DNA of 64,000 nt, taken from contig JAWVEN010000004.1 of assembly GCA_033856675.1 (NCBI GenBank), positions 233,653-297,652 of the forward strand, in the 5' to 3' direction. Below, piece by piece: positions 1 to 64,000 of the stretch. Each line of letters begins with the position of its first letter. Within the stretch, counting starts at the first letter, position 1. The translations under genes and the position numbers were made by a program. The DNA is from Gaiellales bacterium (GTDB lineage: Bacteria > Actinomycetota > Thermoleophilia > Gaiellales > JAICJC01). The notes below the pieces were generated by a model. That model worked only from the letters and a program-made list of their open reading frames with translations. It did no database searches and was not told the origin of the DNA.

Positions 1-1
1 G

Positions 2-229
2 CGAGTGGCGCACCTGCTTGCCATCTCGCTGCTGATCGTGGTCGGTGTGTCGCTCGGGGTGGGGCCGTTCTACTACGCGGGCCTGGCTGTGGTTGCCGCC
101 CTGCTCGGCTACGAGAACTCGATCGTCCACGCCGACGACCTTTCCCGCGTCAACGTGGCGTTCTTCACCCTGAACGGCGTCATCTCGATGGTGTTCCTGG
201 CCGGGGTGCTGGCCGATGCGCTCACCTGA
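2..229 (+). CDS. UbiA-family prenyltransferase (MqnP-like), 3' part only
   Basis: Hydrophobic C-terminus YENSIVHADDLSRVNVAFFTLNG typical of MqnP/UbiA-like proteins; truncated by the window edge. Confidence 0.75.
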   Translation, partial: RVAHLLAISLLIVVGVSLGVGPFYYAGLAVVAALLGYENSIVHADDLSRVNVAFFTLNGVISMVFLAGVLADALT

Positions 230-866
230 GGAATCCGCGGCCGCCGACGCGGTCGTGTGCGAAGGGCTTGTCCGGCTGTTCGGCGAGCGCCGCGCGCTGG
301 ATGGCCTCGACCTTCGGGTCGGCGCCGGTGAGACGCTCCTGGTCACCGGCGGCAACGGCGCCGGCAAGACGACGCTTCTGCGCGTGCTCGCAACGGTGTT
401 GCGGCCGAACGGCGGAACGGCGGCGGTCTGGGGCCACGAGCTGCCGCGAGAGGCACAGGCCGTGCGGCCGACCGTCGGCTACGTCGGTCACGAGCCGCTC
501 GTCTACCCGGCGCTCACGGCGCAGGAAAACCTCGAGCTGTACGCCGCGCTCCACGATGTCAACGGCAGCCGGGTCGCGGAGGCCCTACAACTGGTCGGCC
601 TCGAGCGGCGTGCCGGTGACCGCACCGCGGAGCTCTCCCGGGGGATGCGGCAACGTCTCGCGCTGGCCAGGGCGTGGCTGCATGGGCCGTCGCTGCTCCT
701 GCTCGATGAGCCGACTGCGGGCCTGGACGCGGAGGGCCGCGACGTGCTGCGAGCACTGCTGGCCGGCCGTGAGGGTGCGGCCGTGATCGCGACGCACGAG
801 CCGGAGTGGTTCGACGGCCTTGCGACAGGCGCGGTGCGGATGGAGCAGGGCAGGGCGGCCGCGTGA
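216..866 (+). CDS. ccmA: Heme ABC exporter ATP-binding protein CcmA
   Basis: Walker A GGNGAGKTT, signature LSRGMRQR, Walker B LLLLDEP; directly precedes ccmB/C. Confidence 0.85.
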   Translation: MRSPEESAAADAVVCEGLVRLFGERRALDGLDLRVGAGETLLVTGGNGAGKTTLLRVLATVLRPNGGTAAVWGHELPREAQAVRPTVGYVGHEPLVYPALTAQENLELYAALHDVNGSRVAEALQLVGLERRAGDRTAELSRGMRQRLALARAWLHGPSLLLLDEPTAGLDAEGRDVLRALLAGREGAAVIATHEPEWFDGLATGAVRMEQGRAAA

Positions 867-1540
867 GGGCGTACCGCGCACTCGTCCGCAAGGACCTGCT
901 GGCCGAGATGCGAGGCATGGAGGTCGTTCCGGCGATGCTCGCATTCGTCCTCGGGTCACTGATCCTGATCCGCTTCGGGTTGGGCGGCGAGACGTTGACG
1001 GGCGGCACCAAGGCGGCGACGGGGCTTCTCTGGGTGGCCGCGATCTTCACCGCGATGCTGGCGCTGGTGCGCTCGTTCGCGGGTGAGCGGGAACACGGCA
1101 TCTGGGACGGCCTGCTCGCCTCCCCCGTAGACCGCGCGGCCATCTGGGCGGCGCGTGCGACCGCCACCCTGATCTTCCTGGTCGTCAGCCAGGTGGCGGC
1201 ACTGCCGCTGTTCTGGCTGTTCTTTCTCCAGGAGGGGCGATCGCCGTCGATGGTCGTGCTCGCGGCGGCGCTGCTCCTGGCCGACATGGGCATCGCCATG
1301 CTCGGGTCGCTGCTTGCCGGCATCACCTCGCACGTCCAAGCCAGAGAAGTCCTCCTGCCGGTGCTGTTCCTGCCGTTCGCCGTGCCGCTTGTGACAGTCG
1401 CCGTGCGTGTCACCGTCGACACGATTTCCGCACAAACAAGCGGTTTTGACACCCTTCAGGGGCTCGGGTTTCTGGCTCTCTATGATACGATTTTCGGGTT
1501 CTTGGGCTGGGCGCTCTTCGAGTACGTCGTGGAGGATTGA
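863..1540 (+). CDS. ccmB: Heme exporter protein CcmB
   Basis: GTGA overlap with ccmA; LVRKDLLAE N-terminus, REVLLPVLFLP motif, multiple TM helices. Confidence 0.88.
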   Translation: MRAYRALVRKDLLAEMRGMEVVPAMLAFVLGSLILIRFGLGGETLTGGTKAATGLLWVAAIFTAMLALVRSFAGEREHGIWDGLLASPVDRAAIWAARATATLIFLVVSQVAALPLFWLFFLQEGRSPSMVVLAAALLLADMGIAMLGSLLAGITSHVQAREVLLPVLFLPFAVPLVTVAVRVTVDTISAQTSGFDTLQGLGFLALYDTIFGFLGWALFEYVVED

Positions 1541-2253
1541 GACTCTTGGTGAACGGCTCCCGGAGAGCCCGCCCCGATTGGGCGACGCTGGTCGCAACCG
1601 CGGCAGGTCTGCTGATGACGGCGGCGCTCGGGATGATTTTTTTCTACGTCCCCACGGACGTCGATCAGGGCTTCTCGCAGCGAATCTTCTACTTCCACGT
1701 CCCCATCGCGATCACCACGTACGTCCTGTTCGCCTGGGGCGCGGTCAACGCCGCGCGCTACCTGTGGAAGCGAGACATCTCGCTCGACCTCAAGAGCTAC
1801 GTCCCAATGCATCTGGGCGTCATCTTCGGCTCGCTGACCCTCGTCACCGGGTCCATCTGGGCGAAGATCTCATGGGGCCACTGGTGGGTATGGAGTGACA
1901 CGCAGTTGACCACGTTCCTGATCATCTTTTTGTTCTACTGCGCCTACTTCATGCTGCGATTCTCTGTCGATGCAGGAGAGAAGCGCGCCACGTACTCGGC
2001 CGTCTACGCACTGCTCGGCGTCGGCTTGATCCCGCTCTCGGTCATGGGCGTCCGAGTCGCGAACGACCTGATCCACCCGATCACGTTCGACTCGCGCGGT
2101 GCGAACATGGACACCAGCATGTTCCTGACCTTTCTGATGGCCACCGCAGCGATGATCTCGCTGGCCGTGACGATGTATCTGGTGGAGCTGCGCGGCAAGC
2201 GCATCGACGAGCGGCTGCGGCAGATCCGCAGGCTGGTGGAGGCGCGCGCGTGA
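1537..2253 (+). CDS. ccmC: Heme exporter/cytochrome c assembly protein CcmC
   Basis: RIFYFHVP His motif and Trp-rich GSIWAKISWGHWWVWSD motif, second His in IHP. Confidence 0.88.
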   Translation: MRLLVNGSRRARPDWATLVATAAGLLMTAALGMIFFYVPTDVDQGFSQRIFYFHVPIAITTYVLFAWGAVNAARYLWKRDISLDLKSYVPMHLGVIFGSLTLVTGSIWAKISWGHWWVWSDTQLTTFLIIFLFYCAYFMLRFSVDAGEKRATYSAVYALLGVGLIPLSVMGVRVANDLIHPITFDSRGANMDTSMFLTFLMATAAMISLAVTMYLVELRGKRIDERLRQIRRLVEARA

Positions 2254-2411
2254 TCGACGAGACCCACGTCAAGTACGTCGCGGCGGTCTACGGCCTGGCC
2301 TGGGTCGTCACCGTCGCCTACCTTGCCATCCTGAACGCGAAGTTCTCACGCCTGGAGCGCCAGCTCGACGAGATCGCTTCGCTGCTCGAACCGGCACGTG
2401 GCGATGGCTGA
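2250..2411 (+). CDS. ccmD: CcmD-like small membrane protein (53 aa), absent from the ORF track
   Basis: GTG overlaps the ccmC stop; MIDETHVKYVAAVYGLAWVVTVAYLAILNAKFSRLERQLDEIASLLEPARGDG has one TM helix and a charged tail, in the ccmD position. Confidence 0.75.
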   Translation: MIDETHVKYVAAVYGLAWVVTVAYLAILNAKFSRLERQLDEIASLLEPARGDG

Positions 2412-3666
2412 CGCCGTCCACCTGCTGCTCGTCGGCACCAACCACCGGCACGCCCCGATCGGCGTGCGGGAGCAGCTTGCCTCGCAGGCGCACGGGGAGC
2501 GGCTGGTCGAGGCGCTGATCGCCGAGCCCGCGGTGATCGAGGCTGTCGGGCTTTCCACCTGCAACCGCTGCGAGCTCTACATGGTGGGCTCGGATCCGGA
2601 GCAGATGCGGGCGGCTGCCCTGCGGCGACTCGCCACCTACGCGTCGCGCAGCGAGGAGGAGGTCGAGCCGCTCCTGTACGTCCACAAGGAGGGAGACGCC
2701 GCCGAACACCTGTTCGCTGTTGCCGGTGGGCTCGACTCGCTGGTGCCGGGAGAGGCCCAGATCCTCGCCCAGATCCGCGCTGCCTACACCCATGCGCTGG
2801 AGCGGGGGTCAACGGGCACCGTCTCCAATCGGCTCTTCCACGAGGCGATCGAGGCCGGCAAGCGCGTGCGCCATGAGACGGCGATCGGCGAGGCCAACGC
2901 ATCGATCGCATCGGTGGCCGCGGAGCTCGTGAGGGAGCAGCTGGGGTCGCTCGACGGCGTGACCGTCCTGATCGTCGGTGCCGGGAAGGTGGCCGAACTG
3001 GTCGCCCAGAACCTCGCCTCCCGCGGCGACGTGCGGATCGCGGTCGCCAACCGCAGCCCCGAGCGCGCGCGGCTCCTGGCCGAGCGCTTCGACGGCACTG
3101 TGGCGCCGTTCGACCGCATTGCGCAGGCGGTCGCCGCCGCACGTGTGATCGTGTGCTCGACGCTGTCGGACGGCCACGTGATCGAGGCGGGTGACGTGCC
3201 GCCAGGGCCGCGGGTGATGGTCGACCTGGCGGTCCCGCGCGACATCGACCCAGAGGCGGCGAACATCGACGGTGTCACCCTCGTCAACGTCGACGACCTG
3301 GAGGAGACCGTTCGCCGCAACATTGGCCTGCGCGAGGAAGAGGCCGTCGACGCCCGCCGCATCGTCAACGAGCAGGCCACGGAGTTCCGCAGCTGGCTCG
3401 CCGCACTCGAGGTCGTCCCGGCGATCACCGAGCTGCGGGCGTTCGCCGAGCAGATCCGGGTCTCGGAGCTGGAGCGGATGGACGGGCGGTGGGAATCGCT
3501 GTCCGACGCCGATCGCGAGCGGCTCGACCAGCTCACCCGCACCATGCTGAACAAATTGCTTCACCGGCCCACTGTCCGGCTGAAGGAGCTCGCCGCCGAG
3601 AACGGCGACGCCGACCACGTGGCTGCGGTGACCGAGCTCTTCGGCCTTCGCCGCGCCGCCTCATGA
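2404..3666 (+). CDS. hemA: Glutamyl-tRNA reductase
   Basis: LSTCNRCE catalytic motif, GLDSLVPGEAQILAQ, GAGKVA NADPH loop, DLAVPRDID. Confidence 0.96.
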   Translation: MADAVHLLLVGTNHRHAPIGVREQLASQAHGERLVEALIAEPAVIEAVGLSTCNRCELYMVGSDPEQMRAAALRRLATYASRSEEEVEPLLYVHKEGDAAEHLFAVAGGLDSLVPGEAQILAQIRAAYTHALERGSTGTVSNRLFHEAIEAGKRVRHETAIGEANASIASVAAELVREQLGSLDGVTVLIVGAGKVAELVAQNLASRGDVRIAVANRSPERARLLAERFDGTVAPFDRIAQAVAAARVIVCSTLSDGHVIEAGDVPPGPRVMVDLAVPRDIDPEAANIDGVTLVNVDDLEETVRRNIGLREEEAVDARRIVNEQATEFRSWLAALEVVPAITELRAFAEQIRVSELERMDGRWESLSDADRERLDQLTRTMLNKLLHRPTVRLKELAAENGDADHVAAVTELFGLRRAAS

Positions 3667-4421
3667 TCCGTCTGGGTACGCGCGGGAGCGCGCTCGCGAT
3701 GGCACAGGCACGGTGGGCGGCGAGTGTCCTGCCCGACTGCGAGATCGTGGTGATCGAGACCTCCGGCGACCGCCAGCGCGACCGCCGGTTCGAGGACATC
3801 GGGGACGGCCGCGGCGTCTTCACCGCGGAGATCGAGCGCGCCCTGCTGGACAACCGGATCGACGTCGCAGTGCACAGCGCGAAGGACCTCACGGGCGACA
3901 TGCCGCCGGAGCTGGTGATCGGCGCCATCCCCGCGCGGGAGGACCCGCGCGACGCCTGCTGTGGGCCGTTCTCGTCGCTCGACGCGATTCCCGACGGTGC
4001 GCGGGTGGGCACCTCGTCGGCTCGACGCACGGGGCTGCTGGCGGAGCTTCGGCCTGAGCTGACGGTCGTCCCGCTGCGCGGCAACGTCGACACTCGGCTT
4101 CGCAAGCTCGACGAGGGGGAGGCGGACGTGATCGTGCTCGCCACCGCGGGATTGTTGCGCCTGGGCCTGGAGGAGCGAATCGCCTTCCGGTTCGACCCCG
4201 ACCGCTTCGTACCAGAGGCGGGTCAGGGCGCTCTCGCACTGCAGGTGCGCGCCGGAGAGGAGGAGCTGGTGCGCGCGCTCGACCATCGACCGTCGCGCGA
4301 GGAGGTCGAGGCCGAGCGGGCGGCTGTGGCGGAGCTCGGTGGTGGCTGCACGGTGCCGGTCGCGGCACACGCCTGGCACGATGGGTCCCAGCTGCGGCTC
4401 CGGACCTGGGTCGCGCGATGA
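3663..4421 (+). CDS. hemC: Hydroxymethylbilane synthase (porphobilinogen deaminase), short form
   Basis: IRLGTRGSALA, AVHSAKD, REDPRD, GTSSARR, LRGNVDTRL, GGGC cofactor Cys; ATG overlaps hemA stop. Confidence 0.95.
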   Translation: MIRLGTRGSALAMAQARWAASVLPDCEIVVIETSGDRQRDRRFEDIGDGRGVFTAEIERALLDNRIDVAVHSAKDLTGDMPPELVIGAIPAREDPRDACCGPFSSLDAIPDGARVGTSSARRTGLLAELRPELTVVPLRGNVDTRLRKLDEGEADVIVLATAGLLRLGLEERIAFRFDPDRFVPEAGQGALALQVRAGEEELVRALDHRPSREEVEAERAAVAELGGGCTVPVAAHAWHDGSQLRLRTWVAR

Positions 4422-5857
4422 CGGTGTACCTGGTGGGAGCCGGCCCGGGTGATCCGGGCCTTCTCACGCTGCGCGGACGCGAACTGCTGGAGCGTTGTGA
4501 CGCGCTCGTCTACGACCGTCTCGCCGATCCGCGCATCGTCGCCATGGCGAACCCCGACGCGGAACGCATCTATGCCGGCAAGGAGCCCAAGCGTCACGCG
4601 CTCAGCCAGGACGAGATCTGCAAGCTGTTGGTGGAGCTGGGACGCCGCTGCAAGACCGTCGTGCGGCTGAAGGGCGGTGATCCGTTCATCTTCGGGCGTG
4701 GCGGTGAGGAAGCGCTCGCACTCGCGGAGGCGGGCATCCTCTGGGAGGTGGTGCCCGGCATCTCGTCGGCCTACGCGGTGCCGGCGTACGCAGGTATTCC
4801 CGTCACGCAACGCGGGATGGCCGCGCAGGTCACCCTCGTGACGGGGCACGAGGATCCCGCAAAGGAGGAGAGCGACATCGACTGGGCGCTGCTCGCACGC
4901 ACCCCGGGAACGCTGGTGTTCCTGATGGGCGTCGGGGGGCTTGAGCGCAACGCCGCCCGCCTGATCGAGCACGGCAAGGCGCCTGATACGCCGGCGGCTG
5001 TGATCGCCAGTGGCACGCGCCCGAACCAGCGGACGGTCACGGCGCCGCTGCACAGCATCGCCCGGGCGGCGGAGGGGGTGCGTCCGCCGGCGATCACGCT
5101 GGTCGGCGAGGTGGCCGCGCTCCACGACCGTCTTGGGTGGTTCGAGCGCCGGCCGCTGTTCGGCCGGCGTGTGGTCGTGACTCGCGCGCGGCCGCAGGCC
5201 AGCGGCCTCGCGTCGCGCCTGTCGGAGCTGGGAGCGGAGGTGATAGAGGCGCCCGCGATCGGCATCGAGCCGCTTGCATTCGACGCGCCTGACCTTGCGG
5301 CCTACGACGTCGTCTGCCTCACGAGCGCGAACGGCGTGGAGCGTCTGCTTCCGGCTGACGTTCGTGCGCTGCACGGCGTCACGGTTGCGGCGGTGGGCCG
5401 CGCGACGGCCGCCGCGCTTGCCGAGCATGGCATCGTGGCAGATGTCGTTCCCGGCCAGGCTGTGTCGGAGGCCCTGCTGGACGCGCTCGGCGACGTCACC
5501 GGGCAGCGCATCCTCGTCGCCACGGCGGAGGGCGCTCGCACGGTGCTTCCCGACGGATTGCGCGAACGCGGCGCCGACGTCGACATGCTGCACCTCTACC
5601 GCACGACCGCCGAGCCGGTCGACACGGAGCGGGTACTCGATGCCGACCTGATCACGTTCAGCTCGTCGTCCACCGTGACGAACGTGCTCGACGCCTTGAA
5701 CGGGCATGACCTCTCGTCGATTCGCGCCATCTCGATCGGGCCGGTGACCACGGGGACGCTCCGTGAGCGCGGGATCACGCCACTGCGCGAGGCCGATCCG
5801 CATGATGTCGACGGCCTCGTGGCCGCAGTGCTCGACGCTGCGTCAGAGCTAGAGTGA
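4418..5857 (+). CDS. cobA: Fused uroporphyrinogen-III C-methyltransferase / uroporphyrinogen-III synthase
   Basis: VYLVGAGPGDPGLLT, RLKGGDPFIFGRGGEE; C-terminal HemD domain starting at PLFGRRVVVTR with TSANGV. Confidence 0.95.
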   Translation: MTVYLVGAGPGDPGLLTLRGRELLERCDALVYDRLADPRIVAMANPDAERIYAGKEPKRHALSQDEICKLLVELGRRCKTVVRLKGGDPFIFGRGGEEALALAEAGILWEVVPGISSAYAVPAYAGIPVTQRGMAAQVTLVTGHEDPAKEESDIDWALLARTPGTLVFLMGVGGLERNAARLIEHGKAPDTPAAVIASGTRPNQRTVTAPLHSIARAAEGVRPPAITLVGEVAALHDRLGWFERRPLFGRRVVVTRARPQASGLASRLSELGAEVIEAPAIGIEPLAFDAPDLAAYDVVCLTSANGVERLLPADVRALHGVTVAAVGRATAAALAEHGIVADVVPGQAVSEALLDALGDVTGQRILVATAEGARTVLPDGLRERGADVDMLHLYRTTAEPVDTERVLDADLITFSSSSTVTNVLDALNGHDLSSIRAISIGPVTTGTLRERGITPLREADPHDVDGLVAAVLDAASELE

Positions 5858-5861
5858 CCGC

Positions 5862-6734
5862 ATGGCCCAGACCGCTCGCGTGACCCGGCCGGTTGTGACG
5901 TTCCTGTCCGACTTCGGGCAAGAGGATCCGTTCGTCGGGATCTGCCATGCGGTCATCCTGCGGATCTCGCCCGAAGCCGAGGTGATCCATCTTTCTCATG
6001 GGATCGAGCCCCAGTCCGTCGCCCATGGCGCCCGCGTGCTTGCGGCGTCGATCGAGTTCCTGCCGGTTGGTGTTCACCTTGCCGTCGTCGACCCCGGTGT
6101 CGGGTCGGAGCGCCGTGCCCTGTGCCTGCAGAGTGGTGACGGGCGCATGTTCGTCGGGCCGGACAATGGCCTGTTGGTGCCGGCCGCTGAGCGCTGCGGC
6201 GGCATCGAAACGGCGTTCGCGATCACCAGTCGCGCCCACATGCTTCCCGAGATCTCGCGGACGTTCCACGGTCGTGACGTGTTCGCGCCCGCAAGCGCAC
6301 ACCTGGCGGCCGGGGTCCCTCCTTCCGACCTGGGGCCCGAGGTGGCGCTCGAGTCGCTGCAGCGAGCCCGCGAGCCTGGCTTCACTCGTGAGGGCTCACT
6401 GCTGGAGTCGACCGTGCAGCACGTCGATCGCTTCGGCAACCTGCAGCTCTCGGTGTCGCTGAGCGACCTCGGCGACCTGTTCCACAACGGTCGTCTGGTC
6501 GAGGTTCAGCGGGGCGACGACCGCTACTACGCCACCTGTGCCCTCACATTCGCCGATGTCCAAAATGGCGAGATCGTCCTGTACGAGGACTCGGAATGGT
6601 GGATGTCGCTCGCCATCAATCGCGGCAGCGCGGCGACGCTCCTCGATGCGGCGATCGGCGATCGGATGCGAATCGACTTCGACCCGCATCCCGAGCAGGA
6701 AGAGCGCCAGCCCCCCTTGACGCAGCCCCTATGA
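5862..6734 (+). CDS. SAM hydroxide adenosyltransferase (DUF62; chlorinase/fluorinase superfamily)
   Basis: TFLSDFG, VVDPGVGSERR, GPDNG, TFHGRDVFAP, VDRFGN motifs. Confidence 0.9.
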   Translation: MAQTARVTRPVVTFLSDFGQEDPFVGICHAVILRISPEAEVIHLSHGIEPQSVAHGARVLAASIEFLPVGVHLAVVDPGVGSERRALCLQSGDGRMFVGPDNGLLVPAAERCGGIETAFAITSRAHMLPEISRTFHGRDVFAPASAHLAAGVPPSDLGPEVALESLQRAREPGFTREGSLLESTVQHVDRFGNLQLSVSLSDLGDLFHNGRLVEVQRGDDRYYATCALTFADVQNGEIVLYEDSEWWMSLAINRGSAATLLDAAIGDRMRIDFDPHPEQEERQPPLTQPL

Positions 6735-6847
6735 CGTGGTGGGATGAGGATCACGTAAGCGGCCTTCGAGGAGCGGTAGCACCGTCCCGGAGGCCGCTTC
6801 CTCGTGCGGCATGAGAGGCCCTTGGGGCGCGGTAGACTGAGCGCCGC

Positions 6848-6920
6848 GGCGAGGTAGCTCAGTTGGTAGAGCACGCGACTGAAAATCGCGGTGTCGGCAG
6901 TTCGACTCTGCCCCTCGCCA
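6848..6920 (+). tRNA. tRNA-Phe (GAA)
   Basis: Acceptor stem GGCGAGG/CCTCGCC, D-arm AGCTCAGTTGGTAGAGC, anticodon loop CTGAAAA, T-loop GTTCGAC; 73 nt, CCA not encoded; TAGACT -10 box just upstream. Confidence 0.97.
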
Positions 6921-6937
6921 TCGCGTGAAATACCGGC

Positions 6938-7292
6938 TCAGCGACGGACGCGGTAGTGGATGTGCGTGGCCTGCGGGGTGTCGATCACTCGAACGATGTC
7001 CAGCTCGACGCTCGACGGCAAGATGTCGAACAGCCGACGGCCACGACCGAACAGCACCGGGATCTGGTGGATTTCCAACTCGTCCAGCACACCGGCCTCG
7101 AGCGCCCGTTGCGTCGTGTACGCGCCGTGCACCATCACGTTGCGGTCCCCGGCGGCGGCCTTCGCCTGTGCCATGGCGCTGGCGATCCCATCGGTCACGT
7201 ACATCACCAGCGGATAGTTCGCGGCCGGCCGGCCGGTGACTGGGCACGAAGATCGGAACACCGCGTCCGTGATGATCACCGCCCCAGTGATC
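6938..7292 (-). pseudogene. 5'-truncated, frameshifted RibD-C/dihydrofolate-reductase-family gene
   Basis: DHWGGDHH..VPIFVPSHRP in one frame switches near 7225 to ANYPLVMYVTDGIASAMAQAKAAAGDRNV..LDELEIHQIPVLFGRG in another; no N-terminal half. Confidence 0.75.
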
Positions 7293-7386
7293 GTGCCCCG
7301 CCGTGCCCGTAGCAGCTGAAGCTCGTGCTCCCGGTCCCCGCGGAGCCGTGACCTTCCGGCGCCCGGCTCCGCGAGGCTCGGATCGA

Positions 7387-8187
7387 TCAGGGCAGGTAGG
7401 CCCCGAACGAGTCGTGGAGCCAGTTGAGGCTCCAGCTGCGGTCGACGCGGAACACGCCGCCGGTGCCGGCGCACGTGCTGTTCATGCCGAACGACGTGAC
7501 GCCGCCGACGACGCGGGAGCTACCGATGAAGTTCGGTCCGCCCGAGTCGCCGAAGCAGGTGCCGCCGGTGTTCGCGTTATTCGACAGCAGGATCGAGTAG
7601 TCGCCCGTCAACCCGGTGTTCTTCTGCAGCAGGTGCGGGGTGGCCACCATCCGGACGCGCTGCGAGTTGTTCTTCCACGAAGCGGCGTCCGGGAACGACT
7701 TCTGGAGGCCATATCCGACCGCCGTGAAGGGGCTCCTCGGCCCGGGCTTCATCGTTTCGATCACGTTCAGCCCCGGCAACACTCCGTACTGGCGCTTTAC
7801 CATGGCCTCGTCGAGGACGACAACGCCGAGATCGCGAACGAAGAACGCGTCCGGGTTGTAACCCGGGTGGGTGAACGGCGTGCCGCCGACCTGCCCCGTG
7901 TTCGGATAGCCGTTCCCCGGGATGCCGGACTGGACATCCGACTGGAACCAGATCTCGACGTGAGCCGCCGGGGCCTCGGTGCAGTGTCCGGCGGTCAGGA
8001 ACAGCTTCGACGAGAGCAGCGTCCCGCTGCATCGCCAGAGCGGATTCCCCTCTGCATCCTGCGCCACCATCAGGCCGACGTACGGATGCCCCTCACCGTC
8101 GAGCTTGCCGTCGGTGATCGCCCCGGCCGGTGCCACAACCGCAAACGTGCTGACCACGACGGCCAGCAACGCGAGTGTCTTTCTCAT
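7387..8187 (-). CDS. Secreted trypsin-like (S1) serine protease
   Basis: Signal peptide; CSGTL, LTAGHC (His), RDLGVV (Asp), GDSGGP (Ser). Confidence 0.92.
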   Translation of the reverse strand: MRKTLALLAVVVSTFAVVAPAGAITDGKLDGEGHPYVGLMVAQDAEGNPLWRCSGTLLSSKLFLTAGHCTEAPAAHVEIWFQSDVQSGIPGNGYPNTGQVGGTPFTHPGYNPDAFFVRDLGVVVLDEAMVKRQYGVLPGLNVIETMKPGPRSPFTAVGYGLQKSFPDAASWKNNSQRVRMVATPHLLQKNTGLTGDYSILLSNNANTGGTCFGDSGGPNFIGSSRVVGGVTSFGMNSTCAGTGGVFRVDRSWSLNWLHDSFGAYLP

Positions 8188-8224
8188 ATCTCCCCCTGTG
8201 TTGATGCGTTGTCACGACGCACGG

Positions 8225-8267
8225 CACCGGCCGGCTCGCGCATAGGGCACGCACGGGCCGGCCGGTG
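8225..8267. terminator. GC-rich stem-loop between secreted protein and protease genes
   Basis: CACCGGCCGGCTCG ... CGGGCCGGCCGGTG inverted repeat. Confidence 0.55.
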
Positions 8268-8280
8268 GAGCGTTGCTCCG

Positions 8281-8793
8281 TTAGACGGTTTTCACCTGAA
8301 TGTTGCCGTGGTCCGTCTTGCCGCAATCGAACACGAACAGACCGGGCTTGCTCTGGCCCGGCGACGGGTTCAGGCCCCACGCGATGCACGCGCGATCCTT
8401 CTTCCCGGGCTCGCCGTTGTCGATCACGTGAGCCTGGATGAACACCTTTCCGCGGATCGGCGGGCCGCCGTCAACGAAGAACATCCCGCGGCACCCTGCG
8501 AACAGGCGCACCTCGACGTTGCTGATGAAGTTCACGCGGGTGTAGTTCTTGCAATGCCCGTGGAACTTGGACCCGACGGGGATTGCCTTCCCGCCCACCG
8601 TGATCCCGAACTCCGTCACGCCGACGTAGTTGAAGCTGCCCTTCTCGTTGTCCTTTGCGTTGAAGCCGAAGCTGGCGCCGTCGTGGGTCTTCCCACCGCC
8701 GCTCGCCATCAGCTGTGAAGCCGCGAGTGCTGAGGTTGCACCCAGGGCTACCAGAACGACTGCTGTGAGCGCAGCCACCACACTCTTCCGCAT
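8281..8793 (-). CDS. Secreted hypothetical protein (beta-rich, 4 Cys)
   Basis: Signal peptide MRKSVVAALTAVVLVALGATSALA; SGGG..SFGFNA and IDNGEPG segments; RBS AAGGAG. Confidence 0.75.
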   Translation of the reverse strand: MRKSVVAALTAVVLVALGATSALAASQLMASGGGKTHDGASFGFNAKDNEKGSFNYVGVTEFGITVGGKAIPVGSKFHGHCKNYTRVNFISNVEVRLFAGCRGMFFVDGGPPIRGKVFIQAHVIDNGEPGKKDRACIAWGLNPSPGQSKPGLFVFDCGKTDHGNIQVKTV

Positions 8794-9572
8794 CAGTTCT
8801 CCTTGTAGTTCTTGTGAGCAGGTGGTCGGTTCGTGCCTCCACCTGGATTTGCGTGTTTGTTGCCGCCGGCCGGATTGACCTTGCCTTTCGGGCCATTTCC
8901 GTGCTCGGCGGACTGACCGTGATTGCGGACTCCCGGTTGCCCGGCCGTGCCATGTCCGCGACCGCGCTTGTCGGCGTGCCCTGGCGGGTTGCCTCCATGC
9001 CGGCCGCCGCGGCCGAACCCGCGTCCCGGATTCTCACCCGCCGTGCTCTTGCCGGTCTTGCTCTTGCCGTCGCTCGCCGCGGGGGAGCCTTTGGCGCCCT
9101 TCTTCTCGCCCTTCGGAATGGTCGTCCGGGACGGTTCGCGCTCCTTGCCGGCTGGGGAGGTGCTCGTCGTGCCATTCTCCAGCGGCGCGGATTGCCTGTC
9201 CCATCCCGGGACGCTGACTCCCAGCTTGTCGAGGACATCCGACGCTGTGCGCGACGCAGTCTGAGGCAGGCCGGCTGCAAAGGCAGCCCCACCCGTCAGA
9301 CCGAGGGCCACGGCGAAGGCGACCGTCGATCGGCGCATCCCGCGCGCGAGCCCGATGGATCTCGGTCGCGTCGGCGTGCGCTGAGCTGGGGCGATGCCGA
9401 AACCGTCGAGCTGTCCCGAGGTGTCGCGCAGTGCATCGAACAGCTCGCACAGCCGCTCGTAGCCCGGGGGCGCGTCCGAGGGGCGGACGTCGCCACCGAG
9501 CATGCGGTCGGCGGTGTCGCTATCGAGACTGATGCTCGGCATCACTCTCCAAATCGCACGGGGCCTACGCAT
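8793..9572 (-). CDS. Putative anti-sigma factor (single TM, low-complexity G/K/H-rich extracytoplasmic tail)
   Basis: Overlaps the ECF sigma stop; small cytoplasmic domain, TM VAFAVALGLTGGAAFAA, disordered tail. Confidence 0.6.
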   Translation of the reverse strand: MRRPRAIWRVMPSISLDSDTADRMLGGDVRPSDAPPGYERLCELFDALRDTSGQLDGFGIAPAQRTPTRPRSIGLARGMRRSTVAFAVALGLTGGAAFAAGLPQTASRTASDVLDKLGVSVPGWDRQSAPLENGTTSTSPAGKEREPSRTTIPKGEKKGAKGSPAASDGKSKTGKSTAGENPGRGFGRGGRHGGNPPGHADKRGRGHGTAGQPGVRNHGQSAEHGNGPKGKVNPAGGNKHANPGGGTNRPPAHKNYKEN

Positions 9573-10149
9573 CGTTAACCTCCGCCGCCAAGATCGATGC
9601 CAGCGTGCTGAGCGCGCGGTGCTGCATCACCCGCACCGACTCGGGGCTGCGCCCCGTGATCTGGGCGACATCTGCCGCACTGAAGCCCGCTATCACGCGC
9701 AGCAGCACGATCTCGGCGTGCGACCTCGGGAGGCGGCCGATCAGCGCAAGGGCCGCACCGAGATCGCCGGTCGCCGGCTCAGCGGCACTTTCGGCCCACT
9801 GTTCCGGGGGAGTTCCTCGAAGCACCACGCGCCGTTGCCACCAGCGCCGGCGATGGTCGATTACCCGCCGGCGTGCGATCGTGAACAGCCATCGGCGGAA
9901 CGCCTCCGCGTCGCCGGAAAAGCGCTCGAAGCCTGCGGTTGCCTCCGTCCAGACCTGCGACGCGACGTCGTCCGCTGCGCCGCCCACCATGGAGCGGAGA
10001 TAGCGGTGCAGCACGCCGCGGAGGGCGATGTACTGCTCGTCGAGTCGAAGCGCCGCGTCATCCTGCCTGGGTTCGCGGCCCGACCTGCCTGCATTCATAG
10101 GGATATCGTGCTTGCGCCACGGCGTTTCCGCCAGAGGCAGGGCGGACAA
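9565..10149 (-). CDS. ECF RNA polymerase sigma factor (start uncertain)
   Basis: Region 2 ADDVASQVW..FRRWLFTIARRRVID; region 4 LPRSHAEIVLLRVIAGFSAADVAQITGRSPESVRVMQHRAL. Confidence 0.9.
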   Translation of the reverse strand: MSALPLAETPWRKHDIPMNAGRSGREPRQDDAALRLDEQYIALRGVLHRYLRSMVGGAADDVASQVWTEATAGFERFSGDAEAFRRWLFTIARRRVIDHRRRWWQRRVVLRGTPPEQWAESAAEPATGDLGAALALIGRLPRSHAEIVLLRVIAGFSAADVAQITGRSPESVRVMQHRALSTLASILAAEVNDA

Positions 10150-10201
10150 TTACGAAAGTCTTACCCGCGATGCCGACGGCGCGATCCGCGCCGATCGACC
10201 G

Positions 10202-11230
10202 CTAGGAGGTCAGGGAGACGCTGGTGGCCGTGCCCGAGGACGGCGACCATGCGCCGATCGTTGCGGCTGAGTCGGCGTCACTCAGACCGACGAAGGTGCC
10301 GTTGACGTATTTGCCGTCGCTGTTCTTGCAGCTGCCCTGCACCGAAGGGCTGCCGCAGCCGGTGATCACGAACCACGCGAATCCGACCACCTTGACTTGA
10401 GAGGAGCCGTTGGGCCACGTGGTTGAGCCGTTGGTGTTCAGCACGACGGGGATCAGGACGAGCTGTTTGCTGGAGGCGTCGAGCACCGTGTACTGCCCGT
10501 TGGCGTTCAGCTGCACGATCTGGTTGAACGCCTTCCATGGGGAGATGCGCGCGTTCAGCCCCTGCGCCGTTGGGCCCGTGTTGTTGCCGGGCTTGGTATC
10601 CACGAGCTGGTTGACGGAGATCGGACAGGCGTTCAGCCCGCCGTTGATGGTGTTTCGGTAGTCGTTCGCGCCGTTCGCGCCGGCGCAGCTGGAACCGGAA
10701 TGGACGGCGATCGAAAGCGCGCCGTTGTTGGACGAGCTGCTGTCGCCGTAGATCGTGTAGGACGTGCCCGGCACGTACGTCGCCTGCATGACGCCCCAGG
10801 GCATCACGTTGGTGGTGCTGGAATAGGCGGTGTAGGAGCCGATGGTCGCGGTTGCCGTGGCCTGGATGTTGGCGCTGGCGATGCCGAACGCCTTTGCGAA
10901 GTAGCCCGGCGTCGCCCGCGTGGCGGTCACCTTGACGGAGTCGGAGGCGGTGTTCTTGGTCGCGATCGACACAGAGACACCGTCACTCACCTTGCCGTTC
11001 TTGGCGTACATGGCGTTCGCCGCTGTTGTGGCTGCCGACTGGCTTACCGACAGCTGCGATGCGCCCGCAAGCGCCGATGCATCCGCCGCAGCCTGGACGG
11101 CCCGCTTGGTGAGGTAGAACCGGCCGACGTCCACCGCAAGCGCTGCCGCGCCGAGCAGCGACATCATGAATACGGTGATGAGTACGAGGGTCTGGCCACG
11201 TTCCCTCGCCCCTCGATCGGGGAGAGCCAT
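10202..11230 (-). CDS. TadG/TadE-like Flp pilus-associated protein
   Basis: ERGQTLVLITVF prepilin-like N-terminus, LAVDVG, QAAADASALAGA. Confidence 0.85.
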   Translation of the reverse strand: MALPDRGARERGQTLVLITVFMMSLLGAAALAVDVGRFYLTKRAVQAAADASALAGASQLSVSQSAATTAANAMYAKNGKVSDGVSVSIATKNTASDSVKVTATRATPGYFAKAFGIASANIQATATATIGSYTAYSSTTNVMPWGVMQATYVPGTSYTIYGDSSSSNNGALSIAVHSGSSCAGANGANDYRNTINGGLNACPISVNQLVDTKPGNNTGPTAQGLNARISPWKAFNQIVQLNANGQYTVLDASSKQLVLIPVVLNTNGSTTWPNGSSQVKVVGFAWFVITGCGSPSVQGSCKNSDGKYVNGTFVGLSDADSAATIGAWSPSSGTATSVSLTS

Positions 11231-11287
11231 GGGCGCAGTTTCGGCGGAACCGCGTACGCCATAGATCCCTCGTTCGGGGGTTCATGC

Positions 11288-11599
11288 CTACTGCAATGCA
11301 AGTTGCAGCTGGACGGTTCGCCCGGTGGCGGCAAGTGCCCGGATGAACTGCTCTGTCTCCGGATCGTCGCCGGCCGCAAGCGCGACCTCGTAGTCGTCGT
11401 CGAGAAACGTGATCACCTGCTCGACGATCGCATCGAGCCACATCTCCCTCGCCTCCGGCACGAGCCCGGGTGGGCAAAGCGCGATCACGCCCCACCCAGC
11501 CTCCTCCAGCGCAGCGAGGTGGTCGACACCGCCCGGAGGGCCGTTCACTACATTGTCGGGCACGATGGCAACCCGCTGGGAGCGGGCATCACCCCGCAT
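11288..11599 (-). CDS. Hypothetical 103-aa protein, partner 1 of TudS-like gene
   Basis: ATG overlaps upstream gene; MRGDARSQRVAIV..GGVDHLAALEEAGWGVIAL is paralogous to 15878..16219. Confidence 0.75.
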   Translation of the reverse strand: MRGDARSQRVAIVPDNVVNGPPGGVDHLAALEEAGWGVIALCPPGLVPEAREMWLDAIVEQVITFLDDDYEVALAAGDDPETEQFIRALAATGRTVQLQLALQ

Positions 11600-12155
11600 G
11601 CTTGGCTCCGGGAGCGGGCGGGAGCTCCTGCCCCAACTTCGCGAGCTCTCGCCTCTCGTCGTAGTCGAACAGATCCTGGCCGATCCCGACGATCCGAACA
11701 TGTGGCCGCTCGAGGTCGAGCAGGCCGACCAGCATCTCGATGAAGATTCCGGGTCCCGGCGTCACGGGGTAGTCCTCGTCGCGCGGCTTGTCGGGCCGGC
11801 CGCCCCACTCGTCGCTGGATGCGGTCAGCTCGACGCCCATGCTGGGGCTGCCGTCGATGCCGATGATGATGACCCGGTCGCCCGCCGCCAGGTCGGCGCG
11901 GATCTGCGCTGCGAGCGGATCCGCGAGCTTGAGGCAGTGCGCCCGATAGGCGCGGGTGTCGTACTGCTCCCGTACCGCCCAGAAGCGTCGGAGTCCGCCG
12001 AAGGCGAGCTCCGGGCACGGCATCTGCCGAAGCGTACAGCCGCGCTCGCGAAGCAGCGAGACAACGGGAACGGACACGCCCGCCGAGCGGGCTCCCTCAT
12101 CGACCTTCGCGTTGGCGTTGAGCAGGCAGTGGGCCAGATAGCAGACCGTGCCCAT
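11589..12155 (-). CDS. DUF523/TudS-related (CD3072-like) putative desulfidase, copy 1
   Basis: AHCLLN, QMPCPE, EQYDT..RAHC, GIDGSPSMGV motifs. Confidence 0.75.
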   Translation of the reverse strand: MGTVCYLAHCLLNANAKVDEGARSAGVSVPVVSLLRERGCTLRQMPCPELAFGGLRRFWAVREQYDTRAYRAHCLKLADPLAAQIRADLAAGDRVIIIGIDGSPSMGVELTASSDEWGGRPDKPRDEDYPVTPGPGIFIEMLVGLLDLERPHVRIVGIGQDLFDYDERRELAKLGQELPPAPGAKHAG

Positions 12156-12161
12156 CGCAGG

Positions 12162-12887
12162 TCAGCCTCCGTGGCCGGGCATGCCGACGTAGGCGATCGA
12201 CTCCGGCCACCCGTACGCGCCCGTCTTGCTGGTGCGAAGCCCGCAGCTCCACAGCGAGAACGCAACCATCGAGCCGTACGAGACGCCGTCGGACACTGGC
12301 ACTCCGAGCGCCTCACGGACGGCGGCCGCAACGTCCGACATGCCCCCGCAGGCGAACACCAGAGCCTCGGCGCGCTGCTCGTCGACGAGCCGGCGGCCGG
12401 TCTCGATGATCGCATCGGTGGTGTCGGGATTGTGGCTGCCCTGCTCGGCCACCGGGATATCGAGCGCCGCGATCCCGGCACAGCGCCCGCGAATCCCCTG
12501 GCGGTCGAGCGCATCCTCGAGGGCCGGGATGCTGCGAGGCAGCGTCGTCACGATCGCAAACCGCCTGGCGACCATGCTCGCCGCCTGGTAGGCGGCCTCG
12601 CCGATGCCGACCACGGGCGCATCCGTGAGCTCACGCGCCGCATCGAGCCCCGGGTCGCCGAAGCAGGCGATCAGGTAGGCGTCCTGCGCGGGCAGCGTGC
12701 GAATCAGCGTGACGACCTCGGCGGCGGCGACCACTGAGTCTGCGTCGCTCTCGATCGACGACGGCCCGCGCTGGGGGGACACTGCCGTTACCTCACAGCC
12801 CGGCGGGAGCGTTGCGATGGCGACATCTCCCATCGCGGCGGTGTGCACCGGGTCTGTGTTTGGATTGATCAATCCGAGCTTGAACAC
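12162..12887 (-). CDS. Hydantoin/allantoin racemase (Asp/Glu racemase family)
   Basis: LINPNT, GPSSIE, IACFGDPGLDAAREL, ACGGM second Cys; GTG start with GAAGGGG RBS. Confidence 0.9.
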   Translation of the reverse strand: MFKLGLINPNTDPVHTAAMGDVAIATLPPGCEVTAVSPQRGPSSIESDADSVVAAAEVVTLIRTLPAQDAYLIACFGDPGLDAARELTDAPVVGIGEAAYQAASMVARRFAIVTTLPRSIPALEDALDRQGIRGRCAGIAALDIPVAEQGSHNPDTTDAIIETGRRLVDEQRAEALVFACGGMSDVAAAVREALGVPVSDGVSYGSMVAFSLWSCGLRTSKTGAYGWPESIAYVGMPGHGG

Positions 12888-12948
12888 GCAGTTCCCCTTC
12901 GCCGACGACGGAGTCCGATCATAATGGTGCGGTGAGCCGGGGACTCGA

Positions 12949-13731
12949 ATGAATCTGGATCTCCAGGGCTGTGTCGCGATTGTCGGCGGTGCGTCGTCGG
13001 GCATGGGGAGGGCGTGCGCGATGGCGCTCGCGGACGAGGGCTGCCACGTCGCCCTGTTCGCGCGGAGGCAGGAGCTGCTGGACGAGGCGGTCGCCGAGAT
13101 CGAGGCGCTCGGCCAGGGAGCAGCCGGCCTTGCCGTTGCGGGCGACGCCTCCGATCCTGCCGCGTTGCAGTCGGTCGTGGACAGGACGCTGGAGCGCTTC
13201 GGCCGGCTGGACATCGTCATCAACAACACCGGTGGACCCCCGGCCGGAGGATTCGAGGAGTTCGACGACGAGCAGTGGCGAGCAGCGTGGGAGCTGACGC
13301 TGATGTCCACGCTGCGGCTGACGCGGCTGGCGTTGCCGGCCCTGCGCGAGAGCGGGCGCGGGCGCATCGTCAACATCACCTCGTCCGCCGTGAAAGAGCC
13401 GAACGAGGGGCTGCTGCTGTCCAACACCTACCGTCCGGGTGTGATCGGCTGGGCCAAGACCCTGTCGCAGGACGAGGGGCCAAACGGGATCACCGTCAAC
13501 TCGATCGCTCCCGGGTACATCGACACCGAGCGGATGAAGAACCTCTACGCCGGAGGCGACGATCCCGAGGGGGCCCGCCGGCACGACCAGGCCGCAATCC
13601 CGGCCCGGCGGTTCGGCGACCCGAAGGAGATCGGCGATGCGGTCGCATTCCTGTGCTCGACTCGTGCGTCGTACATCAACGGCATCACGCTGCTGATCGA
13701 CGGTGGTCTCGCCAAGGGACTGCTCAGCTGA
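12949..13731 (+). CDS. SDR-family oxidoreductase (NTGGPP subtype)
   Basis: GGASSGMG, NNTGGPP, LSNTYR active-site variant, SIAPG. Confidence 0.92.
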   Translation: MNLDLQGCVAIVGGASSGMGRACAMALADEGCHVALFARRQELLDEAVAEIEALGQGAAGLAVAGDASDPAALQSVVDRTLERFGRLDIVINNTGGPPAGGFEEFDDEQWRAAWELTLMSTLRLTRLALPALRESGRGRIVNITSSAVKEPNEGLLLSNTYRPGVIGWAKTLSQDEGPNGITVNSIAPGYIDTERMKNLYAGGDDPEGARRHDQAAIPARRFGDPKEIGDAVAFLCSTRASYINGITLLIDGGLAKGLLS

Positions 13732-14510
13732 GCGGCCGCCTGGATGGCAAGGCCATCGTCGTCACCGGCGCGGCGTCAGGCCTGGGCCGCGCCATGGCGC
13801 TGGCGTTCGCCGCCGAGGGGGCCCACGTGGTGGTCGGCGACGTGCGCGAAGACCCGCGCGAGGGCGGCCGCCCGACCGTTGAGCTGATCGCCGAACAGGG
13901 TGGCAACGCGATCTTCGTCCATGCGGACGCATCGCGATGGGACGACATCGAACGGCTCGTCGGTACCGCGGTGCAGCTGCGCGGACGCCTCGACGTGATG
14001 GTGAACAACGCGATCGTCGCAGGCCCGTACTCGAAAGGGCTGCTCGAGACCGAGGAACAGGACTGGGACACGATCATGGCAGTCGGCCTGCGCGGAGTGT
14101 TCCTCTGCTGCAAGCGCGCGGTGCAGCAGATGCTGTCCCAGGAGCCGGTGGCCGAGGCGCGCGGGCGCATCATCAACCTGTCGTCCCAGCACGGAATGGT
14201 CGGCACACCCGGGCACATCGCCTACTGCGCCGCCAAGGGCGGTGTCGTGAACCTCACCCGGCAGGTTGCGGTGGATTTCGGTGCCCGGGGGATCATCGTG
14301 AACGCCATCGCCCCCGGGAAGATCCTCACCCGGCCTGTCGACGAACCGGACTCACCGGAGGTGCTGGCCTACTCGCATGCCCGCACGCCGTTCTCTCGCC
14401 TCGGCCGCCCCGACGACGTCGCCGCCGCCGCCGTGTTCCTGGCGTCGGATGACTGCACGTATGTCAGCGGCACGAACTTGCTCGTCGACGGGGGGTGGAT
14501 GGCGTTCTGA
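13728..14510 (+). CDS. SDR-family oxidoreductase (probable CTG start)
   Basis: LSGRLDGKAIVVTGAASGLG, VNNA, SQHG, YCAAK, VDGG; CTGA overlap with upstream stop. Confidence 0.9.
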   Translation: MSGRLDGKAIVVTGAASGLGRAMALAFAAEGAHVVVGDVREDPREGGRPTVELIAEQGGNAIFVHADASRWDDIERLVGTAVQLRGRLDVMVNNAIVAGPYSKGLLETEEQDWDTIMAVGLRGVFLCCKRAVQQMLSQEPVAEARGRIINLSSQHGMVGTPGHIAYCAAKGGVVNLTRQVAVDFGARGIIVNAIAPGKILTRPVDEPDSPEVLAYSHARTPFSRLGRPDDVAAAAVFLASDDCTYVSGTNLLVDGGWMAF

Positions 14511-14528
14511 CCGCCATGGCCCTCCATC

Positions 14529-15299
14529 TCAGTAGGCCATCCAGCCGCCGTCGACCATGAGATTGGTCCCGCTCACGTAGCTCGCGTCCGAGGCGAGGAA
14601 GGCGACGGCGCTTGCGACGTCTTCAGGGCGCCCCAGCCGTGAAAACGGTGTCCGCGACTGCACGTAGGCAAAGCCCGCCTCATCTGCGCTCAGGTCACCC
14701 GCGGTGCCGGTCACGATCTTTCCCGGCGCGACCGCGTTGGACAGGATGCCGTCACGCCCGTAGTCGACGGCGATCTGGCGGGTCATCTGGATCAGCCCTC
14801 CCTTGCCGACGCTGTAGGTGAAGTGCCCCGGGGCGCCGACCATACCGTGCTGCGATGTGATGTTGATGATCCTCCCGCGGGCGTCGCCCACCAGCGGCTG
14901 GCGCAACATCTGCACGACGGCCGCGCGGCTGAGGAGGTACGGACCGCGGAGGTTCACCGCCATCATTGCGTCCCAGTCCTCCTCCGTCGTCTCCAGCAGC
15001 GACTTCGAGTGTGCGCCCGCCAGGACGGCGTTGTTGACGAGGACGTCCAGAGCACCCGTGCGCTCAACGGCCGTATCCACCAGCCCCTGGCAATCGTCAG
15101 GGTCGGAGACGTCGGCCCCGATGTGCACGGCGCTCCCGCCCTGGCCGCGGATGACGTCCTCCGTCGGCTCTCCGCCGGTGAGCGGATCGCGCCGGATGTC
15201 GGCGAGCACCACGTCGAATCCATCGGCGGCAAGCCGGATCGAAACCGCTCGCCCGATTCCCGAGGACGCGCCCGTGACGACGGCGCTTCGCTGACTCAT
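14529..15299 (-). CDS. SDR-family oxidoreductase, paralog of 13728..14510
   Basis: TGASSGIG, VNNA, SQHG, YSVGK; ends VDGGWMAY versus VDGGWMAF. Confidence 0.92.
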   Translation of the reverse strand: MSQRSAVVTGASSGIGRAVSIRLAADGFDVVLADIRRDPLTGGEPTEDVIRGQGGSAVHIGADVSDPDDCQGLVDTAVERTGALDVLVNNAVLAGAHSKSLLETTEEDWDAMMAVNLRGPYLLSRAAVVQMLRQPLVGDARGRIINITSQHGMVGAPGHFTYSVGKGGLIQMTRQIAVDYGRDGILSNAVAPGKIVTGTAGDLSADEAGFAYVQSRTPFSRLGRPEDVASAVAFLASDASYVSGTNLMVDGGWMAY

Positions 15300-15331
15300 A
15301 TGATCTCCCTTCGGCTTCGTATACTCACTCG

Positions 15332-15877
15332 ATGCCAAGCGTTGCGTTCGTCGCCCACTGTCTGCTCAACCAGAACTCCAAGACGGACGGCGGCGCTCGC
15401 TGCCCTGGCATCTACTCGCCATTGGTCGACGAGTTGCGCGCCCGCGGATGGCGGATCGAGCAGATGCCGTGCCCGGAGCTCGCGTTCACTGGCCTCAACC
15501 GCTTCTGGGCCGTCAAGGAGCAGCTCGACACCTCGGCCTTCCGCCGGCACTGTCGGCGCCTCGCCGCTGCCGTCGCAGGTGCGATCGAGGTTCATGTTGC
15601 CAGGGGTGACGACGTGATCCTGGTCGGCATCGACGGCAGCCCGTCGATGGGTGTGCACGTGACGAGCTCCGATCCCGAGCGGGGAGGACGCCCGACCTGG
15701 CCGGACGGCAGCGATGAGCTGTCGCCCGGGAGCGGCATCTTCCTCGAAGAGCTGACCGCCGAGCTCGGTCAGCGGGGCGTGACTGCCCCGCGTGCGATCG
15801 GGATCACCCACCAGCTTCCCGGCCACGACCCAGCCGATGAGCGCGCCGCCCTGGTGAAGCTGATGGAGGCCGGGTAG
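15332..15877 (+). CDS. DUF523/TudS-related (CD3072-like) putative desulfidase, copy 2
   Basis: AHCLLNQN, QMPCPE, RRHC, GIDGSPSMGV; TATACT 6 nt before ATG (leaderless). Confidence 0.75.
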   Translation: MPSVAFVAHCLLNQNSKTDGGARCPGIYSPLVDELRARGWRIEQMPCPELAFTGLNRFWAVKEQLDTSAFRRHCRRLAAAVAGAIEVHVARGDDVILVGIDGSPSMGVHVTSSDPERGGRPTWPDGSDELSPGSGIFLEELTAELGQRGVTAPRAIGITHQLPGHDPADERAALVKLMEAG

Positions 15878-16219
15878 GTGGAGGGCGATCTTCGCGGATT
15901 CCGCGTGGCGCTGGTCACCGGGGAACTGCTGAATCCGCAGGACGGCGGGCTCGACGCGCTCGCGGTCCTCCAGCAGGAGGACTGGGGCGCCATCCAGCTT
16001 CCGGCTGCGGAGTATCCCGACGGCGTTGCCGGCCCGTTGCTCGACCAGGCGGCCGAGCAGGCCGAGGAGTTCGCGCGGCACGGATACCGGCTCGCGGTCG
16101 TCGGGCACCGAGATGGGCTGACTGAGGCCCTCGGCCGCTATGGGGTTCCGCGGCCGCCGACCATCGACCCGGCGAGCGCCGAGGAGCTGCGAAGCTTCCT
16201 GGCCTCCGCAGGCGGCTGA
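15878..16219 (+). CDS. Hypothetical 113-aa protein, partner 2 of TudS-like gene
   Basis: Abuts upstream stop; MEGDLRGFRVALV..GGLDALAVLQQEDWGAIQL paralogous to 11288..11599. Confidence 0.75.
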   Translation: MEGDLRGFRVALVTGELLNPQDGGLDALAVLQQEDWGAIQLPAAEYPDGVAGPLLDQAAEQAEEFARHGYRLAVVGHRDGLTEALGRYGVPRPPTIDPASAEELRSFLASAGG

Positions 16220-16223
16220 CGCC

Positions 16224-16979
16224 GTGCCGGGAAGAGTGCTGGTCACAGGCGCCGCTTCGGGTATCGGGAGGGCGACCGTGCTGCGCCTTGCGCGGGACGG
16301 CGCGGTGGTCGCGTGTGTCGACGTGAACGCTGACGGGCTGGCCGAGACCGTGGCCGAGGTCGAGCGCAAAGGCGGGCGCGCCACCGCCGTCACAGCCGAC
16401 ATCAGCGACCTTGCCGCGGTGGAGAGGGCCGTGGGCTCCGCGGCCGAGAGCCTGGCGGGGCTGGACGGCGTCGCGAATGTCGCGGGCATCGGCGACTTCA
16501 CGGGAGACGTGACCGAGACCGCGCCGGATGCGTGGGCGCGCGTGCTGGCAGTCAACCTGACCGGCGCGTTCAATGTCTCGCGCTGTGCGATCCCCCACCT
16601 GCGGGCGGCCGGCGGCGGGGTGATCGTCAACGTGGGGTCGCAGTTCGCGCTGGTCGGGTGTCTCGCGAGTCCTGCGTACTGCGCCTCCAAGGCGGGGCTG
16701 ATCGGGCTCACCCGGGCGATGGCGATCGACCACACGGGCGAGGGCATCCGCGTCAACTGCGTGTGCCCCGGTCCGGTGGACACGCCGATGATGTGGGGCA
16801 CTTCCGCGACGCCGGAGTTGACGGCCCGCGAGCGGGCACGCACGCAGGGCCGAAACCTCATAGGCAGACAGGGGCGGCCGGAGGAGATCGCCGCGACGAT
16901 CGCCTTCATCATGTCCGACGAGGCAGGTTCGATGACGGGCAGCGTTGTCACCCTGGACGGAGGCTGGACGGCGGGATAG
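16224..16979 (+). CDS. SDR-family oxidoreductase
   Basis: TGAASGIG, NVAG, YCASK, CVCPGPVDT, LDGG. Confidence 0.92.
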   Translation: MPGRVLVTGAASGIGRATVLRLARDGAVVACVDVNADGLAETVAEVERKGGRATAVTADISDLAAVERAVGSAAESLAGLDGVANVAGIGDFTGDVTETAPDAWARVLAVNLTGAFNVSRCAIPHLRAAGGGVIVNVGSQFALVGCLASPAYCASKAGLIGLTRAMAIDHTGEGIRVNCVCPGPVDTPMMWGTSATPELTARERARTQGRNLIGRQGRPEEIAATIAFIMSDEAGSMTGSVVTLDGGWTAG

Positions 16980-17048
16980 GTCGGTTCCGCGTTGTCAGTG
17001 CCTCGACGTGCTTCCGGGCTATCGCACCGGCGCCGACGAGGCCGACTC

Positions 17049-17465
17049 TCATCGTTCGCGGCTCTCGCTGTCCGGACGCCGGAGGAACTGGTACTGGACG
17101 CCGCCGCTGGTCTCCGCCATTGTCCAGATCATCTCGGCGGTGCCCGACGGGAACGGCGGCCAGGACACCACCACGCCCCGGCTCTCGAGCTCGCTGCGAA
17201 CGGCCTCGAGGTCGTCGACCTCGAAGGCGATGTGCTCAATCCTGGCCGGCTCGCCGGGCGGCAGCCGGCGCTCGCGGGCCTCCTGGTCACGGACGTCGAT
17301 CAGTTCGACGCTGGCATCGCCACACGGGTAGTACACGGCGAAGCTCTCGTCGTTCTCGTTCGACTTCCCGAAGGAGAGGCCAAGCGCCTCGAGTTGCGCG
17401 ACGTGCGCGTCGAGGTCGGCCACGACGATTCCGACGTGGTCGATGCGCTTGAGCGCAGCGGTCAC
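17049..17465 (-). CDS. VOC/glyoxalase-family protein (epimerase-like)
   Basis: IDHVGIVVADLD, VELI, EHIAFEVDDLE. Confidence 0.85.
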   Translation of the reverse strand: MTAALKRIDHVGIVVADLDAHVAQLEALGLSFGKSNENDESFAVYYPCGDASVELIDVRDQEARERRLPPGEPARIEHIAFEVDDLEAVRSELESRGVVVSWPPFPSGTAEMIWTMAETSGGVQYQFLRRPDSESRER

Positions 17466-18433
17466 TCTCCACCCGGCATCTCGAGCAGCACCTTGCCAAG
17501 CTTTCCGGGCTCCCGCACATAGTCGAGCGCGTCGGCGGCCTCCGCCAGCGGAAACACGCAGTGGACGAGCGGAGTGACCGTTCCGTCGGCCAGGAAGGGC
17601 ACCACGCACTTTCCGAACTCGTTCACCAGGCTCGCCTTCTCGTGGGGTGGCCGGGTGCGAAGCGTGGTGCCGATCAGGTGCGCCCGGCGGCTCATCAGGT
17701 CACGCAGAACCACGGTTGCCTCGTCGCCAGGCTTGGCGCCGACGACAACCAACCGCCCGCCGCGGGCGAGCGCTTCGACGTTCCGGCTCATGTGCGTCGC
17801 GCCGACGAGTTCCAGGACGACATCCGCGCCGCCCAGCGCGGCGACCCGTTCGAACGCCTCGTCGGCGCCGACGGCCACCGCTCCGAGCTCGGCGACCCGT
17901 GGACACAGCTCCACCGACCGGACGTTCGCGACGACGCGGGCGCCGAGGGCGCGCGCGATCTGCACCGCGGCGGTTCCGACGCCGCCGCTGGCGCCGTTGA
18001 CCAGGAGCGTGTCGCCCGATGCCAGACCCGCCTGCGTGAGCGCATCGAATGCGGTGATGAACGCCTGGGGCACCGCGGCCGCCGCGAGGTCGTCCAGTGT
18101 CTCGGGGACCGCCAGCAGGTCTCCCTCCGATGCGACCACGCGGTCGGCCAGGCCGCCGCCGCCGACCAGGCCGAACGCCCGGTCGCCGACGTTGAAACGC
18201 GTCACGGCGTCGCCGGTCGCGACAACCGTTCCCGCAACCTCGAGCCCTGGGATGTCGACCGGCGAACCGGGCGGCACGGGATGGCGCCCCTCCCGCTGCA
18301 GGACATCGGCCGGGTTGACGCCCGCAAACCGGGGCGCGATCAGCACCTCGAACTTCGACGGCACCGGGTCGGGGCGCTCCTCGACGGCCACGACGTCACG
18401 GCCGCCGGCACCGCGATAGACGACGCATCTCAT
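17462..18433 (-). CDS. NAD(P)H:quinone oxidoreductase (zeta-crystallin/MDR family)
   Basis: GVNPADVLQREG, IPGLEVAG, NGASGGVG, GKVLL. Confidence 0.9.
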   Translation of the reverse strand: MRCVVYRGAGGRDVVAVEERPDPVPSKFEVLIAPRFAGVNPADVLQREGRHPVPPGSPVDIPGLEVAGTVVATGDAVTRFNVGDRAFGLVGGGGLADRVVASEGDLLAVPETLDDLAAAAVPQAFITAFDALTQAGLASGDTLLVNGASGGVGTAAVQIARALGARVVANVRSVELCPRVAELGAVAVGADEAFERVAALGGADVVLELVGATHMSRNVEALARGGRLVVVGAKPGDEATVVLRDLMSRRAHLIGTTLRTRPPHEKASLVNEFGKCVVPFLADGTVTPLVHCVFPLAEAADALDYVREPGKLGKVLLEMPGGE

Positions 18434-18446
18434 CGCTGTGACACGC

Positions 18447-19379
18447 TCACGAGGGCGGGTAGGTGTCCAGCCACCACCGGGCGATGTCGCACCGGCGCAT
18501 GAAACGCACACCGGGCTGGCGCTGTGCATGTTCGATGAACGTACGCAGCGCGGCTGCCCGCGCGGCCTGGCCGCTCCAGCGGGCGTGCACTGCGACTGTC
18601 ATCATCGTCCGCCGCGTCTCGCTCTCGCGCACCAGCTCGTCCAGCCCCATGACGATCGTGTCGAGAAAGTCGCGGGGGCTGGCGAACCCCGGGTTCATCA
18701 GGAATCGGGCGTCGTTATACGTCTTCGAGTAGGGCACGACCAGCATCGGGGTGCCGCCGACCGGCTCGTAATACGGCACGTCGTCCGCATAGCCCTCCGA
18801 GTGGTACAGAAAGCCTCCCAGCTCGAGCAGCAGCTCGCGGGTGTTCTCGCTCGGCCAGCTGCGCGAGCTCCAGCCAAGCGGACGGCTGCCGAGCACGCGC
18901 TCGAAGCTCTCGATTGCGCGCGCGATCGATGCCTTCTCCTCCTCGCGGCTGTACGTCCAAGCCTCGGTCCAGCGCCAGCCGTGGCCCAGCAGGTCGTGGT
19001 CGTGCTCGCGCATCCACTCCGCGACGGCGGGGTTCAGCTCCAGCGCAACCGCGGCGCCCGACACCGTCACGGGCACGCCGGCGTCGTCGAAGATCCGCGC
19101 CAGTCGCCATACGCCTGCGCGGCTGCCGTACTCGTAATGCGACTCGGTGCCGGGGTCGCGCTGAGGGGGCTTCACCCCTGGGTCGGCGTACTCGCCCCAG
19201 CCGTCATTGCGGTTGTCGCCCCACATGACCGAGTACTCGGAGCCCTCCTCGTAGACCAGCACGAGGTTCACGACCACCCGGGCGTCATCGGGCCATTCGA
19301 AGCTGGGAGGCGTCGGGCCGTAGCCGGCGAGGTCTCGCTCGCGGACGGCCGCGGGGATCAGGTCGGGTCGCTCCGGCAA
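18447..19379 (-). CDS. PuuE/allantoinase-like polysaccharide-deacetylase-family hydrolase
   Basis: RDLAGYG..WPDDARVVVNLVLVYEEG, ESHYEYGSRAGVWR, GHGWRW, HARWSG. Confidence 0.85.
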   Translation of the reverse strand: MPERPDLIPAAVRERDLAGYGPTPPSFEWPDDARVVVNLVLVYEEGSEYSVMWGDNRNDGWGEYADPGVKPPQRDPGTESHYEYGSRAGVWRLARIFDDAGVPVTVSGAAVALELNPAVAEWMREHDHDLLGHGWRWTEAWTYSREEEKASIARAIESFERVLGSRPLGWSSRSWPSENTRELLLELGGFLYHSEGYADDVPYYEPVGGTPMLVVPYSKTYNDARFLMNPGFASPRDFLDTIVMGLDELVRESETRRTMMTVAVHARWSGQAARAAALRTFIEHAQRQPGVRFMRRCDIARWWLDTYPPS

Positions 19380-19382
19380 CGG

Positions 19383-19817
19383 TTACCCGGCGGCCACGAC
19401 GTCGGCGGAGACGCTCAGGGTGACGCGGTCCGCGATGGCCTGGCACACCGGACAATGAGCCTGCGCTTCGTCGATCAGCGCCCGCACCTGCTCGATCGGT
19501 GCGGGCGTTTCGACGCGGGTGTGCAGCGCGGCCTCCGAGAGATGGTGGCTCGAGCCGTCGCCCCACCGGAGCTGCGTCGAGACGCTGGTCTCGATCTCGC
19601 CGAGCGGGATCCCGCGCGCCCGCGCCATGCCCGTCAGCGTCGAGGTGAAGCAGTTTGCCAATGCGGCCGAGAACAGCTCCTCGGGGTTCGACTCACCCCC
19701 GGGCCCGCCGAGCTCGGTCTGGGTGGCCGTCGCCACGGAAAGAGCACCTGATCCGCCTTCGATGCTGCCGTGAAAGCCGTTCCAACGGAGGGTGGCTGAG
19801 GCGCTGAGGGATTCCAT
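19383..19817 (-). CDS. OsmC/Ohr-family protein
   Basis: NPEELFSAALANCF and AHCPV Cys motifs; TAGACT 7 nt before ATG. Confidence 0.85.
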   Translation of the reverse strand: MESLSASATLRWNGFHGSIEGGSGALSVATATQTELGGPGGESNPEELFSAALANCFTSTLTGMARARGIPLGEIETSVSTQLRWGDGSSHHLSEAALHTRVETPAPIEQVRALIDEAQAHCPVCQAIADRVTLSVSADVVAAG

Positions 19818-19872
19818 CGCGGCCAGTCTACGACACCGCTTGGCGCGCGGGTCGTCGTGGTAGGTTAGGTGC

Positions 19873-20610
19873 ATCGAAACTGGCAGCAACAGGGAAAACG
19901 CGTCGGCGTTTCGCCCCATCGAACGAGAAGCCAGGCTGTCGGACAAGGTGACGCAGGCCATCCTGGAGATGATTGCGTCCAGCGACCTGAAGCCGGGCGA
20001 CATGCTGCCGCCCGAACGCGAGCTGGGCAAGCAGTTCGGCGTCTCGCGAACCGTGATCCGCGAGGCGGTGAGGGCGCTCAAAGGGAAGGGTCTGCTCGAT
20101 GTGCGCAGCGGCAGCGGTGTGCGGATCGTTGCCGTCGACGAGAGCACCGTGCGCGAGTCGATGCGCCACTTCGTGCATGGCAGCATGGTCGACTACTCGA
20201 AGGTCGACGAGGTACGCCGTGTCCTCGAGGTCGCGGCCGCCGGGCTTGCCGCCGAGCGCGCCACTCCCGCAGATCTCGAAGGAATCGATGAGACCCACGA
20301 GCGGTTCTCCAAGGAATCCTCCGACCTCGAGTCGAGCGTCCGGCTCGACATCGAGTTCCACCGCGCTGTCGCGGCGGCCACCCACAACGAGCTTTTCCTG
20401 GTGCTTCACGACTCGATCGGCGAGATGCTGGTCGAGGTGCGCCGTCGCAACCTCTCGCGCGGGCCCGCGGAGCGGGGGCTGGTGGTCGAGATGCACCGGA
20501 AGATCCGCGACGGCATCGCCGCGCATGACCCTGAGGCCGCGCAGCAGGCGATGCGAGATCACCTCGGCCACGTGCAGGCGACGTGGAAGGATCAAGCGCC
20601 CTCCGACTGA
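19873..20610 (+). CDS. GntR/FadR-family transcriptional regulator (probable ATC start; first GTG at 19948)
   Basis: LPPERELGKQFGVSRTVIREA wHTH, FCD domain DIEFH..HN..H; FRPIERE..LSDKV segment lies upstream of the GTG. Confidence 0.9.
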   Translation: METGSNRENASAFRPIEREARLSDKVTQAILEMIASSDLKPGDMLPPERELGKQFGVSRTVIREAVRALKGKGLLDVRSGSGVRIVAVDESTVRESMRHFVHGSMVDYSKVDEVRRVLEVAAAGLAAERATPADLEGIDETHERFSKESSDLESSVRLDIEFHRAVAAATHNELFLVLHDSIGEMLVEVRRRNLSRGPAERGLVVEMHRKIRDGIAAHDPEAAQQAMRDHLGHVQATWKDQAPSD

Positions 20611-22232
20611 CCGAGCGGCAGCGAGTGCTCCTCGTGGGTCATCACTTCGAGCAGCGTCGCCTCGCCTGAGCGGACGCTCGCGGCGCAACGTTCGAGCGCG
20701 GCCCGAAGGTCAGCGGCCTCGCGCACGTGCTCGGCGTGTCCTCCCAGCGCACGCGCGATGGCCGCATAGTCGCCGCCGAGACGGTTCGACCGGTGGCGGT
20801 TGACCGCGTCGGGCATCCACTCGCCGTACCCGCCCATCAGGCCGTTGTTCATGACGATCGTCAGGATCGGGATGCGAGCGCGCACGGCGGTCTCGAAGTC
20901 CATTCCCACCATGCCGAATGCGGCGTCTCCCATGATGTTGACGGCCAGCCAATCGGGTCGGGCGAGCTTTGCGCCCATCGTCAGGCCGAGCCCGGTGCCG
21001 AGTTGGGTGGACTTGCCCCACCCCAGGTATCCGTGGGGAACGACGGTCTCATAGAACGGGACGATCTGGTCGCGTGGGTGGCCCGCGTCGTGCGTGACGA
21101 CGGTGCGTGTCCGATCGGCGACCTGCATCAGCTCCGACACGATGCGATAGGGGCTGAGCGGGCCGGCATCGGAGGTGAGCCGCGGCTGCCATTGCGCCAG
21201 GAACGCATCCCGCACGGAGGCGACCTCGCCTCGAACAGATTCGCGTTCCCCGCAGTCCACGCCCTCGAACGCCTCGAGCAACTGACGGAGTACAAGCTTG
21301 GCGTCCCCGACGCAGCCGAACGCGACGTCGTAGCCACCGGCAAGGTCGCGCGGGTCGTTCACGATCTGCCCAAGCGTTGCCGCGCCGGGCAGCGGGGTGA
21401 TGTAGAGCGAGCGGGTGAAGCTGGTGCCAATGCCGAGGATGACGTCTGCGCGTTCGAAGAAGCGGTCGACCGTGGCGGGCCGGCTGCGGGCGGCCGTGCC
21501 GAGCGCCAGCGCATGGTTCTCGGGGAAGGCGCTCTTGCCGTTCAGCGTTGTCGCCACAGGTGTGTTCGTGAGCTCCGCCAGCTGGAGCAGCTCGGAGCAG
21601 GCATCCGCATACAGCACGCCCTGCCCCGCAAGGATCACAGGGTTTTCGGCCGCCGCAAGGATGCGCACCGTCTCGTTCACGTCCTCGGGCGCGGCCTGCG
21701 AGCGTCGCGGCAGGGAGGAGGACATCGTCCAGTCCGCATCACCGGCGTCGCCGTTCATGACGTCGTTGGCAACGGCGACCATGACCGGGCCGTTGCGAAC
21801 GCTGCGAAGGGCGTTGAGTGCGCGGCGGAATACCTCCGGGCCGCGCTCGGCGCTGTTGAGCGTGGCAGACCAGCTGGTGATCCGTGCGTAGCTCTGCTCG
21901 CTGCGGAAGAACGGCGGAGAGTCCTGGTCCGGCACGGCGTGCTCGGTGGGGATGAACAGGATGGGGCTGCGATCTCCGTAGGCCTGCGCGACGGCGCCGA
22001 AGGCAGACTCGGCCCCCGGGCCGTACTGCGTCACGCAGGGCGCGACACCGTCGCCGCCGGTCGTCCGCGCGAAGCCGTCCGCGATGTTCACAGCGACGCG
22101 CTCGGTACGGGTGATGATCGGCCGAAGCCCGGCTGTTGAAGCCGCATCGATCAGTCTGTTCTCAGGAAACCCGACGACGAACTCGGCGCCCTCCCGGCGC
22201 AGCAGCTCGGCGATCCGGTCGGCGACAAGCAT
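20592..22232 (-). CDS. Thiamine-diphosphate-dependent enzyme (acetolactate-synthase-like family)
   Basis: RTERVAVNIADGF, GPGA, GDAAFGM...MNN ThDP motif. Confidence 0.9.
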   Translation of the reverse strand: MLVADRIAELLRREGAEFVVGFPENRLIDAASTAGLRPIITRTERVAVNIADGFARTTGGDGVAPCVTQYGPGAESAFGAVAQAYGDRSPILFIPTEHAVPDQDSPPFFRSEQSYARITSWSATLNSAERGPEVFRRALNALRSVRNGPVMVAVANDVMNGDAGDADWTMSSSLPRRSQAAPEDVNETVRILAAAENPVILAGQGVLYADACSELLQLAELTNTPVATTLNGKSAFPENHALALGTAARSRPATVDRFFERADVILGIGTSFTRSLYITPLPGAATLGQIVNDPRDLAGGYDVAFGCVGDAKLVLRQLLEAFEGVDCGERESVRGEVASVRDAFLAQWQPRLTSDAGPLSPYRIVSELMQVADRTRTVVTHDAGHPRDQIVPFYETVVPHGYLGWGKSTQLGTGLGLTMGAKLARPDWLAVNIMGDAAFGMVGMDFETAVRARIPILTIVMNNGLMGGYGEWMPDAVNRHRSNRLGGDYAAIARALGGHAEHVREAADLRAALERCAASVRSGEATLLEVMTHEEHSLPLGQSEGA

Positions 22233-22259
22233 TGGTATACCGTATCATGGCATACTGAT

Positions 22260-23363
22260 TCAGTCGGCGATGGCAGCCGCAATCGCGCCGGCTGCCCGCC
22301 GCATCACGGGCTCCGGCGCGACAGTCACGCGCGCGAATCCCGGCAGGCCGAACTCGTGTCCGCCGCGCACCAGCATTCCGGCGAGGACGAGCGCGTCGCA
22401 GACCGGTCGGTCGTCCACGCCGAGCTCGACCAGGACAAAGTTCGTGTCGGACGGGTGGCAGGCGATGCCCACGCTCGCGAGCTCGTCCTGGAGCACGGCG
22501 CGCGCCGCCGCCACCTCCGCTCGCCGCGCCGCCACGAACTCGGGATGGGAGAGCGCTGCCCGGCCGGCCGCAAGGGCGACGCGGTTGACGTTGAACGGCT
22601 CCTGCACGATGTCCAGCAGGCGAGCGACCTCCGGAGCAACGATCGCGTACCCGAGGCGCAATCCGGCGAGGCCGAAGATCTTCGAGAACGACCGCACGAC
22701 GATCACCGGGCGGTCTTCCATGACGTCCGCCTGCCGGGGGGCGCGGCGTGCCGGCTCGGCGAAGTCGATGTACGCCTCGTCGGCGATGACGATGCAGTCC
22801 TCGGGCAGTCGCTCGAGGAACGACGACCACGCTTCGGGGGCAATCAGCGACCCGGTCGGATTGTTCGGGTCACATAGCCACACCAGCCGCGCGCGGTTCG
22901 TGCGGGCCGCCCCCGCCACGGCATCGAGGTCGATGTGCAGGCCGGACGGAGGAACGCGCGTCACCGAAGCCCCGGCGGCGGCGGACACCTGGGCGTACAG
23001 CCCATAGGTCAGCTGCGGGATGACCACCGGGGTTCCGGGCTCGATGAACGCCGTGGCGAGGTTGCCGATCAGCGCCTGCGCACCGTGCGCGGGCACGACG
23101 CATGCCGGTGGAACGCCCAGCGACTCGGCGAGGCGCTCCCGGAAGTCCGCATACGCGCGCTCCGGGTAGAACTGGGCGTTGCGCAGCTCTGCGGTCGCGG
23201 CCTCGAGCACGTAGGACGGCGGGCCGAACAGGTCCTCGTTCCAGTTCAGCGGCTCCAGCTCGGAGAGCCCGTGCCGCTGTCTGAGGGCGTCGCGAGTGGG
23301 GCCGGGGTCGTAGCGCTGCAGCCCTCGCAGCGAAGGGCGGGCGAGCCGTTCCCAGTCGGTCAC
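22260..23363 (-). CDS. HisC-like PLP-dependent aminotransferase (class I/II)
   Basis: LNWNE, DPNNPTG, DEAY, RSFSKIFGLAGLRLGY. Confidence 0.9.
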   Translation of the reverse strand: MTDWERLARPSLRGLQRYDPGPTRDALRQRHGLSELEPLNWNEDLFGPPSYVLEAATAELRNAQFYPERAYADFRERLAESLGVPPACVVPAHGAQALIGNLATAFIEPGTPVVIPQLTYGLYAQVSAAAGASVTRVPPSGLHIDLDAVAGAARTNRARLVWLCDPNNPTGSLIAPEAWSSFLERLPEDCIVIADEAYIDFAEPARRAPRQADVMEDRPVIVVRSFSKIFGLAGLRLGYAIVAPEVARLLDIVQEPFNVNRVALAAGRAALSHPEFVAARRAEVAAARAVLQDELASVGIACHPSDTNFVLVELGVDDRPVCDALVLAGMLVRGGHEFGLPGFARVTVAPEPVMRRAAGAIAAAIAD

Positions 23364-24634
23364 GCCTCGGCCAGCTCCCGGAGCGCGGGCTCGAGCACTC
23401 GGACACATGCCGCGATCGCTTCCCGGCCGGTCAGCTCCTCGGGCGCGTGGCTGACGCCACCGGCATCGCTTCGCACGAAGAGCATCGCCGAGGGCACGCC
23501 CGCCATGCCCAGGATCGCCGCGTCATGGCCGGCGCCTGACGGCAGCTCGACCGCGTCGATCCCCAGCTCTGCGATCCAGCGATGCAGCGCGGCCTTTGGA
23601 CGTTCGCTCATTGGCACGGGCTCGTACCGCCACCTGTCCGCCACCTCGACCTGGCAGTTCAGGTCGGCAGCGGCTGCGCGTGCGGCTGAAACGACTCCCG
23701 CGCTGAGGGAATCGAGCCGCTCGGCGTCGGGTGCTCGCATGTCGGCGAACAGCTCCACAAGGTCGGGGATCGTGTTCGTCGCCCCCGGGGACACCGTCAT
23801 TCTCCCGATCGTGGTCACCGCCCCGGGGATCGAGCGGGCGACGTCGTGCGCCCGTTCGACGAATCGCGCGGCGGCGCCGACGGCGTCTGCTCGCAGCGCC
23901 ATGGCAACTGTGCCGGCGTGACCCCGGCGCCCGCGAAATGTCACCTCGATGCCCGCCATCCCGGCGATCGACGTCACCACCCCGAGCGGCGCGCCGGCTG
24001 CGGCGAGCGTCGGGCCCTGCTCGATGTGCGTTTCCACGTAGGCGAACGGGGGCAGGTCAAGCCAGCCGCGCTCCGGCAGCTCGCCCAGGCCGAGCTCGCT
24101 GAACGCCTCGCCGAGGGAGATGCCGTCGGCATCCCGTAGGTCGGCCTCATCGGCTTCGAGCATGCCGCACACGGCTCGGCTGCCGAACAGTCCGCGCCCG
24201 AAGCGGCATCCCTCCTCGAGGCGGAAGGCAACCACAGCAACGGAGCGCTGCGCGCCACCGCTGGACGCAATGGCCACCGCAGCATCCAGCGCAGCCAGCA
24301 CTCCCAGCGCCCCGTCGAACCGGCCGCCGTCGGGTGGCGTGTCCAGGTGTGAGCCGCTCCAGACCTCAGGCAGCGCTGGGTCGGACCCCCGTGCACGACC
24401 GAACAGGTTGCCGGCCGGGTCGGAAGTCACATCGAGGTTCGCATCCTCCATCCAGCCGCGAACGAGCTCGAAGGCCCGCTGCTCTCCCTCGCCGAGGCCG
24501 GCCCGGTTCGTACCGGCTGCGCGCCCGATCTCGAACAGCGTGTCCAGCCGTTCGACCATTCGGTCGGCCCGAGCCTCGACGTCGTCGGCGTCAGACCGGC
24601 GAGATTCGCCTAAGGAGCTGTGAAACCCGCCCAC
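23360..24634 (-). CDS. M20 Zn amidohydrolase (allantoate amidohydrolase / N-carbamoyl-L-amino acid hydrolase family)
   Basis: GSHLDT, GRFDGALGV, EEGCRF, ETHIEQG, HAGT, SGAGHDA, SHAPEE; CATACT 6 nt before GTG. Confidence 0.92.
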   Translation of the reverse strand: MGGFHSSLGESRRSDADDVEARADRMVERLDTLFEIGRAAGTNRAGLGEGEQRAFELVRGWMEDANLDVTSDPAGNLFGRARGSDPALPEVWSGSHLDTPPDGGRFDGALGVLAALDAAVAIASSGGAQRSVAVVAFRLEEGCRFGRGLFGSRAVCGMLEADEADLRDADGISLGEAFSELGLGELPERGWLDLPPFAYVETHIEQGPTLAAAGAPLGVVTSIAGMAGIEVTFRGRRGHAGTVAMALRADAVGAAARFVERAHDVARSIPGAVTTIGRMTVSPGATNTIPDLVELFADMRAPDAERLDSLSAGVVSAARAAAADLNCQVEVADRWRYEPVPMSERPKAALHRWIAELGIDAVELPSGAGHDAAILGMAGVPSAMLFVRSDAGGVSHAPEELTGREAIAACVRVLEPALRELAEA

Positions 24635-24802
24635 ACATCGAGTATGTCACGCGCCTTTCGTCAGCCGAACCGCAACGTTGCAGCGATCGATCGAGCTTTG
24701 CCGCGCCCAGGACCCCACGGAGACGCTGAGCAAGGTGGGGAGGGCGCCGGCGAAGCCGGCGTACTGCTTGAGCCTCCGGCTTTCCGCCGTATGATCGTCG
24801 GG

Positions 24803-27800
24803 ATGGCGGCCTGCCCTCGCTGCGGTGAACAGAATCCCGACCGTGCGCGCCTGTGCATGATGTGCGGCACCCCGCTCGGAGCTCATGCCGCGGAGCGGAG
24901 GGAGCGGCGCGTCGTGTCGGTGCTGTTCGCCGATCTGGTGGGATTCACCAGCCGTTCGGAGGCGCTGGACATCGAGGACGTCGACGCCTTCCTCGCGCCG
25001 TACCACGATCGGCTGCGACGAGACGTCGAGCGGTTCGGCGGCGTCGTCTGCAAGTTCACGGGCGATGGCCTGATGGCCATCTTCGGCGCTCCCGTTGCCC
25101 ACGAAGACGATCCCGAACGGGCCGTCCGCGCCGCTCTCGCCATCCGCAGCGGGGTACAGGCCTCCGCTGCTGCCGACGAGCCCGCACGCCGTCTCCACGT
25201 CCGCCTCGGGGTGACGACGGGCGAGGTCCTCGTCTCGTTCGGTTCCGGAGGCGAGCTCGATGCCACCGGCGACGTGGTGAACACCGCGGCGCGGCTGGAG
25301 TCTGCGGCTCCAGCCGACGGTGTGCTCGTGGACGAGTTCACGTACCGGGCAACGGACCGGGCGATCGTGTTCGAATCCGCGGAGGCGGTCGTTGCCAAGG
25401 GCAAGTCAGCGCCGGTGAAGGCCTGGCGGGTGGTCGAAACGCGATCGATCTTGCCTGAGCAAACTCGCATCGAGGATCTGCCGCTCGTGGGACGCCACGC
25501 CGAGCTCGGGCTGCTCACGGCTGCTCTGGAACGCTCCCGGACTCAGCCGGCAACCGAGCTCGTCACGCTCACCGGTGCGCCGGGTATCGGGAAGACGCGG
25601 CTGGTGCAGGAGCTTGCCGGTGTCGTGGACAACGTGCCCGAGCTGATCCGCTGGCGACAGGGCCGGTCCCTGCCGTACGGGGAGGGTGTGGCCTTCTGGG
25701 CGCTTGGGGAGATCGTCAAGTCCGAGGCCGGCATCCTCGACTCCGACCCAGCTGCAGACGCTGAGGAGAAGCTTGCGCGAGCCGTCGGCGCGGTCGTGAT
25801 CTCCGATGTCGACCGGGACTGGATCATCCGGTGGCTGCGACCCCTCGTCGGCCTGGAGGGCGAGCGTGACGGCGGGGGCGATGGCCGTGTCGAGGCGTTC
25901 GCCGCTTGGCGGAGGTTCCTCGAGGCGCTGGCCGAGGACGGGCCGACCGTGCTCGTCTTCGAGGACATCCACTGGGCGGACGATGCGCTGCTGGACTTCA
26001 TCGATCTGCTCGCCGACCGTGCCGGTGCCGTCCCACTCCTGATCGTCTGCACGTCCCGCCCGGAGCTGCTGGAGCGCCGTCCGGCATGGGGTGGGGGAAA
26101 GATCAATGCCCACACGATCGGTCTCAACCCGCTTTCGGCGGAAGACACGGGACGCCTCGTCGGTGAGCTGCTCGACCAGGCATTGCTCCCTGCCGAGACC
26201 CAGCAGGCGCTGCTCGACCGCGCGGAGGGCAACCCGCTGTACGCGCAGGAGTACGTCCGGATGCTGAAGGACCGTGGACTGCTCGTCCGCGGCGGTCACG
26301 GATGGACGCTGACCGGCGAGGCGCATGGCCTGCCCGAATCGGTCCAGGGGATCATCGCTGCTCGGCTGGACACGCTCTCGGCCGAGGAGAAGGCGCTCGT
26401 GCACGATGCGTCAGTGGTCGGCCGGACAGCATGGCTCGGCGCAGTGGCCGCGATCGAAGGGCGCGCCGTATGGGAGCTCGAAGAGCTGTTGCATGGCCTG
26501 GAGCGCAAGCAGCTGCTGCTCCGCTCCCGGCGATCGAGCGTCGCCGGCCAGATCGAGTTCAGCTTCGCGCACTCGCTGACGCACGAGGTCGCCTACTCGC
26601 AGATTCGCCGTATGGATCGGGCCGCAAAGCACGAGGCCGCGGCGAGATGGATCGAAGGGTTGTCGGGGCAGCGCGATGACAAGGCTGAGTTGTTCGCCTA
26701 CCACTATCTCGCGGCGCTCGAGCTCCGCCGCCAGGCCGGAGAGCCAACCGACGAGCTCGCATCGGCGGCGACCGGGGCCCTGATCGAGGCCGGGCGTCAG
26801 GCAGACGCAGTGAGCGCCTATGCGAGCGCCGTGCGGCATTTCCACGCGGCGCTCGATCTCATGGCAGACAGCGATTCGCGCCGACCGGACCTCTTGCTCT
26901 CACTCGTGCGCGCCCGGCACAGCGCGGGCGAGCCCGATGAGCATCTGCTTCTGGCTGCTCGGGAGGCGAACGTCGCTGCCGGGTCATGGGAAGGCGCGGC
27001 ATTGTGCTCGTATCTGCTCGGCTCCTGGGCCGAGGACGTGATCGGCGACGGGGAGCGCGGCGAGCGGCACTACAAGGAGGGCCTCGCGTTCACCGGCCGC
27101 ATCCCGTACCGGCCCGTCTCGAGCCTGATCCCCTACGCTCTGGTCTTCCGGTACTTCCAGACGGAGCGATTGGCGGCCGCGCTGGACCTGGCGAACGAGG
27201 CGATCGCCAGGGCGGACCAAGCCGGCGACCTCGCCGGGCGGGGCCTGCTGCTGAACATGCGCGGGCTTCTCCGGGCGGCGCTCGGCGATCCCGAGGGGAT
27301 CAAGGACAGCGAGGAGTCGCCGCGGCTCCTGGCGCAGGTCGCCCATCCGCGCACCGCCGTCGCCTACAACAACCTTGCCGAGCAGTACATCGCCCTTGGC
27401 CAGATCGACAAGATCGAGGCAGTGCTTGCTGAGGTCGACCAATGGACGGATCGGTTCTCGGAAGCGTATTTCGTCAAGTTCGCCGCAGTGGCTCGTGCCT
27501 TCCTGCAGTACAACCAGGGCGACTGGGACGGGGCCATCCGCAGGCTGGAGCCGTTGATCGACGATCCGTACCGGATCATCGACGGTGTGGCTCGCACGGT
27601 GCGGGGGTGGATCTGCATCGCGCGTGACGATCTCGGAACCGCGAAGAACGACGCCCAGAGGGCGATCGAATTCGGAATCGAGGGGCAGAACATCGAGTTC
27701 CGCATCGCCGGCACCGGGATGCTGCTTGTGGTGCTCCGTCGCCATGACGGGCGCCCGGCCGTCCTGGAACAGCTGAGGGCGTTCTCCAGGGAGCTCAACT

Positions 27801-28153
27801 CGGGAGTCTCCACCGCATCCGTCCTCGCCGAGCTCGCCGCGGTGTTCCAGGGCGACGACGAGCGCGACGTGCTGCGACCTGTGACCGAACGGATCCCGTC
27901 GTTCTCCGCGTGGCGCGAGGCCATCATCGCGACGCTGGACCAGCGGCACGGCGATGCGGCCACGCTGTACCGCGCCATCGGCTGTCGGCCGCTCGAAGCC
28001 GCCGCTCATCTCCTCGCGGCCGAGCAGTTCGGTCGCCACGGAAACGCCGTGGAGGCCGCCCGGCATGCCGAGCAGGCAGCCGCCTTCTATCGCAGTGTCG
28101 GGGCGTCGCACTACCTGGCGCGTGCGGACCCGCTGCGCAGAGCGACCGCCTGA
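24803..28153 (+). CDS. Zn-ribbon + class III adenylate/guanylate cyclase + STAND-type AAA ATPase + TPR-like protein
   Basis: CPRC..CMMC; FADLVGFT, KFTGDG, GDVVNTAARL; GAPGIGKT, FEDIHWAD, GNPLY; helical C-terminus; TATGAT upstream of ATG. Confidence 0.92.
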   Translation: MAACPRCGEQNPDRARLCMMCGTPLGAHAAERRERRVVSVLFADLVGFTSRSEALDIEDVDAFLAPYHDRLRRDVERFGGVVCKFTGDGLMAIFGAPVAHEDDPERAVRAALAIRSGVQASAAADEPARRLHVRLGVTTGEVLVSFGSGGELDATGDVVNTAARLESAAPADGVLVDEFTYRATDRAIVFESAEAVVAKGKSAPVKAWRVVETRSILPEQTRIEDLPLVGRHAELGLLTAALERSRTQPATELVTLTGAPGIGKTRLVQELAGVVDNVPELIRWRQGRSLPYGEGVAFWALGEIVKSEAGILDSDPAADAEEKLARAVGAVVISDVDRDWIIRWLRPLVGLEGERDGGGDGRVEAFAAWRRFLEALAEDGPTVLVFEDIHWADDALLDFIDLLADRAGAVPLLIVCTSRPELLERRPAWGGGKINAHTIGLNPLSAEDTGRLVGELLDQALLPAETQQALLDRAEGNPLYAQEYVRMLKDRGLLVRGGHGWTLTGEAHGLPESVQGIIAARLDTLSAEEKALVHDASVVGRTAWLGAVAAIEGRAVWELEELLHGLERKQLLLRSRRSSVAGQIEFSFAHSLTHEVAYSQIRRMDRAAKHEAAARWIEGLSGQRDDKAELFAYHYLAALELRRQAGEPTDELASAATGALIEAGRQADAVSAYASAVRHFHAALDLMADSDSRRPDLLLSLVRARHSAGEPDEHLLLAAREANVAAGSWEGAALCSYLLGSWAEDVIGDGERGERHYKEGLAFTGRIPYRPVSSLIPYALVFRYFQTERLAAALDLANEAIARADQAGDLAGRGLLLNMRGLLRAALGDPEGIKDSEESPRLLAQVAHPRTAVAYNNLAEQYIALGQIDKIEAVLAEVDQWTDRFSEAYFVKFAAVARAFLQYNQGDWDGAIRRLEPLIDDPYRIIDGVARTVRGWICIARDDLGTAKNDAQRAIEFGIEGQNIEFRIAGTGMLLVVLRRHDGRPAVLEQLRAFSRELNSGVSTASVLAELAAVFQGDDERDVLRPVTERIPSFSAWREAIIATLDQRHGDAATLYRAIGCRPLEAAAHLLAAEQFGRHGNAVEAARHAEQAAAFYRSVGASHYLARADPLRRATA

Positions 28154-28335
28154 GGCGTCGGAGAAGGTCGCGGGCCTTGCCGCCCCGGGTGGGCTCCATG
28201 AGGCGGCAAGCCCCGACTCGCCCAGAGTAGTTGTCAGGGCTGTGAAAAAACCTTTGGCGCAGGCCTGACTTGTGGAGCCGTTTGACTCTTGTCGCTCATG
28301 CCGTAATAGTCACTTCACACGTTCTACCGGGAGGG

Positions 28336-30924
28336 ATGGAACCTGTGAAGAGGGCCGGCCTGGCGATCATCGCCGCATGTCTCGGCGCGCTTCCCTGCGG
28401 GGCTTCACCCGTCGCCGCCGCAGCGCCCCCGGTCACGCCGTCGGGGTGGGGCATCACCCCGGCCGGGAGGGTGTTGCCGATCCCGGACGGAGCAAGCCTC
28501 GGAGGGCCGTGGGCGGTACGCGTCTCGCCCGACGGGCGGCATGCGCTGGTGACCTCGAGCGGGCAGGCGGTGCAGAACGAGACGGTCGAGATGTTCGACA
28601 TCGCGAGCGGCGAGCGAACCGGCGTGCAGGTGTACAACGGTCATCTTGGCCGCTCCGTGTTCTATGGGCTTGCGTTCTCCCCCAACGGCCGGCGGGCGTG
28701 GGCGTCGGGCGGCGGCCAGGGCGTGGTGCACTCGTACAACGTGACCGCAACCGGCGCGCTCGTGCCTCGCGGACGAATCCGCGCCGGCCATTTCCCGACC
28801 GGCATGGCGCTCGGCGAGACGCCGAGGGGCCGGCGGCTGTACGTCGCCGACAACATGGGGGGCGAGCCGTTCAGCACTGGGCCGTACGCGGACCCGCCGG
28901 GCCACTTCGTCATCGTGATCGACCCTCGCCGGAACAAGGTCACGGCGCGGATCGACCTGGGCCGACCGCTCGACCCGTTCGGCGTCACCTTCAACGCCGA
29001 CGCCACGAAGGCGTACGTGACGAACTGGACCGGACGGTCGGTGGCCGTGATCGACACGGCGCGGGAGCGCGTGAAGAAGACCATCGTGTTGTCGCCGCCG
29101 GGGAACCCGCTCCAGGCCGACCATCCGACGGCGATCGTCCGCAACCCTGTCTCCGACGAGATCTACGTCGCGAACGCGAGCAGCGATACGGTGTCGGTTC
29201 TCGACGCGACGCGTGACGTCCTGGTTGCCACGATCGACGTCGCTCTCGTTCCCGGCTCGCCCAAGGGATCGATGCCGGAGGGTCTTGCCGTCAGCCCGGA
29301 CGGGCGCAGGCTCTACGTCGCTCTCGCCGGTGAGAACGCCGTCGCTGTCGTGGATGTCTCGAGCCGGCGGGTGCTCGGGTTCATCCCCACCGGGTGGTAC
29401 CCGGCGGATGTGGCCGTGACCCCCGATGGCCGTCGCATCGTCATTGTCAACACGAACGGCTTCGGCGCGGAGCCGAACCCCTGCGGGCCGATGTCGCCGC
29501 TGCTCGCGCTCGGCTGCGGAACCGGAATCGAGTACCTCCCCGGCTACTTCGAGAACCAGTATCTCGGCACGATGATCAAGGGCACCGTTCAGGTGGTCGA
29601 CGTGCCGGAGGGCCCGCGAGACCTTGCGAACCGGCTGGAGCGCTGGACGGACCGGGTGCGTCGCAACAACCACGTCGACCTGCGCCCGGCTCCGCGCCCT
29701 GAGCACCTGCGTCAGATCGAGCACGTGATCTACATCATCAAGGAGAACCGCACCTACGACCAGATGTTCGGCGACCTGCCGCGGGGAAACGGCGACCCGT
29801 CGCTGACGTTGTTCCACGACGAGTCGGCGCCGAACCAGCGCGAGCTCGCCCAGCGGTTCGTCCTGTTCGACAACTTCTACGTCGACGCCGAGGTGTCACA
29901 GGACGGCCATCCGTGGTCGACCCAGGCGACGGCGACCGACTACGTCGACAAGACGTGGCCGTTCGACTACGCATGGGCTTACTATCGAAACTACGACTCC
30001 GAGTTCGTGCCCCTGAGGCAGCAGTTCCCGACGGAGCCCCTCGCATCGGATCCCTCGGTGCCCCGCACGGCTGCCGCCGCGACGGTGGGCTACCTGTGGG
30101 ACAACGCGTACGACCACAACGTCTCGTTCCGCGACTACGGGGAGGGGACGCCGCTCTACAACCCCAACTGCCACCCGAAGCGCAACTTCTCGAGCCTGAC
30201 ACGCCTGCAGAAGCGCTTCGGAAACCATGTCGCTCCCCGCTTCCCCGGCTGGAACATGGAGTGCTCCGACCACGCGATCCGGTTCAAGGAATGGCACCGG
30301 GAGTTCGTGCGGTTCGAGCGGCGAGGGAAGATGCCCCAGCTCCAGATCGTCTACTTCCCCAACGACCACACCCAGGGCACCGCACCCGGCACCGCGACCC
30401 CCGCGTCGTATGTGGCCGACAACGATCTTGCCGTCGGCAAGCTCGTCGAGGCGGTGTCACGCAGCGGCTTCTGGAAGAGCACCGCGATCTTCGTGCTCGA
30501 GGACGACGCCCAGGACGGCCCCGATCACGTCGACCCGCATCGTTCCACGGCGCTCGTGATCAGCCCGTTCACGCAGCATGCCCGGGTCGACTCCACCCAT
30601 TACGACACCGCCGCGATGCTGGCCACGATCGAGGATCTGCTCGGGCTCTCGCCGATGAGCATCTTCGACCAACGGGCAACGAGGATGTGGGCGCCGTTCT
30701 TCGGGATACCCGACTACGCGCCGTATCGGACCATCCAGCCGGCGGTGATCCCGTTCGGCGCGCCGGGCTATCCGGTCAACCCGCCGGACGCTCCACTTGG
30801 TGCCGAGTCGGCTGCCCAGAACTTCTCGATCCCCGACGGCGCCGACGAGGAGACTCTGAACGAGGCCATCTGGCGGTCGGTCAGAGGGCCGGACTCGCGG
30901 ATGCCGTCGTTCGACGGCGACTGA
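28336..30924 (+). CDS. Secreted YVTN beta-propeller + phosphoesterase (alkaline phosphatase/phospholipase C-like)
   Basis: Signal peptide, repeated YV.N/SPDG blades, IIKENRTYDQ, PNDH, EDDAQDGPDHVD. Confidence 0.9.
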   Translation: MEPVKRAGLAIIAACLGALPCGASPVAAAAPPVTPSGWGITPAGRVLPIPDGASLGGPWAVRVSPDGRHALVTSSGQAVQNETVEMFDIASGERTGVQVYNGHLGRSVFYGLAFSPNGRRAWASGGGQGVVHSYNVTATGALVPRGRIRAGHFPTGMALGETPRGRRLYVADNMGGEPFSTGPYADPPGHFVIVIDPRRNKVTARIDLGRPLDPFGVTFNADATKAYVTNWTGRSVAVIDTARERVKKTIVLSPPGNPLQADHPTAIVRNPVSDEIYVANASSDTVSVLDATRDVLVATIDVALVPGSPKGSMPEGLAVSPDGRRLYVALAGENAVAVVDVSSRRVLGFIPTGWYPADVAVTPDGRRIVIVNTNGFGAEPNPCGPMSPLLALGCGTGIEYLPGYFENQYLGTMIKGTVQVVDVPEGPRDLANRLERWTDRVRRNNHVDLRPAPRPEHLRQIEHVIYIIKENRTYDQMFGDLPRGNGDPSLTLFHDESAPNQRELAQRFVLFDNFYVDAEVSQDGHPWSTQATATDYVDKTWPFDYAWAYYRNYDSEFVPLRQQFPTEPLASDPSVPRTAAAATVGYLWDNAYDHNVSFRDYGEGTPLYNPNCHPKRNFSSLTRLQKRFGNHVAPRFPGWNMECSDHAIRFKEWHREFVRFERRGKMPQLQIVYFPNDHTQGTAPGTATPASYVADNDLAVGKLVEAVSRSGFWKSTAIFVLEDDAQDGPDHVDPHRSTALVISPFTQHARVDSTHYDTAAMLATIEDLLGLSPMSIFDQRATRMWAPFFGIPDYAPYRTIQPAVIPFGAPGYPVNPPDAPLGAESAAQNFSIPDGADEETLNEAIWRSVRGPDSRMPSFDGD

Positions 30925-30956
30925 CGAGAAACGCGGGATCTGGTATTCAGCCGAGT

Positions 30957-31787
30957 GTGGTCGACGTCCACCTGATCGACGGCACCTACGAGTTGTTTCG
31001 CCACTTCTACGGTGCTCGGCGCGCGCGCGGGACCGACCCGCCGTTCGGTGCGGTGCGCGGCGTCCTGCGGACGGTCGTGCAGATGTTCGAAGGCGGAGCC
31101 ACCCATATCGGTGTGGCGACAGACCACGTCATCGAGTCGTTCCGCAACGACCTCTGGCCGGGCTACAAGACCGGCGCGGGTATCGAGCCGGCGCTGCGGG
31201 CGCAGTTCCTCCCGCTCGAGGAAGGGCTCGCAGCGATGGGCGTCGCCGTCTGGCCGATGGTCGAGCTCGAGGCCGACGACGCGCTGGCGTCCGCCGCACA
31301 CCTGGCGGCTCAGGACGAACCGGTGCACAAGGTCTGCATCTGGACGCCGGACAAGGACCTCGCGCAGTGCGTCGTCGGCGAGCGTGTGGTGCAGGTCGAC
31401 CGCAAGAGCGGCCAGATCAGGGATGCCGACGGCGTGTACGCGAAGTTCGGCGTACCGCCGTCACGCATTCCCGACTACCTGGCCCTCGTCGGCGACTCAG
31501 CGGACGGGTATCCCGGCATCCCCGGCGTCGGTGCCAAGACCGCCGCCGCCCTCATCCGGAGGCATGGGGCGATCGAGGACTTCCCGACGGGCACGATCAA
31601 GGGGGGCCCAGAGCTGGCGTTGCTGTTCAAGGACCTGGCAACGCTGCGCACCGGCGCGCCGCTGTTCGACGACGTGGAGGCGCTCCGCTTCGCGGGCGCC
31701 ACAGCCACCTTCGCGGCGTTCGCCGAGCGGATCGGCGATAAGGAGCTGGTAACCCGAGTGCGGCGCCTCGAGGAGAGGCAGCGCTGA
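30957..31787 (+). CDS. Stand-alone 5'-3' exonuclease / flap endonuclease
   Basis: HLIDGTYELFR, FRNDLWPGYK, EADD, DKDL, ALVGDSADGYPGIPGVGAKTA. Confidence 0.92.
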   Translation: MVDVHLIDGTYELFRHFYGARRARGTDPPFGAVRGVLRTVVQMFEGGATHIGVATDHVIESFRNDLWPGYKTGAGIEPALRAQFLPLEEGLAAMGVAVWPMVELEADDALASAAHLAAQDEPVHKVCIWTPDKDLAQCVVGERVVQVDRKSGQIRDADGVYAKFGVPPSRIPDYLALVGDSADGYPGIPGVGAKTAAALIRRHGAIEDFPTGTIKGGPELALLFKDLATLRTGAPLFDDVEALRFAGATATFAAFAERIGDKELVTRVRRLEERQR

Positions 31788-31813
31788 AGCCGTGGAGCAT
31801 GTCTCCGGGACGG

Positions 31814-33325
31814 TTACGAACCGGCTCGCAGCGCGATGAAGAAATCCACCCGGTCCTCCATCGACGACAACGAGCGGCCAGTAAGCCGCTCGACCCGTGC
31901 GAGCCTGTGGCGAAGCGTGTTGACGTGCACGTGCAGCCGGTCGGCGGTGGCCTGCCACTGACCGCCTGAGCTGAGGAAGGCGTCGAGCGTGTCGATGAGC
32001 TGCGTGTGGCGACGCGCATCGTGCTCCTCGAGCGGCTGCAGGAGGGCCCGGCGGAAGGCTGCGAGGACTTCTTCGTCCTGCATCGCCAGCAGCAGCGTGT
32101 GAGACCCGACCTCGCCGTGGACGGCGTACGCGAGACCCTGGCGGCGAAGCCGCGCGAACCGGCAGGCGTGGCGCGCCTCGACCAGGCTCGTCCGCAGCGA
32201 CTGCGCCGAGGGTACGACGCCGCCGACTCCCACGGCGGCGTTGCCGCCAAGCGCCTCGGCGACGCTTCGAGCGAGATCGGCGAGGCCCTCGTCGCCGCCG
32301 TCCCAGCGGGCGATGGCCACGACCTCCATGCCCTTGGACGCCACCACGCCGGTCGCGCCGCAACTCATCAGCGCGTCCTCGACCGCGTCGACCGCCTCGT
32401 CGAGCGGCGCGCCCTCGCAGACCAGTCCGACCACCGGCGCATCGGGGTCGACGCCGAACGCCTCCAGCCGCGCCGCTGCAGCGGGAAGCTGCGGCGGCCC
32501 TGCGCTCACCAGGTCGATCAGCTCGGCGGCGAACCGCCGCTCGCTCTCGCGCAACGCACGCCTGCGCGCCAGCTCGAGGCCCAGGAAGGGCAGGGTCTGG
32601 TCGATCGCAGCGCGGTCCTCGACCGAGAGCGGCTCGTCGCCGGCCGCGACGACCAGGTGGGCCTCGGTGCGGCCCACCGCCACCACGGGAAACACCAGCC
32701 AGTCGCCGACGCTGACCGGGTATTCCGGCTGGAGGCGCGCAGCCTCCGTGCCGACGGCTTCGATGTCGCCGGCAGTCGGCTCGGCGCCGCGCCGGGCGAG
32801 GACGTGCCGGTCACGGCCGACCACCCAGCTTTGCATACCGCGGGAGCGCGCGAGGACGGCCAGGATCCCATCCAGCCCCGCGCCGTGCTCGGCCGCGCGC
32901 ACGAGTGCGGCATGCCGGCGCACCGTTCGCTGCAGCGCCTCCTCGCGGTCGGTTGCGAGGCGCTCGACGAACGCCTCCGCGATCGCGATGAACGGCAGCT
33001 CGTACGGCACCGTGAAGAACGTCAGGCGCCGCCGCTTACAGGCGGCGACGAGGCCCGGCGGGACGGTGGCGTCCGGTCGCGGGATGCCGTAGCCGAGAGC
33101 TGCGACCCCCGCGGCTGCGAGCGGGCGAACGAACTCGGCCGGCTTCGTACCGGCGTCGATCCAGACGCCCGTCGTCAGGATCACCTCGCCGCCCTGGAGG
33201 TAGAGCGAGGGATCGGCGAGCTCCGTCGTGTGCACCCAGCGCACCCTGCGATCGATCTCGCGCTCGACGAGCAGCTCGAGCCCGAGCGCAGGGTCTTCGA
33301 TCAGATCCCGTACGGTCATCGGCAT
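31814..33325 (-). CDS. PucR-family transcriptional regulator
   Basis: N-terminal PucR domain VRWVHTTELADP..GGEVILTTG; C-terminal HTH TADRLHVHVNTLRHRL. Confidence 0.93.
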   Translation of the reverse strand: MPMTVRDLIEDPALGLELLVEREIDRRVRWVHTTELADPSLYLQGGEVILTTGVWIDAGTKPAEFVRPLAAAGVAALGYGIPRPDATVPPGLVAACKRRRLTFFTVPYELPFIAIAEAFVERLATDREEALQRTVRRHAALVRAAEHGAGLDGILAVLARSRGMQSWVVGRDRHVLARRGAEPTAGDIEAVGTEAARLQPEYPVSVGDWLVFPVVAVGRTEAHLVVAAGDEPLSVEDRAAIDQTLPFLGLELARRRALRESERRFAAELIDLVSAGPPQLPAAAARLEAFGVDPDAPVVGLVCEGAPLDEAVDAVEDALMSCGATGVVASKGMEVVAIARWDGGDEGLADLARSVAEALGGNAAVGVGGVVPSAQSLRTSLVEARHACRFARLRRQGLAYAVHGEVGSHTLLLAMQDEEVLAAFRRALLQPLEEHDARRHTQLIDTLDAFLSSGGQWQATADRLHVHVNTLRHRLARVERLTGRSLSSMEDRVDFFIALRAGS

Positions 33326-33408
33326 TGGATGATCCTCCAACGCGGACCATAGAACGTTGCAGCGTCCTACGGTTGTAGCGCCTGCTGCAAAGGCGCAGAC
33401 TCTCCGCC

Positions 33409-34287
33409 ATGAGCGGCTTCGCGTGGCCCAAGGGGACTCGGGCCGGTTTCGCACTCACGTTCGATGTCGACGCCGAATCGGCGATCCTCGCCGTCGATCC
33501 GGCCTACGCCCGCAGGCTGACGACCATGAGCCACCAGGCGTACGGCCCAAAGGTCGGAGTGCCGCGAATCCTGCGGATGCTGGAGCGGCAGGGGCTGAAG
33601 GCGACGTTCTTCATCCCCGGGCTGACGGCCGACCGCTACCCGCACACCGTGGAGGCGGTTGCGGAGGCCGGCCACGAGATCGGCCACCACGGGTACTCAC
33701 ACGTCCCGCTGCATCAACTCGACGAGGCCGGGGAGCGGCGGGAGATCGAGCGCGCACTGGAAAGCCTGGAGCGAATCCTCGGGCACGCCCCGGCCGGATT
33801 CCGGGCGCCGTGGTGGGAGCTGAACGACCGCACCCCTGGCCTGCTGGTGGAGTACGGCTTCCGCTTCGACTCCAGCATGATGGACGACGACCGGCCGTAC
33901 CTGCTGGCAACCGAGCGGGGCACGCTCGCCGAGCTGCCCGTCCACTGGATGCTCGACGACTGGGAGCAGTACGCCTTTCTGCCGGAGCCCAACATCGGCA
34001 GCGTCATCGAGTCGCCGTCGAAGGTGCTCGACCTGTGGACGTCGGAGCTCGACGCGCTCGCCGACGATGGCGGCCTCTTCGTCCACACCTCTCATCCGTT
34101 CCTTTCCGGCCGTGCGTCGCGCGTCGCCACGCTCGAGCGACTGGCAGAGCACGCGGGCGCCCGGGGCGATCTGTGGTCCGGCGCCCTCAGGGAGATCGCC
34201 GACCACACACACTCCACGATCGCCCCGGACGACGCACGGCCGGTGCCTGTCTGCATCATCGAGGAGGACGTATATGTCAATCGCTGA
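33409..34287 (+). CDS. Polysaccharide-deacetylase-family hydrolase (PgdA/PuuE-like)
   Basis: TFDVDAE, YGPKVGVPR, GHHGYSH, FRAPWW, LDDW, HPFLSGR. Confidence 0.9.
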   Translation: MSGFAWPKGTRAGFALTFDVDAESAILAVDPAYARRLTTMSHQAYGPKVGVPRILRMLERQGLKATFFIPGLTADRYPHTVEAVAEAGHEIGHHGYSHVPLHQLDEAGERREIERALESLERILGHAPAGFRAPWWELNDRTPGLLVEYGFRFDSSMMDDDRPYLLATERGTLAELPVHWMLDDWEQYAFLPEPNIGSVIESPSKVLDLWTSELDALADDGGLFVHTSHPFLSGRASRVATLERLAEHAGARGDLWSGALREIADHTHSTIAPDDARPVPVCIIEEDVYVNR

Positions 34288-35872
34288 GGGCGAGGCCCCG
34301 CGGGCGTTCGAGCGCAAGGCAACCGGCCTGGTACGGGAGGCGGGCTGGTGGGACGTCCTGGTCTACAACCTGAACTTCATCTCGATCGGCCTGATGGCCG
34401 CGTTCGTCTTCCTGGTCATCATCCCGTTTTACCCGGGCGTGAACGTGTACCTGACGGAGCTGGTCGCGTTTGCCCTCGTCATCCCGGTCTCGCTCGTGTT
34501 CGCAATGTTCGCGGCGGCGATGCCGCGCTCGGGCGGCGACTACGTGTACGTGTCGCGAACGCTGCATCCCGCGCTCGGGATGATGTCGTCGTTCAACAAC
34601 ACCGTCTGGTGGTTCATCTACGGCGGCGTGCCGTCGGCGTTCTTCGCGCGGTACGGCATCGGGCCGTTCCTGCGCACGGTCGGTGAGATGTCCGGCTCGG
34701 GCACTCTCGTCGACTGGGGGAACACGCTGGTCGGCAACCGCGGCACCGTGATCTGCGGCGCGATCCTGATCGTCGCCCTGGCGGCCGTGTTCTCGCGCAG
34801 CCTGCACCTCTACTTCCGCATCCAGAACTCGCTGTTTCTCCTCGCGATGCTGAGCATCCTGATCACCATCGTCGTGTTCCTGCTGGAGGGGCGAGGCGAC
34901 GTGCTGAGCGCCATCAACAGCACGTTCGGGTCGGGCAGCGCCGACAAGGTGATGGCGAGTGCCGCACCCGAGGCGCCGTTCGATCTGCGCTTCACCATCC
35001 TGCCGATGACGTGGCTCTACCTGGAGCTCGTGTTCAACCAGTCGTCTGCATACATCGGCGGCGAGGTGAAGCGGGCGTCGAAGGTGCAGCTCTGGTCGAT
35101 GCCGCTGGCGGCGATCATCGCGACGGCCGTGCTGATGCTGCTGACCTGGGCGGCGCTCCAGTCGCTCGGCTTCGAGTTCTGGTTCGCGGTCGGCACCGAC
35201 GCCGGTGCGAGCCTCGGGTACTCGTCGACGCCGCTCTACAGCGAGATCGCAGCTCTGGCGAGTGGCCAGACCTGGGTCGCGGTGCTGATCCTGGGCGGCT
35301 TCGTGTTCTGGAGCTACACCTGGCTGCCGGGCCAGATGCTGAACGCCTCGCGCAACCTCGTGGCCTACGCGCTCGACGGGCTGATGCCACGCCAGTTCGC
35401 CCACGTCAGTGATCGCACCCACGCACCGGTCGTCGCGATCTGGGCTGTGGCCCTGGGGTCGATCGTGTTCCTCTACCTCTACGTCTACACCCACATCTTC
35501 GCCACGCTGACGGGGATCTTCGGCTTCATACTCGGGTTCACCGTCGTGTCCCTGGCGGCCGTTGCGTTCCCCTACCGGCTGCCCGAGGTGTTCGAGTCCT
35601 CGCCGGTGCGCTGGCGCGTCGGGGGCATCCCGGTGATGAGCATCGTCGGCGTCCTGTCGTTCGCCGCCTGCGTCGCTGCGCTCGTGATCTTCTGGAAAGA
35701 CCCGTACGCGGGATTGCGCAACCTGGACGACGGCTCTCGGTACTGGTGGGGCGTTGCATACAACGTCGGCATCTTCCTCTCCGGGCTCATCGTCTACCTC
35801 GTCGCCAAATACCTGAATGCCCGGCGCGGTGTCGACGTCGACAAGCGGTTCGCGGAGATCCCGGTTGAATGA
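34274..35872 (+). CDS. APC-family amino acid/polyamine permease
   Basis: FERKATGLVRE, AMPRSGGDYVYVSR, about 12 TM helices, FAEIPVE C-terminus. Confidence 0.9.
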   Translation: MSIAEGEAPRAFERKATGLVREAGWWDVLVYNLNFISIGLMAAFVFLVIIPFYPGVNVYLTELVAFALVIPVSLVFAMFAAAMPRSGGDYVYVSRTLHPALGMMSSFNNTVWWFIYGGVPSAFFARYGIGPFLRTVGEMSGSGTLVDWGNTLVGNRGTVICGAILIVALAAVFSRSLHLYFRIQNSLFLLAMLSILITIVVFLLEGRGDVLSAINSTFGSGSADKVMASAAPEAPFDLRFTILPMTWLYLELVFNQSSAYIGGEVKRASKVQLWSMPLAAIIATAVLMLLTWAALQSLGFEFWFAVGTDAGASLGYSSTPLYSEIAALASGQTWVAVLILGGFVFWSYTWLPGQMLNASRNLVAYALDGLMPRQFAHVSDRTHAPVVAIWAVALGSIVFLYLYVYTHIFATLTGIFGFILGFTVVSLAAVAFPYRLPEVFESSPVRWRVGGIPVMSIVGVLSFAACVAALVIFWKDPYAGLRNLDDGSRYWWGVAYNVGIFLSGLIVYLVAKYLNARRGVDVDKRFAEIPVE

Positions 35873-36557
35873 ACGGCCGGTTGCACTGGTTACCGGAGCA
35901 GCGGGCGGTATCGGCGGTGCCGCGGCCGACGCGCTCGAACGGCGCGGATACACGGTGGCGCGCAATCACCTCCCCGGCGACGCGGTGCCCGGGTACTCCG
36001 CACCGGCCGACGTGTCCGACGCTCGCGCGGTGCGCTTGCTGGTCGACCGGGTCGAAGCCGAGGTCGGCCCTGTCGGCATCCTCGTCAACTGCGCCGGCTA
36101 CGCGCAGGAGATCGGGTTGGAGGAGATCACCGACGCCGATTGGCACAGGATGCTCGGCGTCCACCTGGGCGGCACATACAACACCTGCCGCCTGCTGGGA
36201 CCACGGATGCGCGACCGCGGCGTGGGGTCGATCGTGAACGTCTCGTCGGAGCTGGCCCTGACGGGCTCAGACGTCATGGCGCACTACTGCGCTGCGAAGG
36301 GCGCGATCATCGGCCTCACGCGGGCGCTCGCCCTGGAGCTCGCGCCGCACGTACGGGTCAACTCTGTTGCCCCGGGCCCGACCGACACGCCGCTTCTGAC
36401 AGACCTGTGGCGCGGCGAGGAGTACCTGCAGACCCTGCCGGTGCGCCGGCTCTCGACGCCCGCCGAGATCGGCGAGGCGGTTGCCTTTCTCGGCACCGCC
36501 GAGGGGTCGTTCTTCACCGGACAGGTCGTGTCGCCCAACGCCGGAACGGTCATATGA
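35865..36557 (+). CDS. SDR-family oxidoreductase
   Basis: TGAAGGIG, ARNHLPG, VNCAG, HYCAAK, VAPGPTDT. Confidence 0.92.
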   Translation: MNERPVALVTGAAGGIGGAAADALERRGYTVARNHLPGDAVPGYSAPADVSDARAVRLLVDRVEAEVGPVGILVNCAGYAQEIGLEEITDADWHRMLGVHLGGTYNTCRLLGPRMRDRGVGSIVNVSSELALTGSDVMAHYCAAKGAIIGLTRALALELAPHVRVNSVAPGPTDTPLLTDLWRGEEYLQTLPVRRLSTPAEIGEAVAFLGTAEGSFFTGQVVSPNAGTVI

Positions 36558-37267
36558 GGGTCGCGCTCGTCACCGGTGCGGCCACCGGCATCGGCCTCGC
36601 AACGGCTGACCTGCTGGAGGAGCGCGGCTGGCGCGTGGCGCGAAACCACCTGCCAGGCCAGGACGTGCGCGGTCATGGTTTCGCTGCCGACGTCGGCGAT
36701 CCGGCGGCGGTCAACGCCATGGTCGAGCGGATTACGGCGGAGCTCGGCGCCGTGTCGCTGCTGGTGTCGAACGCAGCCGCGATGATCATGGGCGCCATCG
36801 AGCGCGTGTCGGAGGCCGACTTCTGGAAGGTTGTCGACACGAACCTCGGCGGCTACTTCAACTGCGCGCGCGCGTGCGCGCCCCCCATGGCGGAGGCGGG
36901 CTGGGGCCGCATCGTTGCGATCAGCTCCGAGTGGGGGCAGACGGGGTGGCCAGGCGCGACGGCCTACTGCGCCTCAAAGGCGGGCATGATCTCGATGACC
37001 AAGGCGCTGGCGCGGGAGCTCGGCCCGAGCGGGATCACCGCCAACGCCATCGCGCCCGGTGTGATCGATACGCCGCAGCTCGAGGTCGACGCAGCCGACG
37101 CACGCGTCACGCTGGACGAGATCAAGCGGCGGTATGCGGCAGCGACGCCACTTGGCCGGATCGGTGAGGCGCGTGAGGTCGCGATGGCCGTCGCCTACCT
37201 GGCCTCCGACAGCGCCGGGTCGCTGACGGGCCAGGTGCTGTCGCCGAACGGCGGGACGACGCTGTGA
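36554..37267 (+). CDS. SDR-family oxidoreductase
   Basis: TGAATGIG, ARNHLPG, SSEWG, AYCASK, IAPGVIDT. Confidence 0.92.
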   Translation: MRVALVTGAATGIGLATADLLEERGWRVARNHLPGQDVRGHGFAADVGDPAAVNAMVERITAELGAVSLLVSNAAAMIMGAIERVSEADFWKVVDTNLGGYFNCARACAPPMAEAGWGRIVAISSEWGQTGWPGATAYCASKAGMISMTKALARELGPSGITANAIAPGVIDTPQLEVDAADARVTLDEIKRRYAAATPLGRIGEAREVAMAVAYLASDSAGSLTGQVLSPNGGTTL

Positions 37268-38238
37268 CCGGCTATCGCCCTGCGGATGCCTTCGTCAGCC
37301 CCCGGTTCTCCGGCCTGCGCACGTTCATGCGGCTTCCGCACGTCGCCGGCACCGAGGGCGTCGACGTCGCGGTGGTGGGCCTGCCGTTCGACACGGCAAC
37401 CAGCTTCCGCAGCGGCGCGCGCTTCGGCCCCGAGGGGATCAGGGCGGCCTCGATGCTGTTGCGGCAATACCACCCCGAGCACCGCGTCGACCTGTTCGAG
37501 CACGTCTCCGCGGTGGATGCGGGCGACGTGGCCGTTGCGCCCGGCGACACCGAGGCCACCTACCGGCTGATCGAGGAAGGGCTCGCGCCGTTCGTGGCCG
37601 CGGGCGTGTTCACGATCGGGCTTGGCGGCGATCACTCGATCACACTTGCCGAGCTGCGGGCGGTCTCCGCCAGGTACGGGCCACTCGCCCTCGTGCACCT
37701 CGACGCGCACGGCGACACCTGGCACGAGTACTTCGGCCAGCGGTACTTCCACGGCACCACCTTCCGCCGCGCCTTCGAGGAGGGCGTGATCGACCCGGCC
37801 GCATCCGTACAGGCCGGCATGCGCGGGTCGCTCTACGGCGCGAGCGACATCGAGGACGCGCGGGAGATGGGCTTCACCGTGCTCTCGACGCGTGAGCTGC
37901 GGGAGCTCGGGCCGGCCGCGTACGGCGATCTGGTGCGTTCCCGTGTCGGCGATCGGCCCGCCTTCCTGTCGTTCGACGTCGACTTCTGCGACCCCGCGTT
38001 TGCGCCCGGGACGGGAACGCCCGAGGTTGGCGGGCCGAGCTCGGGCGAGGCGCTCGAGTTCGTCCGGGCGCTGACGGGCATCCGGCTGGTCGGTGCGGAT
38101 GTCGTCGAGGTGGCGCCGTCCTACGACAGCCCGGGGCAGCCCACGGCCCTGCTCGGTGCCACCGTTGCGTGGGAGGCCATCGCGCTGCACGCGGTCGCGC
38201 GCTCCTCGGCGGCGGTCGAAACGGGGCGGCCGGCGTGA
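37264..38238 (+). CDS. speB: Agmatinase/guanidinobutyrase-type ureohydrolase
   Basis: GLPFD, GARFGP, GGDHS, DAHGD, HGT, SFDVD, APGTGTP, VEVAP. Confidence 0.85.
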   Translation: MTGYRPADAFVSPRFSGLRTFMRLPHVAGTEGVDVAVVGLPFDTATSFRSGARFGPEGIRAASMLLRQYHPEHRVDLFEHVSAVDAGDVAVAPGDTEATYRLIEEGLAPFVAAGVFTIGLGGDHSITLAELRAVSARYGPLALVHLDAHGDTWHEYFGQRYFHGTTFRRAFEEGVIDPAASVQAGMRGSLYGASDIEDAREMGFTVLSTRELRELGPAAYGDLVRSRVGDRPAFLSFDVDFCDPAFAPGTGTPEVGGPSSGEALEFVRALTGIRLVGADVVEVAPSYDSPGQPTALLGATVAWEAIALHAVARSSAAVETGRPA

Positions 38239-39170
38239 GGATCTACTACGCCGGCGACGTCCATGGCTCGGAGAAGTGCTGGCGCAAGTTCCTGAATGCC
38301 GCCAAGTTCTACGAGGTCGACACGCTGGTGATGGGCGGCGACATCACCGGTAAGGTGATGGTGCCGGTGGTCGAGATGAGCGACGGCCGGCACCGGGCGC
38401 GAGTCCTCGGCCGCGACGAGATCGTGGCCGGCGCCGAGCTGGAGGACCTCGAGAAGCGGATCCGCTTCAACGGCTTCTATCCCTACCGGTGCGATCGCGC
38501 CGAATACGAGCGGCTCGAGTCCGACACCGCATACCGCGACTCGGTGTTCACCCGGCTGATGGTGGACGAGGTGCGGCGGTGGGTAACTCTCGCCGAGGAG
38601 CGGCTCGCGGGCACCGGCATCCGCTGCTTCGTCATGCCGGGAAACGACGACGAGTTCACGGTCGACGAGGCGCTCGAGTCGACCTACGTCGTCAATCCCG
38701 ACAACAAGGTGGTCGCGTTCGACGACGTCCAGATGCTGTCGTGCTCGTGGACGAACCCCACGCCATGGGACAGCCCGCGCGAGGAGGCCGAGGACCGCCT
38801 GCTGGAGCGCCTTGAGAGCCTCGCCGAGGATCTGACTCCCGGCGTCCCGACGGTGTTCAACCTCCACTGCCCGCCCGCCCGTACGTCGCTCGACCGCGCC
38901 CCGCAGCTGACCGAGGATCTGCGCGTCGTGCTGGACGGCGGCGAACCGCGAATCGTCTCGGTTGGCTCCAGTGCCGTCCGGCAGCTGATCGAGCGCGTCC
39001 AGCCCGTGCTCTCGCTGCACGGGCACATCCACGAGTCCAAGGCGATCGCCAAGATCGGCCGTACCACCTGCGTGAACCCCGGGAGCGCCTACTCCGAGGG
39101 CGTCATCGACGGGGCGGTCGTGGAGCTGCGCGGCGACGCCGTCAAAGCCTGCCAGCTGGTCACCGGATAG
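38235..39170 (+). CDS. Calcineurin-like metallophosphoesterase (Icc-related)
   Basis: DVHG, GGDITG, PGNDD, HCPP, HGHIHE, NPGS motifs. Confidence 0.88.
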   Translation: MRIYYAGDVHGSEKCWRKFLNAAKFYEVDTLVMGGDITGKVMVPVVEMSDGRHRARVLGRDEIVAGAELEDLEKRIRFNGFYPYRCDRAEYERLESDTAYRDSVFTRLMVDEVRRWVTLAEERLAGTGIRCFVMPGNDDEFTVDEALESTYVVNPDNKVVAFDDVQMLSCSWTNPTPWDSPREEAEDRLLERLESLAEDLTPGVPTVFNLHCPPARTSLDRAPQLTEDLRVVLDGGEPRIVSVGSSAVRQLIERVQPVLSLHGHIHESKAIAKIGRTTCVNPGSAYSEGVIDGAVVELRGDAVKACQLVTG

Positions 39171-39187
39171 GGAAGGAGCGTACTGCC

Positions 39188-40810
39188 ATGTCGGCCGAAT
39201 CCCCGCCCGACGGCGGCACCCAGGTGTTCACCCGCAAAGCGACGGGCCTGCGACGCGAGGCATCCACCGCGGACGTCTTCATCTACAACACGAACAACCA
39301 GAACATCGGCATCGGCGTCGCCTTCGTCGTGCTGCTCGTCCCCGCGCTGTACGTCGGAGGCAGCATGGTGACCGCGACGATCCTGGCCGGGCTTCTGGCC
39401 CTGCCGATGGCGGCCGTCTACGCCTACTTCGCGGCTGCCATGCCCCGCTCCGGCGGCGACTACGTCTACATCGGACGCACGCTTCACCCGTTTCTCGGCT
39501 TCCTCGCGTCCTGGAACTGGGTCGTCTGGCTGATCACCTACAGCGGTATCCCGGCGGCGTATCTCGCGCAGTACGGGCTCTCCGGCCTGTGCCGGGAGCT
39601 GGGCTACGTGTTCGACAGCCCGACCCTGGTCGGCTACGGCGAGGATTTCACGCGCAAGTGGTGGGTGTTCGTCGCCGGGTCGCTGCTGCTGATCTTCTTC
39701 GCCATTGTCTTTTCGATCGGGACGCGCCTGTACTTCCGCATTCAGAACACGACCTTTGCGATCGCGTTTCTCGGAGTCGTGGTCGGCATCGCCATCCTGG
39801 CGGTGAAGGGGCACTCCGAGACGCAGCAGTCGTTCAACGGGTATATCAGCGGCATCGGCGGCGTGGACAACGCGACCGGGAGTCTCTCGAAGTACTCGGA
39901 GAACCTCCAGCAGGCGGGATTCGACCTCAAGCAGACGCTGTACGCGATGGTCTGGCCGCTCTTCATCACGCTCTATGCGATCACGTCGAGCTTTATCGGC
40001 GGCGAGATGCGAAATGCCCGCCGTAGCCAGTTCCTGGCCATGCCCGGCTCGGTCGTCTTCGTCACCGTGCTGATGCTGCTGCTGCTCGTCGGCCTCGGTC
40101 ACGCCGCGGGTACGACGTTCCTGGGACAGCTCGGGTATCCGCTGCCGGCGGACGTGCCGGGTGTGCTCGGGATCTCGTCGATCCCCACGTACAACGAGCT
40201 GATCGCGTCGATGGTCCGCGATCAGGGATGGCTGGTCGTTCTGCTGGGCGTCGGGTTCGTGTTCTGGACGTACGTCTGGTTGCCGATCAACTTCCTGGCC
40301 GCGACGCGGGCGTTCCTGGCCTGGGCCTTCGACGGGCTCCTGCCGCGGCAGCTCGCGCATGTGAACGAGCGGTTCCACACGCCGGTCGTGGCGATCGTCG
40401 TGACGTGGATCCTGTCGGAGATCTGTCTGTATCTGTACGTGGACGGCATCTTCAACACGCTGAACGGGATCTGGGCGTGGATCTGGTCGTTCGTGCTCTG
40501 CTCCATCGCGGCGATGGTGTTCCCGTACCGGCGGCGTGAGCTGTGGCGTTCATCGCCGTACAACGGCTCCACCTTTGGCATCCCGAACATCACGCTGCTC
40601 GGCGCGCTCTCGACCGCGTGCCTCCTGTTCTGTCAGTACTGGTTCTGGACCGATCCGATCCAGGGCTACGACTCGTGGGGCACCACGCTTCGCTGGGTGA
40701 TGGCGCTGATCATCCCGTCAGCCATCGTGGTGTACTTGCTGGCGACGTTCGCCAGTCGACGCTCCGGCGTGCCGCTGGAGAAGGCATTCGCCGAGATCCC
40801 GCCGGAATGA
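39188..40810 (+). CDS. APC-family amino acid/polyamine permease (second)
   Basis: FTRKATGLRRE, AMPRSGGDYVY, FAEIPPE; paralog of 34274..35872. Confidence 0.9.
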   Translation: MSAESPPDGGTQVFTRKATGLRREASTADVFIYNTNNQNIGIGVAFVVLLVPALYVGGSMVTATILAGLLALPMAAVYAYFAAAMPRSGGDYVYIGRTLHPFLGFLASWNWVVWLITYSGIPAAYLAQYGLSGLCRELGYVFDSPTLVGYGEDFTRKWWVFVAGSLLLIFFAIVFSIGTRLYFRIQNTTFAIAFLGVVVGIAILAVKGHSETQQSFNGYISGIGGVDNATGSLSKYSENLQQAGFDLKQTLYAMVWPLFITLYAITSSFIGGEMRNARRSQFLAMPGSVVFVTVLMLLLLVGLGHAAGTTFLGQLGYPLPADVPGVLGISSIPTYNELIASMVRDQGWLVVLLGVGFVFWTYVWLPINFLAATRAFLAWAFDGLLPRQLAHVNERFHTPVVAIVVTWILSEICLYLYVDGIFNTLNGIWAWIWSFVLCSIAAMVFPYRRRELWRSSPYNGSTFGIPNITLLGALSTACLLFCQYWFWTDPIQGYDSWGTTLRWVMALIIPSAIVVYLLATFASRRSGVPLEKAFAEIPPE

Positions 40811-40823
40811 GAGAGGAGACGCG

Positions 40824-41798
40824 ATGAGCTCGATCGCTGCACAGCAGACCCGTCAGGGGTGGCACTCCGTCCTTGTGGGCGGTATCGCGACCTTCCTCGG
40901 CGCGCCGCTCGTCGATCCGACGGCGGATGCGATCCGCCAGGCGGGTGCCAGGGTGGCGTTCGTCGGTATGCCGTTCGACTCCACCACGATCGCCCGTCCC
41001 GGCGCACAGCTCGGGCCGCGGGCGGTGCGGGACTGGTCAAGCCATCTGCTGTCATATCACGGCGAGTACGACATCGACCTGTTCGAGGCGCTCGGCCTGG
41101 TCGACATCGGTGACGTTGCGGTGATCCCCGCCAATGCGCCAAAGACGGTCGACCTCGTGGCCGAGGCGATGGGTGAGGCGCTTCGAGCCGGGGCCATGCC
41201 GCTGCTGTGCGGCGGCGAGCACATCACGACCATCGGCGGGTCGATGGCCGTCGACCGGCACGCGCCCGGCCGGTATGGGCTGATCCTGATCGACACGCAC
41301 CTCGACACGGCGCCGCACGTCGGCGGCGAGACCATCAACCACTGCTGCCCGATCACCCGGGCGATGGAGCTCGACTCGTTCGACCCGGCCGCGTGCGTGA
41401 TCATCGGGGCGCACGGGGCGATGAACCCGAAGAGCGAGTACGCCTACGTGCGGGAGGCGGGCGTGACGGTGTTCCATGTGTCCGACGTCGACCGCATGGG
41501 CGCCCGGGCCGTCGCCGAGAAAGCGGCAGAGATCGCCTCCGCCGGGACGGACGGGGTGTACTTCTCGTTCGACGTCGACAGCCTCGACAGCTCCGTCGCG
41601 CCCGGCACGTGCGTGCCGACGATGGGCGGCCTGACCTCGCGTGAGGCACTCGCCATGGTGGCCGTGATCGGCCGCACCGACCTGGTCGCGATGGACGTGA
41701 CCGAGATCGCTCCCGCGTACGACAACGGGCAGTCGGCGATCGCCGCGTGCCAGGTGATCGTCGACACGCTGGCGGCCTACGCCGACTCGCACCGATGA
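40824..41798 (+). CDS. Divergent ureohydrolase (arginase/agmatinase family)
   Basis: GMPFD, GGEH, DTHLD, NHCCP, SFDVD, APGT, TEIAP. Confidence 0.88.
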   Translation: MSSIAAQQTRQGWHSVLVGGIATFLGAPLVDPTADAIRQAGARVAFVGMPFDSTTIARPGAQLGPRAVRDWSSHLLSYHGEYDIDLFEALGLVDIGDVAVIPANAPKTVDLVAEAMGEALRAGAMPLLCGGEHITTIGGSMAVDRHAPGRYGLILIDTHLDTAPHVGGETINHCCPITRAMELDSFDPAACVIIGAHGAMNPKSEYAYVREAGVTVFHVSDVDRMGARAVAEKAAEIASAGTDGVYFSFDVDSLDSSVAPGTCVPTMGGLTSREALAMVAVIGRTDLVAMDVTEIAPAYDNGQSAIAACQVIVDTLAAYADSHR

Positions 41799-42388
41799 GC
41801 ACCGTGCGCATCCGCGTCCCGGCCCGCGAGGGCCGGGGCGTTCGCGTGCCGGCCGGCTCACGGTTCCGGGTGATCGATCCCGAGGGCGGACAGGTGGGCG
41901 ACCTGTTTGCCTTCTGCGCCGACGACGTCTCGGAGTACGCCAGCGCCGAGCACACCCGCGCGCATAACAGCCGCCTCTTCCCTGTCGTCGGCGAGTCGTT
42001 CGTGACCAATCGCCGGCGCCCGATTCTGCGCCTGGTGGCAGACGATTCACCTGGCATCCACGACCTGCTCTGCGCCGCCTGCGACCCGTCCCGGTACGAA
42101 GGGCTCGGTGTCGAGGGCTGGCACGCGTCGTGCCAGGAGAACCTGCGGGCGGCGATGGCCGAACATGGCCACGGCGACGTCGAGGTGCCCCAGCCGATCA
42201 ACCTGTTCATGAACATCCCGGTGCGCCCCGACGGAACGCTCGGCTGGGAGCCGGCGCAGACAAAGGCGGGCGACTCGGTCACCTTCGAGGCGGAGGTGGA
42301 CGTGGTCGTGGTGCTGTCGGCCTGTCCGCAGGATCTGGTGCCGATCAACCGAGGGGAGCCCGGGCCGCTGGAGATCGAGCTGGTTTGA
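41795..42388 (+). CDS. DUF1989 / urea-carboxylase-associated family protein
   Basis: DPEGGQVGD, HDLLCAAC, CQENL, PINLFMN, SACPQD. Confidence 0.88.
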   Translation: MSTVRIRVPAREGRGVRVPAGSRFRVIDPEGGQVGDLFAFCADDVSEYASAEHTRAHNSRLFPVVGESFVTNRRRPILRLVADDSPGIHDLLCAACDPSRYEGLGVEGWHASCQENLRAAMAEHGHGDVEVPQPINLFMNIPVRPDGTLGWEPAQTKAGDSVTFEAEVDVVVVLSACPQDLVPINRGEPGPLEIELV

Positions 42389-42468
42389 AAGCCGCGCCTG
42401 CCCGTGCGCCGACCCTGAAGGCGTATGCTCGCTGCTTCTCATGGGATCGCACCCGAAAGGAGTCGGGC

Positions 42469-42618
42469 ATGGAACACGATGACCGCACTGAGTCAGACCG
42501 GTCCGAAACGGAAGCGGAGCGAAGGGATCGACTCGCAAGTCAGTCTCCAACCACGCCTCCCCCGGCACCACCGAGCCCTTCGCTGTGGGAGCGGATAAAG
42601 TCAGCCATCGGCCGCTAG
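42469..42618 (+). CDS. Small hypothetical protein (49 aa)
   Basis: AAGGAG RBS, ATG; ends SLWERIKSAIGR (amphipathic tail). Confidence 0.45.
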   Translation: MEHDDRTESDRSETEAERRDRLASQSPTTPPPAPPSPSLWERIKSAIGR

Positions 42619-42767
42619 CGTGCTACGGCATGGACCCCGCCGCTGTCGCTCTCGGCCGCAAGTGAAAAAAAGGGGTCAGACCCCTTTTTTTGGGCACCGA
42701 TATACTTGACGCACCCGGGCGGCGGCTATGATCCGGGCGCGTACTGCCAGCCATGAAGGAGGCGCCG

Positions 42768-42932
42768 GTGAAGCGCGAAACGGCCGATCAGCGGCAGACC
42801 GAGAGCGAGCCGTCAAACGGGTCTGGGCCGGACGACCCGGAGAATCCCGAGTTCGACCGCTTCGAGGCATTGCTCAAGAGGCTCGTCTCGGTTCCGAAGA
42901 AGGAGCTGGACGAGAAGCGGAACGGCGGCTAG
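42768..42932 (+). CDS. Small IS-internal protein (54 aa), absent from the ORF track
   Basis: GAAGGAGG RBS + GTG; MKRETADQ..EFDRFEALLKRLVSVPKKELDEKRNGG. Confidence 0.7.
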   Translation: MKRETADQRQTESEPSNGSGPDDPENPEFDRFEALLKRLVSVPKKELDEKRNGG

Positions 42933-43001
42933 AGCCGCAGGAAACCGCGAGTGGACGCCGAATTAGGCGGCTGGTACCCTTAACGGGTGTTGTGGCGGAG
43001 C

Positions 43002-43029
43002 GACGCGGCGGCGAACCAGCCGCCGCGTC
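43002..43029. terminator. Stem-loop between the convergent IS passenger genes
   Basis: GACGCGGCGGC-GAACCA-GCCGCCGCGTC perfect 11-bp stem. Confidence 0.6.
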
Positions 43030-43519
43030 ACTCCCGTGTTCCCGGCCCGAGGAGCGAGACAAGCTCTCCCGGTTCATGGGCCGGAACCTGGTTCGCCCCT
43101 TTGGGCGTAAGCCGGTAGCCCCTCTTCTTGCCAAGGTAGTCGACCATGCCGAGATCGCGCATCGAGCGCAGAGCAGCGGACGTGGCGGTCACCGACTTGC
43201 CCATGGATTGTGCAAGGTTGGTGACGCGGTGGACTTCTCCATCGGCCATGAGGGATGCGATCTGCTGGCGGGTGCTACCCCTGCGGGTCCCGCGACCGTT
43301 GTTGTAGTCGACCGAGGTCTTGACCTCCCAGGCGGACAATCCACCGCCGGAATCGACCGTCACGATGTCGACCTGGCGAAGCTGATCCCTGTGCCGATCG
43401 AGAAGCTTGGTCATGGTGGTCAAGTAGTCGAACATGAACCTCGTCTCGGGGTCGAGGCGTGCGAGAAACGCCGACCTTACCGAGTCGACTTCCCGCTGCA
43501 GGTGATGCACCGTGACCAC
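43028..43519 (-). CDS. IS passenger protein with C-terminal winged helix and a PD-(D/E)xK-like segment
   Basis: TAAGCT 7 nt before GTG; VDIVTVD..WEVKT; LAQSMGKSVTATSAALRSMRDLGMV..GYRLTPKG wHTH. Confidence 0.65.
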   Translation of the reverse strand: MVTVHHLQREVDSVRSAFLARLDPETRFMFDYLTTMTKLLDRHRDQLRQVDIVTVDSGGGLSAWEVKTSVDYNNGRGTRRGSTRQQIASLMADGEVHRVTNLAQSMGKSVTATSAALRSMRDLGMVDYLGKKRGYRLTPKGANQVPAHEPGELVSLLGPGTRE

Positions 43520-43579
43520 GCCAAAGAGCTTACCAGATGGCGTGGAGGGAATCCAGGAATTTGGCGTGGCGTGGTTTGG

Positions 43580-44506
43580 CTATGCGTGGCCAGTGAGTTC
43601 GAGGTACGTCAGACGGCGACCTGTGACGGCTCGCAGAACGGCCTCGAAGCGTCCGTAGTCGTCCAGTTCTCGAAGGTTGTAGGTGAACAGCCGCTCGTCC
43701 AGATACCGGAACAGGTGGAACGGCTCGACACCGACGTAGGTGCCGTGCAAGCCGCGCTTGAGCAGCGCCCAGAAGTTCTCGACGCCGTTCACGTGTGCGT
43801 TCTGGGAGACGTACTTCTCGGCGTGATCGATAGTCTCATGCTGGAAATCGCCGGCAAGCCCGGTGTAGCCCTTGTACTCATCGGTGTAAACGCGGGTGCC
43901 CGGAGCGACGTGCTGTCGCACGGTCGACTCCAAGGTGGGCTTGGCCCGATCTGGCACAACCTGTGCCCGCATCTCTCCGTCGCGCTGGCGGACGCCCATC
44001 ACGACCGTCTTGCCAGTTTGTCCACGGCCCTTGATCTTGCGGGCGCGAACGTCGGCGTGCATGTTGCGGGCGCGGCCACCGATGAACGTCTCATCGACCT
44101 CTACCGCTCCGTCCAGCTTCTCGAAGCTCCCGGTCTGCATGGCAAGGCGGACCCGGTGAAGCATGAACCACGCGGACTTCTGAGTGGTGCCGAGTGCCCG
44201 CCCAAGTTCGTGCGACGAGATGCCGTTCTTGGAGTTCGCGGCGAGCCACACGGCGGGAAGCCACTTGTCCAGGCCGAGCGCGGAGTCCTCGAAGATCGTG
44301 CCGAGCTTGACGCTGTACTGCCGCTTGCAGGCCTTGCACTTCCAGATTCGACGCGTCTGGAGGTAGGAGTGATCGAGCGATCCGCAGCGCGGGCACATAG
44401 GGCCGTGCTGCCAGCGGATCGATGCGAAGTACTCGGTGCAAACGTCCAAGTCGGAGAAGTACCGGACGGCTTCCAGGAGCGTTTCGGGGAGTTTCTTCGA
44501 CTTCAT
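43580..44506 (-). CDS. IS1595-family (ISXO2-like DDE) transposase
   Basis: Zn ribbon CPRC..CKAC, GTIFEDS, KNGISS, VEVDETFIGG, YTDE, HVNGVENFW, YLDE..YN. Confidence 0.96.
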   Translation of the reverse strand: MKSKKLPETLLEAVRYFSDLDVCTEYFASIRWQHGPMCPRCGSLDHSYLQTRRIWKCKACKRQYSVKLGTIFEDSALGLDKWLPAVWLAANSKNGISSHELGRALGTTQKSAWFMLHRVRLAMQTGSFEKLDGAVEVDETFIGGRARNMHADVRARKIKGRGQTGKTVVMGVRQRDGEMRAQVVPDRAKPTLESTVRQHVAPGTRVYTDEYKGYTGLAGDFQHETIDHAEKYVSQNAHVNGVENFWALLKRGLHGTYVGVEPFHLFRYLDERLFTYNLRELDDYGRFEAVLRAVTGRRLTYLELTGHA

Positions 44507-44513
44507 ACGGGTG

Positions 44514-44542
44514 AGTCTACTACGTCACCATGGGTGTGTCAA
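44514..44542 (-). promoter_or_regulatory. sigma70-type promoter of the transposase (leaderless), -35 inside the terminal repeat
   Basis: TTGACA-17 nt-TAGACT, 7 nt before the ATG at 44506. Confidence 0.75.
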
Positions 44543-44570
44543 GTATATCGGTGCCCTTTTTTTCATGAAG

Positions 44571-46040
44571 CTACTCCTGCTGCTTCGGCTCCGCGCCCCA
44601 CGCCGCAAGCCGCTCCATCACTTCCTGCTGGACCTCTCCGCGGGCGATGATGTACAGGCGGTCGCCGGGCTGGATGACGGTGCTGCCGCGCGGCGGGATG
44701 GCCTCGTCGCCGCGGATGATGACGGCCACCAGCGCCCCCTCGGGGAGCCGAAGCTCGCGCACGGGCGTGCCGGCAACGTCGTCGTCTTCCTGGACGACGT
44801 ACTCCAGCGCGTCGCTTCCCATGCTGCGCATCACGTGGGGGTCGATCGGAGCGTTGTGGTGCAGCGGCCGGTCCTCGGCCAGGCCGAGCCGCTCGGCCAC
44901 CCATGACAGCGTCGTTCCCTGGAGCAGCACGGAGACGAGCACCACGAAGAAGACCGCGTTGAAGATCGTCTCGCTCTCGACCAGGCCTTCGGAGAGCGGA
45001 AAGGTGGCGAGGACGATCGGGACCGCGCCTCGCAGGCCTGCCCAGCTCAGCAGGGCACGTTCCTGCATCGAGAACGAGAACCCGAGGGTCGAGATCGCGA
45101 CTGCGAGCGGACGTGCCACCAGCGTCAGCACGGCTGCCAGAATCACGCCGGAAACGATCACGCCGATGAGGTCGCTGGGGAACACGAGCAGCCCGAGCAC
45201 GATGAAGAGGACGATCTGCGACAGGAACGCGATGCCCTCGTGAAATGACGCGACCGTCCCTCTGTGAGGGCTCGTTGCGTTGCCGAACAGGACACCGACG
45301 AGATAGACCGCAAGGAACCCGCTGCCGCCGACGATCGCCGCCGCACCGAAGCCGACCGCAGCGCACGCGAGCGAGAAGATGGGCGCGAACGGCGCGAGCC
45401 GCTCAGGCAGGCGCGCGAACGCCCATGCCGCGGCAACGCCGATTACGACGCCGAACACGAGGCCGATACCGAGCTGCTGAACCAGCAGCAGCGCCATGTC
45501 CCAAGCCCCGTAGTCGGGCTCGGACACCCATGAGATGAGGCCGAGCGTCAACGCCACGGCCATCGGATCGTTGATGCCCGACTCGGCCTCCAGCGCTGCT
45601 CCCAGCCGCGGCCGCACGCCGGTTTGGCGGAGTGTCGCGAACACCGCAGCGGCGTCGGTCGACCCGACCACGGCTCCGAGCAGCAGCCCCTCCGACCATG
45701 ACAGGTCGAAGAGCACACGAGCCGCCGCCCCGATCACGACCGCTGTGACCACCACGCCCACAGTTCCCAGCAGTACCGCCGGCACGGCCACCGGGCGGGT
45801 GTCGGAGATGCGCGTCGTCAGGCCGCCCTCGAACAGGATCGCGACGAGACAGATGACCCCGATCTCCCGGGCGAGTCCCGCGTCGGAGAACTCGATGCCG
45901 CCCACCCCGTCCGATCCGAGCAGCATGCCGAGTCCGAGAAACGCGACGAGGGTGGGGACGCTGATCCGGCTGGCTGCCCAGGCAGCGCCGACCGCGAGGA
46001 ACAAAAGGCCGCCTGTGACGAGCAGCAGTTCGTCTTCCAA
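44571..46040 (-). CDS. K+/H+ antiporter (CvrA/NhaP2 family) with TrkA-C domain
   Basis: ILFEGGL, STDAAAVF, EAESGINDP, WAGLRGAVPIVLA; C-terminal PPRGSTVIQPGD. Confidence 0.93.
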   Translation of the reverse strand: MEDELLLVTGGLLFLAVGAAWAASRISVPTLVAFLGLGMLLGSDGVGGIEFSDAGLAREIGVICLVAILFEGGLTTRISDTRPVAVPAVLLGTVGVVVTAVVIGAAARVLFDLSWSEGLLLGAVVGSTDAAAVFATLRQTGVRPRLGAALEAESGINDPMAVALTLGLISWVSEPDYGAWDMALLLVQQLGIGLVFGVVIGVAAAWAFARLPERLAPFAPIFSLACAAVGFGAAAIVGGSGFLAVYLVGVLFGNATSPHRGTVASFHEGIAFLSQIVLFIVLGLLVFPSDLIGVIVSGVILAAVLTLVARPLAVAISTLGFSFSMQERALLSWAGLRGAVPIVLATFPLSEGLVESETIFNAVFFVVLVSVLLQGTTLSWVAERLGLAEDRPLHHNAPIDPHVMRSMGSDALEYVVQEDDDVAGTPVRELRLPEGALVAVIIRGDEAIPPRGSTVIQPGDRLYIIARGEVQQEVMERLAAWGAEPKQQE

Positions 46041-46145
46041 GCTGGCCTCCGTCGTCGCTGCCGGCGGCGGGTGAGCTCGCCCTGTCGGCGGTCAGTCTAA
46101 CCCTGAGGAGTCGAGGCTAAGGCAGGTTCAGCCCGGTTAAACGCG

Positions 46146-46183
46146 CTGCACGTACCCGCGACGGGTGTCGCGGGTACGTGCAG
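46146..46183. terminator. Perfect 17-bp hairpin after the repeat-protein gene
   Basis: CTGCACGTACCCGCGAC-GGGT-GTCGCGGGTACGTGCAG. Confidence 0.7.
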
Positions 46184-46194
46184 TGGAGCCGGCT

Positions 46195-47223
46195 TTATGC
46201 CGGACGCGGTGCGTCCGGGCGCCTGGTCGCTGCGAATCCTGCGGCTGCGATGGCGAGTGCTGCCCCGCCGCCGATCAGGAGTGCATCGGTCGGGTCGATT
46301 CCACTCGAACCCGGGGTGGACGTGGCGATCGGCTGCGTCGCCGGAGCTGTTGCTCCCTGGGGGAGCGCCCCGCCGGTGACGACGGCCGGAGGTTGAGCAG
46401 CCGCTGCCGACTGCTGCGCTGCGGAGACCGCCCCGCCGGTAAGGACGGCCGGTGCGATGTCGCCGGGCCCTGATCCAACGGCCTGGTCGGCTGCCGCAGT
46501 CGCTCCGCCCGTGAGGACGGCCGGTGCGATCATGCCGGGCCCGGAGGCGACGGCCTGGTCGGCTGCTGCGGTTGCGCCGCCGGTGAGGACGGCCGGTGCG
46601 GTGGTCGAGGCGACAGCCTGGTCGGCTGCCGCAGTCGCTCCGCCCGTGAGGACGGCCGGTGCGACCATGCCGGGCCCGGAGGCGACGGCCTGATCCGCTG
46701 CTGCGGTTGCGCCGCCGGTGAGCACCGCCGGAGCGACCTGCGCCGCCGAGACGATGTCCGCGCTCACGGCGCCGCCCACGAGCACTGCCGGTGCAGGCTG
46801 CGATACCGCTGCAGTGCCTGCGCCTCCGCTGTCGGGCATCGCCTGCGCCATTGTGGGGGCCACAGCCGCCGTGCCGACGAGCACGGTGAAGATCAGCGCT
46901 TTCTGACGAAGGCCATGCGCCTCCACATCAGCGTCGATGTCCAGAGCCTGCTCGAGCTGTTCGCGGTCGAACGAGAGCGTCAGCTCGTCATTCGAATCCG
47001 CATCGAGCAGCCTCTCCAGCTCCTCGCGCGTCCACACCACCGACAGCGTGTGGGCCTGGACGTCGGGCCCCTCGCCCCGGTGGATGTCGAGCATCAGCTC
47101 GGCTTGGTCAGAACGAGCAGCTTGCTCGATCTCCGTTCGGGACAGCACCGCCGTTACGGTGCGGTCCCCCATCTCGGATGGTGCCGACTCTGCGAGCCTG
47201 ACACCGTACGGCGTCGTGGCCAT
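46195..47223 (-). CDS. Hypothetical protein: acidic N-domain, internal signal-like helix, PAVLTGG repeats, C-terminal TM anchor
   Basis: RBS GAAGGGAG; seven PAV(L/V)(T/V)GGA units; ends LLIGGGAALAIAAAGFAATRRP. Confidence 0.8.
   Translation of the reverse strand: MATTPYGVRLAESAPSEMGDRTVTAVLSRTEIEQAARSDQAELMLDIHRGEGPDVQAHTLSVVWTREELERLLDADSNDELTLSFDREQLEQALDIDADVEAHGLRQKALIFTVLVGTAAVAPTMAQAMPDSGGAGTAAVSQPAPAVLVGGAVSADIVSAAQVAPAVLTGGATAAADQAVASGPGMVAPAVLTGGATAAADQAVASTTAPAVLTGGATAAADQAVASGPGMIAPAVLTGGATAAADQAVGSGPGDIAPAVLTGGAVSAAQQSAAAAQPPAVVTGGALPQGATAPATQPIATSTPGSSGIDPTDALLIGGGAALAIAAAGFAATRRPDAPRPA
46367..46796 (-). repeat. Intragenic tandem repeats (about 60-72 bp units) encoding APAVLTGGATAAADQAVAS
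   Basis: Recurring GAGGACGGCCGGTGCG / GCCTGGTCGGCTGC blocks on the + strand. Confidence 0.9.
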
Positions 47224-47429
47224 ACTGCTCCCTTCCTCGAGCGCCCCCCGACTAAGGGCGTGCCTTCACTCGACGGGCTCGGTCAGGCTGATCTTCCAAC
47301 GTTGCAACAGAAATTACAAATTCGCCTGGTGGTTGCTCGTGGCAAGCGACGCAACGGTGTAGGCGGCACGGGTAGCCTGAGTGGTGCCCCTTGCGAGGCG
47401 GACCCCGTCCGCCGCGGTGGGCTGCGCTC

Positions 47430-49187
47430 ATGCAGAACGTCGACCCTGAGGACTACGCACTCTGGCCAACCGTGCGCCGGCTGATCCCACTCTGGTGGGG
47501 CGAGCGGAGCCTGGTCCTGCTCGGGATGGCGTGTGCGCTCGGCTACACGACGCTTTCGCTTGCGATACCGATCCTCACCCAGCGGGCGATCGACAACGCT
47601 GTGGTGCCAGGCAAGCTGAGCGACCTGTGGCCGTACGTGGCCGCGATCTTCTTGCTCGCGGTGATCCGCTTCGGCATCAACTTCACCCGCCGCTACGCCA
47701 CCGCTCGAATCGGCGTCCGCCTGGAGGCGCGGATGCGGGAGCTGCTCTACGAGGGCTACCTCGGCTTCCCGCGCGCGTTCTACGACCGCCACCCGACCGG
47801 TCAGGTGGTGTCGCGCGCGACGAATGACCTGTTCCCGATTCGGTACTTCATCGGCTGGGGCGTCGTGCAGGGCGTGCAGAGCGCGATGATGATCGTCGGC
47901 GGCGCCATCGTGCTCGCCATCGTCGACGCCCAGCTTGCCCTCTACACGGCAGTCGCCATGCCGCTGATCGGCTTCCTTGCCTGGCGCTTCGCCCACCTGG
48001 TGATGCCGATCTCGCGCCAGGTGCAGGCGAAGAAGGGCGACGTCACCGAGGCCGCCGACGAGGCGGTCGTCGGCATCGAGATGGTGCAGGCCTTCGGGCG
48101 GGAGGACGACGTCCGCAACCGGTTCGGCGGCAAGGCGGAGGCGGTGCGCGACGTCGTCGTCCGTCAGGCCAACGTCGAGGCGCAGCACTTGCCGGGTCTC
48201 TTCTTTCTGCCCAGCGTGTCGATCGCCGTGGTCGTGTTCTTCGGCGGGCGCGACGTGATCAACGGCGATCTGACGATCGGTCAGTTCGTGCTCTTCAACA
48301 CCGTGCTGCTCCAGCTCGCATGGCCACTCGAGGCGCTGGGATGGATCCTCAACCTGGCGCAGCGCGCGGTGGCGTCGGCGGGCCGCACATTCGCCTGGCT
48401 GGAGGGGATCGAACGCCTTCCGGAGCCCGAGCAGCCGAAGGCCCTGCCCGATGGCGGCCTCGGTCTCAGGTTCGACGACGTGCACTTTGCCTACCCCGAT
48501 GAGGAGGAGGTGCTCCGCGGAGTCGAGCTCGAGGTGAAGCCTGGCGAGATCGTTGCAGTCTGCGGACTGACCGGTTCGGGGAAGAGCACGCTCCTGAATC
48601 TGCTGACGAGGTTCTACGACCCGACGGCCGGTGCCGTGCGCATGAGCGGCATCGATGTTCGCGACGTGCCGCTGGCCGAGCTGCGCTCGGCGGTCGCCGT
48701 GATCACGCAGCGCCCGATCCTGTTCTCGATCACGCTGCGCGAGAACCTGCTCGCCGGCAGGCCCGATGCCGAATGGGACGAGGTTCTGGCGGCGTGCGAC
48801 GCCGCGGGTGTCGAGGAGTTCGTCGACGACCTGCCAAACGGCTACGACACGCTGATCGGCGAGCGCGGGGTGAACCTGTCCGGCGGACAGCGGCAGCGCG
48901 TCGCCCTCGCGCGGGCGCTGATCACACGCGCCCGGGTGATCGTGCTCGACGACCCGCTCTCGGCGGTGGACACGCACACCGAGCGAGACCTGGTGGAGCG
49001 GCTGCGGCCCGCCCTCGCCGGGCGAACGGCTGTCGTCGCAACGCAGCGCCTGTCCACCCTCGAGCTGGCCGACCGCGCCGTGGTGATCGAGGACGGTCGC
49101 ATCGTCGAGGACGGCCGGCCCGTGGAGCTGCTGCAGCGCGGCGGCGCGTTCGCGGCCCTGTTCGGGGACGAGATCGTTGCAGCGTAA
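47430..49187 (+). CDS. ABC exporter, fused TMD-NBD subunit 1
   Basis: 6-TM domain; GLTGSGKS, LSGGQRQR, VLDD (non-canonical Walker B). Confidence 0.92.
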   Translation: MQNVDPEDYALWPTVRRLIPLWWGERSLVLLGMACALGYTTLSLAIPILTQRAIDNAVVPGKLSDLWPYVAAIFLLAVIRFGINFTRRYATARIGVRLEARMRELLYEGYLGFPRAFYDRHPTGQVVSRATNDLFPIRYFIGWGVVQGVQSAMMIVGGAIVLAIVDAQLALYTAVAMPLIGFLAWRFAHLVMPISRQVQAKKGDVTEAADEAVVGIEMVQAFGREDDVRNRFGGKAEAVRDVVVRQANVEAQHLPGLFFLPSVSIAVVVFFGGRDVINGDLTIGQFVLFNTVLLQLAWPLEALGWILNLAQRAVASAGRTFAWLEGIERLPEPEQPKALPDGGLGLRFDDVHFAYPDEEEVLRGVELEVKPGEIVAVCGLTGSGKSTLLNLLTRFYDPTAGAVRMSGIDVRDVPLAELRSAVAVITQRPILFSITLRENLLAGRPDAEWDEVLAACDAAGVEEFVDDLPNGYDTLIGERGVNLSGGQRQRVALARALITRARVIVLDDPLSAVDTHTERDLVERLRPALAGRTAVVATQRLSTLELADRAVVIEDGRIVEDGRPVELLQRGGAFAALFGDEIVAA

Positions 49188-50940
49188 GCACCGCACGGGG
49201 CTCAGCCGCCTCGCCCGCTACGTCGAGGGGCGCTGGATGCTGATCGGCCTCCTGACGCTGATCGCGACTGTCGGCGCCGCGGCGCAGGCCGGTGGCTGGC
49301 TGCTCGTCCGCGCCGCCATCGACGACGGCATCGGCAAGCGGGACGAGCACATGCTGACCGTCGTCGTCGTGCTCTACCTGGCTGTGAACGCCGTCGGCTG
49401 GCTGAGCCAGGCGGTGCTGATTCGCGGGCTCGCGGGGATCGGCCAGGGAATCGTGCTCGGACTGCGGCGAGACCTCTTCGACCATCTGACGGCACTGTCG
49501 CTGCGCTACTTCTCGGAGCAGCGCGCGGGTTGGATCATCGCCCGGCTGACCAGCGACGTCGATGCGCTGTCGGATGCGCTCTCCCAGAGCCTGCCGACGC
49601 TGGTGGCAAACGTCGTCCTGCTGCCCACGACGGTGATCGCCCTGTTCCTCGTCGACTGGCGCCTCGGCCTCGTGGCGCTCGTCATCCTGCCGCCGACCCT
49701 GGTGCTGACCCGCTGGTTCCAGCGCAACTCTGCGGTCGCGCAGCTGGACGTCCGTAACCGCATCGCCGCGGTGACGGCGCACGTAGCGGAGTCGGTGTCG
49801 GGTATGGCCGTGATCCAGGCCTTCAATCGCGAGCGCGCGTTCCAGCACCAGTTCGACGAGCTGAATGCCGAGAACCGCACGTCCAACGTGTACGCGCAGA
49901 AGCTGTTCTCGGTGTTCTTTCCGACCATCGAGCTGCTCGGCATCGTGTCGACGCTGGCCGTGCTGGTGGTTGGCACGCAGCTCCTGGCGAACGACTCGCT
50001 CACGATCGGCACGCTGATCACCGCTGTCTACCTGCTGCAGCTGGCGTTCCAGCCGCTCCAGGAGCTGTCCGACGTCTACGGGCAGCTGCAATCGGCTGCC
50101 GCGGCGATGGTCAAGATCACGGCGGTGCTCGATGCCGAGCCGGACATCACCGACCGTCCCGGCGCGAAGAAGATGGAACGGATCGACGGTGCGCTCGACG
50201 TCGGTGCCGTCACGTTCGCCTACGGCGAGACCGACGTGCTGCACGGCGTCGATTTTCACGTCCCTCCCGGCGGCTGCATCGCGCTGGTCGGGCAGTCCGG
50301 GGGCGGCAAGTCGACGCTTGCCAAGCTGATCGCACGGTTCTACGACCCTCGCACGGGATCGGTGCGGGTGGACGGCATCGATCTGCGCGAGGTGGAGCTG
50401 CGCAGCTACCGGCGCCAGCTCGGCGTCGTGCTGCAGGACCCGTTCCTGTTCTCGGGCACCATCGCCGACAACATTCGGTTCGCCCGTCCGGATGCCACCG
50501 ACGAGGAGGTGCGTGACACGGCCGCCGCCATCGGCGTCGACCGGCTCGTCTCGCGCCTGCACGGCGGACTGGAGCACGAGGTGCGCGAGGGCGGCGCCGG
50601 CCTGTCGGCAGGGGAGCGGCAGCTGATCTCCATCGCGCGCGCCCTGCTCGCAGATCCGCGGATCCTGATCCTCGACGAGGCGACGTCGAACATCGACCGT
50701 CCCACCGAGGTGCTGATCGAGCGCGCGCTCGATCGGCTGCTGCGCGGCCGCACGTCGGTCATCATCGCCCACCGGCTGGCCACCGTCCGCCGCGCTGACG
50801 AGATCCTGGTCGTGGAGCGCGGCAACATCGTCCAGCGTGGCACCGAGCGCGACCTGCTCGCGGTGGACGGGCCCTTCAGGCGCCTCGCACACAAGCTGCA
50901 CGACCCGGGAACACTGGGTCGCACCGCCGAAGCGGGCTAG
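49177..50940 (+). CDS. ABC exporter, fused TMD-NBD subunit 2
   Basis: GQSGGGKS, LSAGERQL, ILDEAT, IAHRL; heterodimer partner. Confidence 0.92.
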   Translation: MQRKHRTGLSRLARYVEGRWMLIGLLTLIATVGAAAQAGGWLLVRAAIDDGIGKRDEHMLTVVVVLYLAVNAVGWLSQAVLIRGLAGIGQGIVLGLRRDLFDHLTALSLRYFSEQRAGWIIARLTSDVDALSDALSQSLPTLVANVVLLPTTVIALFLVDWRLGLVALVILPPTLVLTRWFQRNSAVAQLDVRNRIAAVTAHVAESVSGMAVIQAFNRERAFQHQFDELNAENRTSNVYAQKLFSVFFPTIELLGIVSTLAVLVVGTQLLANDSLTIGTLITAVYLLQLAFQPLQELSDVYGQLQSAAAAMVKITAVLDAEPDITDRPGAKKMERIDGALDVGAVTFAYGETDVLHGVDFHVPPGGCIALVGQSGGGKSTLAKLIARFYDPRTGSVRVDGIDLREVELRSYRRQLGVVLQDPFLFSGTIADNIRFARPDATDEEVRDTAAAIGVDRLVSRLHGGLEHEVREGGAGLSAGERQLISIARALLADPRILILDEATSNIDRPTEVLIERALDRLLRGRTSVIIAHRLATVRRADEILVVERGNIVQRGTERDLLAVDGPFRRLAHKLHDPGTLGRTAEAG

Positions 50941-51011
50941 CCGATCACCGCTCCAGGTCGCACGACGCCGTCTGCCGATTCGATCTCCCTGCGCGCCGCT
51001 CCTCGCGCCTG

Positions 51012-51788
51012 CTAGGCACGGCTCGACGCACCGAAACATCGCCGCGTTGGGATCTGCTTCGCCGCTTCGCCCTCGAACACGCGCCGCGCCTCTTGCTCAC
51101 CCACGACCTCGACGGCCTGCGCGAACGCGTCGTCGAGGAACGGCGGGCGCGCCGCGCGGTGCCCGTCCGACGCCACGAAGCTGCATCTGCCGTCCTTGAG
51201 CAGCTCCCACCCGAGGCGCTCACACTCCGCGCCGTGGTAGCCGAGCAGGCTGGTGGCATTTACCTGCAGCAGGCAGCCGCGCTCGACCAGCCCATCCAGC
51301 TCCTGCGGCCGCCGGTGGACGATGTCGCAGCGCTCCGGGTGTGCGATGACGACGCACATGCCGGCCTGCTCGACGTGTTCGATGCAGCGCATCGTCAGAT
51401 CGAGGTCGCGATGGCGTATGTGGGGCAGTGGCAGCTCCAGCAGGCATGCCTCGAGGTCACCCAAGCGCAGCTCCGCCGGATCGTGCTCCAGGAGCTCGTC
51501 ATGGGGGCCGAGCTCCCAGCCGAGCTGCAGGTCGATGCCGGCATCGGCCGCCGGGCCTGCCATTGAGCGCCAGTGGTGCTCCACCTCTCGGCGCCGCTTC
51601 GGCGTCAGGGAGAAAACGTCTGTGAGGTGCGGGGTGCCGTAGAGCACGGACGTCCCTCTCCCGGCGGCTTCACGGGCGAGCTCGAGTCCCTCGGCCTCGC
51701 TCCGCACGCCGTCATCCCCCGATGGCACGACGTGGCTGTGGAGGTCGACGAACCGGGTTTCGGTCAGTGCGCTGCGATCAAAAACGAC
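51012..51788 (-). CDS. CpsB/CapC-type PHP tyrosine phosphatase (non-canonical start)
   Basis: FVDLHSHVVPSGDDG, TPH, IAHPER, QVNA, ASDGH; the DxHxH motif lies upstream of the first GTG (51728). Confidence 0.88.
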   Translation of the reverse strand, partial: VVFDRSALTETRFVDLHSHVVPSGDDGVRSEAEGLELAREAAGRGTSVLYGTPHLTDVFSLTPKRRREVEHHWRSMAGPAADAGIDLQLGWELGPHDELLEHDPAELRLGDLEACLLELPLPHIRHRDLDLTMRCIEHVEQAGMCVVIAHPERCDIVHRRPQELDGLVERGCLLQVNATSLLGYHGAECERLGWELLKDGRCSFVASDGHRAARPPFLDDAFAQAVEVVGEQEARRVFEGEAAKQIPTRRCFGASSRA

Positions 51789-51797
51789 GCTCTCACC

Positions 51798-52142
51798 CTA
51801 GCGGCGTTCCTCGTCGACCCGTTCGTCGACCGGGCCGTCGGGATCGATCTCGTCAGCACGCTCGCGCCTGGTGGCGGCGGCCTCCTCCTGCGCAGAAGCC
51901 AGGCGAGCCTTCTCCTCGGCTTCGGCACGCGCTCGCTCCGCAGCAGCCGTCTGTTCGTCGGCTTGAAGCCGCGCCCGCTCCGCCTCGCGCTCCCGCGTAT
52001 CGGCCTCCTCGCGGAACGAGGCTGCCTGTGTGCGCCGCTCTTCCATCCGGCGTTCGCGCATCCGGCTGCCGGCAAACCCTGCCACTGCCAGCACCACGAC
52101 GATCGCCACGATCACAAGGATGATCCAGGTAGTCGTATCCAT
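51798..52142 (-). CDS. Small membrane-anchored coiled-coil protein
   Basis: N-terminal TM then A/E/R-rich helix ending ADEIDPD. Confidence 0.7.
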   Translation of the reverse strand: MDTTTWIILVIVAIVVVLAVAGFAGSRMRERRMEERRTQAASFREEADTREREAERARLQADEQTAAAERARAEAEEKARLASAQEEAAATRRERADEIDPDGPVDERVDEERR

Positions 52143-52192
52143 ACCGGGAGTGTTCCCCGGCGACCGGTTCGGGAAACGGCCGTGCCCGGCCG

Positions 52193-53233
52193 TCAGGCGG
52201 CGATGTCGCCGATCTCCGGCGTGCCGGCGTGCTTCGCGAGGACGGCTGCGAGTGCGTCGACGACGGTGGGGTCATACCGGCTGCCGGTCTCGGCACGCAG
52301 CTCTTCGAGCGGCTCGGTCGTGCGGTCGGAATCGTGGTAGCCGCGGCCGAACACCATCGCAAGGTACGCCTCGCATGCCAGCAGGATCCGTGCTCCGAGC
52401 GGGATGTCCTCGCCATGGAGGCCATTCGGGTACCCGCTGCCGTCGAGGTGCTCGTGGCTCGCGCGGACGATCGCCCGGACGTGCTCGAACAGCGGGCTGG
52501 GGCCGAGCATGTCCGCCGAGCGCTCGGGGTGCTTGCGGACGATGTCCCACTCCTCGTCGGTCAGCGAGCCTTCCTTGGTGATGATCTCGTCGGGGACGAC
52601 CGTCATTCCAAGGTCGCGAAACCGGCTCGCCGTCGCCAGCTGGGTCTGCTCGTTGAGGGCCAGCCCAAGGTGCTTGCCCACGGCCCGCACGAGCGCGTCG
52701 AGCTCCGCTTCGCCGGGCACGCCGTGCTCGACCACGTTGCGCGGCGGAGGCTTGGCGACAACGCCCAACCGTTCGAGCCTGGACGAGACGAACGACGCCG
52801 GGATCCACTGGTCGGGCTCCTGCGCCACAAACGCGAGCCGTAGCACGAGGTCGGTGTCGACGATGAACATCGCATCGCGGCGACGGTCGCGCCGGAGCTT
52901 CCGGGTCTCGACGACGCCGAAGACTCTGGCTGCCTCTCCCGTGGGATCGGTCATCCATTCTGCCGCGCGGCACGCAGCCAGCTGGCGGCCCACCGGCGAC
53001 TCGCCCGCCGAAACGACGATCAGCCGGGCCGGCATGTCGCGCATGCGGTGGCCCAGCTCGCGCAGCATCGCCACGCGTGAGTCGTCAGCCGTTCCTCCGT
53101 CGACGAGTGCCAGCACGGCTGGACCAGCTGTCACCAGCTGGTCCAGCCGCACCTGGCCACCGACGTCTGCCGGGATCAGGCTGAACGGCTCGATCGCCGC
53201 ATCAAGCTGCGGCATCTTCTGCGTCGAGCTCAT
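52193..53233 (-). CDS. Peroxiredoxin-like domain fused to a degenerate HD-GYP domain
   Basis: TDPTGEAARVFGV..MFIVD (AhpC/TSA-like); RDLGM..KEGSLTDEEW..HP..HEHLDGSGYP..IPLGARI. Confidence 0.8.
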   Translation of the reverse strand: MSSTQKMPQLDAAIEPFSLIPADVGGQVRLDQLVTAGPAVLALVDGGTADDSRVAMLRELGHRMRDMPARLIVVSAGESPVGRQLAACRAAEWMTDPTGEAARVFGVVETRKLRRDRRRDAMFIVDTDLVLRLAFVAQEPDQWIPASFVSSRLERLGVVAKPPPRNVVEHGVPGEAELDALVRAVGKHLGLALNEQTQLATASRFRDLGMTVVPDEIITKEGSLTDEEWDIVRKHPERSADMLGPSPLFEHVRAIVRASHEHLDGSGYPNGLHGEDIPLGARILLACEAYLAMVFGRGYHDSDRTTEPLEELRAETGSRYDPTVVDALAAVLAKHAGTPEIGDIAA

Positions 53234-54293
53234 TCGCCTCCCCGAAGGGCGACTGAACGATCTGGACCTGCGGACCTGACAGGCTCGAGCGCTCCGCAGC
53301 CACGATCAGTGCGGACTTGGCCTGCTCGAAGGACGCGAGCATGTGAGCCTGTGCCTGGGCGGCGCTCGCCACCAGCTCGTCGGCCTCGCGGCGGCGCTGC
53401 TCGGCGTCGCTCAGGATCTCGGCCACGCGGGCCTGTGCCTGCGCGTCGCGGTCGGCCAGTGCCTGCTCGAAGCGCTCGCGCTCCGCGCGCAGCTCGGCCT
53501 CGACCGTCTGTCGCAGCCGGTCGCCGTCACGGCGGGCCTTCTCGAGAATGCGCTCCGCATGCTGGTTGGTCGACTCGATGTGCTGGCGGCCGGATTCTGC
53601 GGCCTCCTCGATCAGGCGGTGGCGCTCGGCGTGAACGTCGCCGAACTCGAGTGCGCTGGCCTCGCGGACATTGCGCAGCTCTCCCTCGACGAATGACTGC
53701 AGGCCGGAGATCGCGCGCTCCACGTTGTCGGCGAGCGTGCCCAGCTCACCGAACTGCCGCTCGACCACGACCACCTGCGGCAGCGCGGCCACCGGGGCGT
53801 CGCCGACGGGCTCGTCGGCCGCAACCGCCTCGACCTCGACCTCGACCTCGACCTCGACCGACTGTGCCGGCTCTGCCTCGGCGACGGGCTCGAACGCCTC
53901 AGCCTCGACGGCCTCGGTCGCTTCGGGCTGCTGCTGCTCGGCGGGGGGAGCCTCCTCGTACTGCTCGGCCTGCGGCTCTTCGTGCTGCTCGGGCTCTGTC
54001 GGCGCCTCCTCCGACTCCTGGACTGCCTGCGGCTCCGGCTGCTCCTGCGGCTCGGGCGCGGGCTGCTGCGCGGGCGACTCGATGCCGTCGGCGATCGCCG
54101 TCAGGAAGGCGTCGACCTCCTCCGGGTTGTAGCCGGTCGGCGTCAGCGAAAACGATGCGTTGCGAACCTCGCCGAGATCGACGGCGTCCGCGTTGTCGGC
54201 CAGATCGCTCAGGAAGCGGTCGACCTCCTCCGGGTTGTACCCGGTGGGTGTGAGCGAGAACGAAGCGTTGCGAATGCTCGCCAAATCGACCAT
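53202..54293 (-). CDS. Protein with two DivIVA motifs, acidic linker and long coiled coil
   Basis: RNASFSLTPTGYNPEEVD.FL repeated twice; RBS AGGAGG. Confidence 0.85.
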   Translation of the reverse strand: MVDLASIRNASFSLTPTGYNPEEVDRFLSDLADNADAVDLGEVRNASFSLTPTGYNPEEVDAFLTAIADGIESPAQQPAPEPQEQPEPQAVQESEEAPTEPEQHEEPQAEQYEEAPPAEQQQPEATEAVEAEAFEPVAEAEPAQSVEVEVEVEVEAVAADEPVGDAPVAALPQVVVVERQFGELGTLADNVERAISGLQSFVEGELRNVREASALEFGDVHAERHRLIEEAAESGRQHIESTNQHAERILEKARRDGDRLRQTVEAELRAERERFEQALADRDAQAQARVAEILSDAEQRRREADELVASAAQAQAHMLASFEQAKSALIVAAERSSLSGPQVQIVQSPFGEANELDAEDAAA

Positions 54294-54426
54294 GTTGAAA
54301 AGCCTCCTAAAGAACGGGTCGCGACGTCGTGCGATTTGCGTCGACGGGGGTCAGATGCCTTATCGGCCATTTCCCATGACCCTTTAGGGGCAGACGCCGG
54401 CGGCGTGGTCGTTTACGCTGGCACGG

Positions 54427-55584
54427 ATGCATCTGTTGGGCCGCGGAATCTCCCGCACGCTTGTCGTCGTCGCCACGGGCTGTGCGTTGTTCTCCTGGAC
54501 CGGCGCCGAGCCGCGGCCGCAGGACGCCGCCGCAGCCGACCAGCCGCGGAACCTCACCATCCAGTTCGGCCGGTCGCTGATCGCCGAGCGAGGGCCGGCC
54601 TGCCGGGTGCTTCGCACAGGAACCGCTGGAAAGGCCCTGACGATCTTCGACGTTCGAGGGCGACTGGCCAAGCGATACGGCGCCTGGAGCAGCATTCCGC
54701 TGACAGCGACGGCGAATACCTTCCTCGTCGACGGCGGCAACACCCGAGCGCCGCCGGCGCGGTTCTGCCACGGCAGCCTGCAGTACGCCAACTGGGCCGA
54801 CCTGCGCAGGCTCGCCGCGCCGCTGTCGGCTGGGAACTCCCGCGCGCTCGTCCACCTGGTGACAGCCGGCAACCGCGATCCTGCCGGTGCGTCGGGATCG
54901 GTCTACGACGGCACAGCAGCGACCGGAGACGGCATGACCGACGTGCAGATCCGGGCGGATATCGCGGCGTCTCTCATGGAGTTCCGGAGCCGGGGCTTCC
55001 TGGGGACGGCCTCGGCCGAGATGAGCTATCCCGGCAACCGCCCGCTGGATTGGCTCGACGCCGGCACCGGGCTGCCGTTCGCGGGCACGGATGCAGAGCG
55101 CCAGGACGAGATCGGCCGCCGTATGGCAGATGGCACGGCCGACTATGAGCCGGTGATCTCGTTCAACCGCGAGCATCTCAAGGCACCAGGGTTCGTCCCG
55201 GCGAGCCCGTGGACATATCTCTCGTTCGATCTCACCGGCGGGCGCTGCAGAAATGCGGCTGCCCCATGCGCCCGCGACGGCTTGACCCACCGCCGCGACT
55301 ACACACTCCCCTCCGAGGCGATCGCCCACGCCGAGGCGACGCCGTCGGGTGGCTGGTTCGTGCTCGAGCCCTACCGGCTGGTCGAGGGCGATTTCACCGA
55401 CCTTGTCCGGCGCCGCTCGTGGAGCTGCTCGTCCCCGGATCCGTCCCGCCACTTCACGCAGGTGCCCGAGGTCTACTGCTACGCAGATTTCGTGGCGATC
55501 CTCGACAAGCTGCGGCTCGATGGGTTTGCCCCCACTTGGCCGGACACGGTCGCAGTCGCGCTGGGACGCGATCGGCCGTACTGA
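54427..55584 (+). CDS. Secreted hypothetical protein, possibly a degenerate NodB/deacetylase fold
   Basis: Signal-like N-terminus, several Cys, YANWADLRRL, SYPG, GWFVL segments. Confidence 0.6.
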   Translation: MHLLGRGISRTLVVVATGCALFSWTGAEPRPQDAAAADQPRNLTIQFGRSLIAERGPACRVLRTGTAGKALTIFDVRGRLAKRYGAWSSIPLTATANTFLVDGGNTRAPPARFCHGSLQYANWADLRRLAAPLSAGNSRALVHLVTAGNRDPAGASGSVYDGTAATGDGMTDVQIRADIAASLMEFRSRGFLGTASAEMSYPGNRPLDWLDAGTGLPFAGTDAERQDEIGRRMADGTADYEPVISFNREHLKAPGFVPASPWTYLSFDLTGGRCRNAAAPCARDGLTHRRDYTLPSEAIAHAEATPSGGWFVLEPYRLVEGDFTDLVRRRSWSCSSPDPSRHFTQVPEVYCYADFVAILDKLRLDGFAPTWPDTVAVALGRDRPY

Positions 55585-55612
55585 CTGCCCCACTGTCTGT
55601 AATCTCTCGCGC

Positions 55613-56533
55613 GTGAACTCCGTTTCGGGCGATACACGTGCCGTCGGGGTGATCGGCGCCGCACTCGATCTTGGCTCCGGCCGCCGCGGGGTCGACATGG
55701 GGCCGTCGGCCATCCGCTACGCGCTGCTCGGCGAGCGGATCGAGGCGCTCGGCCTGACCGTCCATGACCACGGCAACGTGCGGACGGGCATGGTCGAAGC
55801 GCTCGACCAGGGCGATCCTTCCGCGCGCTACTGGAGCGCCATCAAGCGCACCTGTGAAGAGCTTGCCGACCACGTGGCGGCCAGTGTCCTGGAAGGCGAT
55901 CTGCCGCTCGTGCTTGGCGGTGACCACTCGATCGCCATCGGCACGCTGGGCGGGCTTGCCCGTGCGCACGGTGGACCGGGCGGGGTTGTGTGGCTGGATG
56001 CCCATGCCGACATCAACTCGCCGAACACCTCGCCCAGCGGAAACGTGCACGGCATGCCGCTCGCGGTGGCGCTGGGCCTCGCCAACGACCCGAGGTTCGA
56101 GAGCTCCGCCTGGCCCCTGCCGATGGTGGTGGCGGAGCACACGGTCCTGGTCGGCGTTCGCAGCGTCGATCTGGGCGAGCGGAAGCGCCTCCGTGAGGTG
56201 GGCGTGAAGGTGTTCACCATCGAGGACGTCGACCGGCACGGCATGCGCAACGTGATGGAGGAGGCGATCGCCATCGCATCGGGTGCGCCGTTCATGCACG
56301 TGTCGTTCGACATGGACGTGCTCGACCCAGATCAGGCGCCCGGCGTGGGCACGCCTGTGCGCGGCGGCATCACCTATCGCGAGGCGCACCTCGCGATGGA
56401 GATGCTGGCCACGAGCGGTGCCGTCTCGTCGCTGGAGGTCGTCGAGGTGAACCCTGTGCTCGACGAGCGCAACGCCACCGGCGCCCTGGCGGTCGAGCTG
56501 ATGCTCTCAGCCCTCGGCTCCCGCATCATCTGA
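55613..56533 (+). CDS. rocF: Arginase
   Basis: GVDMGP, GGDHS, DAHADIN..SPSGNVHGMP, SFDMD, EVNP; TAATCT 7 nt before GTG. Confidence 0.95.
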   Translation: MNSVSGDTRAVGVIGAALDLGSGRRGVDMGPSAIRYALLGERIEALGLTVHDHGNVRTGMVEALDQGDPSARYWSAIKRTCEELADHVAASVLEGDLPLVLGGDHSIAIGTLGGLARAHGGPGGVVWLDAHADINSPNTSPSGNVHGMPLAVALGLANDPRFESSAWPLPMVVAEHTVLVGVRSVDLGERKRLREVGVKVFTIEDVDRHGMRNVMEEAIAIASGAPFMHVSFDMDVLDPDQAPGVGTPVRGGITYREAHLAMEMLATSGAVSSLEVVEVNPVLDERNATGALAVELMLSALGSRII

Positions 56534-56540
56534 GGCGACG

Positions 56541-57191
56541 ATGATCCTCCTGCACGCGTTCCCACTGGACGGCTCGATGTGGGAAGGCCTCGCGGGTGAA
56601 CCGGTCGACCACCCGGGCACCGGGTCGCTCGCTGACTGGAGCGATCTGGTGGCTGCCCGGATCGAGCACCCTCAGGTGGTGTGCGGCATCTCGATGGGTG
56701 GCTACGCGGCGCTCGAGCTTGTCCGCCGCCATCCGCAGGCGGTGGCCGGGCTCGTACTTGCCGACACCAATGCCCTCGCAAGCCCGGCGGAACAGCTTCC
56801 GGCCCGCGAGACGGCCCTGGAGCGCGTCCGCCGGGAGGGCGTGGAGGCGAACTTCGACGCCATGGCCGCGAGCCTGTTTCGCGAGGAGCCGGACCCCGCG
56901 GTGGTCGCCCGCGCGCGCTCGATCGCCACGGCGCAGCCGGCCGCGCGCGTCGTCGGGATGCTCGAGTCGTTGCGCGACCGGCCCGACGCAGAGACGGTGC
57001 TGCCGTCGATCGCCGTGCCTGTGATCGTCGTCTTCGGCGCGCAGGACGCGATCTCGCCGCCGGGAACGATGCGTGCGCTCGCCGCACGGATCCCGGGAGC
57101 TCAGGCCATCGAGATCCCCGACGCGGGGCACCTCTCCGCGATGGAGCAGCCGGCAGCGTTCGCCGCAGCGTGCTCCGTGCTCCGCCAATGA
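56541..57191 (+). CDS. Alpha/beta hydrolase
   Basis: LHAFPLD, GISMGG nucleophile elbow, QD, AGHLS. Confidence 0.9.
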   Translation: MILLHAFPLDGSMWEGLAGEPVDHPGTGSLADWSDLVAARIEHPQVVCGISMGGYAALELVRRHPQAVAGLVLADTNALASPAEQLPARETALERVRREGVEANFDAMAASLFREEPDPAVVARARSIATAQPAARVVGMLESLRDRPDAETVLPSIAVPVIVVFGAQDAISPPGTMRALAARIPGAQAIEIPDAGHLSAMEQPAAFAAACSVLRQ

Positions 57192-57219
57192 ACCAAAGGG
57201 GTCAGACCACTGTGGTTCA
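57189..57219. repeat. REP-like hairpin with GGGGTCAGACC core between convergent genes
   Basis: TGAACCAAAGGGG-TCAGA-CCACTGTGGTTCA; same core as the IS target at 42663-42691. Confidence 0.65.
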
Positions 57220-58452
57220 CTCGTCCGGCTCGTAGTACTTCGTGCCGGCCAGCTCGTCGGGCAGATACTGCTGCTCGACCTCGGCGTTCGGGTAGTCGTG
57301 CGGATACTTGTAGCCCTGCCCATGGCCGAGCTTCGCGGCGCCCTGGTAGCCGGCGTCGCGGATCGGCTTCGGCGGCCGCAGCGTGCCCTGCTGCTGCACG
57401 TCCTTGAGTGCGCGCTGGATCGCCATGTACGACGCGTTCGACTTGGGGGCGCGCGCCAGGTAGGTGACCGCCTGCGCGAGGTTGATCCGGCATTCCGGCA
57501 GTCCCACGAACTCCACGGCGCGTGACGCCGCCACGGCGACCGGCAGCGCCTGGGGGTCTGCGTTCCCGACGTCCTCGCTGGCGAAGATGATCAGCCGGCG
57601 CGCGATGAACTTGGGATCCTCGCCGCCCGCGATCATCACCGCCAGGTAGTAGATCGCGGCGTCGGCGTCGGACCCGCGCATGCTCTTGATGAACGCCGAG
57701 GTGACGTCGTAGTGGTGGTCGCCGCCTTTGTCGTACAGCAGCGGGCGCTTGCGGGCGGCGTCGCGCACGTGCTCGGGCGTGACCTGCCCGCCACCGCCGG
57801 CGGCGTTCGCGGCGTCGAGGATGTTGAGGGCGTTTCTGGCGTCGCCTCCCGCCGCTGTCACGATCTCGTCGCGAACGTCCTCGTCGACGACCGCACCGAT
57901 CTCCTGCTCGCCACGGCGAACGATGCCGGCCAGCTCGTCACGCGTGAGCGGCACGAGCTCGAAGAGCTGGCACCGTGAGAGGAGCGCCGAGTTGACCTCG
58001 AAGTACGGGTTCTCTGTGGTGGCCCCGATCAGCGTCACCAGCCCCGACTCCACCGCCGGGAGCAGGGCGTCCTGCTGCGCCTTGTTGAACCGGTGGATCT
58101 CGTCCAGGAACAGGATCGTCTTCTGGCCGCTCGCGCCGAGCCGGTGCTCCGCCTCGCCGATCACGCGCCGGACGTCGCTGATCCCCACCTGCACCGCCGA
58201 CAGTTCCTCGAAATGGGCGCGCGTGGTGTGGGCGACGATGCGGGCCAGCGTCGTCTTGCCGGTACCCGGAGGTCCGAAGAAGATCATCGACGCCACCCGG
58301 TCCTCTGCGATCGCGCGGCGCAGGGCACTGCCCTCCCCGAGGAGGTCGCGCTGTCCGGCGAACTCATCCAGCACCTGGGGGCGGACGCGCTGCGGCAGCG
58401 GCGCCTGGCGGCCGAGACGGCTGCTCGCGGCATCTTTGAACAGGTCGCTGAT
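57217..58452 (-). CDS. rarA: Replication-associated recombination protein A (probable ATC start)
   Basis: [65 protein letters not shown]. Confidence 0.95.
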   Translation of the reverse strand: MSDLFKDAASSRLGRQAPLPQRVRPQVLDEFAGQRDLLGEGSALRRAIAEDRVASMIFFGPPGTGKTTLARIVAHTTRAHFEELSAVQVGISDVRRVIGEAEHRLGASGQKTILFLDEIHRFNKAQQDALLPAVESGLVTLIGATTENPYFEVNSALLSRCQLFELVPLTRDELAGIVRRGEQEIGAVVDEDVRDEIVTAAGGDARNALNILDAANAAGGGGQVTPEHVRDAARKRPLLYDKGGDHHYDVTSAFIKSMRGSDADAAIYYLAVMIAGGEDPKFIARRLIIFASEDVGNADPQALPVAVAASRAVEFVGLPECRINLAQAVTYLARAPKSNASYMAIQRALKDVQQQGTLRPPKPIRDAGYQGAAKLGHGQGYKYPHDYPNAEVEQQYLPDELAGTKYYEPDE

Positions 58453-58474
58453 GGGCGAAGCCTATACTCGCGGC

Positions 58475-59275
58475 ATGACTGAGGACACGATCCGGCTGGG
58501 CGGCATGGCGCTGCGAAACGGCATCCTCGTCCAGAGCCTCCACCATTGGGCGGCTGCGGTTCGCACCCCCGACGGAGAAGTGCGGATCGCATCGGGCCGC
58601 AAGCCGGAGCTGCCGGAGCGACTGCTGCGGGTCCCCGGTCTCCGCGGCGTGGCGCGTGTCGCCGAAATCGGCTACCTGCTGCCGATCGTCCGCCGGCGGC
58701 TGCCGGAGGCGCGCCTGCCGGTGGAGGGTGCCGGCACGGCCGGTGCGCTGGCGGCGACGATTGCGATCGGGCAGGTGCTGCGCCGCAGCCGGATCAGCCC
58801 GCTCTCCGCCGAACTGCTCGGCGCGGGCCTGTCGCTGCTTCCTGCGCTGGCGTCGCTGCGCGGCTCGCAGGTGGCGGGGTATCACGGTGCCGAGCACAAG
58901 GCGATCGGCGGCTATGAGCAGCACGCCGCGGCTGTGGATGCCGCCAAGGAGCACGACCGCTGCGGGTCGCACATGGTGGGGCCGATGCTGGCCGCCACGG
59001 TGGCGGGCAACGTGCTCGTGCACCGGCTGCCCGCACACCGGCGAGGGCCCGCGCGGGTGCTCGCGGGCATCGCTGCTGTCGGTGTCGCGACCGAGGTGTT
59101 CGGCTGGATGACGCGGCACGCCGACCACAAGCTGTCGCGCCTGATGCGCCGGCCCGGCTACGAGCTTCAGCGAGTCGCGGCGACGCGTGAGCCAACCGCC
59201 GATGAGCTCGAGGTGGCGGAGGTCGCGCTGGACGAAGTGCTCCGGCTCGAAGGCGCCGAGCGGCTTCCCGCGTGA
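58475..59275 (+). CDS. DUF1385-family protein
   Basis: RLGGMALRNG, YHGAEHK, HDRCGS, TREP; TATACT 6 nt before ATG. Confidence 0.85.
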   Translation: MTEDTIRLGGMALRNGILVQSLHHWAAAVRTPDGEVRIASGRKPELPERLLRVPGLRGVARVAEIGYLLPIVRRRLPEARLPVEGAGTAGALAATIAIGQVLRRSRISPLSAELLGAGLSLLPALASLRGSQVAGYHGAEHKAIGGYEQHAAAVDAAKEHDRCGSHMVGPMLAATVAGNVLVHRLPAHRRGPARVLAGIAAVGVATEVFGWMTRHADHKLSRLMRRPGYELQRVAATREPTADELEVAEVALDEVLRLEGAERLPA

Positions 59276-59313
59276 TCCGCTGAGTTTGCAGTTCGTGTAA
59301 TAACACCCTACTC

Positions 59314-60894
59314 TTGTATGACGTGGTCGACTTCCTGCAGGGGTTCTTCTTGTGGCTGTTCAGCTGGGTTCTGGTGCTCTTCCTGCCGGTCTGCTTCGGC
59401 CTGCTGGTGTTCTTCGCGTACAAGATGTGGCGGGCAATGCCGAACACCAGGCCGGCGAAGATTCAGCCGTCCAGCGCCCAGCCGGTGCGCTGGGACGACG
59501 TCGCCGGCGCTGACGAGGCGCGCGACGAGCTGAAGGAGATCGTGGAGTTTCTGAACGATCCGGCCCGGTTCGAGAAGCTCGGCGCGCGTGTCCCCAAGGG
59601 CGTGCTGCTGTACGGGCCGCCGGGGACGGGAAAGACGCTGATGGCGAAGGCGATCGCCACGGAGTCGGGCGCGAACTTCTATTTCCAGAGCGCGTCGTCG
59701 TTCGTCGAGATGTTCGTCGGCCTCGGATCCGCGCGGATCCGGCGGCTGTTCAAGGAAGCACGCAACAACCAGCCGGCCATCATCTTCATCGACGAGCTCG
59801 ATGCTGTCGGGACGGCGAGGAGTGGCGGCGGCCAGAACCGGGAGCACGACCAGACGCTGAACCAGCTGCTCGTCGAGCTGGACGGGTTCGAGGAGAGCGA
59901 GCGGTTGGTCATCATGGGAGCCTCGAATAGGCTGGAGGACCTCGACCCCGCCCTCCTGCGCCCGGGCCGGTTCGACCGCCAGATCCTGGTGTCGACGCCC
60001 GACCTGACGGGCCGCGATGAGATCCTGCGTGTGCACACGCGGCACAAGCCGCTGGGGCCGGACGTGGATCTGCGCCAGGTGGCGCGGCAGACCGCCGGTC
60101 TGACCGGGGCCGACCTCGCGAACATCTGCAACGAGGCTGCGATCCGTGCCGGCCGGGCCGAGCAGACGGAGCTCACCAACGCCGACTTCAGCGCCGCCGT
60201 CGATCGTGTCGTCGCCGGCCTGCAGCAGCGCAAGCTGATCACCGAGAAGGAGAAGCGGGTGATCGCCTACCACGAGGCGGGCCATGCGCTTGTCGCCCGG
60301 CTGACCGCCGACGACATCCACAAGGTGACGATCGTCCCTCGTGGCCGCTCGCTGGGGCTGATGATGAGCCTCCCCGAAGAGGATCGGTTCCTGCTCTCCA
60401 CGGATGAGCTCGAGGACTGGCTGAAGGTCACGCTCGGCGGCCGAGCCGCAGAGCAGGTCGTGTTCGGGAGGATCACGAACGGGGCCGCGAGCGACCTCGA
60501 GCACGCGACGGCCATCGCCCGCTCGATGGTGTTCGAGTGGGGCATGGGCAGCACCACGACGTCGCATCAGATGCGCGCCGACAACTACGCGCTGTCGGAG
60601 GAGACGAAGCGGCTCCGTGACCAGGAGCAGCGCGAGATCACCGAGCGCGCGTACGGCGACGCGCTGCTACTCGTTGCCCGGCATCGCCGCCACCTCGACG
60701 CCCTTGCCGATGCGCTGCTCGAGAAGGAGACGCTCGAGCGGGAGGAGATCGAGATCCTGCTCGAGGGCCTCGAGCCAGAGTCGAACGCTTCGGGGCAGAT
60801 CGGCGTCATGCTTCCGCTGGAGCCGTCGGAGAACGGCCATGTACGGGAGCCTGTGCTACGCACCGACTCGGGAGACCAGGCGCCAGGCGCCTGA
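59314..60894 (+). CDS. ftsH: FtsH-like ATP-dependent Zn metalloprotease (single TM, short N-terminus)
   Basis: [45 protein letters not shown]. Confidence 0.9.
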
Positions 60895-60910
60895 TCCCCC
60901 GGATCCACGC

Positions 60911-61315
60911 TCAGGCGGTAGGGCCGCCTTCGGGCTTCGATGCCGGTGTCTCCGGCCCCGACGCCGCTGTGCCCGGCTCGGTCACCTCGACCGCATCGCT
61001 TTCGACCGTATCGCCGCTGGAGGCGGCCGGCTCCGCCCCGTCGTCACCCTCCTTGACGTCGGCCATCTCGGCCTGCTTGGCGGCGATCTTCTCGCGTACC
61101 TCACGCACACGGGCGGCCTGGTCGGAGAGCGACGGCGGTACGTCGCCCAGCGCCATCAGCCCGGCGCCGAGGTCGGCGAGCGCCTCCTTCTCCTCGGTCT
61201 TCAGCGTGCGCAGATGCATCTGCAGCTGGCCGGTCTTCGCTGTCTCCTGCGTCTTCTCGACGACCGTGCTTGCGACCTCGGTCGCCTGCTGCTTCAGCTT
61301 GTCCAGAAACCCCAT
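60911..61315 (-). CDS. Hypothetical coiled-coil protein
   Basis: MGFLDKLKQQA N-terminus, ALADLG, acidic tail. Confidence 0.7.
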   Translation of the reverse strand: MGFLDKLKQQATEVASTVVEKTQETAKTGQLQMHLRTLKTEEKEALADLGAGLMALGDVPPSLSDQAARVREVREKIAAKQAEMADVKEGDDGAEPAASSGDTVESDAVEVTEPGTAASGPETPASKPEGGPTA

Positions 61316-61372
61316 CGTTCCACCCCCGGTGGCATGTCGCCCTATTGGGCGCACACACTAGGATCCTGCCCA

Positions 61373-61798
61373 GTGCGTGCGCTGGACATCCATCATATCG
61401 GGCATGCCGTGGTGGACCTCGACGAGGCGATTGCCACGTACGAGCGGCTGTTCGGCAGCTCGCTCGAGCACCGGGAAACGGTGCCCGAGCAGGGTGTCGA
61501 GGCCGCGACCATGCTGGTCGGAGCCGATCGGGTCGAGCTATTGCGGCCGCTTGCCGACGACACGCCGGTCGGGCGGTTCATCGTCAAGCGCGGCCCGGGG
61601 ATGCATCATGTCGCGTTCCAGGTTGCGGATATCGAGCAGGCGCTCGCGGAGGCCGCATCGGCCGGCGCGGAGCTGATCGACGAGGTGCCGCGGGTCGGCC
61701 TGTTCGGCCTACGCGTCGCCTTCATCCATCCGGACAGCGTGAGCGGCGTGCTGGTGGAGTTGGTGCAACCTGTCGAGAACGGAGCGAGCAATGGCTGA
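61373..61798 (+). CDS. mce: Methylmalonyl-CoA epimerase
   Basis: IHHIGHAV, EQGV, VELL, RGPGMHHVAF, AFIHP..GVLVELV. Confidence 0.93.
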   Translation: MRALDIHHIGHAVVDLDEAIATYERLFGSSLEHRETVPEQGVEAATMLVGADRVELLRPLADDTPVGRFIVKRGPGMHHVAFQVADIEQALAEAASAGAELIDEVPRVGLFGLRVAFIHPDSVSGVLVELVQPVENGASNG

Positions 61799-62003
61799 AG
61801 AGTCACGGGTTGAGATCGGGTTCGAAGGCGGGCTGATCATCAGCGCCAAGATGCCCGAGACCGAGTGGGCGAAGCTCGAGGCCGCACTCTCGGGCGCCGG
61901 CGGCAGGGTTTCCTTCACCGCCGAGGACACGACGTATCACGTGGACGTGTCGAAGGTGTGTTACGTGCGGCGAGAGGCACATGTCGGCCGGGTCGGCTTC
62001 TGA
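61791..62003 (+). CDS. Small hypothetical protein (DUF3107-like)
   Basis: 70 aa, VEIGF N-terminus and RVGF C-terminus. Confidence 0.65.
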   Translation: MAEESRVEIGFEGGLIISAKMPETEWAKLEAALSGAGGRVSFTAEDTTYHVDVSKVCYVRREAHVGRVGF

Positions 62004-62428
62004 GCCGGGAATCCACGCCGTTCGACCGGGCGGTGGTCGCGTACACCACGGCGGGCAGCTACGGCATCGGCTGGGTGGCCGTCGGGCTGCTCAATCCCCG
62101 CCCGCTGCGGACTGCGGCGGCGGTCTGGGGCACGCTGGCAGTGAACTACGGCGTGAAGCTCGCCGTGCGTCGTGACCGGCCGAGCGAGGCGGGTGCGATG
62201 ACGAGGCACCCGCGGTCGTCCTCGTTTCCGTCGAGCCACGCGGCGATGTCGGCGGCTGCTGCCGTCGTGCTATCCGATGCGCGGCCCTCGCTCGCGCCGC
62301 GTTGGGGGGCGCTGGCGGCGGCGATGTGCCTCTCGCGCCTCTACGTCGGCGCGCATCACGTGAGCGACGTTGCGGTTGGCGCGGCGCTGGGAACGGCCAC
62401 GGGCATGCTGGTTGTGAGGTCGGCCTGA
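62000..62428 (+). CDS. PAP2-family phosphatase (probable CTG start)
   Basis: K..VRRDRP, SFPSSH, SRLYVGAHHVSDV. Confidence 0.85.
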   Translation: MSRESTPFDRAVVAYTTAGSYGIGWVAVGLLNPRPLRTAAAVWGTLAVNYGVKLAVRRDRPSEAGAMTRHPRSSSFPSSHAAMSAAAAVVLSDARPSLAPRWGALAAAMCLSRLYVGAHHVSDVAVGAALGTATGMLVVRSA

Positions 62429-63471
62429 TGGCGGTTCTGGGGATGCTCGGTCTGCCCTGGTCCGGCGTCACGACGACGCTTCGCTGCCTGTGCGGCACGT
62501 CGGTCTCGCAGGACGCGAGCCAGGGCATCGCCGAGGTGCGCGATCCACGGCTTGGCGCTCTTGCCGAGATATCGGACTCGCAGAAGGTCGTCCCGGCGAC
62601 GCTCGAGGCGGTCGACCTTACGCGCCTCGTCCGCGGCGCGAAGCGTGGCGAGGGCCTCGGTGGCGAGCTGCTCGCGCACATGCGCACCACCGACGCCGTG
62701 CTGCTCGTGGTGCGGTGCTTTCAGGACGACCAGGTGGCGCATGCCTCTGGGAAAGTCGATCCGCTGGACGATGCCGAGACCGTCGAGCTCGAGCTGATCT
62801 TCGCCGACCTGGCCGCCGTCGAGCGTCGCCGCGAGCGGGTCGCGAAGTCGGTCAAGGCTTCCGACAAGGGGGCCATCGCCGAGCAGGAGGTGCTCGATCA
62901 GCTCGCCGCGGGCCTGGAGGAAGGGAAGCCCGCGCGATCCCTGGGGCTCGCGGTGCCGGAGGCGCTCGACCTGCTGACCGCCAAGCCCGCGCTCTACATC
63001 GCCAACGTCGACGAATCGGGGAACGAGGAAGACGTCGAGCGTCTGCGGCAGTTCGGAGCGCAGCGCGGCATCGAGACGATCGCCCTGAACGCGAAGCTCG
63101 AGGCGGAGATCGCAGAGCTCGACGCGGGCGACCGTCAGGCATTCCTGGACGACCTCGGTATCGAGCAGCCGGCGCTCGACCGGATCAGCCTCGCCTCCTA
63201 CGCCGCTCTCGACCTGATCCCGTTCTTCACCTCAGGCCCCAAGGAGACACGGGCCTGGACGATCCGCAGCGGCCAGAATGCGCAGGAGGCGGCGGGCAGG
63301 ATCCACACGGACCTCGCGCGCGGGTTCATCCGCGCGGAGGTCATCGAGTGGGATCGGCTCGTGGAGGCCGGCGGCGAGACCGAGGCGAAGCGCGCCGGCG
63401 CGATGCGGGTCGAAGGGCGTGACTATGTCGTTCAGGACGGCGACGTCCTGAACGTTCGGTTCAACGTGTGA
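62428..63471 (+). CDS. ychF: YchF/DUF933-family protein with degenerate P-loop
   Basis: GEGLG, VVRCF, LLTAKP.LYIANV, FFTSGPKETRAWT, AAGRIHTD..RGFIRAE, EGRDYVVQDGD. Confidence 0.85.
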   Translation: MAVLGMLGLPWSGVTTTLRCLCGTSVSQDASQGIAEVRDPRLGALAEISDSQKVVPATLEAVDLTRLVRGAKRGEGLGGELLAHMRTTDAVLLVVRCFQDDQVAHASGKVDPLDDAETVELELIFADLAAVERRRERVAKSVKASDKGAIAEQEVLDQLAAGLEEGKPARSLGLAVPEALDLLTAKPALYIANVDESGNEEDVERLRQFGAQRGIETIALNAKLEAEIAELDAGDRQAFLDDLGIEQPALDRISLASYAALDLIPFFTSGPKETRAWTIRSGQNAQEAAGRIHTDLARGFIRAEVIEWDRLVEAGGETEAKRAGAMRVEGRDYVVQDGDVLNVRFNV

Positions 63472-63874
63472 TCTTGCAGGTGCCGAGGGTCTTGGGCAGC
63501 GCGACGAGCTTGAGCCGTTCGCCGGGCTTGACGGTGACCGTGATGCCGCAGCGCTCGCTGACCGGGTCGAGGTAGCCGCAGTTGCCCTCGCACGGCCGCA
63601 GCTCGCGGATGATCCGGTAGGTGCCCGCCGGCAGACTGCGCTTGAAGACCGAGTCGGGCTTCCAGCGGCCCTTGAAGATCACCTCTCCGTCGTGCTTGAT
63701 GCGCACGAATCGTACGAAGCCCTCGATGTAGCAGCAGGGCTCCTGGCCGCGCTCGGTCAGCACCACGCCGGCCGGCGCAGGCGGCTCCGTTGTCTCTCCC
63801 GCCGAGGCGGCCGACCCGCAGGCCGTCAAGCCGAGCATGAGAGCGGAGGCAACGATGAAATGTGGGGTTTTCAT
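63461..63874 (-). CDS. Putative lipoprotein
   Basis: Lipobox LTAC; CCYIEG, PAGTY, RPCEGNCGYLDP. Confidence 0.75.
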   Translation of the reverse strand: MKTPHFIVASALMLGLTACGSAASAGETTEPPAPAGVVLTERGQEPCCYIEGFVRFVRIKHDGEVIFKGRWKPDSVFKRSLPAGTYRIIRELRPCEGNCGYLDPVSERCGITVTVKPGERLKLVALPKTLGTCKITR

Positions 63875-63937
63875 GCCCCGTTCGACAACGGTTTCGGCGA
63901 TTTGGTTCCCGAAGAAGCTGGAACTTCTGCAAGCCGG

Positions 63938-64000
63938 CTACAGCGTGGTTTTGACCACGACGAACCAGTCGCCGTCCAGCAGCACGTCGGCGCCGCCCAG
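63938..64000 (-). CDS. 3' end of a gene running off the window
   Basis: Open frame LGGADVLLDGDWFVVVKTTL-stop with GC-rich codon usage. Confidence 0.4.
   Translation of the reverse strand: MGGADVLLDGDWFVVVKTTL

Follow-up and report, generated by a model that had tools for sequence, protein, structure and literature searches.

TudS (DUF523, PF04463; 6Z92/6Z96) is a thiouracil and 4-thio-UMP desulfidase, and known desulfidases of this type are monomers that bind a [4Fe-4S] cluster through three Cys; a table in PMC8961635 gives the holo-enzyme as a monomer. The TudS domain also occurs in RudS, a TudS-DUF1722 fusion that de-modifies s4U in tRNA and whose catalytic set, as given in part of PMC11417400, is a Glu, two Ser and an Arg. 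A third relative is the CD3072 family (NF045597), which is itself named only a 'putative' desulfidase, and a literature search returned no paper containing 'CD3072'. Canonical CD3072 genes adjoin the ECF S component CD3073 in two annotated plasmids, one is found in a selenocysteine operon of Enterococcus gilvus, and CD3072 homologs carry the Pfam tag PF27735.

The window analysed here, a stretch of 64,000 nucleotides from a Gaiellales bacterium, contains two copies of a two-gene module, each with a TudS/CD3072-like large protein and a small partner (Table 1). An earlier note on this DNA had described two DUF523-like genes, each followed by a gene for one of two paralogous small proteins, and the coordinates and the motif of the small ORFs were borne out, as was the presence of HCLLN, PCPE, RxHC and GIDGSPSMG in both large proteins. 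The large proteins are 51% identical (E 3e-56) and the partners 35% over 88 aa (E 2e-10). Since the two modules have only one 183-nt blastn segment in common (69%) and copies 1 and 2 are placed in different deep subclades of the tree, the module duplication is old, and a recent tandem duplication is ruled out by the same divergence and separation. The hexamer TATACT is likely the leaderless promoter of the copy 2 pair, as 58 of 70 related loci have TAnnnT there, compared with a background of 0.36%. The reading preferred here, with a probability of roughly 0.4, is that the pair forms a heteromeric metal enzyme (probably with a [4Fe-4S] cluster) which would remove sulfur by hydrolysis from a thio-substituted ureide or nucleobase ahead of ring opening.

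Table 1. Features of the two modules and their surroundings, in window positions
Feature	Position	Strand	Remarks
Partner, copy 1	11288..11599	-	103 aa; shortened paralog without conserved metal ligands; overlaps enzyme copy 1, the upstream gene, by 11 nt
TudS/CD3072-like protein (enzyme), copy 1	11589..12155	-	188 aa; intact ORF; NF045597 107 bits
Met codon at third-Cys position, copy 1	11838-11840		
Asp/Glu/hydantoin racemase-family gene	12162..12887	-	directly upstream of copy 1; start approximate
SDR oxidoreductase 1	12949-13731	+	context, between copies
SDR oxidoreductase 2	about 13794-14510	+	context, between copies
SDR oxidoreductase 3	14529-15299	-	diverges from copy 2 across a 32-nt gap
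TATACT, -10-like hexamer	15320..15325	+	6 nt before ATG of enzyme copy 2
TudS/CD3072-like protein (enzyme), copy 2	15332..15877	+	181 aa; intact ORF; NF045597 114 bits
Met codon at third-Cys position, copy 2	15647-15649		
Partner, copy 2	15878..16219	+	113 aa; GTG start abuts enzyme copy 2 stop
Context cluster	16236..24559	.	genes in the rows below
SDR, glyoxalase-like protein, PIG3-type quinone oxidoreductase	within 16236..24559		context
PuuE-like allantoinase	18447-19379		context cluster
OsmC-like protein, GntR regulator, TPP enzyme, HisC-like aminotransferase	within 16236..24559		context
N-carbamoylase/allantoate amidohydrolase	23360-24559		context cluster

The large proteins, for which 1386 homologs were found, belong to the CD3072-type branch of the TudS fold and form a distinct subfamily without the third Cys. 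Their best family match is NF045597 (107.1 and 114.3 bits, E 6e-31 and 4e-33, profile positions 3-139 of 148 covered), both copies lying below its equivalog cut-off of 130 bits, which was exceeded in none of the 151 order-level genomes. Pfam, including PF04463, gave no family for either large protein at E <= 0.1, a PF04463 match is absent also from the rest of their own genome (75.8% complete), and neither large protein nor partner matched any Pfam family, DUF1722 included. In fold comparison, TudS (6Z92) is the top match of enzyme copy 2 with Z 10.0, rmsd 3.7 and 142 aligned residues (the next match has 7.2), and Foldseek gives TudS a probability of 1.0 (E 1.4e-3). The earlier label 'TudS/DUF523-like' therefore holds for the fold but not for the Pfam family. 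Searching the PDB by sequence, with P0002 or its profile as query, returned only spurious matches to designed proteins. A point against the preferred reading is the low confidence of the enzyme model (pLDDT 54-62) over residues 101-130, which include the SPSM loop.

When the TudS cluster and catalytic residues, taken from section 9 of PMC10611767, are mapped onto the window proteins, Cys10 corresponds to Cys10, Arg17 to Lys17, Cys43 to Cys47, Glu45 to Glu49, Ser101 to Ser103, Ser103 to Ser105 and Cys104 to Met106. Copy 1 has Cys10, Cys47, Glu49, His73-Cys74 and Ser103-Pro-Ser105-Met106, and copy 2 has the same set with Cys24 in addition. Across 61 paired proteins Cys10, Cys47, Glu49, Arg57, Cys74 and Ser103 are invariant, position 105 is always Ser or Thr and position 17 always Lys or Arg, but the substrate-stacking Tyr18 of TudS has become Thr, Val or Cys and is never Tyr, which speaks against the preferred reading, as does the missing third ligand that helps to define TudS. 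The Cys-to-Met change noted before is real in both window copies, yet across the clade the replacement is not Met only: the position is Met, Leu or Arg in 122 of 122 close homologs (Leu or Arg in 8) and Ser in Neorhizobium and in archaeal-type hot-spring contigs. With such replacements a ligand role for Met is unlikely, and Met was dropped as a candidate cluster ligand. The tree does not resolve a single origin for the Met and Ser clades.

Two other residues were considered as substitutes for the lost Cys. The RxHC Cys, noted before in both proteins, is ancestral, being present in 22 of 24 Cys-retaining CD3072-type proteins, so an origin of Cys74 as replacement ligand cannot be assumed and its evolution for that purpose was rejected; Cys74 and His73 moreover align to a Gly-Ala of the TudS crossover helix that is no TudS ligand, again a point against the preferred reading. 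Cys24 is found in 56 of the 61 paired proteins and was discarded because it is absent from copy 1 and from the Ser clade. In the RudS work, as far as covered by the same part of PMC11417400, one Cys-to-Ala variant with two Cys stayed active, in favour of the preferred reading, but most Cys mutants lost activity, which counts against it.

The loss of the third Cys coincides with the fixation of Trp59 (38 of 38 Cys-less against 0 of 24 canonical proteins), His73 (38 of 38 against 11 of 24) and likewise Pro121 across the Cys-less clade, and this suggests a rebuilt site. It may be, though this is rather unlikely, that the same two-subunit enzyme is no desulfidase and reuses the water-activating site of TudS on a sulfur-free N-heterocycle of ureide or nucleobase catabolism, by means of a modified Fe-S cluster or one Zn/Fe at Cys10, Cys47 and His73/Cys74, for ammonia removal, hydration or ring opening. 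However, the residues on which desulfidation by TudS and RudS depends (Glu/Ser/Ser/Arg) are all retained, and no result places His73 or Cys74 near Cys10/Cys47.

The partner, for which the earlier note had assumed an unknown family, is a shortened CD3072 paralog without the metal ligands and active-site loops. Compared by hhalign, it matches canonical CD3072 with a probability of 98.3% (E 1.4e-14) and the Cys-less clade with 96.4%, although the relation to the enzyme is clear only with a wide profile and weak (2.1%) with a narrow one. NF045597 is matched by 8 of 67 partners, and the nine matches of the partner profile across 151 genomes all lie inside CD3072 genes. Nothing conserved in the partner corresponds to Cys10, Cys47, Glu49, the R-x-W segment or the SPS loop. 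As for the N-terminal R[SG]xx[IV] motif, 19 of 24 canonical proteins and 61 of 67 partners have it, as against 1 of 38 Cys-less proteins. The model of partner copy 2 is confident (pLDDT 91), fold searches with it gave only generic three-layer alpha/beta matches (best Z 7.7, TudS not among the matches listed), two of these searches had no match at E <= 0.001, and the ESM Atlas gave no usable match for the partner.

Enzyme and partner are tightly coupled. The partner directly follows the enzyme in 79 of 80 fetched loci, so that the module is not due to chance. All 51 order-level genomes that have the enzyme have the partner too, whereas none of the genomes with only Cys-retaining proteins has a separate partner. 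A distinct subfamily with a dedicated small partner, as the note proposed, thus stands as a third-Cys-less TudS-fold clade with close gene coupling, the partner being no new family.

It is quite unlikely that the partner is only a transient helper in folding or metal insertion, or a regulator, with the large protein as sole catalyst. Such a role would agree with the 80th genome, where the partner lies 27 kb away, with separation of the two by an inserted gene, both genes being kept in either case, with the monomeric state of TudS, and with Asp4 as the sole invariant partner residue in the wide alignment; there are also enzyme copies without their own partner (G544:C17 and G515:C5), which weigh against the preferred reading too. 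But abutting or overlapping genes in 58 of 68 pairs suggest a fixed stoichiometry, each enzyme paralog keeps its own partner type, and natural fusions (P0281 and P0392) exist in both gene orders. These fusions are single-member clusters known from protein sequence alone, a weakness of the preferred reading, and among 22 matches to longer forms (374-2000 aa) there was no further clean enzyme-partner fusion. Decay of both genes to non-functional CD3072 remnants, for which the lost cluster ligand, the scores under the family cut-off and a frameshifted extra copy in G515 could be cited, is effectively refuted by conservation, namely the number of homologs, the strict residue invariance, the conserved promoter-like box, two paralogous pairs kept side by side, and intact pairs in several phyla of bacteria and archaea. 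Hosts are Actinomycetota, Chloroflexota, rhizobia and hot-spring archaeal-type contigs, and 40 of 51 genomes of the Gaiellales-like soil family have the pair. The cultured Neorhizobium galegae HAMBI 540 has it as well, and the question is therefore directly testable.

The neighbours point to a putative role in ureide or nucleobase catabolism. In 53 of 80 loci there is a gene for a hydantoinase, an allantoinase, a PuuE-like enzyme, a carbamoylase or a racemase; the other 27, of which 15 have complete flanks, are without such ring-opening genes, which counts against the preferred reading. Hot-spring contigs carry AllG/AllH/FdrA, an XDH-family subunit, a cytosine-deaminase-like gene and a BMP transporter, and the Neorhizobium locus an NMT1/THI5 transporter, a nucleoside hydrolase and a carbamoylase. 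These nitrogen-catabolic genes would suit an enzyme acting on a sulfur-free substrate, and so would the lack of any sulfide-handling enzyme among 23 neighbour-family representatives scanned, which argues against a desulfidase. A sulfur-transfer, redox or sensing module that is no hydrolase is very unlikely. It would fit three to four conserved Cys (10, 47, 74 and mostly 24), the frequent neighbours of the SDR type seen here (48 of 80 loci) and of quinone-oxidoreductase type (9-14 of 80), and the E. gilvus operon, but the hydrolytic Glu/Ser/Ser residues hardly vary, if at all, Cys24 is not general, and the scanned neighbours include no sulfur-carrier or thiolation genes. Nothing was found pointing to the sulfur transfer that had been suggested before.

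For the preferred heteromeric desulfidase, we infer, beyond the observed homology, residue pattern, gene coupling and neighbourhood, a history in which an ancestral CD3072 gene was duplicated. One copy would have retained Glu49, Ser103, Ser105 and Arg57 together with Cys10 and Cys47 but not the N-terminal motif or the SPxC Cys, with Trp59, His73 and Pro121 becoming fixed, while the other, now a structural subunit, would have lost ligands and substrate loops and still have the core with the N-terminal motif. The cluster may be held by Cys10 and Cys47, either alone or with Cys74, His73 or a carboxylate of the partner as third ligand; Glu49 and the serines would activate water for attack on the C=S carbon, as in TudS, and hydantoinase or PuuE-like enzymes, a carbamoylase and a racemase would take over the desulfurised ring. 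Decidedly doubtful is the further proposal that the cofactor-less twin docks and completes a new Fe-S site by supplying or positioning the lost ligand, the heterodimer being the entry enzyme of an undescribed, soil-abundant thio-ureide/thio-nucleobase pathway. A TudS-fold gene would then have divided its tasks between two paralogs, and in Actinomycetota, Chloroflexota, rhizobia and hot-spring archaea the heterodimer would supply hydantoinase and carbamoylase with desulfurised products of natural thio-ureides or thio-nucleobases. A widespread clade that is short of one ligand, keeps the catalytic residues and has a near-obligate dead paralog is a clean natural test of Fe-S re-ligation and of the origin of pseudoenzyme subunits. 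It may also mark a step that is missing from a widely occurring catabolic cluster of the Gaiellales-like bacteria of soil.

Compared with the known systems, the module shares its fold with TudS, along with two of the three cluster Cys (the first and second), the catalytic Glu, Ser-Pro-Ser and a basic residue at the position of Arg17, and it differs by Met, Leu or Ser in place of the third Cys, the loss of Tyr18, the missing PF04463 match, the coupled paralogous partner and the ureide/nucleobase neighbourhood. Of the features by which TudS is recognised, the fold and the equivalents of Glu45, Ser101 and Ser103 are thus there, and the three Cys and the Arg17/Tyr18 pair are not. As holo-TudS is monomeric, a dimer would not be inherited from TudS itself, a further point against the preferred reading. 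With CD3072 the module shares HCLLN, PCPE, Cys74 and Arg57, but the SPxC (SP[STN]C) Cys and the N-terminal R[SG] motif of canonical members are gone and Trp59, His73 and Pro121 are fixed; no partner accompanies the canonical members seen, and the window's neighbouring proteins scanned against NCBIfam include no CD3073 ECF S component. Ergothioneine catabolism, in which a thiohydantoin desulfhydrase step is followed by ErtD (hydantoinase) and ErtE (carbamoylase), has a similar logic of desulfurisation, ring opening and decarbamoylation. Its desulfhydrase is not known to be of TudS fold. Neighbours match the ErtD and ErtE models below cut-off, those scanned yielded no ergothionase or thiourocanate hydratase, and the literature searched offered nothing usable to support the link. 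RudS is similar in joining a TudS domain to a second, non-catalytic domain, but it keeps three Cys and its second domain, DUF1722, acts on tRNA, whereas the second chain of the module is a separate enzyme paralog with no tRNA link seen. No description was found of TudS with a cofactor-less paralog as a two-part design; the module nevertheless follows the general pattern of an enzyme with a dead-paralog subunit, its partner being homologous to the enzyme and without the enzyme's catalytic and ligand residues.

The four open reading frames that the earlier note had read as a twice-repeated module are correctly placed and all intact. The two enzymes (188 and 181 aa) share 51% identity and the two partners (103 and 113 aa) 35% across 88 aa, the enzyme and partner genes overlapping by 11 nt in copy 1 and abutting in copy 2. 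Both enzymes match NCBIfam NF045597 ('CD3072 family TudS-related putative desulfidase') with 107 and 114 bits, below its cut-off of 130 bits, and neither has a match in a local Pfam copy; the genome bin containing the window (3.8 Mb, 75.8% complete) has exactly two NF045597 matches. The starts of copy 2 and of a divergent SDR gene are separated by only 32 nt, and a leaderless-type TATACT, part of a GTATAC palindrome, lies 6 nt upstream of the copy 2 ATG; as the opposite strand reads TATACG, this hexamer could serve as a -10 element in both directions. TAnnnT stands at the same place in 58 of 70 loci, and in 31 of the 70 a divergent SDR starts at most 120 nt away.

Coordinates of features in the window and at related loci
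Feature	Sequence	Position	Strand
Enzyme, copy 1	window	11589..12155	-
Partner, copy 1	window	11288..11599	-
Enzyme, copy 2	window	15332..15877	+
Partner, copy 2	window	15878..16219	+
Starts of copy 2 and divergent SDR	window	15299-15332	
tRNA-Phe(GAA)	window	6848-6920	
Gene resembling the aminotransferase of P0404/P0408	window	22260-23363	
Second catabolic operon	window	31814-42388	
Transposase, IS1595-family (ISXO2-like)	window	43580-44506	
Hot-spring locus	L142	809-11283	
Enterococcus gilvus pCR1A, canonical pair	L177	1-6031	
Neorhizobium galegae VafX2, split enzyme	L175	9986-10560	

Homologs of the SPSMG type do travel with the partner, as had been supposed: among the best 80 of 219 relatives in GTDB contigs, obtained with search patterns that favour the clade without the SP[STN]C cysteine (Cys-less), the partner lies directly downstream in 79, and in the 80th genome enzyme and partner are 27 kb apart, the partner adjoining the usual SDR and PuuE-like genes. 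The cysteine is absent from all 78 regex-readable motifs of these 80 loci, and the genes abut or overlap in 58 of the 68 cleanly called pairs. Among 151 genomes of the order, the enzyme occurs in 51, the partner in 52 and both in 51, the partner-only genome having an enzyme directly upstream that is truncated by the contig end. The partner is at most 350 nt from 76 of the 82 enzyme matches in these genomes; of the other six, one stands at a contig end, one has a 327-aa gene inserted, one is a fragment, one is an intact additional copy lacking a partner, and two are parts of a single frameshifted additional copy. Two enzyme matches are found in 25 of these genomes and three in 3, and the same-contig duplicates (n=11) are all divergent, with a spacing of 3.6-12.3 kb. 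In 301 Actinomycetota genomes, a separate partner is present in all four that have proteins with Met or Ser at enzyme position 106 and in none of the six that have SP[STN]C proteins only, five additional weak partner matches (E 1e-5 to 6e-4) lying within long ORFs. In a 151-genome sample of the class, none of the 20 genomes with CD3072-type genes has a separate partner; of the remaining 11 matches, all of them weak, 10 were inspected and are ordinary DUF523. All these counts draw on overlapping genome samples in which related genomes are not independent, with only 14-29 candidates scored per genome. Two unpublished genomes, L046 (G304) and G548, contribute one row each to the 79/80 and 51/51 counts, L046 also to the abutment (68 pairs), neighbour (80 loci) and TAnnnT (70 loci) tallies, and no conclusion rests on either.

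The partner was taken for an unknown family in the earlier note, but sequence profiles clearly place it as a paralog of the CD3072-type enzyme. By hhalign, 67 partners reach 98.3% (E 1.4e-14) against 14 canonical CD3072 proteins and 96.4% (E 1.1e-9) against the Cys-less enzyme clade; NF045597 is the family that the largest number of partners match, 8 of the 67 (best E 6.8e-5), and the 9 matches of the partner profile over 151 genomes are all within CD3072 genes. Partner homologs number 431 at the 90% level; the 50% level has 169 representatives, with a Bathyarchaeia protein among them. The partner model (pLDDT 91) has a beta-alpha order identical to that of the enzyme core, and fold searches with it returned generic matches only. 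Counterparts of Cys10, Cys47, Glu49, the R-x-W segment and the SPS loop are absent, and 41 of 68 partners have no Cys at all. The N-terminal motif R[SG]xx[IV] occurs in 61/67 partners and 19/24 canonical proteins and is nearly gone from Cys-less enzymes (1/35 Met/Leu, 0/3 Ser); as the partner kept what the Cys-less enzyme lost, ancestral features appear to have been divided between the two after duplication.

In the enzyme tree (63 rows, motif column kept; the fusion P0281 left out as too gappy, and L151, L153, L156, L163-165 and L179 removed by trimming), Met/Leu proteins form a single branch (support 96/98) and Ser proteins their own (99/90), a union of both being only tentative (89/85, with four long-branch Cys rows included). 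The window's two copies fall in different deep subclades, and as a quick partner tree gives the same three groups, each paralog has retained its own partner type. SPSSG enzymes with the partner directly behind are found in five hot-spring metagenome contigs, apparently archaeal from their gene content, in Neorhizobium galegae and in one further actinobacterial genome; the N. galegae VafX2 enzyme is annotated as two pieces (145 + 49 aa), by either a frameshift or a sequencing error, and is whole in HAMBI 540. Two natural fusions, each a single-member cluster known from protein sequence only, have the partner half first (P0281), which reverses the gene order and thus is not a read-through, or the enzyme half first (P0392, possibly a lost stop codon). 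P0404 and P0408 are fusions in which a HisC-like aminotransferase precedes a third paralog type (SPTMG); the resemblance of this aminotransferase to a window gene ties it to the same pathway. In P0395-P0407 SPSMG domains are fused behind membrane domains, MFS transporters among them.

The window cluster contains a hydantoin-racemase-family gene, four SDRs, a PuuE-like allantoinase, a quinone oxidoreductase, a TPP enzyme, a HisC-like aminotransferase and a carbamoylase. At the best 80 of 219 loci, 47 of them with full flanks, the neighbours are SDR (48), SMP-30/lactonase (35), hydantoinase or allantoinase (31), PuuE-like (30), peptide-binding protein (26), carbamoylase (14) and racemase (7); 53 of the loci have one or more ring-opening, carbamoylase or racemase genes, and 27 lack all of these. 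The hot-spring pair (L142, L146) is accompanied by AllG/AllH/FdrA (oxamate carbamoyltransferase-like), a cyclase, an XDH-family large subunit, a cytosine-deaminase-like gene and a BMP ABC transporter, that of Neorhizobium by an NMT1/THI5 transporter, a luciferase-like monooxygenase, a nucleoside hydrolase, a cupin and a carbamoylase. N-heterocycle catabolism is the theme common to these neighbourhoods; a sulfide-handling gene was not found among 23 neighbour representatives scanned. Immediately left of the cluster stretch, the tRNA-Phe(GAA) is a possible island integration site. A second catabolic operon of the window encodes a PucR-like regulator, a polysaccharide-deacetylase/PuuE-like protein, two APC transporters, two SDR-like proteins, two agmatinase-family ureohydrolases, a metallophosphoesterase and a urea-amidolyase-associated protein. 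In a yedF-selB-selA operon on E. gilvus pCR1A, selA is immediately followed by a canonical CD3072/CD3073 pair, which hints at a possible role of canonical CD3072 in handling selenium compounds.

The AlphaFold model of the enzyme (mean pLDDT 79.7, residues 101-130 only 54-62) has TudS 6Z92 as its best match (Z 10.0, rmsd 3.7, 142 aligned; next match Z 7.2), and Foldseek concurs. The TudS key residues named in PMC10611767 (Cys10, Arg17, Tyr18, Cys43, Glu45, Ser101, Ser103, Cys104) were transferred via the alignment of a canonical DUF523 protein with 6Z92, by which enzyme Cys10, Cys47, Glu49, Ser103 and Ser105 equal TudS Cys10, Cys43, Glu45, Ser101 and Ser103. Cys10, Cys47, Glu49, Arg57, Trp59, His73, Cys74 and Ser103 are invariant in 61 paired proteins, which have Met (56), Ser (3) or Leu (2) at position 106; across the two window proteins and the best 120 of 1386 homologs, this position holds Met (114), Leu (7) or Arg (1), and never Cys. 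Cys74 of the RxHC motif, aligned with a TudS Gly-Ala on the crossover helix, had been counted as an extra feature but is also present in 22/24 Cys-retaining CD3072-type proteins; two canonical rows lack it. Trp59 (38/38 vs 0/24 Cys-retaining) and likewise Pro121 are specific to Cys-less proteins, and His73 is found in 38/38 vs 11/24. L090, L091 and L174, a Cys-retaining long-branch subgroup with an insertion after PCPE, are a separate uncharacterised branch.

We propose that enzyme and partner form a heteromer with a retained Fe-S cluster that would hydrolytically remove sulfur from a thio-ureide or thio-nucleobase before the ring is opened, a joint reading to which we give a probability of about 0.42. 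Of its parts, the heteromer is quite probable, and retention of the cluster is somewhat favoured. The complete TudS/RudS catalytic set kept in the enzyme argues for this joint reading, as does a RudS Cys-to-Ala variant that is still active; against it, most RudS Cys mutants are inactive (both from PMC11417400), and holo-TudS is a monomer according to PMC8961635. The main rival, that the same two-chain enzyme has an altered or mononuclear metal site and acts on a sulfur-free heterocycle, seems rather unlikely. Titles and abstract openings of the TudS, desulfidase and DUF523 papers listed gave no description of the pair, nor was 'CD3072' found in the literature searched; family alignments in papers beyond it could show the Cys-less clade. 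The module is real, conserved and a new departure within the TudS/CD3072 kind. TudS Arg17 is Lys17 in the enzyme, Cys104 is Met106, and Tyr18, the loss of which also speaks against the joint reading, has no equivalent.
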